Shown: piece by piece, positions 1 through 64,000 of the stretch | Layout: every line of letters begins with the position of its first letter | Position numbering within the stretch: the first letter of the stretch is position 1 | Origin: Candidatus Anderseniibacteriota bacterium | Lineage (GTDB): Bacteria; Patescibacteriota; Andersenbacteria; UBA10190 | Assembly (NCBI GenBank): GCA_040876835.1 | Contig: JBBDOX010000010.1 | Span: 8,230 to 72,229, forward strand | Reading direction: 5' to 3' | DNA length: 64,000 nt | Program-made: the position numbers and the translations under genes | The notes under the pieces: generated by a model | The model's database searches: none | What the model was told of the DNA's origin: nothing | The model's input: only the letters and a program-made list of their open reading frames with translations

Positions 1-137
1 CTGCATATGTGGTCCTTTTAGGTATTAAAGACTTCTATTTGTTGTACGCCAAATGGCTGGAGAAACGCAAATATAGTCATACACAACGCATCAGCTCCAA
101 ATTTCTTCGGAGCTGATGGGAGGGAGAGTTTATAGGG

Positions 138-1301
138 TTATTCCTGAGTTTCGGGCTCTGCTGGTTTCTCAGCTTCTTCGGCAAGTGTCGGTACTGTACT
201 TTCTTCGACTGCCTCTTTTTGCTGAGTCTGTTCCTGAGCTGCTGCTTCCGAACCAGCTTTTACGATATCAATACGCCATCCGGACAGTTTGGCTGCCAGA
301 CGAACATTTTGACCTCGTTTGCCGATTGCCAAACTTAGCTGGTCTTCGTCTACATGTGCCAAGGCTCGTTTCTCGTCTTCAAAGATATCAACTGCTACAA
401 CTCGGGCAGGCGACAGAGAGTTGGCGATGTAGTGAGCAGGATCTTCATCCCATTGAATTACATCAATTTTCTCACCGGAAAGTTCGGCAATGATTGTTTG
501 AATACGTGTGCCACGCTGGCCAATACACGCACCAACAGGATCTATGCCTTCTTCTTTAGCCCAGACGGAAATCTTTGAGCGCTCACCCGCTTCCCGGGCG
601 ATGCCCTTAATTTCTACACTGCCGGCGAAAATCTCCGGCACTTCCAGCTCAAAGAGGCGGCGTAGCATCCCCGGGTGGCTGCGGGAGAGGACAATTTCAG
701 GTCCGCGACTGGAAAGTTCAACCTTTACTACGTACACGCGAATACGCTGATTGAGACGGTAGCGCTCACCACGCACTTGTTCGCTTGGGAACAAGATGCC
801 AGTGGTACGACCAATATCAACGAAGGTCACATCGTTTTCGATTCGTTGTACGATACCAGAGATAATTTCTCCTTCTTTATCTTTATACTCTTCAAATACA
901 GCCTCACGTTCTGCCTCACGAATACGCTGGATAATAACCTGTTTGGCAGTTTGGGCTGCAACGCGGCCATAGTGAGGATCAGTTGGAGTCACTTCCTCTA
1001 CATATTCTTTACCTACTTCAGCTTCGGGATCAGTTTTTTTAGCTTCTTCAAGAAGAACCTGTGCGGCTGGATTTTCCAGATCTTCTTCGGTAGCCATCAC
1101 TGTCGTAACTTTAAAAATGCGAGCCGCCCCATCTTCTTCATTAAATTCAGCCCGAATATCCTGACCACGCTGCCCATAGTCTTTGCGGTAGGCAGCTGCT
1201 AAGGCTGCTTCAATTGTTTCAAGCACTTTTTCTTTGCTGATTCCTTTTTCGGCAACAATCTGGTCGATCGCCAAACCGAATGATCCTTGTTCTTCTGCCA
1301 T
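138..1301 (-). CDS. nusA: transcription termination/antitermination factor NusA
   Basis: 387-aa ORF. The translation shows the NusA N-domain followed by S1 and tandem KH-like segments (..GIAREAGERSKISVWAKEEGIDPVGACIGQRGTRIQ..). No SD upstream. Confidence 0.9.
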   Translation of the reverse strand: MAEEQGSFGLAIDQIVAEKGISKEKVLETIEAALAAAYRKDYGQRGQDIRAEFNEEDGAARIFKVTTVMATEEDLENPAAQVLLEEAKKTDPEAEVGKEYVEEVTPTDPHYGRVAAQTAKQVIIQRIREAEREAVFEEYKDKEGEIISGIVQRIENDVTFVDIGRTTGILFPSEQVRGERYRLNQRIRVYVVKVELSSRGPEIVLSRSHPGMLRRLFELEVPEIFAGSVEIKGIAREAGERSKISVWAKEEGIDPVGACIGQRGTRIQTIIAELSGEKIDVIQWDEDPAHYIANSLSPARVVAVDIFEDEKRALAHVDEDQLSLAIGKRGQNVRLAAKLSGWRIDIVKAGSEAAAQEQTQQKEAVEESTVPTLAEEAEKPAEPETQE

Positions 1302-1442
1302 AGTAGTATGAGGTTGAATACTGAGTTGTTATGAGAATTCCGCGGCCTGGCCGCGGAATCTGATGCCTTCACTATAGGCTATCTGGGGGATTTCTGTCAA
1401 TTATATACCCGAGAGCAGCCGGAAAGCCCATGGTCCGGTTTT

Positions 1443-4169
1443 TTATTTAGAACTTGCAGCTCTAGGCACGGGAAGCCATGCAGGAGGTGTTTCTGGTTGC
1501 CGTATAACCAGCTTGCGCAGGTCAATGATGAAGATTGTAAGGGCTGCCATGGCTAGGATAACTCCCCAATCAGTGAGAGCTAGGGGAACGGTATGGAAGA
1601 AGGAGCGTAAGGCGGGGAGGTAAACAGCGAGCAAGTGAAGACTAAAGGAGAATGCCGCTGAAACAAATATCCATTTGTTGTTCCAAAACGTCTGGTGGAA
1701 CATCATGAATCGTAGTGACTTGAAACTCCAGACTGATAGCAAGGAGGCAACAGAAAGGAACGTAAACGCCATTGTACGGGCATACGCAAGGTCAGTATTC
1801 ATATATTGAAGTAGATACCAAAATAGACTCATAGTACCGACAGTCATAACAAGGCCGGAGAAAATAATATGGGACACTAGTGTTTTACTCAGGAGAGAGA
1901 TCTGAGGATCCTCAGGCTGGCGCTTCATAACGTCGTCCTCAGCCGGTTCCAGCGAAAGAGCAATATCTGAGGTACCGTCGGTAACCAGATTGATCCAAAG
2001 AATCTGTGTGGGTAAAAGAGGAAGGGGAAGACCAGTTAAGACGCTGACAAAGAAAATAGCTACCTCTGCTGCATTAGTGGCCAGGAGGAAGACAATCACC
2101 TTGCGGATATTATCGCGAATTACCCGACCCTCCTTAATTGCTGCTACAATAGTTGAAAAGCTATTATCAAGTAGCACTAAGTCGGCTGAATCCTTGGCGA
2201 TATCAGTACCGCTCCCCATAGCCACCCCAATATCAGCACTCTTAAGAGCAACGGCGTCGTTGACTCCGTCCCCTGTCATGGCTACCACGTGTCCCTGCTC
2301 CTGTAGAATTCGAATGATGCGTCGTTTATCTAATGGTTCTATGCGGGAAAAAATCGTAGTAGTACTCATATCTCGCGCCAACTCATCGTCTTTCATTTCC
2401 TGAAGTTTTAATCCTCCGATTGAAGTATCTTCGTTGGCAATAAGGCCTGCAGCTCGAGCCACAGCTTTGGCAGTTCCTAGATGATCCCCTGTAATGAGCT
2501 TAATCTGCACACCTGCCGATAACGTTTCCTTTATAGAGCTAGCCACGTCTTCTCGAATGGGATCCTCAATAGTAAGTACTCCCAGCAAGGTGAGGTCATG
2601 AATATCGTTGTGAGTGAGCTCTGTTTGCGTAAGATGTCTACGAACGGCGACAGCAATAAGCCGATAGCCTTGGCCGGCGAGGTGATTAATATTCTGTTCC
2701 AGGCTATGCCGGTGGGCAGAGGTACACCTTTCTACTTCATTTTGTGCATTCAAAGCCTGAGAGCTCCTTGATAGTAATACGTCAGGAGCTCCGGTGACGA
2801 AAAGCGTTTGAGTGCTCTGAGTGGGGTGATCGACCAGCGCAGCCCTATATTTCCATTCAGAGCCGAATGCTATTGCGTCACGTTTGCGCCAGCTCGTGCG
2901 CACTTCTTCCGAGTTAAGTCCAAGCTGTTCAGTAAAGAGAAGAGCGGTTCGCTCGGTGGCGGATCCAATGTATTCCTGTTCCCCGTGATTTGTCGAAGCC
3001 TTGTGAGCATCATTAGCTAAAAGCAGACCCTGCAGTGCTAGAATATGCATTGTTTCCTGCGGGGAATGTCCCATCGTAAGAGAATCGCCTTGTAGGAAGT
3101 GCAAAGCTATCGGCTTCATCTTTCCCTCAGTTAAGGTTCCCGTTTTATCAGTACAGATTACCGTAGCCGCCCCAAGTGTCTCTCCAGAACTAAGTTTACG
3201 CACCACTCCACCTTTGCGTAGGATGCGGGCTACCCCAACTGTGAGGGCGATCGTTAAAATCATAGTCAAATCTTCTGGAATGGCACTAACCATCAAAGTG
3301 ATGGCTGTGCGTCCCGCCTCTGCTATGGGGCTGCCCTGCCGTATCTCAATAATTGTAAGCAGAATTACTGCTGCAATAATGAGCCAGCCAATTTGAATAC
3401 CTTTTTTTTGCAGCTTCTTACGCAATGGAGAATCTGGTGATCGCTGCTCACGTAAGACTTGAGCAATTTTTCCAAATTCAGTGCGCGTCCCCGTGTGAGT
3501 AACAACAGCCTCCCCTGTTCCGCTGATGATAATCGTGCCCGCAAGCAGCATATTTGCTCGGTTGCTGAGAGGGGTTTTAGTAGAGATAGGATGAGTATGC
3601 TTTTCAACATCGCCCGACTCTCCAGTTAGAGCAGCCTCCTGGGCACGGACTCCCTGAGCTTTAATGAGGCGGGCGTCAGCCGGTACCCGTTCCCCCGCTC
3701 GAAATTCAATGATGTCTCCAGGAACAAGCTCAGCGGAGGATACTGAAGATGACCTTCCATTACGACGAACGGTAATAGTATCCTCGATTCTCTGACGCAT
3801 GCGGGCAAGAGTTTGTTCCGTCCGCCACACCTGAACAAAGCTCAGCGAAACATCAATCAGAATAGCGATAGCGATAATGATTACATCCTCAGTGTGGCCA
3901 ATCAGAAAAGATACTACGGCCGCCGCCACAAGTAGCAAGACCAAGACATCACGGAAGCGCTCAAGAAACATCCACAGCAAACGATGCTTACGGGCTTTTG
4001 GCAGTTCGTTTCTGCCCAGCTGTTCCGTGCGCTTTTTAACTTCTCTAGTAGAAAGCCCCTGGTCAGCTCGAACACTCAAAGCGTTAAGAACATCGGCACG
4101 CTTCATCCGATACGGCTGAAACGATTCCTGACTAGGGAAGGACTTAATCATCTTCCTATTGTACAGCAT
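1443..4169 (-). CDS. P-type cation-transporting ATPase (Ca2+/Mg2+-type)
   Basis: 908 aa. Phosphorylation motif ICTDKTGTLT, hinge motif TGDGVNDAVAL, about 10 predicted TM helices. The N-terminal residues may belong to an upstream alternative start. Confidence 0.85.
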   Translation of the reverse strand: MLYNRKMIKSFPSQESFQPYRMKRADVLNALSVRADQGLSTREVKKRTEQLGRNELPKARKHRLLWMFLERFRDVLVLLLVAAAVVSFLIGHTEDVIIIAIAILIDVSLSFVQVWRTEQTLARMRQRIEDTITVRRNGRSSSVSSAELVPGDIIEFRAGERVPADARLIKAQGVRAQEAALTGESGDVEKHTHPISTKTPLSNRANMLLAGTIIISGTGEAVVTHTGTRTEFGKIAQVLREQRSPDSPLRKKLQKKGIQIGWLIIAAVILLTIIEIRQGSPIAEAGRTAITLMVSAIPEDLTMILTIALTVGVARILRKGGVVRKLSSGETLGAATVICTDKTGTLTEGKMKPIALHFLQGDSLTMGHSPQETMHILALQGLLLANDAHKASTNHGEQEYIGSATERTALLFTEQLGLNSEEVRTSWRKRDAIAFGSEWKYRAALVDHPTQSTQTLFVTGAPDVLLSRSSQALNAQNEVERCTSAHRHSLEQNINHLAGQGYRLIAVAVRRHLTQTELTHNDIHDLTLLGVLTIEDPIREDVASSIKETLSAGVQIKLITGDHLGTAKAVARAAGLIANEDTSIGGLKLQEMKDDELARDMSTTTIFSRIEPLDKRRIIRILQEQGHVVAMTGDGVNDAVALKSADIGVAMGSGTDIAKDSADLVLLDNSFSTIVAAIKEGRVIRDNIRKVIVFLLATNAAEVAIFFVSVLTGLPLPLLPTQILWINLVTDGTSDIALSLEPAEDDVMKRQPEDPQISLLSKTLVSHIIFSGLVMTVGTMSLFWYLLQYMNTDLAYARTMAFTFLSVASLLSVWSFKSLRFMMFHQTFWNNKWIFVSAAFSFSLHLLAVYLPALRSFFHTVPLALTDWGVILAMAALTIFIIDLRKLVIRQPETPPAWLPVPRAASSK

Positions 4170-4205
4170 CTGTCTCTGAAACTGCGAGGCGGAACAGTCT
4201 CTACG

Positions 4206-5459
4206 TTACCGTCGTCCCTCTAGTTGAAACCTAGTGTGAGACATAGTGTGTGCAACTATAAGGAGCAGAATGAGAAAAAAAGTCTGTGTGTAATAAAAGT
4301 GATCAAGCAAAAGAAGGGGTAAAAGAGGAGCCATAAAAAGCAGAGCACTTCTATGTCGGGCGATGAACCAGGACAAGATGATAAGAATAAGTGCACCCCC
4401 TAATATGAGTCCATGCTCACTCAGAAGCAGGAATGGAACAGAGTGGACAGGAGCTATTTGCCAAGACATATACGATTCATCATGCGAGTCCAGATACTCC
4501 TTAAGAGCAGATCTATACTGACCAGGACCCACTCCCCAAAATGGATGTTCACGTATAATGTTCAATGACCACACTAGTCCAAGAGAACGATCCGAGACTG
4601 CTTTGTCTTCAGAGTCAGAAATCCGACTGACGAAAAGGGGAGAAAATACCAAGGCTATCGCAAGAAATGCTACAACAATACTGCCTAGAATTTTTTGCAG
4701 AACTTCCCGTGTTTGCCTGAGGGTTGCTGTAATGACTAACCACAGAAAGAGACCTAGAATTCCAGCCCGGGAAAAGCTTACAGCAACGGCTAATGCAAAC
4801 ATCATGATAAGCGAGAGGCCCGTAGCTGAGGTTAGTGAAACGTCCTTTGATCCGCGTACGTGGGAGAGCAGCCAGGGTACGAGGATCAGTCCGGACAAAG
4901 CCGCCCCGCTATATGGATTTGCATGAGGGTAGGGACCATACCCTCTGATCAACTTCCCATCACTATAAGAAGAGGCAAATTTCGCTACTCCTGGAAGAGC
5001 GGAGGTGAGCTGAGATTCTCCCAGATGCTGAAAATTAAAATCGTGTTGAACTATAAATTGTCCCACCCCCCACTGTGCGAAAATACTAAGGACTCCTATG
5101 AGTGTAGTCACGAGAATAATCCGCTGAGTCGGCACAAGGTTAATAAACAGGACGCCAAAGGCAATTACTTCGGTGGCGTGGAGGAGAAAGGCAGATGTGC
5201 CATGTCCGGCAATGCTCAGTAACAGAAAGAATAAAATTCCAAGGACAACAACCCGAACACTCCAGTTGCTCATGTCTCTTCCGATAGTCTTGAGTCGAGC
5301 ACCAAAAATAAACACCAGAACGAGCAGCAGTAGCCAGCCCAAGTCGTTCCATAATCGACTGACAGGCAGAAAAAACGGCAACGTTGTATTCTGAAGTGGA
5401 AGCAATCCAAGCGCAGCGACAAGGGAGAACAGAAGTAGTGGGGAGAGAGTAATCATCAC
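4206..5459 (-). CDS. O-antigen ligase / Wzy_C-family polytopic membrane protein
   Basis: 417 aa with at least 10 hydrophobic helices. Motifs EHPFWGVGPGQY and HSVPFLLLSEHGLILG resemble the conserved periplasmic loop of the WaaL/Wzy_C family. Confidence 0.5.
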   Translation of the reverse strand: MMITLSPLLLFSLVAALGLLPLQNTTLPFFLPVSRLWNDLGWLLLLVLVFIFGARLKTIGRDMSNWSVRVVVLGILFFLLLSIAGHGTSAFLLHATEVIAFGVLFINLVPTQRIILVTTLIGVLSIFAQWGVGQFIVQHDFNFQHLGESQLTSALPGVAKFASSYSDGKLIRGYGPYPHANPYSGAALSGLILVPWLLSHVRGSKDVSLTSATGLSLIMMFALAVAVSFSRAGILGLFLWLVITATLRQTREVLQKILGSIVVAFLAIALVFSPLFVSRISDSEDKAVSDRSLGLVWSLNIIREHPFWGVGPGQYRSALKEYLDSHDESYMSWQIAPVHSVPFLLLSEHGLILGGALILIILSWFIARHRSALLFMAPLLPLLLLDHFYYTQTFFLILLLIVAHTMSHTRFQLEGRR

Positions 5460-5537
5460 TAAAAGTATTTCATATTCCTTGGCAAAGAACTATTGATTGG
5501 ATAGTAATCTTGAGGTATTTTATGGAAATCTTATTCA

Positions 5538-5610
5538 GGGCTCATAGCTCAGTTGGTAGAGCGTTCCCATGGCATGGGAGAGGCCGGGAGTTCGAATCTC
5601 CCTGAGTCCA
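5538..5610 (+). tRNA. tRNA-Ala (anticodon GGC)
   Basis: Hand-folded cloverleaf. Acceptor GGGCTCA/TGAGTCC with the G3:U70 alanine identity pair. Anticodon loop AT-GGC-AT. T-arm GGGAG-TTCGAAT-CTCCC. No encoded CCA. Confidence 0.85.
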
Positions 5611-5630
5611 CAATGGGGTATCGGTCTTTG

Positions 5631-5672
5631 TGAAAATAAAAACAGCTCGTGGATTACGAGCTGTTTTTATTA
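5631..5672. terminator. bidirectional rho-independent terminator (serves tRNA-Ala on + and rpsA on -)
   Basis: Perfect 10-bp stem AACAGCTCGT / ACGAGCTGTT with loop GGATT. A-tract on the 5' side and T-tract on the 3' side. Confidence 0.65.
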
Positions 5673-5686
5673 CCTTATACTTTTAC

Positions 5687-6841
5687 CTATTTTTCTTCCT
5701 CTGAGTCTTCTTTCTTTTTAGAGTCCTTCTTTTTGTTTGTTGCTCGTAGGCTTAGTCCCAAGCGATGTTCTTTGGGTTCAAGAGAGATGATAGTGAAGGT
5801 CTTCGTTTCTCCTGCAGTCAGCAATGATGTTGGATCCTTCTGAGCCTCTTCAGGAAGTTCAGAGATATGTACGAGGCCATGAATCTGATCATCTAGTTTG
5901 ATGAATCCTCCGAAAGGTGTCACCTTTAGCACTTCCCCTTCTACCTTCTCGCCTACTTTGTACGTATCAGTTACCTTCGTCCAAGGGTCTTCTTCAAGCT
6001 GCTTAATAGAAAGTGAGATTCTCAGGCCATCATCAACGCCAATTACTTTCGCTTTCACCTTCTGCCCTACCTGAACAAAATCTCCGGGGCTATCAATTCG
6101 CTGCCAGGCGAGTTCAGAGATATGAACAAGCCCTTCAAGTTCTTGTCCACTCTCCTCGAATTTTACGAAAGCACCGAAGTCGACAATTCCACTTACTACT
6201 CCCTCTACAATTTTACCTTCGCCAAGCTTATCAAGAGTAGAACTAATCTCGTCACTGACAGCACTTTTCTCGGACACAATAAGTTTCTCTTCTTCCTGAT
6301 CCAAGTTAATAACTTTTACAGTGAATTTTTGTCCCACGTAGCTCTTCAGCTTCTCAAGAATCTTATTCTTATCCCCACCCTCTACTCGTGGATAGTGATC
6401 AGGAGCTAATTGGGAAACAGGGAGAAAGCCGGTGACCCCGCTGACGCGAACCATTAAACCACCCTTATTGGCATCCATGATCTCCGTTTCAAAAGCAGTC
6501 TCCTGGGTGAGCTTATGTTTAAGTTCCTCCCAACTACGTTCTCGGGTAGCCGAACGCAGAGATAGCTCAACATAACCATCCTCATTATCTACTTCCTGGA
6601 CAGTCGCCTGAACAATATCGCCGATTTTTGCTGTTTCAAAAGTATCAATATCGTCAAATAGCTCTCGTCCATAAATTACTCCAACACCAAGCTGGCCAAT
6701 GTCGATATACATTGCATTGCTTGTTTTTTCGATAATAGTCCCCGTTAAAATTTCTCCACGTGTTGGTACATGGAGGAGATTCTCGTGCTTTTCCAGCAGG
6801 GTTTCCATAACCGCCTGCTTTTTAGTAGTTTTTGTTGCCAT
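5687..6841 (-). CDS. rpsA: 30S ribosomal protein S1 (short form with four S1 domains)
   Basis: 384 aa containing four recognisable S1/OB repeats (..GTIIEKTSNAMYIDIG.., ..GDIVQATVQEVD.., ..KVINLDQEE.., ..VEGEVLKVTPFGGFIKL..) and an acidic lysine-rich tail. Confidence 0.85.
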   Translation of the reverse strand: MATKTTKKQAVMETLLEKHENLLHVPTRGEILTGTIIEKTSNAMYIDIGQLGVGVIYGRELFDDIDTFETAKIGDIVQATVQEVDNEDGYVELSLRSATRERSWEELKHKLTQETAFETEIMDANKGGLMVRVSGVTGFLPVSQLAPDHYPRVEGGDKNKILEKLKSYVGQKFTVKVINLDQEEEKLIVSEKSAVSDEISSTLDKLGEGKIVEGVVSGIVDFGAFVKFEESGQELEGLVHISELAWQRIDSPGDFVQVGQKVKAKVIGVDDGLRISLSIKQLEEDPWTKVTDTYKVGEKVEGEVLKVTPFGGFIKLDDQIHGLVHISELPEEAQKDPTSLLTAGETKTFTIISLEPKEHRLGLSLRATNKKKDSKKKEDSEEEK

Positions 6842-6943
6842 GAGATTAGTACTGTTTGACTAGCCGTAGTGGGTAGGAAGCTCGGATGTCTCATCCCTCT
6901 ACATTATAAAGATAGCGGGCTAGTCAAGGTTAAGGGTTAAATA

Positions 6944-7720
6944 ATGCTTTATTCCAATAAGGGGAATACCGCGTCTCACGCTATCCAAGACGGAATGATG
7001 ATGCCATACAGAATGGTTAAAGTCAAAGATATGATTTTTCATCCAACAAAGGGCTTCCGCAAAGGGATATTCTCGTATAGTATATGTCCTATGCAGATCA
7101 CCTGGCATGGCCAATACACTATAAAGATTACTTCGAAGGACGCAATCGTAGTTCTGGATCCATATTCGCCTGATGTGGGACTTCCTCCTTTTCGTGCGAA
7201 GGCTGATATTGTTTCGTTGACTAATCCAAGCGATAGTTCAATGAGCCACCTTGGTGCGATCCAGGGAGACCCTCTTATTGTAAACACTCCAGGAGAATAC
7301 TCATTCCGAGGGCTCTCTATGAATGCTCAATCGTGGTACACCGAGGACGGTGTGGAGCGGAACATTCAGCTGTGGCAGATAGAAGGTATGACACTTGTGC
7401 ACCTAGGCGCTCTTAATAGAGAGCTTACCGATAAAGAGCTGCAGGATCTCGAGCGGACCGGTATTGATATTCTACTAATTTCTGTTGGTGGTCAGAGTGG
7501 TTTAAATACAGAACAGGCTTTGAGCTTCATTACAACACTTGAGCCACGCGTTGTTATCCCTATTCACTACAAGCTGCCAAAGCTAAAGGAAGCGTTGGAT
7601 CCGGTTGACCAGTTTGCCAAAGAGATGGGCGTAAGTTCGTCACAAAAGGAAAGTAAGGTGATACTGAAGGCAAGTAAATTGCCGCAGGAGGATATGGATA
7701 CTATTATTCTCGCCGCCTAA
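6944..7720 (+). CDS. MBL-fold metal-dependent hydrolase (UPF0173-like)
   Basis: The conserved MBL-fold core starts at MQITWHGQYTIKI (an internal ATG at 7091). The upstream ATG at 6944 would add a 49-aa extension, so the true start is uncertain. Confidence 0.55.
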   Translation: MLYSNKGNTASHAIQDGMMMPYRMVKVKDMIFHPTKGFRKGIFSYSICPMQITWHGQYTIKITSKDAIVVLDPYSPDVGLPPFRAKADIVSLTNPSDSSMSHLGAIQGDPLIVNTPGEYSFRGLSMNAQSWYTEDGVERNIQLWQIEGMTLVHLGALNRELTDKELQDLERTGIDILLISVGGQSGLNTEQALSFITTLEPRVVIPIHYKLPKLKEALDPVDQFAKEMGVSSSQKESKVILKASKLPQEDMDTIILAA

Positions 7721-7735
7721 AACCAGTATTTATAT

Positions 7736-8086
7736 ATGAAGAAGCGAATCCAAAGGAAAATCGAAGATCTTCGTGAGCAGCCAGAGCATATCCGGTTTCG
7801 TACCGCATCCTATATGACAATTATCGGGGGAGTCGTGATCGTGTTGATCTGGCTACTTATTCTTCTACCAATACAGCTGCGGCTTAATCGCGAAGAACCA
7901 GAAAATAATATAGTGACCGATAACACCCAATTAGACACTGCCACTTTCTTTCAGACGCCAACTCCGCAAGTTGGTGGGGCTCAAGACCTACAGTTTAATA
8001 CTGTACCAACACCGGAAAGTCCTTTACCTATTACCCCCTCCGCAACCCCCGAAGCATCTACGAACCCCTTACCTCTTAGCGAATAG
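7736..8086 (+). CDS. small single-TM membrane protein with a Pro/Thr-rich tail
   Basis: 116 aa. One hydrophobic helix ([18 protein letters not shown]) and a low-complexity PT-rich C-terminus. Immediately upstream of gyrA. No homology call possible. Confidence 0.35.
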
Positions 8087-8094
8087 TCCACACT

Positions 8095-10596
8095 ATGGCC
8101 AAAAGACCCCCAGCTACTGAGACGCAAAGACCTGATCTAATTGGAAAACTTATTGATCAAGGTCTTTCTGACGAAATTCAGCGTAGCTATCTAGATTACG
8201 CCATGAGCGTTATCGTTTCTCGCGCACTACCAGATGTGCGAGACGGGATGAAGCCTGTTGCTCGCCGTATTTTGTATGTGATGTGGAGGCAGGGATTACG
8301 TTCCACTGCCAAGTTGCGCAAATCAGCGAACGTCGTCGGTGAAGTGCTGGGACGCTATCACCCGCACGGTGATCTAGCAGTCTATGACGCACTCGCACGT
8401 TTAGTCCAAGACTTCTCATTGCGCTATCCACTTATCGACGGACAGGGAAATTGGGGAAGCATTGACGGTGACTCTCCCGCAGCGATGCGATATACCGAAT
8501 CTCGTCTGGCAAAGATTGCTGATGAGATGCTATTTGATATTGAAAAGCAAACAGTTGATTTTACTGATAACTATGATGGAACTCGCCAAGAGCCAGTAGT
8601 ATTGCCCAGTCGTATCCCCCAGTTTTTATTGAATGGAACAGTGGGTATCGCTGTTGGTATGGCTACCAACGTTCCTCCGCATAACTTAACAGAGCTGTGC
8701 GAAGCATCGATACACCTTATTGAAAACCCCGACGCTACTGTTGAAGATTTGATGAAATTCGTAAAAGGACCGGACTTCCCAACCGGAGCCGCAATTTACA
8801 ATAAGCAGGAAATTCTTCAGGCATACGCGACCGGCAAAGGCAGCATTGTTATGCGAGCTCTGGCTGATATTGAAGAAGATGCTAGGGGCTCACATCGCAT
8901 TATTGTCCGCGAGATTCCGTATCTAGTAAATAAGGCTACGCTCATTACCAAGATTGCTGCTGGAGTAAAAGAGGGACGTTTAGAAGGAATTCGCGATTTA
9001 CGGGATGAGTCTGATAAAGATGGAATCCGCATACTGATTGAACTGAAGAAGGATGCCTATCCTAAAAAGGTTCTCAACCAGCTCTTCTCTGCCACCGATT
9101 TACAGAAGACGTTCCATGTCAATATGTTGGCATTAGTGGAACGTGGCCGTCAGCCTAAGGTATTAACCTTGAAAGAGGTTTTAAAGGAACATACGAATCA
9201 TCGTCAGGAAGTTATTCGTCGACGGACGCAGTTCGATCTCGACCGGGCTCTCGAACGGGCACATATATTAGAGGGACTAAAGAAAGCTCTTGATCATATC
9301 GATGAAATTATTGCCACGATAAAAAAGAGCCGCAACCGGGAAACTGCTCATGAGAACCTTCGTAAGGATTTTCGACTGTCTGATGCCCAGGCAACAGCGA
9401 TTTTAGAAATGCGATTGCAGACGCTGTCGGGTCTGGAGCGCAAAAAGGTAGAGGATGAATTAAAGGAGAAGAAGAAGCTCATTAAAGAGTTGGAAAGTAT
9501 TCTTGCTGATCCTAAAAAAGTACTGGGAATGATTAAAGATGATTATAAGTTAATGATTGATCAGTACGGAGATGAGCGACGTACTCGCGTATTTGCCCAA
9601 GCTGTTGGGGATTTTTCGCAGGAGGATTTAGTTCCTGATGATCCGACGTTGGTAACTATTACTCGTGGCGGTTACATAAAACGCTTGGCAGTGAGCACGT
9701 ACCAGGTCCAGAGACGTGGTGGTAAAGGCGTGCGTGGCATGACCACGAAAGAAGAGGATGTAGTCGATATCTTCTTGGCCACTACAACCCACAAGCAACT
9801 GCTCTTCTTTACTAACCTGGGACGGGTATTTTCAGCACGAGCCTATGAGATTCCAGCCACCGCGCGGGCTGCAAAGGGGCAGGCCGTACAGAACTTCCTG
9901 GAGATGGCCCCAAATGAAAAAGTAACGGCTATGCAGGCACTGCCAGCCAAAGAAGATGCTGGTGAGTATCTGGTAATGGCGACACGCAACGGTTTGATAA
10001 AGAAGACATCCCGGGAGGACTTCCTGAATATTCGCCGTAGCGGTTTAAAGGCTATTACAGTTAGAGAAGGAGATGCACTTGAGTGGGTGGCAGTATCTTC
10101 CGGCAAGGACGAAGTTATGCTAGTGACTAGAAATGGTCAGGCCGTGCGCTTCCCGGAAAAGGACGTACGCCCAATGGGTCGCACAGCTGCTGGTGTAATC
10201 GGGATGCGGCTTAAGAAGAGCGATGAGATTGTTGCTATGTATGTCTTTTCACCTACGGATGCCAAGAGTCTTGAAATAATGGTTGTAACCGAACAGGGGT
10301 ATGGCAAGCGCACTCCGGTTAAGGAGTATCGTACACAGAAGCGAGGCGGGTCTGGTATCAAGACTGCCAGCATTACGGCAAAAACGGGGGCTATTGTGAA
10401 TGCGGCTCTCATAAACATGGAAGAGTTGAAAGACACTGATCTGCTTATTATCTCCGAAAAAGGACAAGTTATTCGTATTGCAACCGACAGTATCAGCAAA
10501 CAGGGGCGAGCCACTCAAGGTGTTCGCGTGATGAAGGCATCGGATAAAAGCGGAAAAGTAGCGACCTTTACCACCTGGACCGAGGTAGACGAATAG
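8095..10596 (+). CDS. gyrA: DNA gyrase subunit A
   Basis: 833 aa. N-terminal breakage-reunion domain (..[26 protein letters not shown]..). GyrA-box QRRGGKG is present ([11 protein letters not shown]), which favours GyrA over ParC. Confidence 0.92.
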
Positions 10597-10619
10597 TAGT
10601 ACCTGTCCTGTGGATAGGA

Positions 10620-11204
10620 ATGAGTTCAGCTGAAGGCGAGCTCTGTGGTATTCTATATCCCATGACAGAGGATCGATCCTTCATTCGACCAGAAGACTTG
10701 TGGCGTCAGCTGGGACTACGAGCAGAACAGGTGGTTGTTCACTTTGGAGTAGGCGCGGGATTCTATCTCCTGCCAGCTGCCCATATTGTTGGCAAGCACG
10801 GAAAAGCTATTGGCATCGATGTATTACCAGACATGCTGGCTGAAGCAGAGAGTCGTGCCAAGCGCGAGAACGTTGAAGGGATTGTACGTATCATGCGGGC
10901 AAACCTGGAAAACGAAAAAGGTAGTTCACTGCTGGACAACACCGCAGACTGGGTACTGCTGGCAAATATTATTTATCAGTCCGATCTTCCCAAGATCTTA
11001 AAGGAAGCAGCTCGAGTTGTTGCAGCTAATGGACACGTGGTGATAGTTGGATGGGATGTAGCGGCCAGCCCCTTTGGCCCACCGGTCGGTCAGCGAATCC
11101 CTGCTCAAACAATACAAGAAACTGCCGCCGTGGCGGGTCTTCATTTGACTAAACAGTTTGCCCCCAGCCCGTATCACTACGCTCTCGTGCTATCTAAGAG
11201 CTAA
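10620..11204 (+). CDS. class I SAM-dependent methyltransferase
   Basis: 194 aa. Motif I-like VVHFGVGAGFYLL, then an acidic residue after strand 2 (IGIDVLPDM). Confidence 0.6.
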   Translation: MSSAEGELCGILYPMTEDRSFIRPEDLWRQLGLRAEQVVVHFGVGAGFYLLPAAHIVGKHGKAIGIDVLPDMLAEAESRAKRENVEGIVRIMRANLENEKGSSLLDNTADWVLLANIIYQSDLPKILKEAARVVAANGHVVIVGWDVAASPFGPPVGQRIPAQTIQETAAVAGLHLTKQFAPSPYHYALVLSKS

Positions 11205-11208
11205 AGGT

Positions 11209-12495
11209 ATGAGTGTTAGCCCTAAATCTACAGCCTTAGCGATTCTGGTTATTGTAAGTGCAGCCTCACTGTTAGGATTCGGCTGCCGTAGACCTCAGGG
11301 GGGTTTGGGAGATAGCACCTCTCAGAAACTTGTAGTGTGGGGCTTATGGCAGGAGAGTGCTGATATGGATGCTGTTGTTAAGGCTTTTCAGGAGCAGACC
11401 GGAGTTGGCGTCGAGTACAAAAAAATTGGGTCAGTAGCTACGTATGAAAAGACCCTCCTTGGTGCATTGGCCGAAGGGCGAGGTCCGGACGTATTTGTGA
11501 TCCATCATACCTGGATAGAGGGCAAGCGCGGACTATTGAGTCCTGCCCCTAGTGAAGTGATTAATCTACGGCAGTTAAAAGATGAATTTGTATCAGTTGT
11601 TGAGGAGGATGTTGTTCGCGACGGCCTCATATATGCTTTGCCGACTTCGGTAGACACGCTGGGCTTGTATTACAACCAGGATTTGTTAAGTGCTGCCGGA
11701 GTAGCCCGCCCACCACGGACCTGGCAGGATTTTCAGCGGACAATAGAAAGTATTACTAAAGTTTCGCGCCTTGGTATTATCGAGCAAAGCGGAGCAGCTA
11801 TAGGCACGGCTTCTAATGTAAACCGTGCTGGAGACATTCTTCAGCTTCTCATGATCCAGAGCGGACTTGATGTTATAGGCAGCACGGGGCGAATTGATAT
11901 TGATAATGAGGCTGGGGAAAAAGCTCTTATTTTCTACACAGATTTTTCAAATAAGTCGAAGAAAGTATATACGTGGGATCTGACACAAGATTTTTCAATT
12001 GATGCGTTTGCAGCGGGTAAAACTGCCATTATGTTGAATTACTCATATCATCTACCGACGCTAAAAGCGAAAAACCCTCGATTGAGATTCGGAATTGCTC
12101 CTATGCCGCAGATTGCTGACAGTACTCCTGTTACTTTCGCAAGCTACTGGCCGTTTGCTGTTTCTCCCTCTTCACAGGCACCACAGGCTGCCTGGCAGTT
12201 TGTGCGCTTTTTGACCAGTGCTCCCATTGCGCAAATCATTAATGACGCCCAGGGGGCGCCGCCAGCTCTCCGGGAGAGTATCGTAGCGGCTCGTTCTAAT
12301 CCAGAGCTGGGAGTATTTGCCGATCAGGCCCTTCTAGCAACCAGTTGGCCACGGGTTGATATCGTCGCCACAGATGCTATTTTTAATGCTATGATAGATG
12401 AAGTTGTGACGGGGTCGATCACGGTTAAGGATGCTCTCCGTCGCGCTCAAGATCAGCTTCAGCAGCTAATACCAAACGATGCAAATCCTTCCTAA
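11209..12495 (+). CDS. extracellular solute-binding lipoprotein (ABC SBP family 1, MalE/UgpB-like); orphan, no permease genes adjacent
   Basis: The ATG at 11209 follows the stop of the upstream gene. Lipobox LLGFGC. PDVFVIHHTWI matches the MalE-like PDIIFWAHDRFG region. The ORF track start at 11158 is a TTG within the upstream gene and was rejected. Confidence 0.7.
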   Translation: MSVSPKSTALAILVIVSAASLLGFGCRRPQGGLGDSTSQKLVVWGLWQESADMDAVVKAFQEQTGVGVEYKKIGSVATYEKTLLGALAEGRGPDVFVIHHTWIEGKRGLLSPAPSEVINLRQLKDEFVSVVEEDVVRDGLIYALPTSVDTLGLYYNQDLLSAAGVARPPRTWQDFQRTIESITKVSRLGIIEQSGAAIGTASNVNRAGDILQLLMIQSGLDVIGSTGRIDIDNEAGEKALIFYTDFSNKSKKVYTWDLTQDFSIDAFAAGKTAIMLNYSYHLPTLKAKNPRLRFGIAPMPQIADSTPVTFASYWPFAVSPSSQAPQAAWQFVRFLTSAPIAQIINDAQGAPPALRESIVAARSNPELGVFADQALLATSWPRVDIVATDAIFNAMIDEVVTGSITVKDALRRAQDQLQQLIPNDANPS

Positions 12496-12829
12496 AAACA
12501 AACACCTTCTTCTTGCTACTGCCAGTATGTGGGTCTTGCCGCTTATGGTTGCTGCTGCCGGAATAGAGAATCCTATCAAAGGAACCGAAACTATTCAGGC
12601 TGTGCTTATAAACTTCATTCAATGGCTGCTGAGACTTGTAGGTTTATTAGCTTTAGGGGCGTTGGTGTGGGGAGGCATTCGGTTTACGGTGTCGTTTGGT
12701 AACGAAGCAGCTGTTAAATCTGCCAAGCAGATCATCACGTGGGCAGTTGTTGGTTTGATAACCGTGATACTATCGTACGCGATTGTTAATATTGTAAAAC
12801 GGTTCCTAAGCGGACCAGTAGCGGGGTAG
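12479..12829 (+). CDS. VirB2/TrbC-like two-TM pilin-like small protein, paralog 1 of 8
   Basis: 116 aa. Signal peptide, short variable segment, then TM1-GG-loop(SFGNEAAVKSAKQ)-TM2 (VVGLITVILSYAIVNIV). Overlaps the SBP stop by 17 nt. Confidence 0.6.
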   Translation: MQILPKNKHLLLATASMWVLPLMVAAAGIENPIKGTETIQAVLINFIQWLLRLVGLLALGALVWGGIRFTVSFGNEAAVKSAKQIITWAVVGLITVILSYAIVNIVKRFLSGPVAG

Positions 12830-12832
12830 TAT

Positions 12833-13171
12833 ATGGCCGATCCAGTTAAACCAGGTACAAGTTTTTTTGAGGATGGTCTAACCAAGGCTAAAAATGTTGA
12901 CCCAACTCTGGGTGGTGTGGCGGACGGGATAGAGACTACGCTCCTAGAGAATATTATTAATTGGCTATTATCGATATCCGCTGTGTTAGCACTGCTGGCT
13001 CTCGTAGTTGGTGGAATGATGTATATCATCTCCTTCGGCGATGAAGCGAAGGTAAAAAAAGCAAAAAGTATTATTATTTACGCCATTACCGGTTTGATTG
13101 TTGTTGGTATTTCATTCTTCATTATCAACACAATCAAGGAGTTCTTGACGGTTAAGCCACCAAATCCATGA
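12833..13171 (+). CDS. VirB2/TrbC-like two-TM pilin-like small protein, paralog 2 of 8 (no cleavable signal peptide)
   Basis: 112 aa. Hydrophilic 45-aa N-terminus, then the conserved core ..VVGGMMYIISFGDEAKVKKAKSIIIYAITGLIVVGISFFIIN.. Confidence 0.6.
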   Translation: MADPVKPGTSFFEDGLTKAKNVDPTLGGVADGIETTLLENIINWLLSISAVLALLALVVGGMMYIISFGDEAKVKKAKSIIIYAITGLIVVGISFFIINTIKEFLTVKPPNP

Positions 13172-13587
13172 TTATCAAACACACGGCTGTGTTAATAGGA
13201 ATGGTGTCTCTTCTTTGTTTCGCTGGGCTTACTTCAGTGAGCGTGTATGCTGCCGATGGAGATGACGAAAAACCTGCCACAGGTTTTTTAAAGGGATTTG
13301 GAACCGTTAACAAAATTGCCAGCGATAGTGGTGTTCAGAAAGACCAGAACCTGAGCCAGGTCATCCTGCGTATTACAGGAATGATTGTTGCTCTTGTCAG
13401 TGTTGTGGCCCTGGCCATGGTTATCATTGGAGGGTTCCTGTACTTAATTTCTGGTGGTCAGGAGGACAAGGTAAAGAAGGCAAAAAACCTCATCTTGGCT
13501 GCTATTATTGGAATAGTTATTGTTGGTGTTGCGGGCTTAGTTGTTAACTTTGTTGTTAATATTTTTGTAGCTGCTCCTAAAGGCTAG
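13168..13587 (+). CDS. VirB2/TrbC-like two-TM pilin-like small protein, paralog 3 of 8
   Basis: 139 aa. Signal peptide (..VSVYA/ADG), about 50-aa variable ectodomain, core ..IIGGFLYLISGGQEDKVKKAKNLILAAIIGIVIVGVAGLVVNFV.. Confidence 0.6.
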   Translation: MIIKHTAVLIGMVSLLCFAGLTSVSVYAADGDDEKPATGFLKGFGTVNKIASDSGVQKDQNLSQVILRITGMIVALVSVVALAMVIIGGFLYLISGGQEDKVKKAKNLILAAIIGIVIVGVAGLVVNFVVNIFVAAPKG

Positions 13588-14006
13588 TGATCATGAATAT
13601 AAAATTTCTTAAATATATATCAGTGTTTTTAATAGCATTTTCTTTGGTTGCAGGTCTTGGTTCGGCTGCCTTCCTCTCTTCTTCAGTCGTATACGCTCAA
13701 AATAACAACAATGCCAAGAAATTTGGACCTGTTAATTGTGGTGATCTGGGTATTCAATGTGATACCGATGCGAATGAAACTAAAGTTATCGCTATCATTC
13801 AAAAAGTCATCAACGTTTTTCTGTCCATTATTGCTATCATTGCAGTGGGAATGTTGATATACGGAGGCGTGCTATTCCTGACGTCTGCGGGTGATGAAAC
13901 AAAAACCAAGCAGGCAAAAAATCTCATTTTGTATGTTGTTGTGGGGCTGATAGTCATTGGTCTTTCAGCAGTGATTGTGAACTTTACTATTAATGCGATC
14001 AGGTAG
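13587..14006 (+). CDS. VirB2/TrbC-like two-TM pilin-like small protein, paralog 4 of 8
   Basis: 139 aa. Signal peptide (..VVYA/QNN), variable region with a C-x6-C motif (CGDLGIQC), core ..IYGGVLFLTSAGDETKTKQAKNLILYVVVGLIVIGLSAVIVNF.. Confidence 0.6.
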   Translation: MIMNIKFLKYISVFLIAFSLVAGLGSAAFLSSSVVYAQNNNNAKKFGPVNCGDLGIQCDTDANETKVIAIIQKVINVFLSIIAIIAVGMLIYGGVLFLTSAGDETKTKQAKNLILYVVVGLIVIGLSAVIVNFTINAIR

Positions 14007-14010
14007 CCCT

Positions 14011-14385
14011 ATGAGTGAAAAGCAGTTATTTCGCGCGCTGCGATCAATCATGTTTGTAAGCACTGTTGGAGTGCTTACTCTGATTGTGTTCCCGGCCGCC
14101 GCCAAGCTGGATGAGGTACCTCCTGGAGCCTGTAGTACCTGGAATATTGTCTGTGGGAGCGATCTAGGAGGGGCTATCTATGGCATAATCAATACCTTCC
14201 TTGTTCTTGTTGCTGTTGTTGCGGCAGTGTTTGTTGTCATTGGCGGATTTCAGTTTATAACTTCATCGGGAGACGAAACTCAGGCAACAAAAGGTAAAAA
14301 GACTCTTTTATACGCAACAATCGGACTGATTGTCGTTGGACTGTCAGCCGCAATAGTTAACTTCGTTCTTTCGTCGTTTGGTTAA
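14011..14385 (+). CDS. VirB2/TrbC-like two-TM pilin-like small protein, paralog 5 of 8
   Basis: The ATG at 14011 lies just after the paralog-4 stop (an alternative ATG at 13993 would overlap). Signal peptide, C-x6-C (CSTWNIVC), core ..VIGGFQFITSSGDETQATKGKKTLLYATIGLIVVGLSAAIVNFV.. Confidence 0.6.
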   Translation: MSEKQLFRALRSIMFVSTVGVLTLIVFPAAAKLDEVPPGACSTWNIVCGSDLGGAIYGIINTFLVLVAVVAAVFVVIGGFQFITSSGDETQATKGKKTLLYATIGLIVVGLSAAIVNFVLSSFG

Positions 14386-14404
14386 GGAGTGGTACAATAC
14401 GGAC

Positions 14405-14752
14405 ATGCGAAAGTCTGTAGAAACATACAGCGCCCTGACTATACTATTACTTTTTGTACCCTTCTTCGTACAAGCTCAAGGCTTAACAAAAGCTGTGCCC
14501 TTTGCCGGTACAGCCCAAACTCCTCTCATTGGGGCTGTTCAGACTATTATCAATGTACTTTTGATGCTGATCGCCATTGTGGCAGCAATTTACCTGATTG
14601 TTGGCGGACTGCAGTTTATAACTTCATCGGGAGACGAAACTCAGGCAGGAAAAGGCAAGAAAAATATCCTGTATGCAGTTATCGGGCTTATTGTTGTGGG
14701 ATTGTCTGCAGCAATAGTTAACTTTGTAATTGACGCTATCGCCTTAGCCTAG
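14405..14752 (+). CDS. VirB2/TrbC-like two-TM pilin-like small protein, paralog 6 of 8
   Basis: ATG at 14405 with an AAGGAG 15 nt upstream (the track start at 14378 is a TTG). Core ..IVGGLQFITSSGDETQAGKGKKNILYAVIGLIVVGLSAAIVNFV.. Shares a 36-nt identical stretch with paralog 5. Confidence 0.6.
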   Translation: MRKSVETYSALTILLLFVPFFVQAQGLTKAVPFAGTAQTPLIGAVQTIINVLLMLIAIVAAIYLIVGGLQFITSSGDETQAGKGKKNILYAVIGLIVVGLSAAIVNFVIDAIALA

Positions 14753-14791
14753 GTGATAGTTTCTTCTCTACTACTAAGGAGGTGAGGGAGT

Positions 14792-15145
14792 ATGAAAATT
14801 AAGAATTGGTTCCAAAACAGTATTCTTCCAGCATTGGTACTAGCCGCACCTTTCCAGGCGCTGGCCGTTGGATTGACGGGTGATAATTTCGATTTTGCGG
14901 GAGACGCAGATTCTGATCTTATTACCGCTATCGAGAATATTATTAACTGGGGCTTGATGCTTGCGGCACTTGTGGCTGCAATCTTCCTCATTATCGGTGG
15001 CATTCAATACATCACCTCGCAGGGAGATGATACCAAAGCTGAAACGGCAAAAAATACCATTTTGTTCGCAGTTATTGGTCTGATTGTTATTGGCTTAGCT
15101 GCCGCTATCGTACGATTTGTCATTCAGGCAATTAACGTAGCATAA
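14792..15145 (+). CDS. VirB2/TrbC-like two-TM pilin-like small protein, paralog 7 of 8
   Basis: 117 aa. GGAGGTGAGGGAG SD upstream. Signal peptide, acidic variable segment (DNFDFAGDADSDL), core ..IIGGIQYITSQGDDTKAETAKNTILFAVIGLIVIGLAAAIVRFV.. Confidence 0.6.
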   Translation: MKIKNWFQNSILPALVLAAPFQALAVGLTGDNFDFAGDADSDLITAIENIINWGLMLAALVAAIFLIIGGIQYITSQGDDTKAETAKNTILFAVIGLIVIGLAAAIVRFVIQAINVA

Positions 15146-15163
15146 GCTTAGAACCAGAATCGA

Positions 15164-15200
15164 AAGAAAGCCGGCTCTGCAAAGACCGGCTTTCTTGTTG
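15164..15200 (+). terminator. rho-independent terminator after pilin-like paralog 7
   Basis: Perfect 11-bp stem AAGAAAGCCGG / CCGGCTTTCTT with an 11-nt loop, followed by TTGTTGTG. Confidence 0.6.
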
Positions 15201-15215
15201 TGATATGATTAACAT

Positions 15216-15434
15216 ATGAGTAACATTCCTTTCCTTGTTTACCCCATTAACGGCATTTTGCTTATTGTCGTGTTGGTAGCTGGAGTCTTGTTATTAAAAA
15301 ATGCGAGTCTTTATAACTACGCTGTTGGAGATGACGCCAAGCAGGCAGTGTTGAAATACAAGGTTCTTAAGCTCATTGTTCTGATTTCCGGAATTGCTTT
15401 TGCCGCCGCTGTTTTCAATCTTCTGACTTTATAA
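15216..15434 (+). CDS. core-only pilin-like paralog 8 (TM1-loop-TM2 module without signal peptide or variable region)
   Basis: 72 aa. ..LLIVVLVAGVLLL..YAVGDDAKQAVLKYKVLKLIVLISGIAFAAAVF.. mirrors the conserved C-terminal module of paralogs 1-7. Native AT-rich composition. Confidence 0.45.
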   Translation: MSNIPFLVYPINGILLIVVLVAGVLLLKNASLYNYAVGDDAKQAVLKYKVLKLIVLISGIAFAAAVFNLLTL

Positions 15435-15441
15435 AAAAGAA

Positions 15442-15488
15442 TCCCCCGAGCGAAGCAGGCGCACAATGGCGTTGCTTCACTCGGGGGT
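15442..15488. terminator. bidirectional GC-rich terminator hairpin at the boundary between the pilin array and the high-GC islet
   Basis: Long imperfect stem CCCCCGAGCGAAGCAGGCGC..GCGTTGCTTCACTCGGGGG. Flanked by AAAAAAGA on the 5' side and TGTTGTC on the 3' side. Convergent genes end on either side. Confidence 0.55.
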
Positions 15489-15492
15489 GTTG

Positions 15493-16527
15493 TCACCGGG
15501 GCTGTACGAGTCGAACGACTTCGACGCGTACTCCCTGCGGTAGGGCAGGGATGCCTACGGTGACTTCTGCAGCCGTTGCTCCGGCGAGCGAGCTGCCCTC
15601 AAGCTCTATCGGCAGAATTTCTGTTTCTGCCGCATAGAGCTTCTTCTCGACCACCGCGCCGTTGTCACCGAACAGGCGCAGCGTTACTGGCAGGTCGAGC
15701 GCCAGACCCCCCGCTTCCATGGGGAGGTAGTGCTTTTCCGCCGGCACCGTCTCTGTGGCCGGGTACTTTATCGTCACATGGAGTGTGACGAGGTACGCTG
15801 CCGGGTCCGGAATGAACCGGTAGCTCGCCACGCCGGCTCTTCCAGACCCGACGGTCACTTCGTCCGCGAAGCGGAGTCGCTTTGACGGGTCGCTTTCGTC
15901 CCCGTACTCAACCGTCATAGTAGCGAACGCGTCTTGGGCGTGATTCACCATTGCCTGGAAAGCAACGATGATCATGCTCCAACCTTCTACTTCCGTCCCG
16001 CGGAACCGCAAGTTCCCGGGCTCAGAAGCTCTTCTCTCCTCCCCGTTGACCCAGACCCAAAAGCTCGAGTGGTAATCGTCGAGGGTCATCGTGACCCACT
16101 TACTTACTGGCTCGAGCAGAGCCATGTTCGCTGGTGTCCCTTGGGGGGGACCCTTCTTGTTTCCCCGAACGGGGTACTGAACAGAGACCCGCGTAGGAAT
16201 CTCCGTGGGGACGAGGAGGTTCGGTGAGGTCCTCACCCGCGCCAGGCGAGTAAGCCTAGCGCTTTCCTCGGGCGAGAACTGCTGCTTGGAGGTAGGCCTT
16301 GCGTTGCTGCCGTTAGCTTGGGCAGCTGGCTCGGCGTACGCTGCGAGGAGAACTAAGGCCCCCACAGCTGCGAACACCACGCTTGCCACCAATCCCCAAC
16401 CAACGATCCCTCCCTTGCCGGAGAAGAAACTCTTGCCTCGGCTGTAGTGCATGATGGTGATAGCCGCCACCAGCGTGGTCAAGGCCGCCACCAGCAGCGC
16501 GCCGAACGTAAGTGCGAAAGTCAGCAT
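15493..16527 (-). CDS. membrane-anchored protein (two N-terminal TM helices plus a 270-aa extracytoplasmic domain) in the high-GC islet; possible SPFH partner (NfeD-like topology)
   Basis: Start re-assigned to ATG 16527, which is preceded by AAGGAG at 6-nt spacing and lies 11 nt after the SPFH stop. About 62% GC. The NfeD-like idea rests on topology only. Confidence 0.5.
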   Translation of the reverse strand: MLTFALTFGALLVAALTTLVAAITIMHYSRGKSFFSGKGGIVGWGLVASVVFAAVGALVLLAAYAEPAAQANGSNARPTSKQQFSPEESARLTRLARVRTSPNLLVPTEIPTRVSVQYPVRGNKKGPPQGTPANMALLEPVSKWVTMTLDDYHSSFWVWVNGEERRASEPGNLRFRGTEVEGWSMIIVAFQAMVNHAQDAFATMTVEYGDESDPSKRLRFADEVTVGSGRAGVASYRFIPDPAAYLVTLHVTIKYPATETVPAEKHYLPMEAGGLALDLPVTLRLFGDNGAVVEKKLYAAETEILPIELEGSSLAGATAAEVTVGIPALPQGVRVEVVRLVQPR

Positions 16528-16538
16528 GTTGGCTCCTT

Positions 16539-17576
16539 TCATGGAGTCTTCTTTGGGGGGTTGTCTTGCTTGCCCGTTGTGCGCTGACCGCGCGCCATGC
16601 GGGCGAGGGGGGCAAGAATGTCAACGACGCCATCACCGGCCGCAAAGATGTTGAACGTCTCGGCCTGTTTGAGCGCCTCGTAGCCGAGAACTTGGTCAGC
16701 GGACACGCCGGTTCTCCTGCTGATCTCCGCAACGCGGAGACCTTCCGCTTTTCCTTCGTTTCTGCGGATTCCGGGAAGAGCCAGCGCCTTCAAGTACTCC
16801 GGGTTATCCGTGAGCACCTGGGTGACGATGATGTCCACCCCGTTCCTCGACAGAACGCTTGGGCCATTAAAGGCCCGGTTGAAGTTGGTCTTGCTGCGGA
16901 CGAGGATGCCCGCTTGAGCAAAAACCGACTCTTCTTCTGCCAGCTCAAGGCCGAGCAGCCTCTCGAAATCCGCAAGGCGCCCAGCAATGTTGGTAAACTT
17001 GCTCTGGCAGGCAACCTTGCGCACGTTTTCCCAAACGACGTCCTCGGTGGCATCGAGGATCGCCCGTGTAATACACGGTTGATCCGTGTCGTACGACACC
17101 CGCTTCTCTTCTCCTGTCACGGGGTCGTAGGAACTTCGGTAAGTCGTCGGCCGCTTTTCTGCCAGATTCTTTCCAAGGCCGAGGACATTGATCCGCCGGA
17201 TAAAAAGATCCAGGCGGGCGTCCAAGCGGATGGTGATTGTCACCCGCAGGACAAGCGGAAGCATGTCCTTGTCGTAGACCTCCGTCGGCCGGTAGCGCAA
17301 CTGAATGTCCGTTGTCGGGAAGTAAACTCCCGATGCAAACGGAGGAACGAGGACCGCGATGTTGAACCCCAGGATGCCCAGGCGGGCGTCCTTATTCAAC
17401 CCGTGCTTCTCGGCATACTCTGCTGGCACGTAAACGTGCCGGTAGTCGCCGAAAATAAAGGTTGCGAGATACATATCGCTCTCCCACTGCCAGACTCCCG
17501 TGAAGAGGATGTAGGCGACGCCTACGACGAAGAGCCACAGAAACACACCGAGAAGGACCACAGACAAAAGACTCAT
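16539..17576 (-). CDS. SPFH/band-7 (stomatin/prohibitin-like) domain membrane protein in the high-GC islet
   Basis: Start re-assigned to ATG 17576 with an AAGGAG 7 nt upstream. The track ORF ran on through the tRNA-Leu gene. N-terminal TM (LLSVVLLGVFLWLFVVGVAYILF) followed by a band-7-like domain. About 62% GC. Confidence 0.5.
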   Translation of the reverse strand: MSLLSVVLLGVFLWLFVVGVAYILFTGVWQWESDMYLATFIFGDYRHVYVPAEYAEKHGLNKDARLGILGFNIAVLVPPFASGVYFPTTDIQLRYRPTEVYDKDMLPLVLRVTITIRLDARLDLFIRRINVLGLGKNLAEKRPTTYRSSYDPVTGEEKRVSYDTDQPCITRAILDATEDVVWENVRKVACQSKFTNIAGRLADFERLLGLELAEEESVFAQAGILVRSKTNFNRAFNGPSVLSRNGVDIIVTQVLTDNPEYLKALALPGIRRNEGKAEGLRVAEISRRTGVSADQVLGYEALKQAETFNIFAAGDGVVDILAPLARMARGQRTTGKQDNPPKKTP

Positions 17577-17648
17577 GGTATCGCTCCTTGCTTGAGGTTG
17601 GTAAAAGGGCAGTAGATCGGCCGAAACTACTCCAGTCAGTAACCTACT

Positions 17649-17677
17649 TTTATATATCAATAATCGTAACTTGTCAA
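17649..17677 (-). promoter_or_regulatory. near-consensus sigma70-type promoter for the SPFH operon
   Basis: Minus strand reads TTGACA, then a 17-nt spacer, then TATAAA. It lies about 70 nt upstream of the SPFH start and just downstream of tRNA-Leu. Confidence 0.35.
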
Positions 17678-17714
17678 TACCATTACAGTTATAATGGCTC
17701 AACAAAGGTAAAGG

Positions 17715-17798
17715 TGCGGATGAGAGGACTTGAACCTCCACGGGCTTGCGCCCACATGGTCCTAAGCCATGCGCGTATACCAATTCCGCCACATCCGC
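17715..17798 (-). tRNA. tRNA-Leu (anticodon TAG), class II with a 15-nt variable arm
   Basis: Hand-folded. Acceptor GCGGATG/CATCCGC, 3-bp D-stem, anticodon stem CATGG/CCATG with loop CT-TAG-GA, variable arm TGGGCGCAAGCCCGT, T-loop TTCAAGT. No CCA. Confidence 0.85.
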
Positions 17799-17857
17799 TT
17801 ATACTGTGATTCCTAGAATCTTTCTAATAATACCTAAATGGCCGTAATTTGCACGTT

Positions 17858-18937
17858 TTAGGCCGATACGGCTACATGCCGACGAGGAACAACAGAATCT
17901 AGAGGAATACGTTTGGTAGTCGGATAGTGGTAGAGAGTTGAATACTCCTCATAAATGCGCTTCCAGCGAAAGTGGGCCTGGGCGCGCTTTGCTGCCTTTT
18001 TACTCAACACGCTTGCAGAGTCAGCTTTTTTAAGAGTTTTCCGTAGTAGTCCGCTTAGAGTATCGCTATCTCCCTGCATAACAATATTTGCAGTCGTTCC
18101 CACTATTTCTTCTAGGGCAGGGCTGGCAACGGCAATAATGGGACGTTGACCATGCATAGCCTGAAGAAGTTGCTCGTCCGCAGATAAAGCAATAACTACT
18201 GTGGCTTGATGGATCAGCGATACAACAGCTCGGTTTCCCAGGGAGTTAATGTTTACTAGAAACGGGTATTTACGTTTTAAACGGGCAAATTCAGCCATCT
18301 TACCGACAGTAACGAGCTTTTTACGGGTTTTGAGTTGCTTGTATGTCTGGGCAATCCACTCAACATCCTTGGGCGTAGAAGCCGTAGTCAGGGCATATTG
18401 GTTCTTACGCAGCTTCCATGCAGTAGCGGGAATCAAAGGCAGTTCTGAAGGAGTATAGCCATCGGGAATATATGTTACTCGCAAGCCGAGCTGTACTAGC
18501 AAAAGGTACTGTAGATGACGGCCTGGGGTAGTAATAGCATCAAATGCGCGAGTGTTCAGCCATGCTGTAAATCTTGCTCTGCGCCATGTTTTTGGTAGTT
18601 CGGAAATCGTCCATACATACGTGCTTTCCGGGCTTAGTAAAACTGCAAAGCGTACTAACCGTGCCGCTTTCCAGTTTTGAATATGAATAACATCAGGCCT
18701 TTGACGCCAGATTTGCCATAAAATCCCTACTGAGGCTGGCAATAATCGCCGTGGACGATAAAGTTGTGCCGTTTGTATAAACCGGAGGGAATTGGGGGTA
18801 TAACCTCGTTCGCAGACTACGGTTACAGAGTGGCCTTGTTGGCTTAAGTGCGAAACAAGAGCTTCTACCCGTTTTTCGGAGGTATCAGAAGGGTTTTGGG
18901 CGGGAAGGCCTTTCTGGCCAATAAAGAGAATATGCAT
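17858..18937 (-). CDS. glycosyltransferase family 4 (GT-B, group 1)
   Basis: Start at MHILFIGQKGLP. Typical GT4 N-terminus and C-terminal retaining-GT core. Native GC of about 47%, even though it sits between two high-GC islets. Confidence 0.7.
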   Translation of the reverse strand: MHILFIGQKGLPAQNPSDTSEKRVEALVSHLSQQGHSVTVVCERGYTPNSLRFIQTAQLYRPRRLLPASVGILWQIWRQRPDVIHIQNWKAARLVRFAVLLSPESTYVWTISELPKTWRRARFTAWLNTRAFDAITTPGRHLQYLLLVQLGLRVTYIPDGYTPSELPLIPATAWKLRKNQYALTTASTPKDVEWIAQTYKQLKTRKKLVTVGKMAEFARLKRKYPFLVNINSLGNRAVVSLIHQATVVIALSADEQLLQAMHGQRPIIAVASPALEEIVGTTANIVMQGDSDTLSGLLRKTLKKADSASVLSKKAAKRAQAHFRWKRIYEEYSTLYHYPTTKRIPLDSVVPRRHVAVSA

Positions 18938-18992
18938 CACTTTTATATTAATAATCTGAAATAACAGGGGAATATAACACAAAGAAATAATG

Positions 18993-19021
18993 TTGACAAG
19001 AATTAGAATCTATGCATTAAT
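18993..19021 (+). promoter_or_regulatory. candidate sigma70-type promoter for the second high-GC islet operon
   Basis: TTGACA, 17-nt spacer, ATTAAT. It lies about 80 nt upstream of the 19099 start, inside native-GC DNA. Confidence 0.3.
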
Positions 19022-19098
19022 ACAGGGTTCACGGAAGGATAGTTTTGTTGCACGGATGGACGTTTTCACAACCAAGCAAAAGGAAAGGAGGTGCCTGA

Positions 19099-19923
19099 AT
19101 GGTACCCGCTCCGAATGGAGGGAATGCTGGTCACCAACCAGATACCTCCGTCAACAAGCTGGAAGTCGCGATCGCACAGGCAATGCAACGCCTGTTCGAA
19201 GCGCACGGAAGCTGTACGGTACGCGAAATTCGGGAGGAGCTGATCTCTCAGGGATTCTCCCAGGTGGAGGCATCTTCGAATTTGATCACGCCCCGAGTTC
19301 GTGAAAACATTACCATTGGCCGTCTGGTACGGGAAGGTACGCGTCATTCGCAAGACACCGGAAAGCGCTACTACCCCACCAAGAAATGGTCGAGCAACCC
19401 CCGCGTAAAGCGGTTGCTCAAACAAGTTTCCAACCCCGAGCCCCAGAAGGAAGAAAGCGACATGGCTACCATCAACCCCGCTCCGGCAGCAGTCGGCGTG
19501 AGTGACCCGCAGAGTCAGCCCACTCCCGAGGAGCTGAAGGAGCTTCAAGGGAAGGTGGCGCAGTACGCGGCGCTCAACAAGGTCTGGAAGGAGCATTTGC
19601 CGGAGAGGGAATTCTCCGAGGCGACGCTCCTTCAACTGATCCAGGCGGCTGCTCATTACAGGCAGCTCGCAGAGCAGCGCCAGGACGAGAGGGATCAGCA
19701 GGCGATCGACGCCGAGGCAGCCAAGAAGACGCCCACCAAAAAGAAGATCCCCGTGTGGGGGTGGCTGGTCATCGCCCTCGTGGGCGCGGCTCTGGCCATC
19801 GGCGGCACCTTCGGGGTGACGCGCATGGCGTACAAAACCAGCGCCAAGCCCCGCGAGACACAGTCTCAGAAGTCCGACGTCGACTACAGCCGCATCAAAC
19901 AGCTCCTCGAGGAGGAGAAATAG
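19099..19923 (+). CDS. hypothetical protein with a winged-helix-like N-terminus, coiled region and a C-terminal TM anchor (high-GC islet 2)
   Basis: 274 aa. AAGGAGG SD 7 nt upstream. About 62% GC. The long opposite-strand ORFs here are judged antisense artefacts. Confidence 0.5.
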   Translation: MVPAPNGGNAGHQPDTSVNKLEVAIAQAMQRLFEAHGSCTVREIREELISQGFSQVEASSNLITPRVRENITIGRLVREGTRHSQDTGKRYYPTKKWSSNPRVKRLLKQVSNPEPQKEESDMATINPAPAAVGVSDPQSQPTPEELKELQGKVAQYAALNKVWKEHLPEREFSEATLLQLIQAAAHYRQLAEQRQDERDQQAIDAEAAKKTPTKKKIPVWGWLVIALVGAALAIGGTFGVTRMAYKTSAKPRETQSQKSDVDYSRIKQLLEEEK

Positions 19924-19985
19924 GCACGCACAGAGAAGCAGTGTCGCTGACACACTCACCAACAAAACCCCAGAGGAGTTGAGTC

Positions 19986-20924
19986 ATGAGTAACGTTCGG
20001 TACGGATTGATCCTGCTGTTCGCAGCAGGTTGCACGGTTGACCTTAGCGATGAGACCATCGACAAGATCAACCAGCCCGGAAAGGACCACGCCGCCCTTG
20101 AGGTGACGGTGTGGGAAAAAGAGTACGCAGAGCGCCAGAAGAACAAGGAGTTTCGCGAGCAGACGGTGCAGAGTTTGAACGCTCTGCCTACCATCATGGG
20201 ACAGCAGCAGGAGAAGTTCCTCAGGGAGTTTGGTGGGGGCTCTGCCCCTGCCGCTCCCGCTGAGAACCCCGCCCCCGCCGCCCTCGTGGCTCCTGTGCTG
20301 CCAACCCAGGAGGCTGCTTACAGGCAACAGGAGAAAGAGAACGAGGCCAAGGCCGCCGCCCTGAAAGCGTTGGCCATGGTCAACAAGGCGGAAACGGAAG
20401 TTCTCCGAGCCGAAAAGGAGCGCGACGATGCGCACCGGGATAAGCTCGGTTTCGGGGAGGCGATGAGGAGGGTCGACCAGCTCCAACGCGACCAGGAGGA
20501 GTTGCGAAGGGAGCAAAGCCGACTCAAGGAGCACGTCCAGCAGACGTCGCTCGTAAACGCAAAATTCCGGCACCAGTTCCGCCAGCAAAATGCGGAGCTG
20601 CTTGAAGTCGGCCGGACGACAAACCGGGAATTGCAAGGACTGCAGTCCTCGGTGACTGGATCCTTCCGGGATCTGAGTCAGTCGGTTGATCGGCTGCCTG
20701 TTCGCATTGGCGAACAGCTCTCGGTTAGGATGACCGAATGGGCCGCCGCGATCGAGCGGGAGTACAACGTCACGGTCATCGTGGACGTTCCCCCAGCAGA
20801 GATCGTCAACAAAGTTGAGGTGCGACAGGAGTTCGTCCCGCACCTCAACTGCCCCGTGAGGGTGTGGGGACCTTGTCCCACGCCTTCGGGACCTCCGGTT
20901 CTGTACGCGCAGCCGTGTCCCTAG
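19986..20924 (+). CDS. coiled-coil lipoprotein (high-GC islet 2)
   Basis: 312 aa. AGAGGAG SD. Lipobox LLFAAGC. Residues 110-230 form a strongly heptad, charged coiled coil. Confidence 0.5.
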   Translation: MSNVRYGLILLFAAGCTVDLSDETIDKINQPGKDHAALEVTVWEKEYAERQKNKEFREQTVQSLNALPTIMGQQQEKFLREFGGGSAPAAPAENPAPAALVAPVLPTQEAAYRQQEKENEAKAAALKALAMVNKAETEVLRAEKERDDAHRDKLGFGEAMRRVDQLQRDQEELRREQSRLKEHVQQTSLVNAKFRHQFRQQNAELLEVGRTTNRELQGLQSSVTGSFRDLSQSVDRLPVRIGEQLSVRMTEWAAAIEREYNVTVIVDVPPAEIVNKVEVRQEFVPHLNCPVRVWGPCPTPSGPPVLYAQPCP

Positions 20925-20960
20925 ATACGGCTAAACAACGAAACGGAGGAAGTTCATTCA

Positions 20961-21003
20961 CGCCCCGGGGTATCGCAAGATACTCTCGGGGCGCTTTTTT
21001 ATT
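20961..21003 (+). terminator. rho-independent terminator closing high-GC islet 2
   Basis: 7-bp stem CGCCCCG/CGGGGCG enclosing an inner GTATC-GCAA-GATAC hairpin (GNRA tetraloop), followed by CTTTTTTATTT. Confidence 0.6.
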
Positions 21004-21106
21004 TCAGCGCCGTATTGACACGACCGTACGATCTCGGAATAGTATCGATTATACCAATGCTCTTTTGGTATACTTTTAATATAAGACCCCTAAGATACCT
21101 GTCAGT

Positions 21107-23830
21107 ATGCAATGTGAACGATGCAAAAGTCGGCCAGCAGCTATTCAGGTCAGACGCACAATAAACGGGCAACAACAGCAGACTAGCCTGTGTCACGCCT
21201 GCGCAGAGGAAGTTGGCATTACGGCATCAGCTAACTCTCGCAGTCCTTTTGCTGGCTTTCCCGGCTTTAGCAGCTTTTTTGATGATCCATTCTTCGGGGC
21301 AGGCCAGCATGAGCATGCCGGATTTTCCGCGGGAGCTCCGCTCCAGCCGCAAACCGAGGCTGTAAACATTCTTGATGCCTTTTCAGATAGAGCGAAGGGC
21401 GTTATTCAAAAAGCAGCCGAGACTGCTCAAGTGTCTGGTTCCCCGGCGTTAGACACTGAGCATCTCCTCATTGGGGTAGCCCAAGAAACTGAAGTAGGTC
21501 GGAAAATTCTTGAAAATCTCGACATTGATGCAGAAGAGTTAGTCGGATACCTCAACGAGAATATGCAAAGAGAAGTTAAAAAGTACGAAGACGGGGTAAT
21601 GCCGGAGCTGTCTCCGCGCGCTAAGCAGGCCTTAGAGTTATCCTGGCACGCTGCGCGTAATCTCGAACACGATTATGTGGGCAGCGAGCATGTCTTGTTA
21701 GGGCTATTGGCTGAAGGAGACGGGTTAGCAGCGCAGACGCTCAAGAAGTACGGCATAACTGAAACTAAACTTCGACAGGCAGTCCTGTCTGCCGTGGGTG
21801 AGAAAGGGAAGAAAACAGGTAGAGCAAAAACGAAGAGCAAAACACCTACACTTGATGAATACAGTCGAGATTTAAGTGCTCTCGCAAGTGAAGGAAAACT
21901 TGATCCTGTAATCGGCCGCAGTGCCGAGGTCCAGAGAGTTGTTCAGATATTGTCGCGTCGCACTAAGAATAATCCGGTGCTCATTGGTGAGCCAGGTACT
22001 GGCAAAACAGCAATTGTTGAAGGGTTAGCAACCCGTATCGTAAACGGCAATGTACCCGATACGCTCAAAGGAAAGCGAGTATTGTCCCTGGATTTGCCCG
22101 CTATGGTTGCCGGTACGAAGTATCGGGGAGAATTTGAGGAGCGGATTAAGAAAGTGGTAGACGAAGTTCAGCAAGCAGGTCGTTCAGTAATTGTGTTCAT
22201 AGATGAGCTACACACGGTAATGGGTGCCGGCGCCAGCGGAGAGGGCGGGACGATGGATGCTGCTAATATTTTGAAGCCGGCCCTGGCGCGAGGTGAGCTG
22301 CAAATGATTGGGGCGACCACCTTGAACGAATATAAAAAACACATTGAAAAAGATGGTGCCCTGGAGCGTCGTTTCCAGCCAGTTCTTGTTGAAGAGCCAT
22401 CCCCTGAGGATGCCATTGAGATTTTACGAGGCTTAAAGGATCGATATGAAGCTCACCACAAAGTTACCATTACCGATGAAGCTATTGTGGCAGCAGTAAC
22501 CCTGTCGGATAAGTATCTGCGGGATCGATTTTTACCTGATAAGGCGATCGATTTAATGGATGAAGCTGCCGCCAAGGTCCGATTGCGTATGATGGAGGAG
22601 CCAGAAGACCTTTCTGCAAAAAAGCAGGAACTCAAAACAGCCAAACGGGAGTTGGCCTCAGCTCAGCGAGCTAAAAGCAAAAGCATAAAGAATCTGAAAG
22701 AAAAGATAGAATCACTTGAAAAGGAAATCCTCGCACTCGAAGAAAAATGGAAGAAAAAAGCCGGTACCACCCAGACAGAGGTGTGCGCAGCTGATGTTGA
22801 GTCTATCATTTCGTCCTGGACGGGCATTCCTGTAGAAAAGCTGACTCAGACTGAAAAGGAGAAACTTTTATCGCTGGAAGATGAGCTTCATAAGCGCGTC
22901 ATTGCCCAGGAGGAGGCTATAAAGGTCGTCAGCGAGGCTATCCGGCGTAATCGGGCAGGGCTTAAAGATCCTGACCGACCACAAGGGTCATTCCTGTTTT
23001 TAGGGCCCACTGGGGTTGGCAAAACCGAGCTAACGAAGGCTTTAGCAGAAGTACTATTTGGCAGTGACGACAGCATGATTCGCCTCGATATGTCAGAGTA
23101 TATGGAAAAGCATGCCATTGCTCGCATGATTGGGTCTCCTCCGGGTTATGTAGGTCATGAAGAAGGGGGACAGCTGACCGAGCGGGTGCGTCGTAAGCCA
23201 TATTCAGTTATTCTCTTAGATGAAATAGAGAAAGCTCACCCAGACGTATTTAATATCATGCTACAGGTACTGGAAGATGGACGCCTGACGGACGGAAAGG
23301 GGCGTACAGTCGATTTCCGCAATACGTTAATTATTATGACGAGTAATGTTGGCAGCAGTATGATTCAGTCTGCCGCAGGTAAGATTCAACTAGATCCGAA
23401 GGCCTGGGAGGACTTGAAATCACTGCTCATGGATAAGTTAAAAGAAACATTCCGTCCAGAATTTCTGAATCGCATTGATGATATTATTCTCTTCCATCCT
23501 CTGGAAAAGGCGCATGTACAACGGATTGCCGACTACATGCTCGAAGACGTAAAGCGTTTGGTGCGAGCTCAGGGCCTTGATTTGGAAATTACCGAAGAGG
23601 TACGCAACCGTTTAGCCCAGGAAGGATTCGACCCTCAGCTAGGAGCAAGACCCCTACGTCGGGAGATCCAGCGGCGTCTGGAGAACAAGCTGGCTACCGC
23701 ACTACTAAGCGGAGAATTTTCTTCCGGCTCACTCATTCGAGCCGTTCTGAAGGGAGACGACATTGCCTTTGAGCTTCTTTCTGTCCCAGGAACATCAAAC
23801 AAAGGTGCAAAAAGGACCGTGACGGCCTAA
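21107..23830 (+). CDS. clpC: ClpC-like class III AAA+ chaperone/unfoldase with an N-terminal C4 zinc ribbon
   Basis: 907 aa. CxxC-x22-CxxC ribbon, G/F-rich linker, two Clp_N repeats, AAA1 (GEPGTGKT), short UVR-like middle region, AAA2 (GPTGVGKT) and sensor-2. Confidence 0.88.
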
Positions 23831-23845
23831 GGGCTTTTAGGTAGG

Positions 23846-24937
23846 ATGAATCTTAGTATGTCAGTATTCCACTCCGGACAGACAACTTCAGCAAAGGGCA
23901 CTCACCCTGCTCAAGTCCAGCACGAAAATTTAAAAGCTCTATGGCTCTTAAGCGGTTTCGCTGAAGACGTTGATCCGACAGAGCTATCTACAATTATTTC
24001 TGAAGCTCCTGATCCTGAAACTGCGTGTCGGGTGATCACAAAGCATGTTTCTGTTAGCTCTTCCGCACTGCGGGACAAATGGCGCAAGGTCATCAGTCAG
24101 ACCTGGCTGGAATATCACAAACACGCTTCTGCAGCACTAACAATTCCTTTGAGCAGCCTTGATGTGGCTGGAATCACAATTCTGGAAGACGTACGAGGAA
24201 TGATGAATGAGCTGCGAAAGCAGCCAGCAAAAGTCACATACGATCAAAACGAATGGGCAATCGACCCCAGCGAACTGGCACGCTTAATCGCGGCTGTGCC
24301 TTCACTGAAAGACCGAGACGTGGCCAGCGTAGAACACGAATGGAACTATATTCCATTACGTCGTATGCGAGCCTTGCTTCAGGCTAGTCGCCTGGTAAGG
24401 GTCTTTAAAGGGCGTGTATGCGTGGTGGAATCCCGTTATGAGCAGTTTCTGTCACTGCCTCTTCCCCAGCAGTATTACGTATTGTGGCACACGGATGTCT
24501 ACCACGTTGACTGGGAGGCCTTTGCGGGACAATGGCGCTCCTATGTACGGGTTATGCAGAACTACCTTCCACTGGTATGGGAGATGACCGAAGACTTAGA
24601 GAGTGGAGAAGAGTGTAACGCGGAAAACATCGTTCAGGCGTGTGTGGAAGCCTTTAACCCGTTGTGGGAACAGGAAGTGGAAACAGGCGAAACATCGCTG
24701 CGGCAGCTGTATCAAAGATGCGGACTGCCGATTGTAATTGAACGATTATTAGTACGTGATGTCCTAGAACGGTACGGTATTCTGAAATCTGAACAGTCTC
24801 TAGACCTCATGTTTACTCGTTTGCTGCAGCCGCATGCCCAGGGAGAGGAAACGCTTCGGGTAACACAAGTCGGCGAAACCATTATGACTGCTGAACGCGA
24901 GCAGGATCTGCCCTGCGCAATGGATATTCTGGGGTAA
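23846..24937 (+). CDS. hypothetical protein
   Basis: 363-aa ORF directly downstream of the clpC-like gene. No recognisable motifs. Confidence 0.4.
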   Translation: MNLSMSVFHSGQTTSAKGTHPAQVQHENLKALWLLSGFAEDVDPTELSTIISEAPDPETACRVITKHVSVSSSALRDKWRKVISQTWLEYHKHASAALTIPLSSLDVAGITILEDVRGMMNELRKQPAKVTYDQNEWAIDPSELARLIAAVPSLKDRDVASVEHEWNYIPLRRMRALLQASRLVRVFKGRVCVVESRYEQFLSLPLPQQYYVLWHTDVYHVDWEAFAGQWRSYVRVMQNYLPLVWEMTEDLESGEECNAENIVQACVEAFNPLWEQEVETGETSLRQLYQRCGLPIVIERLLVRDVLERYGILKSEQSLDLMFTRLLQPHAQGEETLRVTQVGETIMTAEREQDLPCAMDILG

Positions 24938-24940
24938 GGC

Positions 24941-25909
24941 CTAATCTTGCTGCTTGTTTTCTCCACGAGTGCCGTGGTGAAATTTTTTATGAACATCGCG
25001 TAGATGTGTATCAGTTAAGTGCGTATATACCTGAGTGGTTGTAATAGAAGCGTGTCCAAGCAACTCCTGCACCTGCCGCACGTCTGCTCCATTGCTTAAA
25101 AGGTCAGTAGCAAAAGAGTGACGGAGGGTGTGGGGAGTAATATTTTTCGTAATCCCTGCTTTAGCGGCATATTTTTTGATCAAACGCTGAGCCGTTCGAG
25201 TAGTGAGGCGTAAGTCGCTTTGATCTCCCACTCCCTTTTTGTGACGAATAAAGAGGGCGGGGTCGGTGTCTCCTCGTTTACTTATATAATCAGACAGGGC
25301 CTGCTTAGCCTGATCTGAAAGAAAAACTACCCGTATTTTGTTGCCCTTTCCACGAACAGGGATCTCGTTGCTACTTTCTCTAAGGTCGTCTCGATCAAGC
25401 TGGATTGCCTCTGAGATGCGCAATCCCGTAGAAAAAAGCGTATGTAACAAGGCTCGATCACGTAGCTGCTCTGGGGAAGTTCCTTCGGCTGATGCTAGGA
25501 GCCCATCAACTTCTTCAGGATACAACACGTCAATATCTCGTTCGGGGAGCTTGGCGAGCTCTACGCGCTCTGGTGCCAGAGAGGGGATATCACGCTTGGC
25601 AAGATATTTAAGAAACTGTCTCAGGGCAATCAGGTAGTAATTCTGGGTTGCCATTGATAATCCGTCTCCTGTAGCGCCACTCTGGTTAAGCCAGCGGCGA
25701 AAAGCTCTAACAGTATCGGGAGTTATATCTGCTACAGAAGCTATGTTTTGCCGGGAATAGAAGGCCTGAAGGTAGTGGTCGTAGTTTTCGACAGTCTTAG
25801 AAGACCGGCCTCGACCAATCTCAAGGTCTTCCAGCCAATCTGCGTGCAGTGTCTTAAGATTTCGCGACATATGGGTATAGTATACAAGCTCCTTGCCAAT
25901 ATGATACAA
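24941..25909 (-). CDS. tyrosine site-specific recombinase, XerC/XerD family
   Basis: 322 aa. C-terminal catalytic box HTLRHSFATDLLSNGADVRQVQELLGHASITTTQVYTHL (R..HxxR..Y) and an N-terminal SAM-like domain. Confidence 0.8.
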   Translation of the reverse strand: MYHIGKELVYYTHMSRNLKTLHADWLEDLEIGRGRSSKTVENYDHYLQAFYSRQNIASVADITPDTVRAFRRWLNQSGATGDGLSMATQNYYLIALRQFLKYLAKRDIPSLAPERVELAKLPERDIDVLYPEEVDGLLASAEGTSPEQLRDRALLHTLFSTGLRISEAIQLDRDDLRESSNEIPVRGKGNKIRVVFLSDQAKQALSDYISKRGDTDPALFIRHKKGVGDQSDLRLTTRTAQRLIKKYAAKAGITKNITPHTLRHSFATDLLSNGADVRQVQELLGHASITTTQVYTHLTDTHLRDVHKKFHHGTRGENKQQD

Positions 25910-25949
25910 TCATGCTAGTTTCTTATATCACCTTTGAATTTAATTACGT

Positions 25950-26222
25950 ATGAGTAAAGTTGAAGAGCGAAAACAAGCTATTATCAAGAAGTACAAGACG
26001 CACACCGATGATACGGGTTCTCCCGAGATTCAGGTGGCAATTTTTACTGAAAAAATCGAAGAGTTAGCTAAGCACCTGAAGCGCAACAAAAAAGACCACC
26101 ACAGCCGTCGTGGATTGCTGGGAATGGTCAGCAAGCGAAAACGCCTGCTTACCTACTTGAAGCGCCAGGACGAAGGACGCTACAAGAAGATAACTAAGAA
26201 GCTTGGATTAAAACAGCAGTAA
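25950..26222 (+). CDS. rpsO: 30S ribosomal protein S15
   Basis: 90 aa. ..[49 protein letters not shown].. Confidence 0.9.
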
Positions 26223-26767
26223 TGAGTATTCCTGGACAATTCCCCCAGCAACGCGTGGGGGTATTTGTTGACATACAGAACATGTATTATTCTGGCCGCG
26301 CTATTCATGCTAGCAAGGTAAACTTCAAAAAGATCCTAGAGCATGCTGTTTCTGGTCGACAGCTCGTACGAGCAATAGCCTATGGCATTACGACAGAGGA
26401 AGCTCACGAGGAAGATTTTCACACGGCTTTAGGTGATCAGGGATTCGAGGTTAAAACAAAACCTTTGCAATCGTTTATCGGAGGCCAGAAAAAGGGGGAC
26501 TGGGATGTGGGAATTGCAACTGATATTCTCCGCTTGGAGCCCAAAGTTGATGTTGCAGTATTGATCAGTGGTGATGGAGATTTTGTGCCAATCGTGGAAT
26601 TTGCGAAAGAAAAAGGGCTACGGATGGAAGTTATGAGCTTTCGTGAAAGTACCTCTAAAGCCCTTGTAGAATCTGCGGATAGCTATGTGGACCTTTCAGC
26701 GAACCCCAAAGAGTTCCTGATTCCTGCAAGCCGAGGCCGACGCAGGGTTGCAAAAATCATTGCTTAA
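26222..26767 (+). CDS. NYN-domain (LabA-like/DUF88) putative RNase
   Basis: 181 aa. VGVFVDIQNMYY, DWDVGIATDIL and ISGDGDFVPIVE acidic motifs typical of NYN/PIN-like domains. Confidence 0.7.
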   Translation: MSIPGQFPQQRVGVFVDIQNMYYSGRAIHASKVNFKKILEHAVSGRQLVRAIAYGITTEEAHEEDFHTALGDQGFEVKTKPLQSFIGGQKKGDWDVGIATDILRLEPKVDVAVLISGDGDFVPIVEFAKEKGLRMEVMSFRESTSKALVESADSYVDLSANPKEFLIPASRGRRRVAKIIA

Positions 26768-26950
26768 CATGTAAGGTGGGCATGTGACGTGGTCTTCTGA
26801 CGACCTCACCTGCGCACGTTTATATTTAAATAGAAAGATTCCTACCCCGAAGTCCTTATAGGTGGTTGTTGTCTTTAGATATGTGGAAAGAGAAAATCGT
26901 CTTTCTAAATACCTGAAGACATCCATCTGCGACGAGAGGTCGGAAAATAT

Positions 26951-29155
26951 ATGGAGATTCAACAACATGTAGCGTCTGGGCGCGTGGGCGGCCAGGAGTT
27001 AAAAATTTCTACTGGTGAGCTGGCTAAGCAAGCGGGTGGATCAGTATTGGTACAGTTTGGAGAAACTGTTGTTCTAGGAACGGCCACAATGGGCCGACCT
27101 CTCTACCCAGATGGCAACTTCTTGCCTCTTTTGGTGGAGTATGAAGAGAAATTCTATGCTGCCGGCAAGATTAAGGGCAGCCGGTTTATTAAGCGTGAAG
27201 GACGACCAACTGACGACGCTATTCTAACTGCTCGCCTTATCGATCGATCGATTCGACCTTTGTTCCCCAAGGGGATGATTAACGATGTGCAGGTAGTGCT
27301 TACAGTTCTGTCATACGATGGCGAAAATGATGCAGATGTAGCAGCTATGATTGCCGCCTGTGCGGCGCTAACTATCTCGGATGTGCCCTGGGCAGGACCC
27401 TTGGCCGCAACTCGCGTAGGTCGCGTAGATGGCCGATTTGTCATCAACCCAACCGTTGAAGAGCGAGAAGTAAGTGATTTAGATCTGCTGCTGGCCGGAA
27501 ACGGAAGTGATGTGGCTATGATCGAGTGTGGAGCTAAAGAGGTTGTTGAAGAGGAGATGCTGAATGCTATCGAAGAAGGGCAAAAGGCAATTGGGGTTAT
27601 TGTAGGACTGATACAGGAACTTCATTCGAAAGTCGGCAAAAGCAAAAGAGACCCTATATTGATGGAAAAACATGAAGAAAAAACTACTAGAGTGCAGGAG
27701 CTGGCTCGTGAAGTATTGGCTGTAAAGCTCGATGAAGCAAAGACAAAAGAGGAGATTGGGCAGGCTGAACGTACCGCTGCAGAGCACGTAGTAACTCAGC
27801 TAACGGAAGAAGAAAAAGAGGAATTCTCTGAATCCCTGATTCGAACAGCTATTCATGAACTGCACGGCAGTATTGCTCGTGATCGAACCATAAAGGAGGG
27901 CGTGCGCACCGATGGACGTGGCTTAGAAGAAGTTCGCTCCCTTTATATTCGAACAGGAATCCTTCCCCGTACGCATGGTTCCGGTCTTTTTCAGCGTGGG
28001 GATACCCAGATCTTAACAACTCTTACACTGGGAGGCCCAGGAGACATGCAGATTATTGATTCGATGGAAATGGAAGGAAAGAAGCGCTATATCCATTATT
28101 ACAATTTCCCAGCCTTCTCTGTTGGAGAAACGAAGCCTAATCGTGGTCCAGGACGACGCGAAATTGGGCATGGAGCTTTAGCGGAGCGAGCGTTAGTTCC
28201 CGTGCTACCTGATAAAGAAGAGTGGCCATATACTATGCTGCTTGTATCCGAAGTACTCGAAAGCCACGGTTCCTCTTCAATGGGATCTATTTGTGGATCT
28301 TCATTAGCTTTAATGGATGGTGGTGTGCCAATTAAAAAGGCAGTTGCTGGAGTAGCGATGGGTCTCATGACTGATGGCAAAGGTAATCATCGGATCCTGA
28401 CAGATATTGCTGGCATGGAAGACGAAAAGGGAGATATGGATTTCAAAATAGCGGGTACAAAAGATGGAATTACGGCGCTGCAGATGGACATTAAAGTCAG
28501 TGGCTTGACCCGTGAAATTCTTGGAGAAGCCTTGGCTCAAGCGAAACGTGGTCGCCTGCATATTATGGAGGCTATGAATCAAGTGCTTGATGCTCCTCGA
28601 CCGGACCTGTCGCCATATGCCCCTCGCATTCATACGATGCGTATCCCCGTGGAAAAGATCGGTGACCTTATTGGTCCGCGCGGTAAACATATTAACGAAA
28701 TTATTGAGGAGACAGGTGTAGAAATTGATATTGAAGACGATGGGCTCGTATCTATCACTACAAACGATCCTCAAGCGCTTCAAAAGGCAATTGATTGGGT
28801 AAAAAATTTGACCCGGGAAATTAAGGCCGGAGAACGTTTTGAAGGTAAGGTAACTCGCATCATGGACTTCGGAGCTTTTGTGGAGATTGTGCCGAATGTA
28901 GAGGGCTTGGTTCATATCTCACAATTTCGTGAGGAGCATGTCCGTGATATTCATGATGTAGCTAAAGTGGGGGATATCATTCCGGTGATAGTTGTTGAAA
29001 TCGATGCTATGGGTCGAATTAACTTATCCCACAAGGCTGCGTTGCCCGGTGGTAATAGTTCAGCCAGTAGCCCTCAGCGTCCCAATCATCCTCCAGCAGG
29101 TGGCCCACACAAGAAGTCGGGATCCTTCCATGGCCCCCAGCCTCCTAGACGGTAA
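26951..29155 (+). CDS. pnp: polyribonucleotide nucleotidyltransferase (PNPase) with a Gly/Pro-rich C-terminal tail
   Basis: 734 aa. Two RNase PH domains, KH (..IGDLIGPRGKHINEI..) and S1 (..GKVTRIMDFGAFVEI..), then a low-complexity PGGNSSASSPQRPNHPPAGGPHKKSG tail. Confidence 0.92.
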   Translation: MEIQQHVASGRVGGQELKISTGELAKQAGGSVLVQFGETVVLGTATMGRPLYPDGNFLPLLVEYEEKFYAAGKIKGSRFIKREGRPTDDAILTARLIDRSIRPLFPKGMINDVQVVLTVLSYDGENDADVAAMIAACAALTISDVPWAGPLAATRVGRVDGRFVINPTVEEREVSDLDLLLAGNGSDVAMIECGAKEVVEEEMLNAIEEGQKAIGVIVGLIQELHSKVGKSKRDPILMEKHEEKTTRVQELAREVLAVKLDEAKTKEEIGQAERTAAEHVVTQLTEEEKEEFSESLIRTAIHELHGSIARDRTIKEGVRTDGRGLEEVRSLYIRTGILPRTHGSGLFQRGDTQILTTLTLGGPGDMQIIDSMEMEGKKRYIHYYNFPAFSVGETKPNRGPGRREIGHGALAERALVPVLPDKEEWPYTMLLVSEVLESHGSSSMGSICGSSLALMDGGVPIKKAVAGVAMGLMTDGKGNHRILTDIAGMEDEKGDMDFKIAGTKDGITALQMDIKVSGLTREILGEALAQAKRGRLHIMEAMNQVLDAPRPDLSPYAPRIHTMRIPVEKIGDLIGPRGKHINEIIEETGVEIDIEDDGLVSITTNDPQALQKAIDWVKNLTREIKAGERFEGKVTRIMDFGAFVEIVPNVEGLVHISQFREEHVRDIHDVAKVGDIIPVIVVEIDAMGRINLSHKAALPGGNSSASSPQRPNHPPAGGPHKKSGSFHGPQPPRR

Positions 29156-29171
29156 CCGAATGTCAAACTTA

Positions 29172-29208
29172 AAACGACCTCTCTAAAAAAAGAGGTCGTT
29201 TGCTTTTA
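29172..29208 (+). terminator. rho-independent terminator after pnp
   Basis: Perfect 11-bp stem AAACGACCTCT/AGAGGTCGTTT, loop CTAAAAAA, then GCTTTTACT. Confidence 0.65.
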
Positions 29209-29274
29209 CTACTCAGAGAAAGCGTTGTTTGGTATGATAAAAGGAAATTATTCCTTCGCATGTAACAATAAGGT

Positions 29275-31041
29275 ATGGCCGAAGCATCAAACCAGCAGCC
29301 AACGGGGCCTACTTCGCAATCTTCATTGCCTGTTGGTCCTCCGCCACCTCCTGTGAGACCCGCAGCAGCTTCTGAGCCGCAGCCTACAAACGAACCTATA
29401 CGCCTTCCTGTCAAAGAAGTAGCTATCCAAACCATGAAGGACGACCTGGGAACCGCCAGTAGCACTTTCCAGGCTTCTGCGGCTCCTTCTACGCAGGGGA
29501 AACCCCTCTCAGCCCCACAACAACCACTCCCTTCTCCTAGCTCTCTACCTTTGCAAGCTCGCAATAAGTCCGAACAGGGCGTTCAGCAGCCTGCAAAGAA
29601 AAAAGGAAGCCATAAAGGGCTGATCATTGCTCTTTTCCTCGGAGTGTTACTTGCTATTGTTGGAACCAGTGGATGGTATATATGGTCCCGGTTCTCGGGA
29701 GAAAGCGGTATTGCTCCTCAATCTACCAGCACTCTATCTGCCGCTGAGATGATTCCTGAAGATGCACGTGTAGTTATAAGGTACCAGTTTACAAATCCTC
29801 AGGATCGCATCGCTTTGCAGGCTATGTGGCAAACAAGCGGAGCTGATAGCTCCACCCCTCTGGGGGATCTCGTTGCCGGAAACCCCATACTTCTTTTGGA
29901 AGTACAGACTATTCAGGAAGTGATGTATGTTCTACTTCCTGACAATACTCGACCATTTATGGTGGTGCCAAGAACAGCAGAAACAGAACAGTTATTGACT
30001 ACAGAAAGCGGAGTCCAGGTTTCGTCTGTAGAGAATTGGATTGTTGCTCACCCGATCAACGCCGGGCTGTATAAAGAAAGTCTTTCACTTGGCTCTCAAG
30101 CCGCCATAGGTGGTTTGCCAGCCTTAGCAGGCGATTCTCATCTCCAGTTTCTTATACAACAGGAGGAATTACAGCAGCTCTCTCAAGCAAAGGCATTTCC
30201 AGATGTAGCATTCTTGCCGAGTCAGACAAGTATTGCTTTGCAGGGAAAATACGATACGGCAACCAATAGCATTCTCTTTACAAGCGGTTCGGATTTCATA
30301 GCTGGCACAAGCACTCCGCTAAAGGAAGGGTTTGTGCCCTTAGTTCCAGCTCAAAGCACGTTTACGCAATTTGGTACGAATTTACAGGAAGACATTGCCA
30401 GCTTGTCGGGGCAGAAGAGTATAGATATTGCCGTACTTGAACAGCCCGCCGTACAACAGTTTGTATCTCAACTCACCACTCCATATGTATATTATCGCTA
30501 TACTAGTCAAGCAGGAGCTGAGAACGCAGCGCTTATTATAGGGTTACCACAGAATACTGCCGCAACACTTGGTCTTGGGGATACCGCGATCGAAACAGGC
30601 CTACGAGCGTTAATTCCTCTGATTGCCGGGCAGGGTAGTGCTACAGTTCCTCAACTAGCGTTTGCTACAGGGGAATACCGTTCAGTGCCACTGCGATACG
30701 TAAACCTCTCTGGCCAAGATCAGGCTATAGACTATGCGATTATAAATAACTACCTGCTCGTAGCATCCTCGAAAGACAGCATGTTTGAGCTTATAGATAC
30801 TATTCTAGGTACCGCTCCGGCCTTGGTTAACGAGGAACCCTGGAGAACGGTAATTGCGCAAGGTGGAAATGCAGTCTTTGGTGGGCCAACAATTATAGAC
30901 AATGCTGCTGCTACCTTCTTATCAACGCTACTTCCCTCAAACCCTTCGGGACAGTTTCCCTTTGTAGTAAGCAGACAAAGAGTCGGAGACAGCGTAATTC
31001 TACAAGGCGTACTGTCTCTTTCTGATCAGGTCGCCCGCTAG
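29275..31041 (+). CDS. hypothetical membrane-anchored surface protein (Pro-rich N-terminus, single TM, large ectodomain)
   Basis: 588 aa. PPPPVRPAAASEPQP low-complexity region, TM GLIIALFLGVLLAIVGTSGWYIW, then an approximately 450-aa domain with no known motif. Confidence 0.45.
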   Translation: MAEASNQQPTGPTSQSSLPVGPPPPPVRPAAASEPQPTNEPIRLPVKEVAIQTMKDDLGTASSTFQASAAPSTQGKPLSAPQQPLPSPSSLPLQARNKSEQGVQQPAKKKGSHKGLIIALFLGVLLAIVGTSGWYIWSRFSGESGIAPQSTSTLSAAEMIPEDARVVIRYQFTNPQDRIALQAMWQTSGADSSTPLGDLVAGNPILLLEVQTIQEVMYVLLPDNTRPFMVVPRTAETEQLLTTESGVQVSSVENWIVAHPINAGLYKESLSLGSQAAIGGLPALAGDSHLQFLIQQEELQQLSQAKAFPDVAFLPSQTSIALQGKYDTATNSILFTSGSDFIAGTSTPLKEGFVPLVPAQSTFTQFGTNLQEDIASLSGQKSIDIAVLEQPAVQQFVSQLTTPYVYYRYTSQAGAENAALIIGLPQNTAATLGLGDTAIETGLRALIPLIAGQGSATVPQLAFATGEYRSVPLRYVNLSGQDQAIDYAIINNYLLVASSKDSMFELIDTILGTAPALVNEEPWRTVIAQGGNAVFGGPTIIDNAAATFLSTLLPSNPSGQFPFVVSRQRVGDSVILQGVLSLSDQVAR

Positions 31042-31098
31042 AGCCTGATTTAGCTGACGACTTGGAGCCTCTAGTATACACTGAGGCTTTATCTGCCT

Positions 31099-32340
31099 AT
31101 GCGTCTTAGTAATAAAAAAATTGCAATATATATTGCCACTGTTTTAGGAACCACCTTAGTGGTAGGCATACTGCTTTTCTTTTCTTTAAATCGGTCATCG
31201 TGGTTCTTGTTAGGTCTTTTATCAGAAAGCGCTCCATCCTCGCTGACTATAGGGATCAAGCGTCCCACTAATATTTTTTCTGAAAAATTTGAACATGCGT
31301 TAGTACCAGCAGCAATAGTAAATAATAAGTGGCATGCGTATGTGATAGCTCAAGAGGGAGGTAAGGTTTCTGTAGCGGGGGTGGTGAACCCGTTCCATGC
31401 AAAGGAGGTAGCAGAAAATCTGCAAAGGGCTGGAAAAACTGTTAAGCGAATTGGGTGGACCATAGTTATTGCAAAGGAGGGGGAATTAACGCAAGGTACA
31501 TGGCAATATCTTCAGAAAGGAATAAGCAGTTTGGCGCTTCATGTAGCTAAGTATAGGTTTCCGATATGGCCAATGGCTATTGCGAGCATACAAGAGAAAC
31601 AAGCTCCCTATGTTAAATCTGATGTTGTGGCTATGCTTTTGCACGACAATAGAGGAGAGCGCTTAATTGCGAAGGAGCATACTCGCAATTTTGGGGAACT
31701 CAAAAGCGGTTTAGAAAACGGAAGCGAATGGGGCTCATCAATAACCCCTGCGGAAGCAGTAATGGTGGCAGGCTTATCAAGTTTAGAAGTACTCCCAGGT
31801 GCAGTAAAAGATCAGTTAAGCGCATATATAGCAAACCGCTTTTCCTTTACTCATACACGCCCCGCCTTTATAGCGACTATAACCACTCCTGAGCGGGTTG
31901 TATTACTCGCAGAGGGTGAAGATACAATCCTGGGGCTTCAAGGGGCCTCAGAAGCCAACGTGGCAGAGCTGCAGAGGCTTTTTGAGGCAGAAGCTGCTTA
32001 CGATTACCCACAAAGACACACATTCTTACTTCCTGATCGCACGCTTGGATATGAGTACATTCCGAATATTGCGGAAGTCGTCATAGAAGATAGTGCTGCC
32101 CATTCTGCGTGCAAGGCTTTATCTATGCATGGTAGTAAAGTGTGGATATGCAACCAGGCCAATATGCTGTTCGTTACCACATCAATATCCCTGATCGAAC
32201 GAGGGACAGCGTTTCTTTCTGAAAAACAAGAAAGACTAGAGATCACTGACCCCACGTTACTTACTGCGTTCTCAAATTTTGCCCCATCCTTCTTCTTTAC
32301 CAAGACAGAAGAATTTAGCGAAATGAGAATAGGAAAATAG
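31099..32340 (+). CDS. hypothetical N-terminally anchored protein
   Basis: 413 aa. N-terminal TM (IAIYIATVLGTTLVVGILLFF). No motif matches. Confidence 0.4.
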   Translation: MRLSNKKIAIYIATVLGTTLVVGILLFFSLNRSSWFLLGLLSESAPSSLTIGIKRPTNIFSEKFEHALVPAAIVNNKWHAYVIAQEGGKVSVAGVVNPFHAKEVAENLQRAGKTVKRIGWTIVIAKEGELTQGTWQYLQKGISSLALHVAKYRFPIWPMAIASIQEKQAPYVKSDVVAMLLHDNRGERLIAKEHTRNFGELKSGLENGSEWGSSITPAEAVMVAGLSSLEVLPGAVKDQLSAYIANRFSFTHTRPAFIATITTPERVVLLAEGEDTILGLQGASEANVAELQRLFEAEAAYDYPQRHTFLLPDRTLGYEYIPNIAEVVIEDSAAHSACKALSMHGSKVWICNQANMLFVTTSISLIERGTAFLSEKQERLEITDPTLLTAFSNFAPSFFFTKTEEFSEMRIGK

Positions 32341-33640
32341 ACTGTACGTGCCTATACATAGAGACTAACAGGAACACGCAAGTATCAAAACCGATCCCCT
32401 ATGCTTATAGGACTTGGCCAATAGACCCTAGCAATAAGAGAGATAACACCAGCAGAACTTTACATAGAGCAGTACTCAGAAACCAAACCACTTTTCTGTA
32501 TGTGCTTTCTTGTAAGGCAACACAGGAAAGAAAAGGTAGGGCAAGGGGTAAGGCTAAGACAAGGGTTGAGGAACGCTTTGAATCGGGAGCCTCTTACTAG
32601 AATGGAGAAAAATCGAGGCAAGAGTCGGCGAGAGTACGAGAAGTTCTTCTATAATCAAGTCGCAGAAGGAGGTTTATGGAAGGCTATCCATAAATTGAAA
32701 GATCTAAAAGACTTTTACAAGAAATAACCCAGCGTCAGCTGGTCGTAAGGGGCAGAAAGTAGGATCTCTACAGGTATGTGTGTGGGAAGCGAAGATGTCT
32801 ATCGTGTTGTGCGCCTGAACTTCACGTCTCCTGCGCAGTAGTTTAAGAAAGAGACCCAAAAGACAGACCTATCCTAAGATTTTCAAGCAGGGGAAGGGTG
32901 TAAAGAGGGAATAAAATGCATACAGTAAAGGAACATATGATCGTATTTATTGCGGGTAACATATATGTTCAAAAATCATGTTCAATCGCTTTACCGAGGG
33001 GTAAAAACATGCTATACTTCACCTATCACTAAGCACTCTCGGGCGCTTAGGAATACAAAAAAGCGAAACAAACAGCCACCACGACCCTGAAGAGAATACC
33101 TCGCGTATAGCATGCAGGGTCGACACAATTCCTGAACACTACAACTGAATATCCACACTTCTACTAAGGGGACGGGGGGCGCGGTTAGGGAGTATTTCCC
33201 CCTATACTCCCTAAGCGTGCTTCCCTAACTTAGGAGAAGTACATCCTCCACTTTGAGGACGTGGTGACCTACGTCGCCCTCAAACATCAAACATAAAAAC
33301 GTTCAAACACACGGTTAGAACATTTGTACTTTCTAGCAGAGATGGTTACATCAGCATCAAACTACATTAAGATGAGTAACCGGAACTGCAATCAAGGTGA
33401 AGGAACATTCCATTTCGTAGGATGTGGGATAGATGCACTTAGTCCTTGCTTGTAACATTGGTAATAATGGTCGGTGCTGGATCGGTTCCAGCTTCGTGAA
33501 AGCGGTTCGTCACCGACCATTTTGCCTTCGGGCGAGGGCCTTACAGGTCCGCACGGTCAATTATTTATTTTTTGCCGGATGTCGGGCCTGTTTCATTTTA
33601 TTGAAAGCGTTATAATAGTATCTATTGATTTTGAATATAT

Positions 33641-34000
33641 ATGTCTATGAATAACGACTCAGCTCACTCTCGCGAATTTATCGAAGAAATGAAAAAAGCT
33701 CTATTAAGAGAAAGACAGGACATTAGCAGCGAACTGAAGGGACTTGCCCATAAGGAGAAAGGAGACTTTCAAGCGAATTTTCCCGACTATGGCCGTAATG
33801 ATGAAGAGAGTGTTTCTGAGTTTTCTGACTATGAGGCAGCAAATGCTACAACTGAAGCCATAGAGGCTCGTCTAAAAGATATTGAAGCTGCTATTGAGCG
33901 CATTGAGCGGGGCACATACGGAACTACCGATGAGGGAGAAATTATTCCCGAAGCTCGCTTGCGAGCTAATCCGGCAGCCACCACCCTTGTTGGTAAGTAG
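33641..34000 (+). CDS. DksA/TraR-family-like protein lacking the zinc-finger cysteines
   Basis: 119 aa. Coiled-coil N-terminal half, then IERIERGTYGTTDEGEIIPEARL, which resembles the DksA C4 region (RIEDGTYGxCExCGxxI) with Cys replaced by T, D, E. Confidence 0.4.
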   Translation: MSMNNDSAHSREFIEEMKKALLRERQDISSELKGLAHKEKGDFQANFPDYGRNDEESVSEFSDYEAANATTEAIEARLKDIEAAIERIERGTYGTTDEGEIIPEARLRANPAATTLVGK

Positions 34001-34454
34001 GTCAACGGTTTTTATCTTGATCGCTATTCTTCTTCTTGCAGGAGATTTTTGGGCTAAGCAGTATTTCTTTGATCACAAAGACCAAGCCTATTCGTTGCTA
34101 GGCAGTCAGCTGGTTTTGCAATTTCAAGCTAATGAGGGCTTGCTAGCAGGGTTGTCTTACTCTCAGGGGTTATTAATTGGAGTTATTTGTCTGAGTATTT
34201 TCTTTGGGTTGCTCATTATCGATTCGTTTAGGAAGAAGAGGAGAGAACCGCTAGTACTCGTTTTATTAGGCGGGCTAGGGAATATGTTCGATCGAGTTAC
34301 GCATGGGCAGGTGATTGATTACATACACCTTAACCGACTGGAGTATAATATTGCAGACGCACTGATTGTTATTGGAGTAGTATGGTATATTCTCACTCTA
34401 TTTTCGGTTAACGATAGTTTGGCTAAAGATATGCGAAAGAGTGAGCAGTTATAA
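33930..34454 (+). CDS. lspA: lipoprotein signal peptidase II
   Basis: Conserved LspA motifs GGLGNMFDRVTHGQVIDYI and YNIADALIVIGVV, with four TM helices. The start is uncertain. The track start is TTG 33882; ATG 33930 is chosen here; either way it overlaps the upstream gene in another frame. Confidence 0.65.
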   Translation: MREKLFPKLACELIRQPPPLLVSRSTVFILIAILLLAGDFWAKQYFFDHKDQAYSLLGSQLVLQFQANEGLLAGLSYSQGLLIGVICLSIFFGLLIIDSFRKKRREPLVLVLLGGLGNMFDRVTHGQVIDYIHLNRLEYNIADALIVIGVVWYILTLFSVNDSLAKDMRKSEQL

Positions 34455-34526
34455 AGTAGTGCTGCTAGATTTCGTTTGATGCAATCGAAAATGGTACAAT
34501 ATTAACCAGGAGGGATTTTTTATTAT

Positions 34527-35423
34527 ATGAATCGATACTCATCCCAAACTATTTTTCATTCATTTGTGTATGGTGGCGCTTCTGTTTTGCTCGCCCTCGA
34601 CTTATTTTATTTGGTTAAGTCGCTTTTCCAGGCCAACTTCGTACCGATAGTGCCCATTGTTGCCGGCATCTTTATCACTACCGGTCTTTTACTGGTTGTG
34701 TATGCTGAGCACCAAGCTCGTAAGCAAGCCAGAGCGGAATTACGCCGTTTATCTCGAGTGGCCCATCAACTAGAGAGTCCGCTTCATGCTCTACAGGAAG
34801 ATTTGCAGCAACTTATAGCCCAGTCTAACAGTTTACCCGCAGAAGCTCGCCTTAAACTTAAACGGATGGATACAAAGTCACGTATTTTGCTCGATAATAT
34901 TCGTGACGTCTTCTTAATACTGCGAGCTCAGCATGGGAAGATAGTACAGGATCTAAAAACATACGACGCATGTAAGTTAGTTGAAGAGGCCGTAGAGCGG
35001 GTGACACCTCTAGCCTCGGCTCGTAATGTAGAAATACTTCAAAAGACGCACTGTGAGCATGCCGCTGTAGTTGTTGATCGCTCGTTATTCTTTATCGCTC
35101 TCGGGCACCTTCTGGAAAATGCTGTGTTATATACATTAACACCAGGCATGTTGAATATTTCGATTATAAAAGGAAAAATGCATGTACGAATAATCGTGCA
35201 GGATCGAGGGGTTGGCGTTAAAGAAAAAGATGCGCCTGCAATTTTGCTACCATTTGCACGTGGTGATAAGGCTGATCAATTTGATCCCGATGGTATCGGC
35301 GTAGGGCTAACTCTAACTAACCATATCATGAAGGAGTTTCAGGGCGCTCTTCTCTGGCGGCCAAGAGGAAATACAGCTGGAACTGAATTTGAAATGAGGC
35401 TGCCTCTTGCTAAAACAAGCTAG
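34527..35423 (+). CDS. sensor histidine kinase (orphan, no response regulator nearby)
   Basis: 298 aa. Two N-terminal TM helices, H-box LSRVAHQLESPLHAL, N-box ..LLENAVLYT.., G-boxes DRGVGV and GVGLTLTNHIM. Confidence 0.7.
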   Translation: MNRYSSQTIFHSFVYGGASVLLALDLFYLVKSLFQANFVPIVPIVAGIFITTGLLLVVYAEHQARKQARAELRRLSRVAHQLESPLHALQEDLQQLIAQSNSLPAEARLKLKRMDTKSRILLDNIRDVFLILRAQHGKIVQDLKTYDACKLVEEAVERVTPLASARNVEILQKTHCEHAAVVVDRSLFFIALGHLLENAVLYTLTPGMLNISIIKGKMHVRIIVQDRGVGVKEKDAPAILLPFARGDKADQFDPDGIGVGLTLTNHIMKEFQGALLWRPRGNTAGTEFEMRLPLAKTS

Positions 35424-35464
35424 AGCCTTGCGAGATACCGAGTAAGACCGTATAAAGAGGAAAC

Positions 35465-35538
35465 CGCACCCGTAGCTCAATTGGATAGAGCGTTGGTCTT
35501 CGGAACCAAAGGTTGCACGTTCGAGCCGTGCCGGGTGC
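35465..35538 (+). tRNA. tRNA-Arg (anticodon TCG)
   Basis: Hand-folded. Acceptor GCACCCG/CGGGTGC, anticodon stem TTGGT/ACCAA with loop CT-TCG-GA, T-arm GCACG-TTCGAGC-CGTGC. Confidence 0.85.
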
Positions 35539-35543
35539 ACTTA

Positions 35544-36131
35544 TTATATCAATTCTGTTTTCTCCAGAACGTGGTAAAGCAGAATACTAGTAGAGAGCGC
35601 GACGTTGTGAGAGTTGCCCAGACCAAGGATGGGAATTTCTACAATATGATCAGAAAGATCCAATAGCTCCTGGCGAACCCCTTGGCGCTCATGACCTACT
35701 ATGATTGTTAATGGTAAGCCATATTGCTGAGCCGATAGCTGATGATATGGAATGCTCTTATCGGTTTGTTCTAAAGAAACAACAGTATTACCCTGCTCTT
35801 TTAGCTGCTTAATAAGGGAAACTGGATTCTGGATATACTCCCATGGTTGGTGGGGCAGGGCGTATACGGCAGTTTTGGCAATGCGATGCTCGTGACGGGC
35901 AATAAGTGCCATTGGTCGATCATCGCGCTGTATGCGGGGATGGCCTGTGTAGCCTGTCAGATATATTTTTTCAAGCCGAGCAGTTTCACAAAGGCGAAAG
36001 AGCAAGCCCACATTATCGAGACTGCGCACGTTATCTGTAACTATTGAAATAGGAACACGCCTCATAGACGAAAGCATATCTGGTGCTGGACGTTCATTCA
36101 CTAGATCTTCTGTTGTTTTCTTTGTAACCAT
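35544..36131 (-). CDS. SpoU/TrmH-family RNA 2'-O-methyltransferase (SPOUT)
   Basis: 195 aa. C-terminal SPOUT knot motifs IIVGHERQGV and EIPILGLGNSHNVALSTSILLYHV. Confidence 0.75.
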   Translation of the reverse strand: MVTKKTTEDLVNERPAPDMLSSMRRVPISIVTDNVRSLDNVGLLFRLCETARLEKIYLTGYTGHPRIQRDDRPMALIARHEHRIAKTAVYALPHQPWEYIQNPVSLIKQLKEQGNTVVSLEQTDKSIPYHQLSAQQYGLPLTIIVGHERQGVRQELLDLSDHIVEIPILGLGNSHNVALSTSILLYHVLEKTELI

Positions 36132-36136
36132 TTATC

Positions 36137-36211
36137 TGGGGCGACTAGAGGGAATTGAACCCTCGTCACCGGGACCACAACCCGGGGCTTTACCACTAAG
36201 CTATAGCCGCC
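36137..36211 (-). tRNA. tRNA-His (anticodon GTG) with encoded G-1 and CCA
   Basis: Minus strand reads G-GCGGCTA..CCGGG-TTGTGGT-CCCGG..TAGTCGC-C-CCA. The extra 5' G pairs with discriminator C73, the His identity feature. Confidence 0.85.
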
Positions 36212-36277
36212 ATGGTAGGCGTTTTTGCCTAAGATTGTAGCAATTTACCATATTTTCTGGTAAAAACAAGAAATCGC

Positions 36278-36351
36278 GTGCCTGTAGCTCAGTTGGATAG
36301 AGCGAGCGGCTTCTACCCGCTAGGTCGTAGGTTCGAATCCTACCAGGCACA
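36278..36351 (+). tRNA. tRNA-Arg (anticodon TCT)
   Basis: Hand-folded. Acceptor GTGCCTG/CAGGCAC, anticodon stem AGCGG/CCGCT with loop CT-TCT-AC, T-arm GTAGG-TTCGAAT-CCTAC. Confidence 0.85.
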
Positions 36352-36404
36352 CCGTGGAGGGAAGACATCTAGAACATTTAACAACACAGACAGGGAGAAT
36401 TGCC

Positions 36405-37484
36405 ATGCTCGCTCAGCTGCTTGACCTTGGATATCATCGGCTCATTAAGGAGAAGCTGTTCGAACAGTCAAAGGACGACGCTGAGATCGCTCACCGCAAA
36501 GCGATGAGATCGCTCAAGGATCTGAATCGTCATCCTTGGTTGGCAAAAATCTTGCGCTGGAGAATGTGCGGAGATACCCACTACACCAAGAAGCGCATTT
36601 TTGGCTGTATGTGGGACAACCCAGTTGGTCTCGCCGCTGGCTTCGATAAAAACGCGGAAGCGTTGTGGGGCTTGGCAGCCTTGGGATTCGGCTCGCTTGA
36701 TATCGGAGCTGTGCTTCGATTTAAGCAGCTGGGTAACAAGGGAGTCCGCATGAAGCGGGTTCCAAACAGCGAGGACATCAACAACCGGATGGGGTTTAAC
36801 AGCCACGGGTGTCGAAAGGTCAAGAACCGCTTGGAGCACTACGGCCAACTGCCGTTTCCGGTCGGGATCAACATCGGCAAGAACAAGTGGACCCCACTCT
36901 TGTCAGCAGTTGATGACTACTGCCACGTATTGGAGGAACTCTACGAGCTCGTCGACTGGTTCACGATCAATGTGAGTTCTCCAAACACGGAAGGTCTGCG
37001 GGTACTGCAAGAAGCTGGCCGGTTACGACAGCTGCTCGTCGCAGTCATCCAGCTGCGGAACACCCTGTGGCTTCAAACCGGTCTTTACCGAGGCATTGTT
37101 GCCAAGCCGGCAAATGACTTGCCTCGGGAGCAGTTCGAAGCGTTTGTCTGCGTGTGCAAAGAGGTGGGTGTGGACGGGCTGATTATCGGCAACACCTGTA
37201 TGGTCCAGGATGACCAAGGTGTAAGCTGGGGGCGTAGCGGACCGAGCCTGTTTCCTCTGGTGATGGAGAAGGTTTCTCTGGCACGCACGGTTGTCGGTTC
37301 TTCCATGAGCGTTGTGGCTTGCGGCGGGATTAACTCCTCTGACCGTGCACTTGCCGCAATGGAGGTGGCAGGAGCCGATGGAGTACAATTGTTGTCCGCA
37401 CTGCCTCACAAGGGTCCTGGGTTGCCTGCCAGGATTGTTGACAGCTTGCGCATGCGCGCCACGCTTTCGAGAATCGGATCGTAG
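36405..37484 (+). CDS. pyrD: dihydroorotate dehydrogenase (quinone), class 2
   Basis: Start at ATG 36405 with a GGGAGA SD (the track start is a GTG abutting the tRNA). Motifs GFDKN, NIGKNK, NVSSPNT, IIGNT, ACGGI. GC of about 55%, above the native 45%. Confidence 0.8.
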   Translation: MLAQLLDLGYHRLIKEKLFEQSKDDAEIAHRKAMRSLKDLNRHPWLAKILRWRMCGDTHYTKKRIFGCMWDNPVGLAAGFDKNAEALWGLAALGFGSLDIGAVLRFKQLGNKGVRMKRVPNSEDINNRMGFNSHGCRKVKNRLEHYGQLPFPVGINIGKNKWTPLLSAVDDYCHVLEELYELVDWFTINVSSPNTEGLRVLQEAGRLRQLLVAVIQLRNTLWLQTGLYRGIVAKPANDLPREQFEAFVCVCKEVGVDGLIIGNTCMVQDDQGVSWGRSGPSLFPLVMEKVSLARTVVGSSMSVVACGGINSSDRALAAMEVAGADGVQLLSALPHKGPGLPARIVDSLRMRATLSRIGS

Positions 37485-37517
37485 CCTTCCTGTAGGCTAC
37501 GAGAGGAGGATAATCGA

Positions 37518-37555
37518 GACGTTGCAAAGAGTTTGCGACGTCTTTTCTTTTTTTG
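37518..37555 (+). terminator. rho-independent terminator after pyrD
   Basis: 11-bp stem GACGTTGCAAA/TTTGCGACGTC (one G-U pair), loop GAG, then TTTTCTTTTTTTG. Confidence 0.7.
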
Positions 37556-37577
37556 CTGTAGTATCCATACTTTCATT

Positions 37578-38771
37578 ATGTCGCATCCAATTATCACACA
37601 ACTTAAGAAAGTCTGGCGGGGACCAACTATTGCGATTGAAATAAACAACAAAGAGGAGCGGATAGGCAAAGGGACAGTTTCTACAAGTATTGCAGTCCTT
37701 AAGCCAAATATTCTATGGCGTATTGCTAAATCACTATCGCTTGGGTTTGGGGAAGCGTATATGAAGGGAGATATTAAAATCCGAGGTGACCTTATGAAGG
37801 TGCTAGAGGGGTTTTACAAAACAAGCTTGGCTATACAGGGAAACCCCCTTGCCCGCATGAGAACTTTAACAAAACTGATTCCTACGCGTATCTCTATGGA
37901 TGCTGCCAAGCAAAATGCCCAGCATCATTACGACGTTGGGAATGATTTTTATGCCTCATGGCTTGACCCCCAAATGGTGTACTCCTGCGCTTACTTTGTT
38001 CATGAAAATGATTCACTAGAACAAGCTCAGCGACAAAAGCTTGAATTGCTGTGTCGAAAAGCAAGACTTCAAAAAGAACAGAGCCTGCTTGATATCGGAT
38101 GTGGGTGGGGAGGCCTGTTATTTCACGCCGTTGAACGATATGGGGTAACAGCAACAGGGATTACTCCAGCAAAAAATCAGGCTGCGTATATTCGCGAAGA
38201 AGCCAAAAAACGTGGGCTGGAGAGTCGGATACAAGTTATTGAAGGGGACTGGCGAGAGTTATCTGGAACATATGATCGCATTATTAGCGTCGGAATGTTC
38301 GAGCACGTAGGGAAAAAGCAGTATCAGACGTTCTTTGATACATGGAATAGATTGCTTGCCGATGATGGGGTGTCAGTGCTTCACACTATTGGCAGGATGA
38401 AGGCATCCACTGTTACGGATCCCTGGATTCGTAAATACATCTTTCCAGGCGGTTTTCTGCCTGCTTTAGAAGAAATGACTATTCCAGCAGCGTCTTCCGG
38501 ACTAGTAGTGACAGATGTCGAAAACTTGTGGCGCCATTACGCCAAAACATTGCAGCATTGGTCAAAGAATTTTCGGGCAGTTCAGGATCAGGTTATATCC
38601 CAATATGATGAAAAATTTGCCCGAATGTGGTGGCTATACCTTCAGGGATCCGAGGCAGGTTTCAGGTGGGGGGATCTGCAACTCTGGCAACTGGTACTGA
38701 CAAAGGACAAGGTCGCCTCGTGGCCGCTGAACCGTGAAGTAGGGACAGAAAGGCTTGACAAGGCGATTTGA
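37578..38771 (+). CDS. cfa: cyclopropane-fatty-acyl-phospholipid synthase family methyltransferase
   Basis: Start at ATG 37578 (MSHPIITQL). SAM motif LLDIGCGWGGL and the characteristic ..ISVGMFEHVG.. block. Confidence 0.85.
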   Translation: MSHPIITQLKKVWRGPTIAIEINNKEERIGKGTVSTSIAVLKPNILWRIAKSLSLGFGEAYMKGDIKIRGDLMKVLEGFYKTSLAIQGNPLARMRTLTKLIPTRISMDAAKQNAQHHYDVGNDFYASWLDPQMVYSCAYFVHENDSLEQAQRQKLELLCRKARLQKEQSLLDIGCGWGGLLFHAVERYGVTATGITPAKNQAAYIREEAKKRGLESRIQVIEGDWRELSGTYDRIISVGMFEHVGKKQYQTFFDTWNRLLADDGVSVLHTIGRMKASTVTDPWIRKYIFPGGFLPALEEMTIPAASSGLVVTDVENLWRHYAKTLQHWSKNFRAVQDQVISQYDEKFARMWWLYLQGSEAGFRWGDLQLWQLVLTKDKVASWPLNREVGTERLDKAI

Positions 38772-38820
38772 AGGGGAATAATGCGAATATTGGGTTCAAG
38801 AAGGGTTGAATTCATAGGGA

Positions 38821-38940
38821 CCCGGGCCGTGACGGTGCGGTAGTAAAGTGAGTGCTTTGGACGCGACTCTTCCAAGCATGATGACCTTTACGGACCCCGT
38901 CACGGTCCGGGCATAACAGCTCTTTACTACGAGAATGCTA
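38821..38940. repeat. long imperfect inverted repeat with alternative pairing partners (structured element between cfa and recG)
   Basis: CCCGGGCCGTGACGGTGCGGTAGTAAAG (38821-38848) is mirrored by CTTTACGGACCCCGTCACGGTCCGGG (38886-38911). The tail GGTAGTAAAG also has a second complement, CTTTACTACG, at 38931-38940. Confidence 0.4.
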
Positions 38941-39054
38941 ACAATTTCGCTTCGGAGCGAGAAAGTTGGTTGAGATTTCGACTTCTGACATAAGACTTTC
39001 TACGCAGTAAGCGAGAAAGAATCCATGTAGCCAGAAAGATCACAAGGTTCCCCC

Positions 39055-41187
39055 ATGGAGCCTTTTCGATTTTTAGAGGGCATTCTGGCTCGAAACCTTC
39101 GCGTCCGGTACGCTCATATTGATATGCTACGACTTTCATCCCCTATTACTGAAGCTCCTCGTATTGGCCCCGCTAAGGCAAAGTTATTTGAAAAACTGCG
39201 AATTACCCATATTCGCGACCTTTTATATACTTTCCCCCGTCGCTACGACGATTTTTCACAGGTAACAGCTATTAAAGATCTTGAGATAGGTCGACAGATG
39301 ACGGTAAAAGCCAGAGTTGTGTCCGCAAAAAGTCTGTGGGGGTTTCAGGGGCGTCGTCGGGTACTGCGGATTTTTGTTGAATTGGAGGATGATACTGCCA
39401 CCTTGCAGGTGACTTGGTATAACCTGCGGTTTTTAGAAAAACAGCTCATCGTTGGAAGAGAAATATACGTAGCCGGAACGGTGGAGCCATATAAAGGACG
39501 AAATAAAGACGTCGAGTTTGCAATGCGCTCCCCGGCACTCGAATTTGCTGACAGCGACAGTGAACGTTTGCACACAGCGGCTATTACGCCTATTTACCCC
39601 GAAACCCATGGAATAACCTCCCGCTTTATCCGGTATCAGGTTAAAAAGCTTTTACCGCTTATTGAGACTATCCCGGAGTATTTACCAAAGGATATCATTG
39701 CCCGAAATAATCTGATGGGAATTCACGAGGCAATTCGCATTGTTCACTTTCCAGAAGATCAGGATCATTTGGCTGATGCCCAGCGGCGCTTGCGGTTCGA
39801 CGAGCTGTTCTTTTTACAACTGGCTGCCCTGGTCCGACGCCAGCATCTGCAACGAGCCGATACGTTCCCACTTCATATCTCCGATAAGAAGCTTGGGCAG
39901 TTTATTAAAACACTGCCTTTTGTCCTAACCGGGGCGCAGCAGGAATCATTGCAGGAAATCCGCCAGGACTTAGAACAACCTCATCCAATGAATCGACTGC
40001 TTCAAGGGGATGTGGGTGCTGGAAAAAGCGCTGTGGCGCTAATCACAGCTCATATTGCTTTAGAGGCGGGGTATAAGGTGATATATCTAGCACCGACCGA
40101 GATTCTGGCTCGTCAGCAAGCATTATCCTTCGCAGAAGGATTATCGCCTTTTGCAGTTCATTTGTTAATTGGAGCGATGAAGACTCGTGAAAAGCAAACG
40201 GTCAAAGCGTTACTGGTGAGCTCAGATCCCGTGTGTGTGGTGGGAACCCACGCCTTGCTTCAAGAAGATGTCATAGGTGAAAACATTGGCCTCGTGATCG
40301 TAGACGAACAGCATCGGTTTGGAGTTGATCAACGTCGCGCTCTCACTCAAGTGCAACCGGAGGCAGAACCTCACCTGTTATCTATGACCGCCACCCCCAT
40401 TCCTCGTACCTTAAGTCTTACGGTATACGGAGATCTAGATGTATCAGTACTGGATGAACTCCCTCCGGGCCGCAAACCGGTTGAGACAAGCATTGTTCCT
40501 ACGCGTAATCGTGATCGGGCGATTGTGCACGTGTTAAGGGAATTACACGCTGGTCACCAGGCGTATGTTATTGCCCCCCTCGTCGAAGAGTCAGATAAGT
40601 TGGAACTTAAATCTGCAAAACAGGCGTATGAAGAAATGCAGCAGCTTTTTCCAGGTATTGCCATTGGGCTTATGCATGGGCAGTTGAGTTCGGAAGAAAA
40701 AGAGGGAGTAATGAAGAATTTTGCTGCTGGAGCAATACAGCTCCTCGTATCAACTGCTGTAGTTGAGGTGGGGGTAAACGTTCCCAACGCCACGATGATG
40801 ATTATTGAAGGCGCTGAGCGCTTTGGTTTAGCGCAGCTGCATCAATTTCGGGGGCGTATTGGTCGCGGACAGCAGCAGTCATATTGTTATCTTTTTCCAA
40901 CTACTGACGAGGCAGCGACAAGTAGGCGACTGCAAGTGCTGGAGCAAACAACAGATGGATTTAAAATTGCTGAAGAAGATCTTAAACTACGCGGGCCGGG
41001 AGAAGTATATGGAGTGTCGCAATCAGGGTTTGGTGACTTAAAAGTAGCATCTTTACTTGATTACGAAACAATTAAACTAGCACGCACAGAAGCGGAAAAC
41101 ATTCTTGCAGGAGATCCGCAACTGCAAAACTATCCTATTTTACAAAAAAAGGTGGAGCAGAAAAATCTGCAGACACATTTTGAATAG
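39055..41187 (+). CDS. recG: ATP-dependent DNA helicase RecG
   Basis: 710 aa. Wedge domain, helicase motifs GDVGAGKS, DEQHRFG, SMTATPIPRT, QLHQFRGRIGRG. An alternative start at ATG 39124 is possible. Confidence 0.88.
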   Translation: MEPFRFLEGILARNLRVRYAHIDMLRLSSPITEAPRIGPAKAKLFEKLRITHIRDLLYTFPRRYDDFSQVTAIKDLEIGRQMTVKARVVSAKSLWGFQGRRRVLRIFVELEDDTATLQVTWYNLRFLEKQLIVGREIYVAGTVEPYKGRNKDVEFAMRSPALEFADSDSERLHTAAITPIYPETHGITSRFIRYQVKKLLPLIETIPEYLPKDIIARNNLMGIHEAIRIVHFPEDQDHLADAQRRLRFDELFFLQLAALVRRQHLQRADTFPLHISDKKLGQFIKTLPFVLTGAQQESLQEIRQDLEQPHPMNRLLQGDVGAGKSAVALITAHIALEAGYKVIYLAPTEILARQQALSFAEGLSPFAVHLLIGAMKTREKQTVKALLVSSDPVCVVGTHALLQEDVIGENIGLVIVDEQHRFGVDQRRALTQVQPEAEPHLLSMTATPIPRTLSLTVYGDLDVSVLDELPPGRKPVETSIVPTRNRDRAIVHVLRELHAGHQAYVIAPLVEESDKLELKSAKQAYEEMQQLFPGIAIGLMHGQLSSEEKEGVMKNFAAGAIQLLVSTAVVEVGVNVPNATMMIIEGAERFGLAQLHQFRGRIGRGQQQSYCYLFPTTDEAATSRRLQVLEQTTDGFKIAEEDLKLRGPGEVYGVSQSGFGDLKVASLLDYETIKLARTEAENILAGDPQLQNYPILQKKVEQKNLQTHFE

Positions 41188-41784
41188 TTAGGTGCGCGAT
41201 AAATAGTTTGAGTTTTTTAGATAATATCTCCACGGATATTCTGTGCAGTGTCTGGCATACTCAACACCAATGCGTTTGGAAGTAGCGATGTGATTAGGGT
41301 GGACGACAAAGCCATCATCGACGATGTATATCTCATTGCTTTCTGTTACATCAACACCGTTTAGTTTCTTCGTAATACTGAGAGCACGACACAGTTTACC
41401 TGGACCGGTCGTGAGGTTATTCAGTTGATGTGTGCCTCGGCGCTGCTGCATAACGGAAACGCCATCAAGAGGCTCAACAGAGCGGATTAATACCGCAGCT
41501 GGAAAGTGCTCTTGTTCAGTTACTACATTGAAGCAGTGATACATCCCATAGATAAGGTAGATGTAAGCGTGCCCAGCTTTGCCAAACATAATATCGGTAC
41601 GTGCTGTCCTGCCTTTGCTCGCATGGCAAGCTAAATCATCTTCACCCACGTATGCTTCGACTTCACTAATTCGTCCACTCACTAATTGTTTTCCGTAACG
41701 TCGAACTAAAACTTTTCCTAACAAATTTTTGGCAGCATCATGTGTGTCACGGTCATAAAAACTTCGTTGCAAAACATTTTTCAT
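41188..41784 (-). CDS. mpg: DNA-3-methyladenine glycosylase (Mpg/AAG family)
   Basis: 198 aa. ..GRISEVEAYVGEDDLACHASKGRTARTDIMFGKAGHAYIYLIYGMYHCFNVV.. is the family signature block. Confidence 0.8.
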   Translation of the reverse strand: MKNVLQRSFYDRDTHDAAKNLLGKVLVRRYGKQLVSGRISEVEAYVGEDDLACHASKGRTARTDIMFGKAGHAYIYLIYGMYHCFNVVTEQEHFPAAVLIRSVEPLDGVSVMQQRRGTHQLNNLTTGPGKLCRALSITKKLNGVDVTESNEIYIVDDGFVVHPNHIATSKRIGVEYARHCTEYPWRYYLKNSNYLSRT

Positions 41785-42022
41785 AACATCAAAGTGTAAC
41801 GTACTTTGTTAACTGTGCAAAAATGTATTGCATAAGCAACGCTTTTTTGTTTCAATTGATGTAGTTATGCAATAAAACGTTTTGTTGCATGAACTGCACG
41901 TTAGCTATTAACAATCAAAACAATGTTCACAGGAGGGGAAACATTTCAGCGCCGTTGCGCATCGAAGTGTTGGAGCAATTCCTGTTGGCATGTCACCACG
42001 ACAAGGAGAGGAGGTGGTATCC

Positions 42023-42181
42023 ATGCCAGCTAAGAAAAAGCGCAAAGCTAAGAAGGCTACTCGCAAAACAGCAAAGCGAAAGCCAGCTCGAAAGACAGCT
42101 AAGAAGCGAAGCACTAGCCGCCGAAAGCCAAAGAAGGCGACTCGTCGCAAGACCACCTCTAGCCGTCGAAAGAAGAAATAA
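42023..42181 (+). CDS. lysine/arginine-rich small basic protein (histone H1-like repeats)
   Basis: ATG 42023 with a GGAGGTGG SD. 52 aa: MPAKKKRKAKKATRKTAKRKPARKTAKKRSTSRRKPKKATRRKTTSSRRKKK. The overlapping frames were rejected. Confidence 0.5.
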   Translation: MPAKKKRKAKKATRKTAKRKPARKTAKKRSTSRRKPKKATRRKTTSSRRKKK

Positions 42182-42233
42182 CCACGCTTAGTGGTTATCA
42201 CGCAAAATATCTGCCATGGGGCAGGTATTTTGT

Positions 42234-42851
42234 TTATTGCAGCGTCTGTTCTAGATACTTCAGAAAACTGTGAACGAGTTTGAGCGTGCGCTTATCTTCC
42301 TGTAAAGATTTGACAACACTATTCACTTCATCGGCGCTGCTTTCTGACAGTCCAATATCCATATCGAGTTGCTTGCGGGACTGATCAGTAGGCTTTTCTT
42401 TAAAGTAGCGCTGCAATATTGAATGCCAGGTAGTAATCTTTTCCCTATCGTGTACGTAGTGCAGCTCCTCATCAAACACATTACTGAGTGTACGATGGAT
42501 GAGATTCCAGTCGTCGAAATGTTCATACAACAATTCATCTTCTACAAGTTTGAGCGCATGAGGAACAAACGGATGCCACGGAAGGTTCTCTTTTATATTC
42601 TGATCACGTAAGAACTTTTCCCGGGTACTGTCTATCCATGCATGGACGCGCATGCCTGTTAAGAAGTCATTGTTTCCTGCTAAGGAAGATAAAGTGACAT
42701 CAGCAATATGAGTATGTCGGCGCGTAATAATGCCTAAGTGCCGAATATCAGGAAAAAGCGTTCCTGCCCAATATGAGGGACCTTGGACTTTGCCTTGAAG
42801 GTGGGTGAGCATGCGAGCTGCATACACCACGTGACTTACTTCGCCTGCCAT
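42234..42851 (-). CDS. hypothetical protein
   Basis: 205-aa ORF with no recognisable motif. The His/Asp pattern is faintly HD-like only. Confidence 0.35.
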   Translation of the reverse strand: MAGEVSHVVYAARMLTHLQGKVQGPSYWAGTLFPDIRHLGIITRRHTHIADVTLSSLAGNNDFLTGMRVHAWIDSTREKFLRDQNIKENLPWHPFVPHALKLVEDELLYEHFDDWNLIHRTLSNVFDEELHYVHDREKITTWHSILQRYFKEKPTDQSRKQLDMDIGLSESSADEVNSVVKSLQEDKRTLKLVHSFLKYLEQTLQ

Positions 42852-42904
42852 ATCATTCAGTGTAAGGTTAAAGGTGAAAAGTAGGAAATGAACTAGTACA
42901 ATAG

Positions 42905-43606
42905 ATGTATATGAATAACTTTCAAGTCAGTGCAGTACTAATATCTTTTGGAGCCCTTATGTTTCCAGTGCTCGTTACAGCTCAAGACGTGACCGGCTAT
43001 CTCGATGACACAGCAGACTCTGCTGTGCGAGTTGAAATAGAATTACCAGAGGAATTGGCGCCGCCGACTGATTCTTCAGTATGGAAGAAAATTCGCTCTT
43101 TCTTAGGTATTCGTAAGCAAGCGAGAGTAAAGCCGCCAATCGGTACGAAGTTTACAGTCAACTCGAGCGCGTATGCTTCCTCTCCATATCAGACAGATAG
43201 CACCCCCTGCATCACTGCAGCAGGCACCCGTGTACGGCCGGGCGTGGTTGCCTCAAATTTTTTGCCTATTGGAACAATTCTTGAAATTAACAATGAGAAG
43301 TTCATTGTTGAGGATCGCATGAATGCCCGCTACGATGGCTACTTTATTGATCTGTGGTTTCCATCAACGAGCAGTGCGCTGGAATTTGGCCGGAAAAAGC
43401 TTACCGTGACAGTTGTAGGTTATGGTAGTGCAGGGGACAGTATTCGTCCGGATAAGGTAGCAAAATCGAAGGAAGAAGAGCCGGAATTCGAAGACCCAAC
43501 CATATGGGGCACAATCAAAAGCAGTGTCTCGTTTCTCACAGCGGTCATGACAGCTCGTAGTCCAGCGGAATTAAATAAGTATGATGTTAATTGTTTAGCT
43601 GAATAG
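42905..43606 (+). CDS. secreted 3D-domain protein (MltA/YocH-like cell-wall-binding or lytic module)
   Basis: Signal peptide. C-terminal ..TVNSSAYASSPYQTDSTPCITAAGTRVRPGVVASN.LPIGTILEI..FIVEDRMNARYDG.FIDLWFP.. matches the three-Asp 3D-domain pattern. Confidence 0.55.
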   Translation: MYMNNFQVSAVLISFGALMFPVLVTAQDVTGYLDDTADSAVRVEIELPEELAPPTDSSVWKKIRSFLGIRKQARVKPPIGTKFTVNSSAYASSPYQTDSTPCITAAGTRVRPGVVASNFLPIGTILEINNEKFIVEDRMNARYDGYFIDLWFPSTSSALEFGRKKLTVTVVGYGSAGDSIRPDKVAKSKEEEPEFEDPTIWGTIKSSVSFLTAVMTARSPAELNKYDVNCLAE

Positions 43607-44740
43607 ATGAAAAAGCTGATATTACTAGGAGTTGGAATAGTAGTTGCCGTACTGCTGCCCGTGATGACGCACGCGAGTAACGTACTACTTAATGAGGTGA
43701 CAGTAACTCCTGAGCGTGCCCAACAGATAAAAAGCCAGTCATTTACCCTCACTCACAAAGGACAAAGGTGGACCGCTTCACCTGCTGAGGTGCGTAAGTG
43801 GTTCAAGACGAGGGTAGGATTAGACGGCCAGGTTCTGCTGCAGCTGCGCCCTGGCGCCATTTATGACTATTTAAACGTTCACATTTCTCCAAAAGTTAAT
43901 AATATAGGCGAGAACAGCCGCTTTGCGTATGTCGGAGGCAACCTTCACTTGCTTCATGGGGGACGAAAGGGGCAGATCGTTGACGGCATTAAAACCTCTC
44001 TGGCAATTCGCAGTGCATTAGCTAAAGGGATAGCTACCGCTCCGGTGTCTATGAAGGAGTATCGTCCGTCGGTGTTTTCTGCGGAGGATTTTCGTAAACT
44101 AAAGTTTCCCGATCTCTTATCGCGAGGAGAGACAAACTTTGCCGGCAGTCCAGCCAATCGCCGACACAACATCGCCGTTGCCACGGCGCGATATAACGGG
44201 CTAGTGATCATGCCAGGGGAGGAATTCTCCTTTAACGGCTATCTAGGTAGCGTTGATGCAGCCAATGGTTATTTGCCTGAGTTAGTCATTAAAGAAAATG
44301 TTACAACTCCCGAATATGGCGGAGGAATCTGCCAAGTATCGACAACGGTATTTCGTGCAGCGATGCAGGCCGGACTCGAGATCACTGCTCGCAAAAATCA
44401 TTCTTATCCTGTCGCGTATTATGGTACTCCCGGTTACGACGCAACGATATATTCTCCAGCTCCTGATTTTAAGTTTAAGAATGATACCGCGAATCCTGTT
44501 TATCTCACCACGCAAGTTAGCGGCACCCGCGTCATTTTCGAAGTTTGGGGCACGAGTGACGGTCGGCAAGTAACGGTGAATGGCCCGTTCGTAACGGAGC
44601 GCCGACCGGACGGATCCTTAACAGCGGCTGTCGCTCAGATCGTCAAGAAAAATGGCAAATCAATCCGGGAAAAGAATTTCGTTTCTCACTATCAATCACC
44701 TGATAAATTCCCTACTGTTCGAGCTGCGAATGGGGAATAG
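43607..44740 (+). CDS. VanW-family protein
   Basis: 377 aa. Signal peptide/TM, then the VanW core ..FSFNGYLG..PEYGGGICQVSTTVFRAAMQAGLEITARKNHSYP.. Confidence 0.6.
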   Translation: MKKLILLGVGIVVAVLLPVMTHASNVLLNEVTVTPERAQQIKSQSFTLTHKGQRWTASPAEVRKWFKTRVGLDGQVLLQLRPGAIYDYLNVHISPKVNNIGENSRFAYVGGNLHLLHGGRKGQIVDGIKTSLAIRSALAKGIATAPVSMKEYRPSVFSAEDFRKLKFPDLLSRGETNFAGSPANRRHNIAVATARYNGLVIMPGEEFSFNGYLGSVDAANGYLPELVIKENVTTPEYGGGICQVSTTVFRAAMQAGLEITARKNHSYPVAYYGTPGYDATIYSPAPDFKFKNDTANPVYLTTQVSGTRVIFEVWGTSDGRQVTVNGPFVTERRPDGSLTAAVAQIVKKNGKSIREKNFVSHYQSPDKFPTVRAANGE

Positions 44741-44815
44741 ATAAGGTTCGTCAGCGCCCACTTACAAAATATCCTGGCCAACGTAGCCACATCCAGGAAT
44801 ATTAGAGAAGCCACT

Positions 44816-45205
44816 GTGGCTTGTTCGTTCTGCTCCTTTGAGGGAGGGCTCACCATGATTATGAGACACAATATTAGTGGGGCAGGAGGCCTCCCAGACA
44901 CCTCGCCACTCAAGGAGTGGGAGAGGAAGGTAAGTCTGGAGCGAGTAAATATGGAAGACGAAGAGGAGCGCAGCCAGTTGGGGCATATGAAATCAGCTCT
45001 TCTTAGTCGACAGGCAGTGCTCCAGCACGCCATTGAGGGCGGAGAGTGCATCCGTAATCAGATGAAGCGCGAAAACTGTTCTGACTGCACAGCCTACAAA
45101 GTAGGGCATCGTCCGGAAGAGTTGGTCGCCGAGAAGCGATGGATTGATAAGAGTTTGAAAATTGTGCAGAAGCACATCGACTCCTATCACCATCATCGGG
45201 AGTAG
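44816..45205 (+). CDS. hypothetical small protein (weak)
   Basis: 129-aa ORF ending in HHHRE. No SD and no motifs. Could be non-coding. Confidence 0.2.
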   Translation: MACSFCSFEGGLTMIMRHNISGAGGLPDTSPLKEWERKVSLERVNMEDEEERSQLGHMKSALLSRQAVLQHAIEGGECIRNQMKRENCSDCTAYKVGHRPEELVAEKRWIDKSLKIVQKHIDSYHHHRE

Positions 45206-45281
45206 TCGTTGGCACGGTAAGGAAATCGTGCTCTTTTTTGTGGTTGTAATTTTTACTATTTTGACTATACTCTCTACTCAT

Positions 45282-45353
45282 GGCCCCATCGTCTAACGGC
45301 TAGGACAGTAGATTTTCACTCTGCAAATCGGGGTTCGATTCCCCGTGGGGCTA
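45282..45353 (+). tRNA. tRNA-Glu (anticodon TTC)
   Basis: Hand-folded. Acceptor GGCCCCA/TGGGGCT (G1-U72 wobble), anticodon stem GTAGA/TCTGC with loop TT-TTC-AC, T-arm CGGGG-TTCGATT-CCCCG. Confidence 0.75.
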
Positions 45354-45392
45354 CATAACCGAAACTATTAAACACTCTGGTAAAATTAGTTT

Positions 45393-45764
45393 ATGAAAAA
45401 ATACATACTAGTCGGTTTAGTAATAGCAGCTGGAGTAGCGTTGCTTATATTCGAAATTTCGAATAGAGATACTACGTCTCCTACAGCGGGATCCCAACTG
45501 GAAAGTGAAATTTTGGTTGCTCTAGAGGAGTATAACCCTCGTAATAAGAAATGCCCTCCAATAGTGATCATTGTTGGAGCTAGCGGTAATTTCGTGAGAT
45601 TCAATACCACTCCCCGCCCCTGTGTCGAGCTCGATCCTGCGTTTGGATTTGCGGAAAAAAGAAATGATAAGTGGGTCATTCTCACTCATGGTACAGGTGG
45701 AGACCCAACGGAGTTTTACAAGAAATATAGCATTCCCGAAGAACTAAGGGACAAGGGATTTTAA
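45393..45764 (+). CDS. hypothetical secreted or N-anchored small protein
   Basis: 123 aa. N-terminal hydrophobic helix (YILVGLVIAAGVALLIF), then a soluble domain. No motif. Confidence 0.4.
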   Translation: MKKYILVGLVIAAGVALLIFEISNRDTTSPTAGSQLESEILVALEEYNPRNKKCPPIVIIVGASGNFVRFNTTPRPCVELDPAFGFAEKRNDKWVILTHGTGGDPTEFYKKYSIPEELRDKGF

Positions 45765-45903
45765 AAACGGTTTTTATACTATCTGGAAACTCCGGATGTT
45801 TTGAAATATAAGTGACTAAATCTCTTAGCTGTTCAAAAAAGTTCAGATGTCTTACGTGTAGCGGCTTCTAAAAATATCCTAGATCTGCTGTATACTCATA
45901 ACC

Positions 45904-46872
45904 ATGTCAGTTATTGTCGCCGTTTTTTTTCTTATCATTGGTCTCGCAGCTTTAATAAAGAGCGCGGATTTCCTCGTGGAGGGAGCAGCGTCGCTTGCTA
46001 AACGCTTTGGTATTCGAGAAATTGTCATTGGGTTAATTATCGTATCCTTTGGAACTTCAGCGCCAGAGCTGGTTGTTAACGTACTATCAGCGCTGTCGGG
46101 AAACTACGACCTAGCGATTGGAAATGTTGTTGGAAGCAATATCGCCAATACCTTCCTCATTTTAGGGGTTTCAGCTGCCATTTTCCCGCTTATCGTTAAA
46201 AGAGGGACTGTTTGGAAAGAGATTCCTCTGTCTCTCTTAGCTGCTGTTGCACTACTCGTACTTATCAGCGATACGTTGTTAGAAGGAGAGTCAGCATCAA
46301 TTCTCAGTCGTGCAGACGGCATAATGCTGCTCTTTTTCTTCATCATCTTCTTGTATTACTCCTATGGTATTAGTAGGACAACAGGGGAAGCTGAAGAGAA
46401 TGACAACACAAAAGTACGCAGCGTTTCATCGTCTGTAACTCGAGTGATCGGAGGTATTGCTGGACTGGTTGTTGGCGGACATCTCATAGTCAGCAGTGCA
46501 GTTACGCTAGCTCAGGTGTTTGGAGTAAGCGAAGGGCTCATTGGTCTTACCGTTGTCGCCTTGGGCACATCTTTGCCGGAGCTGGCGACATCAGCTGTAG
46601 CTGCCTATCGCAAAAAAGCCGATATTGCAGTTGGTAATGTAGTAGGATCGAACATTTTCAATATCTTCTTCATCCTCGGCATTACCAGCCTTATTAGCCC
46701 ATTGCCTGTAGGAGATACCATTGATATCGATGTCGGCATGACGATATTATCGTCACTATTGTTATTCCTCGTTCTATTTGTGGGCAAAAAGCATACGCTT
46801 CAGCGTGGTCAGGGAGTGTTTTTCATAGTCCTCTACCTTGCCTACATCATATTCCGCGTGTGGCAGGGGTAG
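45904..46872 (+). CDS. Ca2+/cation antiporter (CaCA family, YrbG/NCKX-like)
   Basis: 322 aa. Two alpha-repeats GTSAPELVVNV..GNVVGSNIANTFLILG and GTSLPELATS..GNVVGSNIFNIFFILG. Confidence 0.8.
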   Translation: MSVIVAVFFLIIGLAALIKSADFLVEGAASLAKRFGIREIVIGLIIVSFGTSAPELVVNVLSALSGNYDLAIGNVVGSNIANTFLILGVSAAIFPLIVKRGTVWKEIPLSLLAAVALLVLISDTLLEGESASILSRADGIMLLFFFIIFLYYSYGISRTTGEAEENDNTKVRSVSSSVTRVIGGIAGLVVGGHLIVSSAVTLAQVFGVSEGLIGLTVVALGTSLPELATSAVAAYRKKADIAVGNVVGSNIFNIFFILGITSLISPLPVGDTIDIDVGMTILSSLLLFLVLFVGKKHTLQRGQGVFFIVLYLAYIIFRVWQG

Positions 46873-46876
46873 ATTT

Positions 46877-47443
46877 TTACTTAAACATCATCCAGATAGT
46901 TTCCCAGTGAGATCGTAAGATAAGGGTAACGGCAATGACAATGCCGACCCGAAACAGAATTGTTTCGACGAAACTGCCGGTTGTAACACGCAGGGCGCGG
47001 GATCCTGGCGGAATTTTGATTTGAATAGGTATCGGCCAAAACCAGGGGACACCTAGGTCGGTAAGAGTGTCAGCAATAGGGTGGCTGATGTATCCGATCA
47101 TGTAGGCGTACCACAGCGCCATTGCTTGAGGAATGAAATCAGGGTTGATAAATGTAATAATCATCCAGCGTAGCAGCAAGGCTATGCCTACAATTCCTAT
47201 AACTGAATGGGTAAGGTGGCGGTGCCCGCCGGAAAACATCTGAAAAATATTACCAATTGCCCTGCCGGCCAGCATGCGGCGCCATAGATTAGCAGCTGGT
47301 TGATCCAGGTCCGGTGTCAAAGCTCCGATCATCACCATAATAACCGCCAAAGCGCCCACAACAGGCCCTAGCTGGACGGGGTGAAGAGTGCCAATCCATA
47401 GGGCTGCAAGCAAGGCAACCATTTGATGGGTGGTTCCGGTCAT
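46877..47443 (-). CDS. membrane-bound metal-dependent hydrolase (YdjM/DUF457-like)
   Basis: 188 aa. Multi-TM with conserved His residues (..GGHRHLTHSVIG.., ..ISHPIADTLTD..). Confidence 0.5.
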   Translation of the reverse strand: MTGTTHQMVALLAALWIGTLHPVQLGPVVGALAVIMVMIGALTPDLDQPAANLWRRMLAGRAIGNIFQMFSGGHRHLTHSVIGIVGIALLLRWMIITFINPDFIPQAMALWYAYMIGYISHPIADTLTDLGVPWFWPIPIQIKIPPGSRALRVTTGSFVETILFRVGIVIAVTLILRSHWETIWMMFK

Positions 47444-47500
47444 ATCTTTATATTAGCATCACATATCGACAATTTGGGTATGTACCCATAGGGTATAAGA

Positions 47501-48574
47501 ATGAATCAGAAGAAAGATATAACTCTGTTAGCAATTGAAACCTCCTGTGATGAGACGGGTGTTGCCGTCGTGCGCCAAGAGGAACACGCTGTCCAGGTAT
47601 TGGGGGAGGCAGTAGCTTCTCAAATTGATATTCATAAGGAGACTGGTGGAGTGATTCCAGAAGTGGCTGCCAGAGAGCACGTCCGGGTCATCCGGCCTCT
47701 TATCGAAAAAATCATGCAGGAGTCTCAGGTTACCGGAGAAGACATCGATGCCATAGCCGTAACGGTGGGCCCCGGCCTTATGCCTGCTCTGTCTGTAGGT
47801 GTGCAGGCGGCACGTACGCTGGCGTATGCTTGGAACAAGCTGATTGTACCGATCCATCATTTAGAAGGACATGTATATTCTGCATTACTGCAAAAAGAAG
47901 AAAACAACCGATATACTATTGTCCCTGATTCTTTTCCCGCGCTGGCACTTATTGTGTCCGGTGGGCACACAATGCTTGTTCACATGCCAGCTCATTTGCA
48001 GTACCGGATCATCGGAACGACTCGCGACGATGCTGTAGGAGAAGTCTTTGATAAGGTGGCGCGCATGTTACAGTTGCCATACCCAGGAGGTCCACATGTG
48101 AGCAGGATAGCTGAGGAAGGAGACATGACTGCTTACCGGTTGCCTCGTCCAATGCTGGATTCTCACGATCTTGATTTTAGTTACTCCGGCCTTAAAACTG
48201 CCGTTTTGTATGCGATTCGCGATATGGATCCAACTACGTTTGAAGCTCAGAAGCCGCACCTGGCGGCATCCTTTGAGCAGGCGGTGGTAGAATCGCTAAC
48301 AGCAAAAGTTGCCATGGCTCTCACGCAGAATGAGTACCGCACGCTTTTACTAGCAGGTGGAGTGGCAGCTAATGCACGACTACGGAAAGAGTTAGTGAAC
48401 ACAGCAAGTGATCACAATGTTGAACTGCGTATCGCACCGATTACATTATGTGGTGATAACGCAACAATGATTGGTTTAGCCGCAGCCTTTGCTTACAATG
48501 CCCAGCGCATCCAGGATTGGAATAAGACTGATGCCATGGCGCGCACCAGCTTAGAATCCTTTTCAGTAATTTAA
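47501..48574 (+). CDS. tsaD: tRNA N6-adenosine threonylcarbamoyltransferase TsaD
   Basis: 357 aa. ..LAIETSCDETGVAVV.. and metal-binding HHLEGH.. Confidence 0.9.
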   Translation: MNQKKDITLLAIETSCDETGVAVVRQEEHAVQVLGEAVASQIDIHKETGGVIPEVAAREHVRVIRPLIEKIMQESQVTGEDIDAIAVTVGPGLMPALSVGVQAARTLAYAWNKLIVPIHHLEGHVYSALLQKEENNRYTIVPDSFPALALIVSGGHTMLVHMPAHLQYRIIGTTRDDAVGEVFDKVARMLQLPYPGGPHVSRIAEEGDMTAYRLPRPMLDSHDLDFSYSGLKTAVLYAIRDMDPTTFEAQKPHLAASFEQAVVESLTAKVAMALTQNEYRTLLLAGGVAANARLRKELVNTASDHNVELRIAPITLCGDNATMIGLAAAFAYNAQRIQDWNKTDAMARTSLESFSVI

Positions 48575-49163
48575 GCGAAGGTTGGGTTTTTGGCGGCTGG
48601 ACTTACTTGATCGCGAACCGAAAGTAAAAGAGAGCGACGAAGTCGAGCACAGGATTCTTGGGGACAGTGGGCCAAGTGAGAAGCAACGGTATTAAAATGT
48701 TTTTGCTGACGCAAATCAACGGCCCGGCTCGTTTTGTACAAAAACGGCTGGACTTGGACACATCCCAAGAGTACTCGTTCTCGGAAAAGCCAATCAAGTT
48801 TGGCGTGCATGCCCTGTTTTACGTCTTTGCGTAATGTGATGCATTCCTTTTTATTGCATGTCAGTAAATGATCCAGGGCACTACGAAAGCCAACCTGACC
48901 AGAAACACTGTAAACAAAAGAGGGCATGCACTTTTTGTGCGCTTCGCTACAAGTGCAGCTGCGCGTAGGCGCAGCTGCGTCGTGAACAATCTGGAGTGGT
49001 CCTATGGCGATCGAATACGACATCTAAAACATAGAATACCTCGTTCTATAATTGTGCGCTACGTTGATTTTTAGCAGTTTCGGGTCCTAATAACCGCCTC
49101 ACTCATTATTTTCGCCTTTTCCGCTGTTTTACGCTACGATTTGCCTATATTTATTAACTGATC

Positions 49164-51743
49164 ATGAGCGAATTACCGAAACAATACGATCCAAAGACGT
49201 ATGAGCAGGAGCTGTATAGCGCGTGGGAAAAAGCAGGCGTTTTCAAGCCCAATCAAACAGCCATTAAGGAGGGAAAACAACCGTTTGTGATTATGCTGCC
49301 CCCGCCAAACATTACTGGCAGTTTACATATGGGACACGCTTTGCAGGATACAGTCATGGATATACTGGTGCGATTCCATCGAATGTTGGGACAGCCCACC
49401 ATGTGGGTACCGGGAATCGATCATGCGGCTATCGCCACGAACCGTGTACTAGAAAAGCAGTTAACCGCGGAGGGGCTATCACGCCAGGAGCTTGGGCGTG
49501 AGGCGTTCTTGGAACGAGCGGAGAAGTGGTATGAGGACACGGGGGCGATAATATTGGATCAGATGAAACGGCTCGGATGCTCCTGCGACTGGACGCGCCA
49601 GCGGTTTACCATGGACACGGAGTATTCTCGCGCTGTTCAGGAGGCATTTGTACGCTATCACGCGAAGAGCCTGATCTATCGGGGCAACCGCATGGTTAAC
49701 TGGTGCCCTCGCTGCGAATCTGTAGTATCAGACCTTGAAATTCAGCATGAGCAGCGTTCAACAAGGTTGGTAACCCTGCGTTATCCGTTAACGGACGGGT
49801 CTGGGGCTATTGAAGTTGCCACAACGCGCCCTGAGACGATGTTGGGAGATACAGCTGTTGCTGTTCATCCAGCTGATACGCGATATACACAGGCGGTGGG
49901 GAAAACAGTTCGTTTACCACTGATGGATCGAGTCATCCCCGTCATTGCGGATGAACGCATTGATCAGTCGTTTGGCACCGGAGCCGTCAAAGTAACGCCG
50001 GCTCATGATCCGCTTGACGCTCAGCTGGGCGAAACACATAAACTGCCGATTATTAACATCATTGGGGAGAGTGGAGCGCTGACGGAGCAGGCCGGACAGT
50101 TTGCGGGCTTATCAGTGGGAGAGGCCCGTAAGGCCGTTCTGAAAGCGTTAGATGAACAGGGGGTAGTTGTAAGCGAAGAAGATCACCAGCATGCCGTATC
50201 GCTGTGTGAGCGTTGCGGCACCGTTATCGAACCGCTCATCTCTCGTCAGTGGTTTATGGATATGAGTAAGTTAAAAAGTGAAACAATCTCGGTGGCGGAA
50301 CAGGGACTGGTGAAATTTGCACCTCCACGCTGGAAAAAACATTTCATTGAATGGATGAAGAGCGTTCACGATTGGACAATCAGCCGCCAGATCTGGTTAG
50401 GGCATCGCATTCCTGTGTGGTGGAAGCCTGGGGCGCGTGGGACAAATAATGAGGAGGGTAACTATGTGGTTTCGGTAGAAAAACCCGAAGGGGAGTGGGA
50501 ACAGGATCCTGACGTGCTCGATACCTGGTTTTCTTCTGCGCTCTGGCCATTTGCCACCTTGGGATGGCCTCAACAAAGCGAAAATATGAAAACATTTTAT
50601 CCTACGTCGGTTCTGGTTACCGGGCGCGATATTCTATACTTATGGGTAGCTCGTATGGTATTTTCCGGGCTAGAACTTCTGAAAGATCCGGTTTATGAGA
50701 GGCCAGCACAAAAAGATCGAATTCCATTTGATACTGTCTTTATACATCCCACAATCCTGGCCAAGGGCGGACAGCGCATGAGTAAAAGCCTAGGAACTGG
50801 AGTTGATCCACTGGAATTAATTGAACAATTCGGCGCTGATGCCACGCGCTTTGGATTGATATATCAGACTAGTTTTGATCAACAGGCGATGAAGTTCGAT
50901 GAAAGTGCGATTAAGGCTTCTCGAAATTTTGTAACTAAGTTGTGGAATATCGCTCGTTTGATTGATTCCGTAGAAGAAAAGGATGTACCGACGGTTGCTG
51001 ATGAATGGATCAGGGCGCGTAGCCTCACGGTAACTGCAGAGGTTACAGTCTTGCTGGAAGCATACAAATTTGGAGAGGCTGCGCACGTACTACACGAGTT
51101 CGTGTGGAAAGATTTTGCGGATTGGTATCTGGAAATATTGAAAGTTGAAGGCTCTACTGTAGTGGCTAGGCAAGTCTTCACTCACACTCTGCAGATACTT
51201 CATCCCTTCATGCCATATGTGACAGAAGTATTATGGAAGCACTTTAACCAAAGCGATTTCATTGCAACCAGTGAGTGGCCAGCTGTAGAAGCAGCTGGGT
51301 CAATGGCAGAAGAACCAATGCAATATTTTCAGCAGGTCGTAGAGACAATTCGCAGTGCTCGAGTGTTATTTAATATCAAGCCCAATAGCACGGTTGATAT
51401 CTACCTTGATAAACCAGTGTTTTCTCCAGCGGCGGCTGCCAAGATGACGAATGCGACCTTGATAGAGACTTCCACCTCAACTATGCGACACATCCCCTTA
51501 CCCGCTGGAGGGGTTATCGCTATTGGGTCTGAGGAGATTACGGAAGAGGGTGTAAGAGGAGCAGAGGCTAAGCTTATAAAAGAGCAGCAAGTATTAAAAA
51601 GCTCTCTCGTGGGCCAAGAAAAGGTTCTAGATGGTATGCGGGGTAAGGCTGATCCGGCTGTTATTGCCGAAAAAGAAGCACTTCTCACCCGTTCACAGGA
51701 GCGACTTCGAGAAATCAACAAGAGCTTGTCGCTGTTGAAATAA
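49164..51743 (+). CDS. valS: valine--tRNA ligase
   Basis: 859 aa. HIGH-type PPPNITGSLHMGHA and KMSKS (QRMSKSLGT). ValRS editing domain and C-terminal coiled coil. Confidence 0.93.
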   Translation: MSELPKQYDPKTYEQELYSAWEKAGVFKPNQTAIKEGKQPFVIMLPPPNITGSLHMGHALQDTVMDILVRFHRMLGQPTMWVPGIDHAAIATNRVLEKQLTAEGLSRQELGREAFLERAEKWYEDTGAIILDQMKRLGCSCDWTRQRFTMDTEYSRAVQEAFVRYHAKSLIYRGNRMVNWCPRCESVVSDLEIQHEQRSTRLVTLRYPLTDGSGAIEVATTRPETMLGDTAVAVHPADTRYTQAVGKTVRLPLMDRVIPVIADERIDQSFGTGAVKVTPAHDPLDAQLGETHKLPIINIIGESGALTEQAGQFAGLSVGEARKAVLKALDEQGVVVSEEDHQHAVSLCERCGTVIEPLISRQWFMDMSKLKSETISVAEQGLVKFAPPRWKKHFIEWMKSVHDWTISRQIWLGHRIPVWWKPGARGTNNEEGNYVVSVEKPEGEWEQDPDVLDTWFSSALWPFATLGWPQQSENMKTFYPTSVLVTGRDILYLWVARMVFSGLELLKDPVYERPAQKDRIPFDTVFIHPTILAKGGQRMSKSLGTGVDPLELIEQFGADATRFGLIYQTSFDQQAMKFDESAIKASRNFVTKLWNIARLIDSVEEKDVPTVADEWIRARSLTVTAEVTVLLEAYKFGEAAHVLHEFVWKDFADWYLEILKVEGSTVVARQVFTHTLQILHPFMPYVTEVLWKHFNQSDFIATSEWPAVEAAGSMAEEPMQYFQQVVETIRSARVLFNIKPNSTVDIYLDKPVFSPAAAAKMTNATLIETSTSTMRHIPLPAGGVIAIGSEEITEEGVRGAEAKLIKEQQVLKSSLVGQEKVLDGMRGKADPAVIAEKEALLTRSQERLREINKSLSLLK

Positions 51744-51798
51744 GTTTATGGTATAGTAGGAGCAACAATTTTTTGCTACATTTGTACTTATACGATAT

Positions 51799-52359
51799 AT
51801 GCCACAAGAACCACGAAGTTTCTTTGAACGTCTAACCGGGGCTCGGGTATTGAGCCCATCAAACGAAGACGAAGATCAGCACGAAGAAGAGTTGCTGGAG
51901 CGAGATGTGTCCTATGAACCCCGCTTTTCTAATCAGGAAGTGGAAGAGGCTATGGATGAGACGGAAGTGGAAATGGATGAAGACTATTCTGACGAAGATG
52001 CCGGCGGACACGTTGGTGCTGAAGAGCAAGAAGGCCAGCTAACAGTCGACGTATTTCAAGATGATGAGAACATCATTGTCCAAAGCACAATCGCTGGAGT
52101 TTCTCCTGATGATCTGGATGTATCGATTACAAATGATATGGTAACAATTCGCGGCGAGCGCCGTCAGCAATATGATGCCGATAGTGAAGATTACTTCTAC
52201 CAGGAATGTTATTGGGGCACCTTCTCTCGTTCAATCATCCTGCCGATTGAAATTGACGCTGATCGAGCTGAAGCCAAGATTAAAAATGGCGTACTGACTA
52301 TTCGCATCCCTAAGGCTAACACCGCGGTTACCCGCAAGCTCAAAGTAAAATCCACTTAA
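51799..52359 (+). CDS. Hsp20/alpha-crystallin small heat-shock protein with an acidic N-terminal extension
   Basis: 186 aa. Alpha-crystallin domain ..LTVDVFQDDENIIVQSTIAGVSPDDLDVSITNDMVTIRGERR..GTFSRSIILPIEIDADRAEAKIKNGVLTIRIPK. Confidence 0.8.
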   Translation: MPQEPRSFFERLTGARVLSPSNEDEDQHEEELLERDVSYEPRFSNQEVEEAMDETEVEMDEDYSDEDAGGHVGAEEQEGQLTVDVFQDDENIIVQSTIAGVSPDDLDVSITNDMVTIRGERRQQYDADSEDYFYQECYWGTFSRSIILPIEIDADRAEAKIKNGVLTIRIPKANTAVTRKLKVKST

Positions 52360-52368
52360 GGAAGAGAC

Positions 52369-52394
52369 AAAGCGCCCCAGAGGGCGCTTTTCTT
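52369..52394 (+). terminator. rho-independent terminator after hsp20
   Basis: 9-bp stem AAAGCGCCC/GGGCGCTTT, loop CAGA, then TCTT. Confidence 0.6.
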
Positions 52395-52423
52395 AACGGC
52401 AGCATTAGGTACACTTAGTTGCT

Positions 52424-52972
52424 ATGGATTGGTTCTTGTTATTAGTGGCCGGAGTGCTGGTGCTACTCATCCCCACGGCCTATGCGGGGAAGATTGGGGC
52501 GCCCTATGCGCCAACCAGGCGTGCTTCTATTCGAAAAACTTTTGAACAGCTTCAGATTGATGCTGACGATGTTGTTGTGGATCTGGGAGCAGGGGACGGT
52601 AGCGTTGTAATTGAAGCAGCTCGCAAAGGAGCGCAGGCCTACGGATACGAATTATCGCCGATCATGTTTTGTATCGCTTGGTCGCGTTCCCTGTTTCAGG
52701 AAAGAGCACGAATACGATTTGGAAATTTCTACAAACAATCAATCTCGGATGCTACTGTCGTCTTTGTGTTTTTACTGCCTCAAAATATGCCTCGACTTAA
52801 AGCGTATCTTGCCACCCAAAGCATTCCAGCAGGCAGATACTGTATTGCCTATGCTTTTCCCTTTCAGGATATGCCAGCCCTCACGACGATTCGGGAAAAA
52901 CGGGTACTGCCAATGTACGTCTACGATTTACAGGAATTAACTAATTCTGGGGCTAAAACTGGAAAATCTTAG
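52424..52972 (+). CDS. small class I SAM-dependent methyltransferase
   Basis: 182 aa. N-terminal TM, motif I VVDLGAGDGSVVIEAARKG, acidic residue (GYELSP). Confidence 0.55.
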   Translation: MDWFLLLVAGVLVLLIPTAYAGKIGAPYAPTRRASIRKTFEQLQIDADDVVVDLGAGDGSVVIEAARKGAQAYGYELSPIMFCIAWSRSLFQERARIRFGNFYKQSISDATVVFVFLLPQNMPRLKAYLATQSIPAGRYCIAYAFPFQDMPALTTIREKRVLPMYVYDLQELTNSGAKTGKS

Positions 52973-53011
52973 CGTTTCCTGTCATTGTGAAGCGGTAACG
53001 AACAAGCGGCT

Positions 53012-54451
53012 ATGGCCAAATTTTATATCACCACCCCTATCTACTACGTGAACTCTGCTCCGCATATTGGATCAGCGTATACGACAATCGCAGCTGATGT
53101 GTTAGCTCGCTATCATCGGAAAAAAGGAGACGACACGTTTTTGTTAACTGGCACAGCCGAACACGGTACTAAGATTGCTTTCAGCGCGGAGAAAGCCGGG
53201 AAAAGTCCTCAGGAGTTTACCAATGAGAATGCCCAAAAGTTTAAACTAGCTTGGGAGAAGTTGGATATCTCATACGATGACTTTATCCGCACCACAGAAG
53301 CGCGGCATGAAGCAGCCGTCATACTATTTTTTGAAAAGCTCAAAGAATCTGGGCAGATCTACGAAGGAGAGTACGAAGGCTTGTACTGCGTGGGGCACGA
53401 AGCGTTTGTTAAAGAAGCAGATTTAACCGAGGACGGTCTTTGTCCCGATCACAACACTGCTCCAGAAAAAGTAAAAGAGCAGAACTGGTTCTTTAAACTG
53501 TCGGACTACGGACAAGTTCTGAAGGAAAGGATAGAAAGTGGAGAGTTGCAGGTTGAACCCGAGTCTCGTCGCAATGAAGTACTGTCTTTTATTAACCAGG
53601 GACTCGAAGATATCGCTATTTCCCGCCGTAACGTGCCGTGGGCGATTCCGCTGCCTTGGGACAAGGATCAGACTATATACGTGTGGTTGGACGAGCTTTT
53701 CAATTATTGCTCAGCCATCGGCTATGGCCAGGATCAGGAGAAGTTTCATAAATACTGGCCGGCAGATGTTCATGTTGTCGGTAAAGACATTATTAAATTT
53801 CACTGTATTATCTGGCCGGCCCTGTTGTTGGCAATTAATGAAGAATTGCCGCGCAAGGTCTTTGCCCACGGATTCTTTACGGTTGATGGTCAAAAAATCA
53901 GTAAATCCTTAGGTAATGCCATTGATCCTGTTCAGCTAGTTGAGGAATATGGTTCTGATGCCGTGCGGTACTTTGTTCTGCGCGATATTCCCTTCGGTAG
54001 TGATGGAGATTTTTCTCACGAACGGTTCAAGAATCGCTACAATGCGGATCTGGCTAACGGGCTCGGCAACTTAACGTCCCGGGCACTCAACATGATTGAA
54101 AAATTTACACCCGGCCTTGAGCAGGGAAGTCCTTTACCCGCTGAACTTGCTGAGAAGCTTACGTATATCGACGGATACATTGAGGCGCTGGCGTTTGATA
54201 AGGCGTTAACTGAAATATGGGAAGTCATTGCCTGGGCGGATCAGCTGATCGAAACCACCAAACCGTGGGAGCTGGCCAAGGCTGGGCAACAAGACAAAAT
54301 TCAAGATATTCTGGCTCAACTGCTCACAGCCCTGGAAACCGTGAATGAAAAAACAGCTCCTTTTATGCCTAAAACCCACGCAACCTTATCAAGGCTTTTG
54401 GAGGACCGTCCGCTTAAGAAGCCCCTTGAGCCACTATTTGCGCGAAAATAA
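53012..54451 (+). CDS. metG: methionine--tRNA ligase (short form lacking the C-terminal tRNA-binding domain)
   Basis: 479 aa. ..PIYYVNSAPHIGSAYTTIAADVLARYHR.. (HIGH region) and KISKSLGN (KMSKS). Confidence 0.92.
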   Translation: MAKFYITTPIYYVNSAPHIGSAYTTIAADVLARYHRKKGDDTFLLTGTAEHGTKIAFSAEKAGKSPQEFTNENAQKFKLAWEKLDISYDDFIRTTEARHEAAVILFFEKLKESGQIYEGEYEGLYCVGHEAFVKEADLTEDGLCPDHNTAPEKVKEQNWFFKLSDYGQVLKERIESGELQVEPESRRNEVLSFINQGLEDIAISRRNVPWAIPLPWDKDQTIYVWLDELFNYCSAIGYGQDQEKFHKYWPADVHVVGKDIIKFHCIIWPALLLAINEELPRKVFAHGFFTVDGQKISKSLGNAIDPVQLVEEYGSDAVRYFVLRDIPFGSDGDFSHERFKNRYNADLANGLGNLTSRALNMIEKFTPGLEQGSPLPAELAEKLTYIDGYIEALAFDKALTEIWEVIAWADQLIETTKPWELAKAGQQDKIQDILAQLLTALETVNEKTAPFMPKTHATLSRLLEDRPLKKPLEPLFARK

Positions 54452-54587
54452 ATTGACGATCATATGTATTGGCGTCCAACCCCGGCTTGCCTTGCGACTG
54501 GTGACTAGAGAGCCATATACTGCATTGTTAGGGGTAAAACGCAACAGGTCTTGCGTTTAGAGGAGGTTGGAACGCATAGTAAACTCT

Positions 54588-55577
54588 ATGGCTAAACTAC
54601 TTATTACAGGCGGAGCCGGCTTTATCGGTTCTAACTTTATTCACTACTGGCTAACGGAGCATCCGGATGATTCCATCGTGAATCTGGATTTACTCACCTA
54701 TGCAGGTAATCTCGATAGTCTGAAGGATCTCCCTGCCGATAGATATTCCTTTATCAAAGGAGATATCCGGGACAAAGAGGTGGTTGAGCAGGCGCTTGAA
54801 GGTGCTGATGCGCTGGTACACTTTGCAGCCGAGTCTCACGTCGATCGCTCCATTTTAGGTCCCGAAGCGTTCATAGAGACAAATGTCAAAGGCACCTTTG
54901 TCTTGCTTGAAGCTGTCCGAGAACGCCAGCTGCCGTTTCATCATGTCTCCACGGATGAAGTATTCGGAGCGCTGGAACTTGATAGCAAGGAAAAATTTAC
55001 CGAACGCACCCCTTACCAGCCGAATAGTCCGTACTCAGCATCCAAGGCCGGATCAGATCATCTGGTACGCGCCTATCATGAAACTTTTGGCGTACCCGCC
55101 ACAATTACAAATTGCTCTAACAACTTTGGGCCGTATCAGCATCCTGAGAAATTTATTCCCCGTATGATTACAAACCTTATCGACGGTGACACGGTAAAAA
55201 TATATGGAGACGGGAAGTATGTGCGTGATTGGCTGTATGTAGAAGATCACTGTCGAGCAATTGATGTTGTGTTGCGAAAGGGTAAAGTAGGGGAAACGTA
55301 CCTGGTGGGGGGAATGGATGAAGATGTAAGTAATCTCGATGTGGCCAAAAAGCTGCTGGAATATATGGGCCAAGGGGATGATAAAATTGACTTTGTTAAG
55401 GATCGTCCGGGGCATGATAGACGTTACGCTGTTGATTGGACGAAGATTCATCAGGAATTGGGATGGGAGCCGCAACACACGTTTGATGAGTGGCTAAATA
55501 AGACTGTCGACTGGTATAAAGATAACGAGTGGTGGTGGCGTCCCCAAAAGGAAGCCGCTGAAAAGATTTATGCCTAG
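54588..55577 (+). CDS. rfbB: dTDP-glucose 4,6-dehydratase
   Basis: Start at ATG 54588 ([17 protein letters not shown]). The track start at 54567 is a TTG. Catalytic YSASKA. Confidence 0.82.
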
Positions 55578-55602
55578 GTAATAGGCTTGTGTGGTCCATA
55601 TC

Positions 55603-56457
55603 ATGATTGGGATCTTTGATAGCGGTTATGGTGGACTAACAATAGCGCGAGCACTAATGGATGCGTTGCCGCAGTACTCCTATGTCTATTTAGGAGACAA
55701 TGCTCGAGCACCATACGGACAACGTAGTCGAGAGGAAATTTTGCAGTTCACTACTCAGGGCATTGAATATCTCTTCGCCCAGGGTTGTGAAGTCGTAATT
55801 CTGGCTTGCAATACGGCTTCTGCTAATGCGCTGCGAGCGATTCAGCAGCATTTTCTTCCTTCCAAATATCCTCACAAGCGGGTTCTCGGTATTGTTGTTC
55901 CAACGATTGAGCAAATTACAGGCGTACCATGGCGTCATGTCGAGCCAATTCACCAGGCTCTTGAAAGTGAGCAGGCAACAGTGGGTATTCTGGCAACAGA
56001 GCAGACGGTAAACAGCGGCGCCTATGAAATTGAAATTACTAAGCGCAATCCCAACATCTTTGTGGCCCAGCAGGCCTGTAATGGTCTCGTCGAAGCGATA
56101 GAGGCAAATGATTCAGAAAAGATTGAGAAGCTGATTGAGCAGGCTATTACTGAGCTATATCAAAAAATACCCTCCTATCATCCACCCATCAGCGCGTTGC
56201 TGCTAGGATGTACACATTTTGAGCTCATTACCGATGGTATAAAAGCCCATTTGCCCAAAGATACTCACGTGTATGGTCAGCCGGAAATTGTGGCAAGTAG
56301 TTTTGTGCAATACCTCAAACGACATCCGGAAATACAAGGAAAACTCACTAGAATACCCGCTAGGCAGTTTTACACTACTGGTAATCCCGAAGAAGTTGCG
56401 GATAATGCCAGTCGCTACATGGGAATAAAAACACGTTTCAATATAGTACAGCTATAG
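55603..56457 (+). CDS. murI: glutamate racemase
   Basis: Start at ATG 55603 (MIGIFDSGYGGLTIARAL). The track start is a GTG. ..YLGDNARAPYG.. and the second Cys region ..LLLGCTHF.. Confidence 0.88.
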   Translation: MIGIFDSGYGGLTIARALMDALPQYSYVYLGDNARAPYGQRSREEILQFTTQGIEYLFAQGCEVVILACNTASANALRAIQQHFLPSKYPHKRVLGIVVPTIEQITGVPWRHVEPIHQALESEQATVGILATEQTVNSGAYEIEITKRNPNIFVAQQACNGLVEAIEANDSEKIEKLIEQAITELYQKIPSYHPPISALLLGCTHFELITDGIKAHLPKDTHVYGQPEIVASSFVQYLKRHPEIQGKLTRIPARQFYTTGNPEEVADNASRYMGIKTRFNIVQL

Positions 56458-56579
56458 CGGGGGAAAACTCACGTTTGTAACGGTTGCAAAAAGGAAACAG
56501 ATTAGACATGATGTGACCACTGTGCATCCGCAAGGGCGAGATGCCACGCTCATTCAAGCTCGAGGAGGGAATCTCAACA

Positions 56580-57098
56580 ATGCTCTGGTGGCAAAGGTAC
56601 CCAATTGCCGGATCGGGACTCATCATTGTGCATGATCCTCCCGGCAAGAAGCGGCAGGTGCTGCTCCTGGAGGAGAAGAAAGAAAAGTTGGCACTCGGGA
56701 AGCCAGCAGGCTCGAAGTCGTTTCCGATGGAGACGCGACTCGAGAGTGAAAACAGCCCCGTGGAGACACTGTGGCGACTGTTGGAAGAGGAACTGGCCGG
56801 GACGATGACAGCTGATCTCGAGATCAGCGAGACACCTCGTGGACTCTACCAACTGGTCCCTGGGAAGTGGCTGCTTGTGTTCTGGGCTACAAGCCACACC
56901 GGGGTCACGCCAACAGGGAGATGGGACGCAGAAGTCTCTGGGCACGAGTGGAACGATCTGGCAGAGGCAGTCGAGCTTCCGACTCTGCGGCAGGGAGCAA
57001 AAGAAGCTCTTCGTGATCGTCGGGACGGTCTTCAGGGCCGGATCTGTGATCGCTGTGAAGTGCCGCCACTGATGAAGCAACTGCTCGTGCTTCTCTAG
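56580..57098 (+). CDS. Nudix-family hydrolase encoded in a high-GC islet
   Basis: Start at ATG 56580 (MLWWQRYPIAGSGLIIV) with a GAGGAGGG SD 10 nt upstream. Nudix-box-like ..GKPAGSKSFPMETRLESENSPVETLWRLLEEELAG.. About 59% GC. Confidence 0.55.
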   Translation: MLWWQRYPIAGSGLIIVHDPPGKKRQVLLLEEKKEKLALGKPAGSKSFPMETRLESENSPVETLWRLLEEELAGTMTADLEISETPRGLYQLVPGKWLLVFWATSHTGVTPTGRWDAEVSGHEWNDLAEAVELPTLRQGAKEALRDRRDGLQGRICDRCEVPPLMKQLLVLL

Positions 57099-57149
57099 GA
57101 CTCTCTCAACTCGATCGCAGCGCCAGCTCTCCAGGGGAAGGCGCTTTTT

Positions 57150-57941
57150 CTATAATCGAATAGTTGTGCCAATTGCTTCTTCTGCGAATGCAGCTCGTAT
57201 GTTAGCAGGAATTACACCGTTAAAGATCACAACCTCTATATTTTGTAAGGGGAGAAGAGCTCGTAACTTCCCCTGCATACCGCCGGTAACATCTGTTGCG
57301 TGTACCTTGGCCGAAGAAGGAGAGCCCTCTATTTCTTGTCGCGAAAGAGAAGGTATTAGCTGAGTTTTGTCTGTGGGGGGAAAGGAGTCGTACACGCCGT
57401 CTACGTCGGTGAAAAAAAGAATGCGCTGAGCCTGGAGTGTCTGTGCTAGCGCCACTGCTAAGGTATCCGCCGAGGCAATTGCGACGTTACCGGAGAGTGT
57501 TACAACAGTATCTCCCGCCAGTACGGGAATGCCGCCAGTTTTGAGAATGGTCTCAATGATTCTAATTCCTGTGAGTTTGAAATCGCCCTGTTCATTCATG
57601 TATCCTAGACTGCTGGCTTGGAGGGGAAGGGCTGGTAGATGAAGTTGATGAAGAGCTTTCGTGATGACGTGTGTAAGCCGTCGCATATTAGCCATCGTTT
57701 TTCCCATTCCAATCAGACGCTTTGGGTTCAAGGGCTTGTTAATTAGATCGTATTCATGAGCTAAGGGATGGCCTACAGAGCCAGCTCCATGGAGGATAAC
57801 AAGGCGCAGGTCCGGAGAGGCGGCAAGTGCATCAGCCAGCTCCGTGCATATTGTTGTGATAACATCCTGTAGAACTGCGGGCTTACCACTTTTCTTATCA
57901 GTTATAATACTGCCACCCAGTTTGATAATCCAAAGCCTCAT
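57150..57941 (-). CDS. isopentenyl phosphate kinase (amino-acid-kinase fold)
   Basis: Start at ATG 57941 (MRLWIIKLGGSIITDK). Matches the IPK blocks ILKIGGSVITDK / VVHGGGSFGH / FLTDVDGIY / DVTGG (here IIKLGGSIITDK, ILHGAGSVGH, FFTDVDGVY, DVTGGMQGK). Confidence 0.75.
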   Translation of the reverse strand: MRLWIIKLGGSIITDKKSGKPAVLQDVITTICTELADALAASPDLRLVILHGAGSVGHPLAHEYDLINKPLNPKRLIGMGKTMANMRRLTHVITKALHQLHLPALPLQASSLGYMNEQGDFKLTGIRIIETILKTGGIPVLAGDTVVTLSGNVAIASADTLAVALAQTLQAQRILFFTDVDGVYDSFPPTDKTQLIPSLSRQEIEGSPSSAKVHATDVTGGMQGKLRALLPLQNIEVVIFNGVIPANIRAAFAEEAIGTTIRL

Positions 57942-57957
57942 ATGATTCAATAATACC

Positions 57958-58539
57958 ATGCTAAATTTAGACCAAACAAAAAGCGAAACTAGTGCAGAGT
58001 ATGTAGTGCTCGTTAATGAGGATAATGAACCCTTGGGGCAGGCGCTAAAGTCACAGGTGCACGCTAGTGATACCCCTCTACATCGGGCGTTTTCTTCTTT
58101 TCTGTTTAACTCTCGTGGAGAGCTTCTACTCCAGCAACGTAGTGGCGGCAAGAAAACCTGGCCACTCATATGGTCCAATAGTTGTTGTGGGCATCCGGCG
58201 CCGGGGGAGGGCACAGAAGATGCTGCTCACCGCCGCATCCAACAGGAGTTGGGGCTGAAAGTGACCAGACTCTGGAACATCCTGCCAGACTTCCGGTACC
58301 GAGCTGAGTTATATGGAATAGTGGAAAATGAAATCTGCCCAGTATTCGTTGGTTTTGTTGATGAGGAGCCTGTAGTTAACCATGATGAAATTGAAACCAT
58401 TCGCTGGGTGCCATGGGAGCAGTTTCAGCGTGAAGCTGCAGCGCCGGATTCCAAGTTCTCTGCCTGGTGTATTGAAGAAACGAGACTACTGGCAGAAAAT
58501 GCAGAATTTCAGCAGTTGTTGCGAGAACATACTGCTTAA
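57958..58539 (+). CDS. idi: isopentenyl-diphosphate delta-isomerase, type 1
   Basis: 193 aa. ..LHRAFSSFLFNSRGELLLQQRSGGKKTWPLIWSNSCCGHP.. (type-1 IDI signature WxNSCCxHP) and a Glu-rich Nudix-like box. Confidence 0.85.
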   Translation: MLNLDQTKSETSAEYVVLVNEDNEPLGQALKSQVHASDTPLHRAFSSFLFNSRGELLLQQRSGGKKTWPLIWSNSCCGHPAPGEGTEDAAHRRIQQELGLKVTRLWNILPDFRYRAELYGIVENEICPVFVGFVDEEPVVNHDEIETIRWVPWEQFQREAAAPDSKFSAWCIEETRLLAENAEFQQLLREHTA

Positions 58540-58551
58540 CTCCCTAATCAA

Positions 58552-59604
58552 ATGGATAAGAGTATGTTTTTAGACATTGAGCGGGTATTTGAGCACTACT
58601 TTCCTGAGCAGTGGAGTAGTGAAGAGTTGCAGAAGTTTCTTGGCGATTCCCGCTTCGTGCGCGACAGAGAAGCTATACAGCAGACGATCAACGTCCCTAT
58701 ACGCGAATTATTTTTTCGAGGTGGAAAGCGTTTGCGTTCAGCGCTTCTGTTTACGCTGTTGCAGGGATTTGATATTAATCCTCGTGGGTATGAAGAATTC
58801 GGGATCATTATAGAGCTGGTTCATAATGGGACGCTGGTTGCGGATGACATAGAAGATAGCTCTGAGCTTCGGCGCGGGAAGGCATCCTTGCATAAGATGC
58901 TTGGACTCGATATAGCGGTTAACATCGCCAGTGGAATGTTATTTATCCCCGTCACTATGCTTCTTAACCACAGTAAGAAAATTTCTGGTGAACAGCGGCT
59001 GCGTCTTTTTGAAATATACAGCGAAGAGATGACGAATGTTCATATGGGACAAGGCATAGACATCTCGTGGCACCGAACTCTTCCTGATCATATTACTCGG
59101 GAGATGTATCTTGAAATGTGCCGTCTTAAAACCGGATCGCTTATGCGGATGAGTGCGCGGTTTGCCTGCGTTCTGGCTGAACAGGATATACCGACAGAAG
59201 AAACCCTCAAACGGTTTGCTGAAAGCGTAGGTATTGTTTTCCAGATTAAAGACGATGCGCTTGATCTTACGGCTATAGAAGAGACATTCGGTAAGCCGTA
59301 CGGAAACGACATCCGGGAGGGGAAACTTAGCCTGCCCGTCATTCTGGCGCTGGAGGAACTAGCCCAGAGGGACAAAGGACGCTTGCGAGCCATCTTGCAG
59401 CAGCATCCCGGGCAGCAAGCAAAAGAACTGATTGATGAGGCTCGAGCGCTTATTATGAAAACCAATGCCGTTGATCGTGCGATAGAGTACGGCCACACAC
59501 TTTTTGTGGATGCTTGGAAAGAGATAGAGGACAAGATTCCAAACAAAGAAGGGCAAGAGCGCCTGCGGGAACTTACGAAGTCGTTTATTAGGAGGGAGCG
59601 GTAA
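58552..59604 (+). CDS. polyprenyl diphosphate synthase (FPP/GGPP synthase family)
   Basis: 350 aa. First Asp-rich motif LVADDIEDSSELRRGK, second FQIKDDALDL. Confidence 0.85.
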   Translation: MDKSMFLDIERVFEHYFPEQWSSEELQKFLGDSRFVRDREAIQQTINVPIRELFFRGGKRLRSALLFTLLQGFDINPRGYEEFGIIIELVHNGTLVADDIEDSSELRRGKASLHKMLGLDIAVNIASGMLFIPVTMLLNHSKKISGEQRLRLFEIYSEEMTNVHMGQGIDISWHRTLPDHITREMYLEMCRLKTGSLMRMSARFACVLAEQDIPTEETLKRFAESVGIVFQIKDDALDLTAIEETFGKPYGNDIREGKLSLPVILALEELAQRDKGRLRAILQQHPGQQAKELIDEARALIMKTNAVDRAIEYGHTLFVDAWKEIEDKIPNKEGQERLRELTKSFIRRER

Positions 59605-59647
59605 ATATACGTTCTCTAAACTGACTCTCTGGAAACAGGAGTCGGTT

Positions 59648-60091
59648 TTATACATCAGCTATATATTGCTGAATAACCATGTAGTGATCGAAGGCAATAG
59701 TGTCGGGAGGGGGAAGATCCGCTATATTAAACCACTGTATCTCGCTTACTTCCCAATCAAGCTCTCCTGTCTGCTCCGTAGCTTCACATGCGTAGTTGAA
59801 GGCGATGTTCTGACGACCAGCGTCATTAGGCCTATCAGGGTTATCAAAAATGCTAAGGAGTTTGAGATTAGTAATTTCCCAGCCCGTTTCCTCGCGTATT
59901 TCCCTGGTAATTGCTTGCTCTATTGTTTCATTGTGATCTACATAGCCTCCGGGCAATGCCCATTTACCGCCTTCCAGCAGAGTCTCGGCTCGCTTTTCAA
60001 GGAGGATCTGGTCGTTTTTAACCACAACAGCTTGAGCTACGGCATGCCGCAACTTTCCTTCACCGCCATCTTCAAATGTGCATGTAAGCAT
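59648..60091 (-). CDS. Nudix hydrolase
   Basis: 147 aa. Canonical Nudix box GGYVDHNETIEQAITREIREETG. Confidence 0.75.
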   Translation of the reverse strand: MLTCTFEDGGEGKLRHAVAQAVVVKNDQILLEKRAETLLEGGKWALPGGYVDHNETIEQAITREIREETGWEITNLKLLSIFDNPDRPNDAGRQNIAFNYACEATEQTGELDWEVSEIQWFNIADLPPPDTIAFDHYMVIQQYIADV

Positions 60092-60104
60092 AGGGAGTTA
60101 GCAC

Positions 60105-60938
60105 TTAGTCAATTAGTGTTTTCCCAGAGTTGAGGAAAACCACCGTATCGTTTGAGTTAAATTTATGCTTGTCTGGTGCAGCAAAAACCGCAGCTGAAGA
60201 GGGCTCGCAATCAACCACGTTTTGAAACTTTGCATAGGTCTTCTTTATTTCCTGCTCGCTTAGTCGATAAATTGGGTGTCCTGCCTTTTGGTAGAACTCC
60301 AAGGCCTTAGAATAAGGTGTCCACGGCGTAGAGAGTTTATCACCGAAACTCTGTGTAGTATTTTGTACGCCGATGCCAATTACCTGTGTTCGTTTTTTCT
60401 TATTCTCTAATGCTTGAATAATACCCAAGTAGATGCCGCCGCTACCTACAGGAACAACGATGTGTGAAGGCTCTACTTCCGCAAAAATCTCCTTTACAAT
60501 CGGGTGGTAATTTTCTTCATAGCCGTTGGTTACTTCCCAAATTACCTCTTCCTCCTTTTCTCGGGCAAAGGCAACCAATTCCTCCGGCCTCATAATCTTA
60601 TGATTTAGGTTCAGTTCAATAACTTGATAGGCTGCCTGCCTTAAAATATTTTTAGTTTCAATTGATAAATCGCGACTTACGATGCAAACGACTTTAATGG
60701 GGCTGTTTTTAGCAAACTGGGCGAGGCTGTATCCGTTATTACCTGAGGTTATTAAAACTAATTTATCAACTTTTAAGCGACTTGCTTCTTGGAAAACATA
60801 TAGGTTACGTCTATCTTTCACCGTTCCAAATGGGTTCTTGCTCTCGTTTTTCACAAAGACAGCTTTCATTCCTAGCTGTGCTTGTAAGTCTCTGAGCGAC
60901 AGTAGGGGAGTTTGTCCGACCGGAGGGATCTTTTTCAT
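60105..60938 (-). CDS. PLP-dependent enzyme, fold type II (Trp-synthase-beta superfamily: cysteine synthase/threonine dehydratase-like)
   Basis: 277 aa. ..GQTPLLSL..KNESKNPFGTVKDRR.. (PLP-lysine block) and the Gly-rich loop VPVGSGG. Confidence 0.6.
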   Translation of the reverse strand: MKKIPPVGQTPLLSLRDLQAQLGMKAVFVKNESKNPFGTVKDRRNLYVFQEASRLKVDKLVLITSGNNGYSLAQFAKNSPIKVVCIVSRDLSIETKNILRQAAYQVIELNLNHKIMRPEELVAFAREKEEEVIWEVTNGYEENYHPIVKEIFAEVEPSHIVVPVGSGGIYLGIIQALENKKKRTQVIGIGVQNTTQSFGDKLSTPWTPYSKALEFYQKAGHPIYRLSEQEIKKTYAKFQNVVDCEPSSAAVFAAPDKHKFNSNDTVVFLNSGKTLID

Positions 60939-61708
60939 GCCTTTGCTTTTCCGTTGAGTCGCTTTGCTTCTTTCCAGGAGAGCTCAAAAGCGTTTTTTAA
61001 TGCATCAGCCAACTCTTGGCTCTGAATAATAAGAGAGAAACGCTCTACTAGAGACATGAAGACGATCTTATCATCATATACATTAATCTCTGGCGAAAAA
61101 GCATATTTTTCAGCCGGTACTAATTGAGCTTCACGAGCTTCTTCCGAGTCATGTGTCATACGCTCTCGGGCTTCTGGTGTGTCAGGGAATATCGCTCGAA
61201 TGCCAATCTTCTTACTTGCTCGACGCTGATAATAGTCAGGGAAATAGTTAGGTAGAGCTTTGTGCATATTCTCAATTGATGCATAGGCTCGAATTGTTTC
61301 CTGGGAGGTCAGAGTGTCCTCATAGGCTGTTTTAATTCCCTCAATGCCCTCGTAAAACTGTACTTTAGGTTTTGGTCCCACACCAACATACATAGCTTTT
61401 AACTCAGGCAGAAGGCTGCGAGCAGTACCTACTAGTTCTGTATATTTTTTCACCGACTCCTCAAGGAACTGGATAATGCGTTCAGGGGGAGCAGGATTAT
61501 ATATCTTGGTTCCTGATTTTTCTGAAATACTGACGAGGCCGTGCCCGGAGAGGGAGTCTAGTAAAACATATGCCGTGCTTCTATTGATTCCCGACTGCTT
61601 TGCTATTTCATTCACAGGAGCTGGTCCCAGCTCAAGTAGCACGAGATATATCTTTGCCTCCTTATGAGACAGCCCAAATTTTTCTAGTTGTTGTTCGGTA
61701 ATAATAAT
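60935..61708 (-). CDS. TrmB-family HTH transcriptional regulator with no canonical start codon (candidate ATT start)
   Basis: The in-frame upstream extension reads ..TEQQLEKFGLSHKEAKIYLVLLELGPAPVNEIAKQSGINRSTAYVLLDSL.., the TrmB N-terminal HTH signature. No ATG/GTG/TTG lies between the upstream stop (61751) and the GTG inside the HTH (61642). Three ATT codons at 61700-61708 are the only start candidates. Confidence 0.5.
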   Translation of the reverse strand: MIITEQQLEKFGLSHKEAKIYLVLLELGPAPVNEIAKQSGINRSTAYVLLDSLSGHGLVSISEKSGTKIYNPAPPERIIQFLEESVKKYTELVGTARSLLPELKAMYVGVGPKPKVQFYEGIEGIKTAYEDTLTSQETIRAYASIENMHKALPNYFPDYYQRRASKKIGIRAIFPDTPEARERMTHDSEEAREAQLVPAEKYAFSPEINVYDDKIVFMSLVERFSLIIQSQELADALKNAFELSWKEAKRLNGKAKA

Positions 61709-61905
61709 GTCAGGTGTTAATGACCTCTGGCAGTCTCCTTGTTTTGCTGCTCAAAATCTTTCTTAGTAGAGGATTGAGGCAGCACGCTCCAGAAATTGCT
61801 GTTAATAATAATTAACAACAATGTTCTGTCAAATAAGCTCTACAATAGTATGTTAATAATTTTTGACAACATCTTATATTAGAACCTATCTTTGGTCTGA
61901 GGAGT

Positions 61906-62256
61906 ATGGTTAAAGTCAGATTTTATACCACAACGAAAGAAGGATATAAGCAGCTCCTTGCATGGGGAGGGGCCTTAATGACCACTCGTAAGGACGAAGC
62001 CTTGCGATCTATGTTGAAGGAAGATGTGGAATTTGAAGGAATGTACTTGGCGAAGACTGCAAAAATACCTTATTTGGTGGTGGCGTTTATGTATAGCCCT
62101 CATGAGATCAAGTATCCGGACATGTCTATGAGTGTGAACCAGGAGCATCGAACGATGAAAGATCGGTGGCTCAAGCCGGCTAAGGGTCATTGGAGTATGA
62201 CGGAGTTAGACAATTTGTCCTTGATTTATGAATTAGAGACAGAGGATTATAGGTGA
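61906..62256 (+). CDS. hypothetical protein
   Basis: 116-aa ORF. No motif. Confidence 0.3.
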   Translation: MVKVRFYTTTKEGYKQLLAWGGALMTTRKDEALRSMLKEDVEFEGMYLAKTAKIPYLVVAFMYSPHEIKYPDMSMSVNQEHRTMKDRWLKPAKGHWSMTELDNLSLIYELETEDYR

Positions 62257-62372
62257 ACCATTACGGTGCCGCAGCTTGCCCTATATTTGACACTACTCAC
62301 ATTATAGTATATAATGAATAAAGTTTGTGAATTTTCTCTAGGTAGAGTCATAGATTTCTAGCTTCTTGGTAG

Positions 62373-63269
62373 ATGCCATCAGAATTATTAATTGCTATAT
62401 TCGGGGGACTCGGAGGCATGCTCGGCTGGGGCTTGGCCGATTTTTTTGCAAAGAAAACGATAGATGAAGTTGGTGATGTAGTAAGTCTGGCCTGGGGCCA
62501 TGTTTTTGGCACAATTGTCCTCCTGATTATGGTCCTCTATCAGTTTGTAGGGCTGGGGCATAAAGTAACCGCTCATTATGATTTAAGCGCCTGGTTACTC
62601 CTTGCCTTCTTTGGAGTATTGCAAGCAGCAGTTTACCTTTTGGTGTACAAGGGTTTTGGAAAGGGACAAGTAGGAGTGTTAAGTCCCGTGTTTGCCTCAT
62701 TTTCTGGCTTAACAGCGATTATTTCGATAGTAATATTTGGGGAAGCAGTGGGACCATACATACTCTTGGGCCTAGTTGCTCTCTTTGCCGGAATTCTTTT
62801 AATCAATATCGATGTTCAAGCCCTCAAGGCAAAGCGACTCAATTTTGCGTATGTTCCTGGGTTTAAAGAAATAGCGTTGGCAACACTTCTTGCCACTTTC
62901 TGGACGCTGTCGTGGGACAAATTTGTTGGGGGTAGGGACTGGTTACTGTACACATTCTTCATGTATGCATTTATGAGCGTAGCAATACTCATCTTTGCTT
63001 TGATACGTCGAATTAATCTACTTGTTGTTAAGCCTCATATCTGGAAGTTCTTAGCCCTTATTGGTTTTACTGAGACCGTAGCATATGCAGCAATAAGTTT
63101 GGGTTATAGCCTAACATCGCTAACCAGTGTAGTTGCATTACTAAGCGGAGCCTTCTCTCTTCCAACAATTATTTTGGCTCATCTCTTCTTAAAAGAGAAA
63201 ATAACAACAATGCAAACCGTCGGTAGTCTCATTACTATTGGTGGAATTATGGTTCTGGCCGCCCTATAA
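62373..63269 (+). CDS. EamA/DMT-superfamily transporter
   Basis: 298 aa with 10 TM helices in two 5-TM repeats. Gly-rich helix ends typical of DMT permeases. Confidence 0.72.
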   Translation: MPSELLIAIFGGLGGMLGWGLADFFAKKTIDEVGDVVSLAWGHVFGTIVLLIMVLYQFVGLGHKVTAHYDLSAWLLLAFFGVLQAAVYLLVYKGFGKGQVGVLSPVFASFSGLTAIISIVIFGEAVGPYILLGLVALFAGILLINIDVQALKAKRLNFAYVPGFKEIALATLLATFWTLSWDKFVGGRDWLLYTFFMYAFMSVAILIFALIRRINLLVVKPHIWKFLALIGFTETVAYAAISLGYSLTSLTSVVALLSGAFSLPTIILAHLFLKEKITTMQTVGSLITIGGIMVLAAL

Positions 63270-63287
63270 TTGATCCATTGTACTAAC

Positions 63288-64000
63288 TTCTGTATGTCAA
63301 CGTTCACAAATCCTGATTTCGGCCAAGATTTTCTTGAAGGGTTATCACACAAGACGCCTTTTTTTCTTTTTTCAAAGGAGAAAATCATTCACAATTTTGA
63401 AGAGTTTAAGCAATGCTTTCCCGGTGCCTCGGTTCATTACGCGATGAAAGCAAACTCAGAGCCTGAAATTCTGCAAACAGTATTAGATGTTGGAGCAGGA
63501 TTCGAAGTTGCTTCTGTGTATGAGCTTCACATGCTTCAGGATATCGGTGTCCCGCCGGAAAAAATTATCTATGGGACATCCGTAAAGCCAATTGCTCATA
63601 TCAAGGAATTTTTTGATTATGGGGTGGATAGATTCGCTTTTGACTCCCTGCCTGAACTGGAGAAGATCGCTGTAATGGCTCCCGGTTCACGTGTATATGT
63701 CAGAGTAATTGTTAACGATACGGGGAGTGTATTCAGATTCTCCGAAAAATTCGGCACAGACAAGGAAAATGTTATATCGCTCCTCCAACGAGCAAAGGAT
63801 CTCGGCCTTCATCCCTACGGCGTTAGCTTTCATGTAGGCTCACAAGCAAGCAACCCTATGGCTTGGGCAAACGCTCTCGAAAATCTAGGGCCCATCCTTG
63901 AGCATCTAAAGAAAACGGGTATTGAAATAGAAATTATTAACCTAGGAGGAGGCTACCCGTGCGCCTATGCTTCGACTGATCAAAAAGTTAGTCTTAAAGA
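63288..64000 (+). CDS. Orn/DAP/Arg decarboxylase-family PLP enzyme (alanine-racemase fold), 5' start unclear, 3' truncated by the window end
   Basis: Frame-0 translation reads ..TPFFLFSKEKIIHNFEEFKQCFPGASVHYAMKANSEPEIL..GFEVASVYEL..YGVSFHVGSQ..NLGGGY.. (PLP-Lys YAMKAN, GFHVGSQ). The only upstream ATG (63295) is in the +1 frame. No canonical in-frame start precedes the TPFF block. Confidence 0.7.

Follow-up and report, generated by a model that had tools for sequence, protein, structure and literature searches.

A tandem array of type IV secretion pilin-like genes downstream of a solute-binding protein gene in Candidatus Andersenbacteria

Gene order and boundaries of the array

The host of the locus is a member of Candidatus Andersenbacteria (Patescibacteria/CPR), known from a metagenome-assembled contig, which agrees with the episymbiont-like host proposed by the first-pass annotation. 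In the window, meaning the whole stretch of 64,000 nucleotides that was analysed, ORF calling places eight small same-strand ORFs at 12479-15434, directly 3' of a gene for a MalE-like solute-binding protein (SBP; Table 1). The gaps from the SBP gene through p1 to p7 and on to orf8 measure -17, 3, -4, -1, 4, 19, 39 and 70 nt; NCBI starts p5 at ATG 14011 (124 aa, product P0017) and p6 at ATG 14405 (115 aa). The first ORF overlaps the SBP stop as originally described, and the spacing of 0-40 nt given in that description holds up to the final gap, between p7 and orf8. This last gap contains a terminator-like hairpin that sets orf8 apart from the array. Its folding energy is -22.9 kcal/mol (z -4.36), a stability reached by none of 200 shuffled sequences, and a simple terminator scan did not flag it. 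Among the array members only p7 has a strong Shine-Dalgarno sequence (AAGGAGGTG).

Table 1. Features of the SBP-pilin locus and its immediate surroundings (window coordinates)
Feature	Coordinates	Strand	Description
gyrA	8095..10596	+	833-aa ORF; upstream anchor of syntenic block
class I SAM methyltransferase	10620..11204	+	Pfam Methyltransf_31/11/25; 4 nt upstream of SBP start
SBP	11209..12495	+	MalE-like family-1 extracellular solute-binding protein; Pfam SBP_bac_1 3.2e-37
p1	12479..12829	+	pilin, 116 aa; PF18895 38.5 bits; overlaps SBP stop by 17 nt
p2	12833..13171	+	pilin, 112 aa; PF18895 44.9 bits
p3	13168..13587	+	pilin, 139 aa; PF18895 42.7 bits
p4	13587..14006	+	pilin, 139 aa; PF18895 44.0 bits; C-x6-C loop in ectodomain
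p5	13993..14385	+	pilin, 130 aa from ATG 13993; PF18895 43.0 bits; C-x6-C loop
p6	14378..14752	+	pilin; PF18895 40.3 bits; PF04956 TrbC 30.2 bits (cut-off 27.9)
p7	14792..15145	+	pilin, 117 aa; PF18895 44.0 bits
terminator-like hairpin	15164..15196	+	closes SBP-p7 unit; RNA fold
orf8	15216..15434	+	72 aa, core hairpin alone; divergent pilin relative
strong hairpin	15443..15487	.	between orf8 and convergent downstream gene; -33.4 kcal/mol, z -5.2

Family membership, architecture and divergence of the array genes

All seven canonical ORFs (p1-p7) match the Pfam profile T4SS_pilin (PF18895) at 38.5-44.9 bits, where the gathering cut-off is 26.6 bits, and this signal across seven ORFs is far beyond chance. 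The TrbC/VirB2 profile (PF04956) accepts p6, while p7 falls just under its cut-off, so that the profile search proposed by the first-pass annotation bears out its pilin reading. The conserved motifs GG, S-x-G-D-E, K and IVNF stand in register across the pilins. Other matches are weaker: CagC and DUF4134 in Pfam, the Mbov_0395 pilin-like protein in NCBIfam (NF045849; p6 at 36.5 bits, under the cut-off of 40), and a weak match of p2 to the pLS20_p028 conjugation transmembrane protein (NF045890). In a sequence search the family profile matched no solved pilin, and a fold search was non-specific. When a profile of the seven pilins was run against the six-frame translation of the window, no further copies appeared, and the best match outside the seven was orf8 (10.5 bits, E 0.02).

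orf8 has no Pfam match and consists of two helices only, without signal peptide or ectodomain. Profile-profile comparison aligns it with the pilin module at a probability of 95.5% (E 1.5e-8), with 68 columns in register, and a counterpart of 72-74 aa follows every Andersenbacteria array examined. As judged from these alignments, orf8 is a divergent two-helix relative of the array pilins. In all, the locus has seven diverged pilin-like genes of the type IV secretion kind and one reduced relative.

The layout predicted from sequence and an AlphaFold2 model comprises a signal-like helix, a mostly acidic variable segment of 10-35 aa, TM1, a short Lys-bearing loop that contains G-D-E, and TM2; the hydrophobic segments and the charge distribution agree with the proposed pilin topology. 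The model of p6 (pLDDT 80) displays a signal helix, a disordered N-terminal linker and a helical hairpin. A signal peptide had been ascribed to seven ORFs, and a hydrophobic signal-like segment is indeed found in six of them (p1, p3-p7). The exception is p2, which instead has an acidic N-terminal tail of 39 aa ahead of TM1; its reading frame opens only one codon before the ATG, which makes a hidden signal peptide impossible, and its orthologue in a related species (L002) also lacks one. The C-x6-C mini-loops noticed in the neighbours p4 and p5 were confirmed, and the L002 orthologues retain both of them, together with the CxxWNIxCG motif of p5. The ectodomain of p7 is acidic, and that of p3 is the longest and fastest-diverging of the array.

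The C-terminal module had been described as conserved at the nucleotide level, which is only partly the case: its conservation lies at the protein level, and DNA similarity is limited to p5 and p6, whose 197 nt at 71% form the sole DNA repeat in the array. Module DNA identity is 42-63% between paralogues and 58-73% between orthologues in L002. Each of the seven paralogues has its own single orthologue in this related species, with gene order preserved, and rough estimates of omega for paralogues versus L002 orthologues are 0.04-0.19, with ectodomain dN about 1.5-4 times that of the module. The most conserved member is p7 (77% identity to its L002 orthologue, omega about 0.04), whereas p3 retains 42% identity, with indels. 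No repeat machinery was found at the array. Of the surface variation initially envisaged, a fast antigenic or phase-variable form is disfavoured by the low omega, the missing repeat machinery and the one-to-one orthologues, which argue against rapid switching. Variation between species is seen, since array copy number is 3, 4 or 7 across Andersenbacteria loci and ectodomains also differ.

The gyrA block and the solute-binding protein gene

The array belongs to a syntenic block that is anchored by gyrA, whose product shares 88-89% identity with GyrA of L002. A gyrA homologue also lies ahead of the array in L006, L011, L016, L018, L025, L026, L033, L034 and L037-L040, and a methyltransferase gene separates gyrA from the array in Andersenbacteria as well as in L006, L014, L016 and L020. 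The order gyrA-(methyltransferase)-(SBP)-array is kept down to about 55% GyrA identity, and SBP and array stay linked even where SBP identity is just 35-39% and GyrA identity about 55%. The SBP gene and the first pilin gene overlap in all Andersenbacteria loci (-4 to -17 nt), and in most of these syntenic lineages the SBP stop lies -17 to +17 nt from the first pilin start. Because such overlaps and tiny gaps are conserved in distant lineages, the co-transcription of SBP and array that had been suggested is strongly supported. p1 is the best match of the first post-SBP gene in L037, L038 and L039, which identifies it as a conserved first array member. The co-directional transcription unit of the array possibly begins at gyrA itself.

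The closest sequence relatives of the SBP in the PDB are sugar and maltose binding proteins, its matches to NCBIfam MalE and GanS are far under the cut-offs, and its NCBI name is 'extracellular solute-binding protein [Candidatus Andersenbacteria]'. The lipobox reported for it is a non-canonical L-G-F-G-C, part of an N-terminus predicted to tether the protein to the membrane. Its GFGC is confined to Andersenbacteria, and in distant orthologues the N-terminus is a hydrophobic anchor that has no Cys. The SBP gene is an orphan, as had been noted: no ABC permease or ATPase partner is present among window ORFs of at least 120 aa (the scope of the neighbourhood scan, a few short ORFs being annotated only via L036) or among the called flanking genes (about 2 kb on the left side and 6 kb on the right), nor was one found near the SBP-array pair in any locus inspected.

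The region from about 14 kb upstream of the array to about 55 kb downstream showed no gene for a T4SS ATPase, VirB6 or PrgI. In a metagenome scan, genes for VirB4-like proteins and PrgI adjoin homologous arrays in L004 and L008. The assembly GCA_001817055.1, which has an orthologous locus of gyrA, SBP and four pilins, is VirB4-positive (Table S1, PMC12102498), and among the rows listed in that table three of ten Andersenbacteria draft genomes are VirB4-negative (PMC12102498).

Comparison with known systems and possible function

The idea of tandem pilin arrays in this phylum is already published (PMC7427843, PMC10633639, PMC12102498, PMC12857230). Examples include the 'secreted protein array' that McLean et al. 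(2020; PMC7427843) described in Nanosynbacter lyticus TM7x, a pilin series that is essential in Ca. Southlakia epibionticum ML1 and forms part of its T4SS cluster (Wang et al., 2023; PMC10633639) and 441 tandem VirB2-like arrays of 2-11 genes each (Quinonero-Coronel et al., 2025; PMC12102498). The present locus shares with these the PF18895/PF04956 family, the phylum, signal peptides, a chromosomal location and, with 7 (+1) copies, the published size range; divergence between copies is also similar, with a mean of 36% and a maximum of 56% here, against 25% and 54% (PMC12102498). The arrays published so far occur most often in Microgenomatia and Saccharimonadia, whereas this one belongs to the class Andersenbacteria, sits in a gyrA-methyltransferase-SBP block rather than in or near a virB4 cluster, and is translationally coupled to an SBP gene. 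SBP-array coupling was not found in the literature searched, and this tight, deeply conserved coupling beside gyrA is the one element that may be new.

With the VirB2/TrbC/TraA pilins of the T-pilus, RP4 and F, the array proteins have in common a signal peptide, two hydrophobic helices and a short basic loop that connects them, a length of about 70-90 aa once the signal is removed, membrane storage ahead of extraction as the expected route and, for p6, a passing TrbC score. They differ from these diderm systems in the monoderm host, in the number of paralogues (seven rather than one) and in lacking, at this locus, VirB5, VirB7, VirB9 and VirB10 context, evidence for cyclisation or acetylation enzymes, and any sequence match to a solved pilin. 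In Bartonella and Anaplasma phagocytophilum, too, virB2 genes have multiplied in tandem and diverged, and the paralogues are proposed to vary surface interactions (cited in PMC12102498). These are diderm intracellular animal pathogens, while the paralogues described here are anciently fixed and one-to-one between species, which argues against turnover of the immune-evasion style.

Taken as a whole, the locus is best explained, with moderate probability, as a chromosomal core-genome operon of a membrane-tethered, sugar-binding SBP, seven old diverged pilins and an eighth relative. We lean, to a similar degree, towards a pilus-like T4SS filament as its product, by analogy with VirB2 and TraA precursors, whose architecture the array proteins share. 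The VirB4/PrgI neighbours of family members in L004 and L008 and the VirB4-positive GCA_001817055.1 speak for this reading; the missing T4SS genes around the array, the VirB4-negative draft genomes and the lack of a profile match to a solved pilin speak against it. A rather unlikely alternative is that the hairpins stay in the membrane, as channel subunits of a monoderm T4SS or as anchors for extracellular segments, comparable to the pilin-like transfer proteins known from conjugative elements of Gram-positives and mycoplasmas. The near-threshold match of p6 to the Mbov_0395 protein of mycoplasma ICEs and the weak pLS20_p028 match of p2 fit such a role, both being small membrane proteins with two helices that belong to monoderm T4SSs; however, their genes lie on mobile elements that also carry relaxases, and the array is chromosomal and housekeeping-linked. 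Gram-positive T4SSs are generally without pili (PMC10633639, PMC12857230), no pilus has been observed in any Patescibacterium (PMC12857230), orf8 and p2 lack signal peptides, and many family relatives carry extra domains of 200-450 aa or join 2-17 modules in one polypeptide, which sits awkwardly with a simple helical pilus. Yet seven diverged co-expressed copies are hard to explain as channel subunits, and reviews lean towards a pilus, without data (PMC12857230).

That hairpins and SBP serve T4SS-independent solute uptake, for example with the hairpins as an unconventional membrane partner of a permease-less SBP, is improbable. The closeness of SBP and array even between distant lineages and the missing permease and ATPase would suit this role, but an SBP is missing from about half of the retrieved arrays (L004-L008, L014, L016, L020, L022), some of these adjoin VirB4/PrgI instead, and by definition the family is one of T4SS pilins. 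We know of no SBP-dependent transporter with such hairpin subunits. Two-helix hydrophobic proteins do draw weak matches to many membrane families, and the unspecific fold search could likewise point to unrelated small membrane proteins such as holins or bacteriocin-immunity proteins, with the pilin match as a composition artefact. This has a negligible likelihood and is effectively refuted by the profile searches: seven independent matches exceed a curated cut-off with motifs in register, and no holin or immunity family, an alternative the first-pass annotation had itself raised, appears in Pfam, NCBIfam or PHROGs. Moreover, the neighbours are housekeeping genes only, with no phage or bacteriocin context, and family members adjoin VirB4/PrgI at other loci.

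For the pilus-like filament, the steps from insertion to host contact are inferred by analogy with VirB2/TraA biogenesis, in which pilins are stored in the membrane, trimmed from three TM segments to two and later extracted (PMC6362355). The pilins would be inserted by Sec/YidC with both termini outside and the basic loop inside, and removal of the signal peptide would reduce three hydrophobic segments to two. The hairpins would then be kept in a membrane store, from which a VirB4-containing monoderm-type T4SS, encoded elsewhere, may extract and polymerise them into a pilus-like filament or conduit. Variable N-terminal segments would face outwards and touch the host cell, and the co-expressed SBP would probably act at the cell-host interface. 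In Patescibacteria co-cultures, the unknown genes with the highest expression include those for T4SS pilins (PMC10936435). Given the stable paralogue set and the conservation of each ectodomain, a switching system seems less likely than a filament of mixed composition or several alternative filaments that differ in binding specificity.

Pilin family assignment and layout of the array

The seven tandem small ORFs p1 to p7 had been read from sequence alone as VirB2/TrbC-like pilins, and the profile search proposed together with that reading supports it. Membership of PF18895 (T4SS_pilin) was taken as an HMM score for the whole protein that reaches the gathering cut-off of 26.6 bits; with 38.5, 44.9, 42.7, 44.0, 43.0, 40.3 and 44.0 bits, respectively, all seven products belong by this measure to the Pfam T4SS pilin family. 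Against PF04956 (TrbC/VirB2; gathering cut-off 27.9 bits), p6 is the sole ORF above the cut-off (30.2 bits), p7 and p4 reach 23.9 and 16.9 bits and the remaining ORFs give no match, while precomputed Pfam matches assign PF04956 to many close homologues. Within NCBIfam, p6 falls slightly below the cut-off of the mycoplasma-ICE 'pilin-like conjugal transfer protein' family, and p2 weakly resembles a pLS20 conjugation membrane protein. With 98,543 cluster representatives at E <= 0.001, the pilin family is very large; a profile built from p1-p7 detected no further copies in the window, and a tblastn search of plasmids with p6 returned one insignificant match only. A holin or bacteriocin identity, which would have spoken against a pilin, was rejected, as searches of Pfam (E up to 1), NCBIfam and PHROGs matched no holin, bacteriocin-immunity or phage family.

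AlphaFold2 models p6 (37-sequence alignment, mean pLDDT 80) as a signal helix joined by a low-confidence linker to a long helical hairpin; the helices span residues 4-24, 41-73 and 78-114. Comparison of this hairpin with solved structures was non-specific, and the family profile matched no solved pilin among PDB sequences at E up to 10; the assignment therefore rests on Pfam profiles and gene context and not on fold.

The architecture attributed to all seven products by the first-pass annotation (signal peptide, variable segment, TM1, loop, TM2) is found in p1 and p3-p7, which have three hydrophobic segments, and fails for p2, where the signal segment is absent. The layout of a VirB2-type precursor, with a predicted signal peptide, two helices and a short charged loop with Lys, is thus seen in six of the seven. 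Between signal segment and TM1 these six carry a variable stretch of 11-33 aa, which has a net acidic charge in four of them (p3, p4, p5, p7) and is close to neutral in the other two (p1, p6). In its place p2 has a net acidic N-terminal tail of 39 aa; its frame opens one codon upstream of its ATG, and its orthologue in L002, the closest related locus and part of another Andersenbacteria MAG, likewise lacks a signal segment. The C-x6-C loops noticed earlier in two neighbours are those of p4 and p5 and are kept in their orthologues. G-D-E lies inside the TM1-TM2 loop, with lysines in the loop and just behind it.

From the solute-binding protein (SBP) gene through p1-p7 to the eighth small ORF, orf8, successive gaps measure -17, 3, -4, -1, 4, 19, 39 and 70 nt (NCBI starts used for p5 and p6); the ATG of p1 therefore lies 17 nt inside the SBP gene, the overlap noted at first reading. 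Downstream, RNA folding places a stable hairpin between p7 and orf8 and a second, stronger one 3' of orf8. Because gyrA and the methyltransferase gene are co-directional with the array and the methyltransferase stop lies only 4 nt before the SBP start, the transcript could begin as far upstream as gyrA. Among the start regions inspected, a strong Shine-Dalgarno sequence, AAGGAGGTG (14767-14791), occurs at p7 only; that of p6 is distant, and gyrA, SBP, p1-p5 and orf8 have none. This scarcity fits the SD-poor genome proposed earlier, as well as translational coupling.

Features of the window and of related loci
Sequence	Feature	Position	Strand	Remarks
Window	Orientation switch	~6841-6944		minus to plus
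Window	gyrA	8095-10596		co-directional with the array, upstream
Window	Methyltransferase gene	10620-11204		co-directional with the array
Window	SBP gene, then eight small same-strand ORFs	11209-15434	+	SBP of 428 aa; ORF calling
Window	Hairpin between p7 and orf8	15164-15196		-22.9 kcal/mol, z -4.4
Window	Membrane protein gene	15493-16542	-	no Pfam/NCBIfam match
Window	Membrane protein gene	16539-~17600	-	no Pfam/NCBIfam match
Window	tRNA-Leu	17713-17798
Window	Tyrosine recombinase gene	24941-25909	-	Phage_integrase
Window	Large protein	29275-31041		588 aa, no Pfam/NCBIfam family
Window	Large protein	31099-32340		413 aa, no Pfam/NCBIfam family
Window	Signal peptidase II gene	33882-34454
L008	929-aa protein	4791-7580	-	two Walker A motifs, no Pfam or PDB sequence match
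L011	Extended array member	8874-9827
L022	Extended array member	10264-11346
L024	Extended array member
L033	FtsH-like AAA protease gene	3-1868	-	ATPase domain interrupted by intein (Intein_splicing match)
L033	Extended array member	9878-11230
L038	First array gene	11293-11967		two-module fusion

Orthology, copy number and the eighth gene

L002 belongs to the closest genome found (GyrA 88-89%, SBP 76-77% identical) and shares with the window the order S1 protein, gyrA, methyltransferase, SBP, seven pilins, orf8, two unknown membrane proteins, glycosyltransferase and ClpB. The seven pilins correspond one-to-one and in the same order, at 42-77% identity; among p1-p7 pairwise identity averages 36% (range 28-56%). 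At the DNA level the shared TM1-loop-TM2 module is 42-63% identical among paralogues and 58-73% between orthologues, and each module is nearer to its L002 orthologue than to any paralogue, from which it follows that the paralogues predate the split between the two genomes and are not being homogenised. The nucleotide-level conservation earlier ascribed to the C-terminal module is accordingly confined to p5/p6, the sole DNA repeat in the array (197 nt at 71%), and does not extend to the other paralogues. Gene conversion or concerted evolution as a general process was rejected for the same reasons. Compared with L002, the N-terminal parts show ~1.5-4 times the non-synonymous divergence of the module; overall omega amounts to 0.04-0.19, rough values given that dS is saturated.

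Copy number varies across relatives, a turnover that the first-pass annotation had proposed to look for: Andersenbacteria carry seven pilins at this locus or, in more distant members with GyrA 74-76% identical, four (GCA_016197005.1 and GCA_001817055.1) or three (GCA_040384205.1). In these loci the gene directly after the SBP is always p1-like, and the expansion concerns the p4-p7 group. A set of paralogues this stable, each conserved individually, is more readily explained by a mixed filament or several specialised filaments than by a switching system.

The product of orf8 has no Pfam match and scores 10 bits against the seven-pilin profile. A gene of 72-74 aa is nonetheless kept behind every Andersenbacteria array, and hhalign matches a profile of five orf8 sequences, in register, to the two-helix module over its whole length (probability 95.5%, E 1.5e-8, 68 columns). 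We read orf8 as a putative divergent, core-only pilin paralogue in its own transcription unit. The two membrane protein genes beyond it are conserved and point towards the array in each Andersenbacteria locus seen. The 417-aa ORF call overlaps the tRNA-Leu gene, so that its real start is internal (345 aa in L001).

The solute-binding protein gene upstream of the array

The MalE-like SBP scores 129.6 bits against SBP_bac_1, above the Pfam cut-off, and has sugar-binding relatives in the PDB. It had been described as an orphan, and indeed no permease or ATPase operon partner was found either in the window or at any of the 12 related loci carrying the SBP. The lipobox assigned to it is a non-canonical one: the Cys motif in the N-terminal part (11209-11290) is GFGC and is restricted to Andersenbacteria SBPs, distant orthologues having a Cys-less hydrophobic N-terminal anchor (L011, L018, L025, L027, L033).

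A metagenome scan with two pilin motifs from four sequences, and no SBP in the query, yielded 31 loci with 1-7 pilin copies each. In L011, L018, L025/L026, L027, L028, L032 and L033/L034, the gene directly upstream encodes an SBP homologue (35-39% identity) in the same orientation. In most of these loci with upstream DNA, gyrA just precedes the SBP (GyrA 54-56% identical), L032 giving no gyrA match; four other loci show gyrA, methyltransferase and array without an SBP. Measured from the SBP stop, the ATG of the first pilin gene follows at -17 to -4 nt in Andersenbacteria and at 2-17 nt in L018, L025, L027 and L033; the gap is 48 nt for L032 and 119 nt for L011. With kinship among the loci ignored, spacing as tight as this, at such divergence, favours a selected operon over residual synteny. 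In the distant lineages, the first pilins behind the SBP carry Cys-rich 'C..LCD' motifs before TM1.

The literature searched yielded no mention of an SBP-pilin association. We speculate, while considering it rather improbable, that the SBP might function together with the T4SS pilins, either as a host-glycan-binding adhesin or as a receptor for host-derived oligosaccharides at or through the pilus; the SBP-pilin operon beside gyrA would then represent a distinct and widespread sub-type of Patescibacteria T4SS-pilus apparatus for scavenging host nutrients, and fused poly-pilins of up to 17 modules would be part of the same unexplored biology. If the link is functional, the uptake role proposed for the T4SS pilus would become accessible to concrete tests; if not, the locus is one more ordinary case of a feature already published.

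Secretion system context and possible fate of the pilins

A large part of bacterial diversity belongs to the Patescibacteria, which live attached to other microbes. A conserved array of 4-6 small proteins with Sec signals next to VirB4/B6/B2 was described in Saccharibacteria (McLean et al., 2020; PMC7427843), and Tn-seq in S. epibionticum, the single species tested, found the T4SS essential together with the unusual series of predicted pilins inside its gene cluster (Wang et al., 2023; PMC10633639). VirB2-like pilins were reported in 1,948 VirB4-containing assemblies, with 441 arrays of 2-11 genes at a mean identity of 25% and a pilin gene near virB4 in only 1,135 assemblies (Quinonero-Coronel et al., 2025; PMC12102498). 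In Patescibacteria-methanogen cultures, T4SS pilin genes also rank among the genes of unknown function with the highest expression (PMC10936435). Arrays were defined as 2-11 pilin genes, in tandem or with one non-pilin gene between them, and with low identity between copies (PMC12102498); seven tandem PF18895 genes with a mean identity of 36% in an Andersenbacteria host are of this kind, and the locus is a further example of it, not a new kind of system. What it adds is modest: the gyrA-SBP-pilin operon conserved over distant lineages, the orthology structure and orf8. It also provides a clean comparative data set, with seven stable paralogues whose individual ectodomains are conserved, 3 to 7 copies at one syntenic site and a sugar-type binding protein gene whose operon link with the pilins is deeply conserved.

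No VirB4, VirB6 or PrgI was found among the scanned window ORFs or the called genes on Logan contigs that reach ~2 kb and ~6 kb beyond its ends. In L004, a VirB4-like gene lies 2.7 kb from pilins of the same family; the best 120 matches to its product are ~90% identical and, where named, come from Saccharibacteria only, which makes them uninformative on a VirB4 of Andersenbacteria. L008 has a PrgI-domain protein and a VirB4-like gene beside the same pilin family. The relative GCA_001817055.1, which carries the orthologous SBP-pilin locus, is marked 'Yes' for VirB4 in Table S1 of PMC12102498, so that the genome-wide lack of a secretion ATPase, once named as an argument against pilins, does not apply to it; 7 of the 10 Andersenbacteria rows inspected there are VirB4-positive. 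The 929-aa protein of L008 is encoded between the PrgI-domain protein, the gene resembling VirB4 and an array of six pilins, and could represent a T4SS ATPase or coupling protein that has escaped recognition.

Origin proximity has been reported for T4SS genes. For the array it is without support: DnaA-box matches are not enriched (12 vs 13.2 expected), and the GC-skew profile is too short to make a call. Cumulative GC skew is lowest near 6-8 kb, around the switch in gene orientation; since DnaA boxes are not enriched, no origin is callable.

Beyond the architecture, which is observed, we infer the later steps. By analogy with VirB2/TraA, Sec/YidC would insert the pilins with their termini outside and the basic loop inside, the signal peptide would be cleaved off the precursors, and the pilins would be stored in the membrane until a distal VirB4-type T4SS extracts them into a filament that exposes the variable N-termini. 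The chief competing reading keeps the proteins in the membrane, as parts of the T4SS or as display components; it is supported by the monoderm context, the relatives with large extra domains and the single proteins with 2-17 fused modules. A 2025 review treats a possible pilus of these monoderms as an open question, none having yet been shown in any Patescibacterium (PMC12857230).

Several other genes deserve mention. In many relatives a single protein carries 2-17 fused pilin modules after one signal peptide (for instance P0273, P0274, P0286, P0287 and P0303), one example being 1775 aa long with 17 matched stretches; no mention of fused poly-pilins was found in the literature searched. The extended array members of the table, 300-450 aa in length, combine the pilin module with large extra regions. 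An intein interrupts the L033 protease, and the two large window proteins have a Pro-rich N-terminus and/or a membrane segment. The tyrosine recombinase gene is syntenic in L037, another related locus, and is therefore probably of the housekeeping XerC/D type rather than the sign of a mobile island.

Follow-up and report, generated by a model that had tools for sequence, protein, structure and literature searches.

What occupies the 1.3 kb of apparently non-coding DNA that separates a gene for a 413-aa protein (p413) from a dksA/ylyA-like gene in Candidatus Anderseniibacteriota? The window analysed here, 64,000 nucleotides of contig JBBDOX010000010.1, contains this gap at positions 32341-33640. 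A first-pass annotation had described the gap as ORF-free and hairpin-rich, and had offered a structured RNA, a small lineage-specific RNA, a leader of the downstream gene or a decayed element as its content. The ORF-free description holds: between 32340 and 33641 there are just two ORFs of at least 60 aa, at 32500-32727 (75 aa) and 33433-33615 (60 aa). The richness in hairpins applies to 33024-33606, which folds at -204.3 kcal/mol compared with -155.4 ± 6.7 kcal/mol in shuffles (z = -7.34; 0 of 100 as good), but not to 32341-32950 (z = +0.50). Only the 3' part of the gap is special: one RNA fills ~33025-33600 on the + strand, not the whole 1.3 kb.

A covarying RNA in the 3' part of the gap

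The first 600 nt of the gap (32341-32950, no strand assigned) are a purine-rich, unconserved spacer outside the RNA, which carries the orphan 75-aa ORF and has no excess structure. Neither the corresponding spacer of L002, the closest relative, nor any other fetched sequence resembles it. Six-frame pieces of 32341-33030 have no Pfam matches, a 100-aa open frame of the spacer has no homologue among 5.8 billion proteins, and tblastx and blastn of 32341-33030 gave no matches to L002, to the other loci or to the remaining window. With all of these searches blank, a pseudogene or protein remnant in 32341-33030 was rejected.

The 3' part is strongly conserved. Related loci were collected with PNPase as the query in place of the 413-aa neighbour, which had returned no matches. 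In 11 Andersenbacteria loci, nhmmer with a profile of the gap gave E values of 1e-119 to 1e-178, while the flanking p413 protein is merely 20-32% identical in the same loci. A pattern scan of metagenomes added four further distinct copies (14 of its 22 matches arose by chance, nine of these to one unrelated gene end), and look-ups of dksA added four further divergent ones. Altogether, 21 distinct homologues were collected, with a median pairwise identity of 58%.

Compensatory base changes across these homologues point to selection on base pairing. Among 20 aligned sequences, the 112 consensus pairs are 93.3% canonical, compared with 79.0% in shuffles, and 82 of them have changes on both sides, compared with 43.1 ± 3.5 in shuffles (0 of 500). 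When partners were slid as a control, 31-39 pairs had two-sided changes. The single-sequence fold of 33024-33606 gives the same helices as the family consensus. Furthermore, a covariance model built without L107 detects L107 at 66.7 bits, and the covariance model finds one copy in the window, at 137 bits. On these alignments, ~33025-33600 (+) almost certainly encodes a real, selected and structured RNA, which bears out the suggestion of a structured non-coding RNA. It is not the small lineage-specific RNA that had also been proposed: Andersenbacteria, and probably other ultra-small Patescibacteria as well, have kept a single molecule of ~575 nt with at least 10 helices.

In other Patescibacteria, shorter RNAs (320-480 nt) precede dksA-lspA. 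They share the core helix H4, described below, with a long A-rich linker at the same place, and three of them have the kissing loops. The interiors of these distant members are not reliably alignable. Model R1 has no match in the RNAs that precede dksA in L108, L110 and L112 and a weak 6.6-bit match in L113, so that the membership of these four was assigned from the H4 signature, the architecture and the context only. L023, L061 and L064 were left unassigned.

Promoter, core and peripheral helices

The RNA is preceded by a sigma-70-type promoter at 32990-33018 (+), with a -35 box TTTACC, a 17-nt spacer and an extended -10 box TGCTATACT, and transcription is predicted to start at ~33025 (+). 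This is the sole + strand promoter match within 32300-33700. A promoter of the form TTGACC/TTTACC-17-TGnTAYAMT occurs at the identical alignment position in 12 of the 12 genomes checked first, and also in most members found later; the -35 box is degenerate in L092, L104 and L105. Nearly all copies have a near-consensus promoter, and an A-tract lies 5' of it in the 11 aligned gaps. Upstream of the -35 box, the element ATATGTTCAAAAA (32962-32974, +) has columns that are invariant or near-invariant in an 11-genome alignment; it is a possible UP element or binding site of a regulator.

The core domain is tentatively closed by P1, whose 5' strand UAUCA (33024-33028) pairs with 33430-33435. Its five pairs are 98.8% canonical, one with a compensatory change, but the helix is missing from the RNAalifold prediction for the 20 aligned sequences. 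H1 (33029-33050), a CUAAGC...GCUUAG hairpin present in the minimum free energy fold, varies yet by eye stays paired in different genomes (CUAAGC/GCUUAG, CUCAG/CUGAG, CUUAAGG/CCUUAAG). Linker 1 (33051-33082), an A/C-rich single strand beginning with ACAAAAAAGCGAAACAAAC, has a conserved pattern of A residues and is unpaired in the consensus. H2 (33083-33121) is formed by GACCCUGA/GCAGGGUC around a conserved loop GAGA..CGCG.A..GCA, with six of its eight pairs compensatory and 95% paired.

At the centre of the core is H4, a 12-bp long-range helix between CCUCCACUUUGA (33245-33256) and UCAAGGUGAAGG (33392-33403), in which 8 of the 12 pairs show compensatory change, and which is 93.8% paired. The junction closed by H4 contains H5, a long unpaired A/C-rich strand and the H6/H7 set, and H8 lies just outside this helix. 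The segment at 33257-33278 begins with a near-invariant GGACG junction (GGAAG in 1 of 20 sequences), followed by H5 (GGUGA/UCGCC, 33263-33278), which has five pairs, four of them compensatory, and is 100% paired. Linker 2 (33279-33335), an unpaired A/C-rich strand, is conserved and contains a UUUGUAC box. In 33336-33389, H6 (GCAG/CUGC, 100% paired) encloses H7 (GUUAC/GUAAC, 96.7% paired, 4 of 5 pairs compensatory), with a variable tip that is deleted in L005 and L105, and is followed by a conserved GGAAC-YGCAAU. H8 (33408-33429) has compensatory change in seven of seven stem pairs. Its loop CGUAGG (33416-33421) makes a kissing contact with the H5 loop CCUACG (33268-33273), forming six pairs, four compensatory and 91.7% paired, and the partners differ by lineage (CUGCU/AGCAG, CCUACG/CGUAGG, CCGAC/GUCGG and CUGGCC/GGCCAG). 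The putative 3' strand of P1 is followed by a conserved AUGCAC.UAG (33430-33440).

Two long hairpins are peripheral to this core. H3 (33173-33226), with an invariant CGUGCUUCC, has 20 pairs, 10 of them compensatory, and is 93.9% paired; the invariant GUGCUUC at 33217-33223 can form two mutually exclusive helices that involve H3. H9 (33441-33540), an extended hairpin of ~40 bp, has 37 pairs in three segments, 30 of them compensatory, and small bulges only. The structures named in the first-pass annotation map onto this consensus in part. Its perfect 11-bp hairpin TTAGGGAGTAT(TTCCCCCT)ATACTCCCTAA at 33185-33214 is the covariation-supported tip of H3, and its 8-bp stem GGTCGGTG..CACCGACC at 33469-33518 is the distal part of H9, likewise supported by covariation. 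The GCC-TTCG-GGC hairpin is indeed located at 33524-33533, but is not a conserved pairing, as its bases form the 3' strand of lower H9 in the consensus. Neither is GACGT/ACGTC, the place of which is taken by GGTGA/TCGCC of H5, nor CCTAA/TTAGG, the loop of which, as quoted, would be a single nucleotide and which falls in a variable stretch.

The 3' end is a terminator-like element (33545-33600) with a stem AGGUCCGCA/UGUCGGGCC, a U-rich internal loop at 33559-33575 and a U-rich tail; the T-rich run noted earlier, at 33563-33575, belongs to this loop. The stem (33545-33588) shows compensatory change in eight of eight pairs, and transcription would terminate here. The divergent members L104-L107 have textbook stem and U-run terminators at this position, and distant members have strong canonical ones, such as GGGCC-UUCG-GGCCC-U9 in L113. 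Roughly half of the Andersenbacteria copies have a weak terminator, in which a C-rich spacer of 6-8 nt parts the U-run from the stem.

Stand-alone RNA or leader of dksA-lspA

In our best reading, the locus encodes an abundant RNA that stands alone, belongs to a new class and is genetically tied to dksA-lspA. We put the probability that this ~575-nt, highly structured non-coding RNA of an uncatalogued family acts by itself in trans, rather than as a leader, at roughly 0.55. A discrete and abundant transcript would be made from the near-consensus extended -10 promoter and end at its own terminator, both ends being predicted from sequence. This RNA would be stable and act in trans, most likely as the RNA component of a ribonucleoprotein, or as its scaffold, with a role connected to the products of the adjacent genes: the DksA/YlyA-like factor, which binds RNA polymerase, and/or LspA. 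Some transcription may in addition run through a leaky terminator into dksA-lspA, much as E. coli co-transcribes 6S RNA (ssrS) and the ygfA gene downstream of it.

According to the main rival reading, the RNA is an exceptionally large 5' leader or attenuator that controls dksA-lspA in cis: it would sense a signal, for example a protein, the state of RNA polymerase, a tRNA or a small molecule, and gate passage of transcription past the 3' stem and U-tail into the two genes. In every homologue with enough flanking DNA, the RNA lies directly 5' of the dksA-like gene and lspA on the same strand, the position generically expected of a leader. This linkage is kept whatever precedes the RNA, including in L106, L107, L108, L109 and L112, where the upstream gene differs. 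Such strict adjacency and co-orientation despite a changing upstream gene is a classic cis-regulatory leader signature. In loci without the RNA, dksA is not followed by lspA, a terminator-like element stands between RNA and gene, and the two mutually exclusive helices of GUGCUUC are switch-like. In many Andersenbacteria, the ATG follows immediately after the tail without a Shine-Dalgarno sequence. In the copies with the weak terminator, the dksA ATG follows within ~20 nt, with neither a Shine-Dalgarno sequence nor a convincing promoter, so that dksA may depend on read-through; this is plausible in copies of the L007 type, where the ATG lies ~20 nt after the stem.

On the other hand, at 320-650 nt and at least 10 helices, the RNA is far above known riboswitches or T-boxes in size, and we found no antiterminator competing with the terminator stem, the only alternative pairing seen being that which involves H3. 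The near-consensus promoter with its UP-like tract resembles those of stable RNAs. The spacer between terminator and dksA ranges from 5 to 370 nt and often has its own extended -10 box; such boxes and long spacers, which speak against dependence on read-through, precede dksA in L085, L087, L092, L104-L107, L017, L108 and L112, and several members combine very strong terminators with an unconserved spacer of 55-370 nt and separate extended -10 boxes. Weighing both sides, we regard a leader as a live but less likely explanation.

Terminator-type leaders such as riboswitches, T-boxes and ribosomal-protein leaders share with the new RNA the order of promoter, structured RNA, stem with U-run and gene, along with a strict linkage to one downstream operon. 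The new RNA differs in being 2-5 times larger, in matching no T-box or riboswitch model, in the long spacers and separate promoters before dksA in several members, and in the identity of its downstream genes, which are not aminoacyl-tRNA synthetase or biosynthesis genes. T-box leaders are recognized by a specifier loop in Stem I, by a T-box sequence that forms an antiterminator bulge and by an aminoacyl-tRNA-related gene downstream. The box UGGAACCGC of the new RNA recalls the T-box UGGNACCGCG, but this is the only likeness, and on its structure and conservation it was dismissed; there is no RF00230 match, and the genes downstream are dksA-like and lspA.

Relation to known RNAs and possible roles

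A further alternative is a known housekeeping RNA (6S, RNase P, tmRNA or SRP) in strongly diverged form, or a functional analogue of one, that Rfam models miss in Patescibacteria. Its single copy, strong constitutive-looking promoter and conservation in reduced genomes would suit such an RNA, and an RNA-polymerase-binding factor as neighbour would suit a 6S-like role. We nonetheless consider this quite improbable. The Rfam 15 set (4227 models) included RNase P, tmRNA, 6S, SRP, OLE, GOLLD, ROOL, raiA, HEARO, T-box, riboswitches and hammerheads. At E <= 10, it gave just four chance matches in 32200-33800 (12.7-21 bits, with cut-offs of 55-63) and only noise in the distant members L017 and L113. 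At the gathering score, it yielded six tRNAs only in the window and nothing beyond tRNAs in 18 related loci. The consensus, a branched core plus hairpins, differs from the 6S rod and its central bubble, and lacks both a tRNA-like end and SRP domain IV.

Individual families were rejected on similar grounds. RNase P RNA is characterized by a P4 helix built from CR-I (GAGGAAAGUCC) and CR-V (ACAGAA..GGCUUA) and by a P1 that joins both RNA ends; in the new RNA, the P4-type CR-I and CR-V sequences are absent, the topology differs and there is no RF00010 or RF00011 match. tmRNA, which combines a tRNA-like acceptor/T-arm with a reading frame for a tag, was rejected since ARAGORN finds six tRNAs and no tmRNA in the window. 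6S RNA, whose large bubble mimics an open promoter, was rejected on the branched core and continuous hairpins, including H9, and on the lack of an RF00013 match. A hammerhead has a core of CUGANGA ... GAAA around three stems, with a cleavage site. The resemblance of CUGAUGAGA in H2 was dismissed, as CUGA is paired within the stem and roughly half of the sequences have GUA where a hammerhead would have GAA, and the hammerhead models of Rfam have no match in 32200-33800.

The least probable reading is that the gap holds a gene in decay, the remnant of a mobile element or a small protein gene missed by annotation. In its favour, the gap is longer than is usual in this genome, and 10 of 20 homologues share a TTG-started 43-aa ORF (33324-33455) at one alignment column, but no spacer frame has protein homology or a Pfam match, searches of phages and plasmids found no similarity, the region is not repeated elsewhere in the window, variation lacks 3-base periodicity (just 21% of the gap runs have a length divisible by 3) with no shared ORF, and the conserved signal consists of compensatory base changes. 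The earlier suggestion of a decayed or mobile element is thus unsupported. The recurrent TTG ORF itself was rejected, having variable ends, no Shine-Dalgarno sequence and no codon periodicity, and being absent in half of the members.

Our literature search found no description of such an RNA, and the closest systems are likenesses of scale or of setting. OLE RNA (RF01071) and the ornate large RNAs GOLLD, ROOL, raiA and HEARO are likewise ~600 nt with many helices and invariant nucleotides between them, limited to one bacterial lineage and kept beside particular protein genes. The new RNA matches none of their models, its host phylum is Patescibacteria, and it is distinguished by long A/C-rich single strands and by the H5-H8 kissing loop across a long-range helix. 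The partners of OLE are oapA/B/C, in contrast to dksA-like and lspA. 6S RNA is also an abundant-looking RNA with its own sigma-70 promoter directly 5' of a same-strand protein gene, and a functional tie to RNA polymerase regulation could conceivably be shared, here via the DksA-like neighbour. 6S RNA is, however, a rod of ~185 nt with a central bubble, whereas the new RNA is three times longer and branched.

To our knowledge, very few bacterial RNAs of more than ~400 nt show such covariation (rRNAs, RNase P, tmRNA, self-splicing introns, OLE, GOLLD, ROOL and HEARO), and each that we know of proved to be either a ribozyme, the core of an RNP or a remarkable assembly of RNA. Patescibacteria are almost entirely uncultured, and their genomes are tiny and streamlined; ~600 nt kept behind one of the apparently strongest promoters of the region in such a genome implies an important role. 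As a tentative and less likely extension of the stand-alone reading, the RNA could be the founding member of a new, Patescibacteria-wide ornate class (320-650 nt, expanded to ~575 nt in Andersenbacteria) that works in trans as a ribonucleoprotein with the DksA/YlyA-like factor and/or LspA. By analogy, it might regulate RNA polymerase as 6S RNA does, though built on an entirely different architecture, or it might be an OLE-like, membrane-tied RNA. The fixed dksA-like/lspA partnership and the apparent joint loss of the RNA and lspA both point to transcription control, lipoprotein maturation or envelope biology. Both also provide experimental handles, and the alignment and model would allow the family to be annotated across thousands of metagenome-assembled genomes.

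The dksA/ylyA-like gene (33641-34000, +) encodes 119 aa (117 aa from the second ATG) with a weak PF01258 match. The protein is without Zn-finger cysteines and is identical to the NCBI entry 'hypothetical protein WD200_01840, Candidatus Andersenbacteria', and the gene is without a Shine-Dalgarno sequence. The following gene, lspA, encodes lipoprotein signal peptidase II (PF01252, E = 1.8e-18); its ORF is listed at 33882-34454 (+), and the real start is probably later than 33882.

A conserved block upstream of dksA and lspA

PNPase relatives assign the window to Candidatus Andersenbacteria, in the Patescibacteria/CPR. The gene order rpsO, NYN, pnp, p588, p413, gap, dksA-like, lspA and histidine kinase is kept in 11 related genomes, in all of which the p413–dksA gap measures 580-1310 nt without a common ORF. 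The corresponding gap in the window (32341-33640) is ORF-free, as the first-pass annotation had claimed, and the hairpin sequences that it quoted are present at the positions that it gave. Its description of the gap as hairpin-rich holds for 33024-33606, which folds at -204.3 kcal/mol against -155.4 ± 6.7 kcal/mol for shuffles (z = -7.34) and is conserved in all relatives, but not for 32341-32950 (z = +0.50 against shuffles). This left-hand stretch is not conserved even in L002, the closest relative of the window, and its suspected degraded gene did not materialize, no Pfam domain or protein homologue being found in any frame; we treat it as a fast-evolving spacer. Further upstream (29275-32340), the window encodes two very fast-evolving membrane-anchored proteins of 588 and 413 aa without Pfam domains, which are 44% and 32% identical to their L002 counterparts, compared with 85% for PNPase.

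Alignment of the 11 gaps revealed a block of ~600 nt in all 11, in genomes whose flanking p413 proteins share 20-32% identity. A profile of this block recovered every copy at E = 1e-119 to 1e-178, found a single copy in the window and had no match in 65 further loci from Patescibacteria or outgroups. Scanning 241 million metagenome records with a pattern of invariant positions yielded eight true copies, four of them new and distinct, and four divergent copies (L104-L107) came to light through dksA homologues. Median pairwise identity among the 21 distinct homologous sequences is 58%. In L106 and L107 a DinG-like helicase replaces p413, with the order RNA, dksA, lspA retained. The feature at ~33025-33600 (+ strand) is real and, by every test applied here, represents a new RNA class.

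The RNA and lspA are also absent together. Where dksA abuts its upstream gene, as in L077:13301-15202, L019:13328-15310, L057:12494-14369 and other loci, lspA is missing after dksA, and in these three a comM-like Mg-chelatase gene follows dksA directly. All gap-bearing loci compared (L053, L061, L064, L023, L002, L012 and L016) carry lspA; the sole exception is L111, which has lspA although its gap spans just ~250 nt.

The DksA-like protein of the window (33641-34000) is identical to a protein from an NCBI Andersenbacteria MAG. All four zinc-finger cysteines are lost in the Andersenbacteria proteins, whereas CxxC...CxxC is retained in other Patescibacteria homologues (for example, L017:13111-13461).

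Secondary structure and transcript boundaries

RNAalifold predicted 106 pairs from 20 sequences, 77 with compensatory changes, and a loop–loop contact from a separate scan brought the set to 112. Covariation bears out the proposal of a structured RNA: 82 of the 112 pairs changed on both sides, compared with 43.1 ± 3.5 in column shuffles (0 of 500 reached 82) and 31-39 with slid partners, and 93.3% of pair cells are canonical, compared with 79.0% and about 40%, respectively. A core covariance model built without L107 recovered that copy at 66.7 bits.

The fold comprises a tentative P1 joining the 5' end (33024-33028) to 33430-33435, then H1 (33029-33050), H2 (33083-33121), H3 (33173-33226) and the long-range H4 (33245-33256 with 33392-33403), inside which lie H5 (33263-33278), a single strand rich in A and C, and H6/H7 (33336-33389); H8 (33408-33429) and H9 (33441-33540) follow. 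Three of the elements noticed in the first-pass annotation lie inside conserved helices: the 11-bp hairpin caps H3, the 8-bp stem corresponds to the distal part of H9, and the T-tract forms the terminator-stem loop. GACGT/ACGTC, CCTAA/TTAGG and the UUCG hairpin differ from the conserved pairings.

The separate scan places the H5 loop CCUACG (33268-33273) in a kissing contact with the H8 loop CGUAGG (33416-33421). Most relatives have CUGCU/AGCAG, and the central pair has changed on both sides in the window, L085 and L105; because L002 retains the common form, these changes look like separate events. The invariant GUGCUUC(C) at 33217-33224 serves as the 3' strand at the base of H3 (pairing with 33174-33183) and has an alternative downstream partner, GAAGUAC (33236-33242), which varies only in ways that preserve pairing; the alternative may constitute a conformational switch. 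L001, an independent assembly of this organism from Logan, ends at 33228, within the RNA gene and 2 nt past the H3 hairpin; strains may differ here, or the inverted repeat may have hampered assembly.

A predicted sigma-70 promoter (TTGACC/TTTACC, 17 nt, extended -10 TGCTAYAAT; 32990-33018) stands at the block start; nearly all copies have it at this point of the alignment, and the A-tract upstream of it is conserved in the 11 aligned gaps. The block closes with a stem (33545-33553 with 33580-33588) whose strands covary and, after it, a U-rich tail; L104-L107 are predicted to end in a textbook intrinsic terminator.

Possible modes of action

These data show that the window RNA is selected, compactly folded and fixed before dksA-lspA, and that its promoter and 3' stem are conserved. 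We favour a discrete, abundant, trans-acting RNA (probability roughly 0.55), because the promoter is of the stable-RNA type, the terminators covary and are often very strong, the spacers to dksA vary (5-370 nt), many members having a separate extended -10 box ahead of that gene, and the size and complexity exceed those of any leader known to us. Such an RNA would probably be the RNA part of an RNP, genetically coupled to LspA and/or the DksA/YlyA-like factor that binds RNA polymerase; leakage through the terminator may supply transcription of dksA-lspA.

A giant attenuator leader of dksA-lspA is a less probable but serious competitor. It would account for the unbroken linkage to these genes, the joint absence of the RNA and lspA, and the ability of GUGCUUC to pair upstream (H3) or downstream. 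About half of the Andersenbacteria copies, moreover, combine weak terminators with dksA starts that lack a promoter and a Shine-Dalgarno sequence; the latter is absent from every Andersenbacteria dksA-like gene, several of which look leaderless.

That the RNA is a diverged housekeeping RNA is improbable. Rfam 15 at gathering score returned only tRNAs in the window and 18 related loci, and at E ≤ 10, over 32200-33800 and in the distant members L017 and L113, only chance matches far under the cut-offs, so that no known family matched; ARAGORN found no tmRNA. The closest analogues in kind are the large ornate RNAs OLE, ROOL and GOLLD, and by gene arrangement and RNA-polymerase-factor neighbour 6S RNA, yet the window RNA fails the membership test for each. 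Nothing resembling it was found in phage and plasmid collections, nor was such an RNA described in the literature searched. Hammerhead-like CUGAUGAGA and T-box-like UGGAACCGC motifs were rejected on alignment. A coding or decayed element is highly unlikely. Nothing suggests coding: variation in the block lacks codon periodicity, indel lengths are not multiples of three and the homologues share no ORF.

The tRNA cluster of the window (35466-36353) comprises tRNA-Arg(TCG), tRNA-His(GTG, - strand) and tRNA-Arg(TCT), with a 195-aa ORF (- strand, 35544-36131) between the first two.

Candidate relatives in distant Patescibacteria

Two of the core model's best non-family matches lie on the correct strand in distant Patescibacteria, within noncoding DNA shortly before dksA, flanked in both cases by a predicted promoter and terminator. 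They score 20.7 bits in L017 (E = 0.0026 in 47 kb, 0.06 in 1.08 Mb) and 16 bits in L053; in L109, which is related to L017, the model scored 12.4 bits. Among five further dksA-lspA loci taken blind, four have 500-1370 nt gaps holding a TTGACx-17-TGnTAnnAT promoter, three of these with a clear strong terminator. The H4 signature (ACUGUUC, 50-220 nt, GAAYGGU) matched only 11 times when 2.7 Mb of strand sequence was searched: six of these matches are in L017, L053, L108, L109, L110 and L113, the other five being dispersed elsewhere.

Distant Patescibacteria are predicted to carry noncoding RNAs of 320-480 nt directly upstream of dksA-lspA, promoter-bounded and mostly with a clear terminator (L017:12577-12940; L053:5415-5826; L108:2444-2955; L109:~1965-2343; L110:~2096-2500; L112:1810-2218; L113:~2088-2472). 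In the MFE folds of the six loci with the H4 signature the plan recurs: H4 closes a loop that holds a small hairpin besides a long A-rich linker, and a long hairpin and then the terminator come after it. H5 and H8 hairpins flank H4 in L017, L109 and L053 as well, with loops again complementary (CCGAC/GUCGG and CUGGCC/GGCCAG) in sequences unlike those of Andersenbacteria. Sharing the H4 helix and A-rich linker, the distant RNAs and the window RNA probably form one wide family; homology is quite likely for L017, L109 and L053, and slightly favoured for L108, L110, L112 and L113.

In Magasanikbacteria, a promoter of the same kind (TTGACA-17-TGCTATACT) and then ~500 nt of structured noncoding DNA precede dksA-lspA at L023:1885-2441 (- strand); the H4 signature is absent from this locus. 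L061:16880-16960 and L064:7850-7950 share a conserved element, AAUAAGGACGACGCUUGCCGUGGUACCACC, ahead of dksA-lspA, perhaps a miniature form of the RNA, perhaps an element of another kind. The UAAGGACG within it is identical to the post-H4 junction of several Andersenbacteria copies, which reads GAGGACG in the window.
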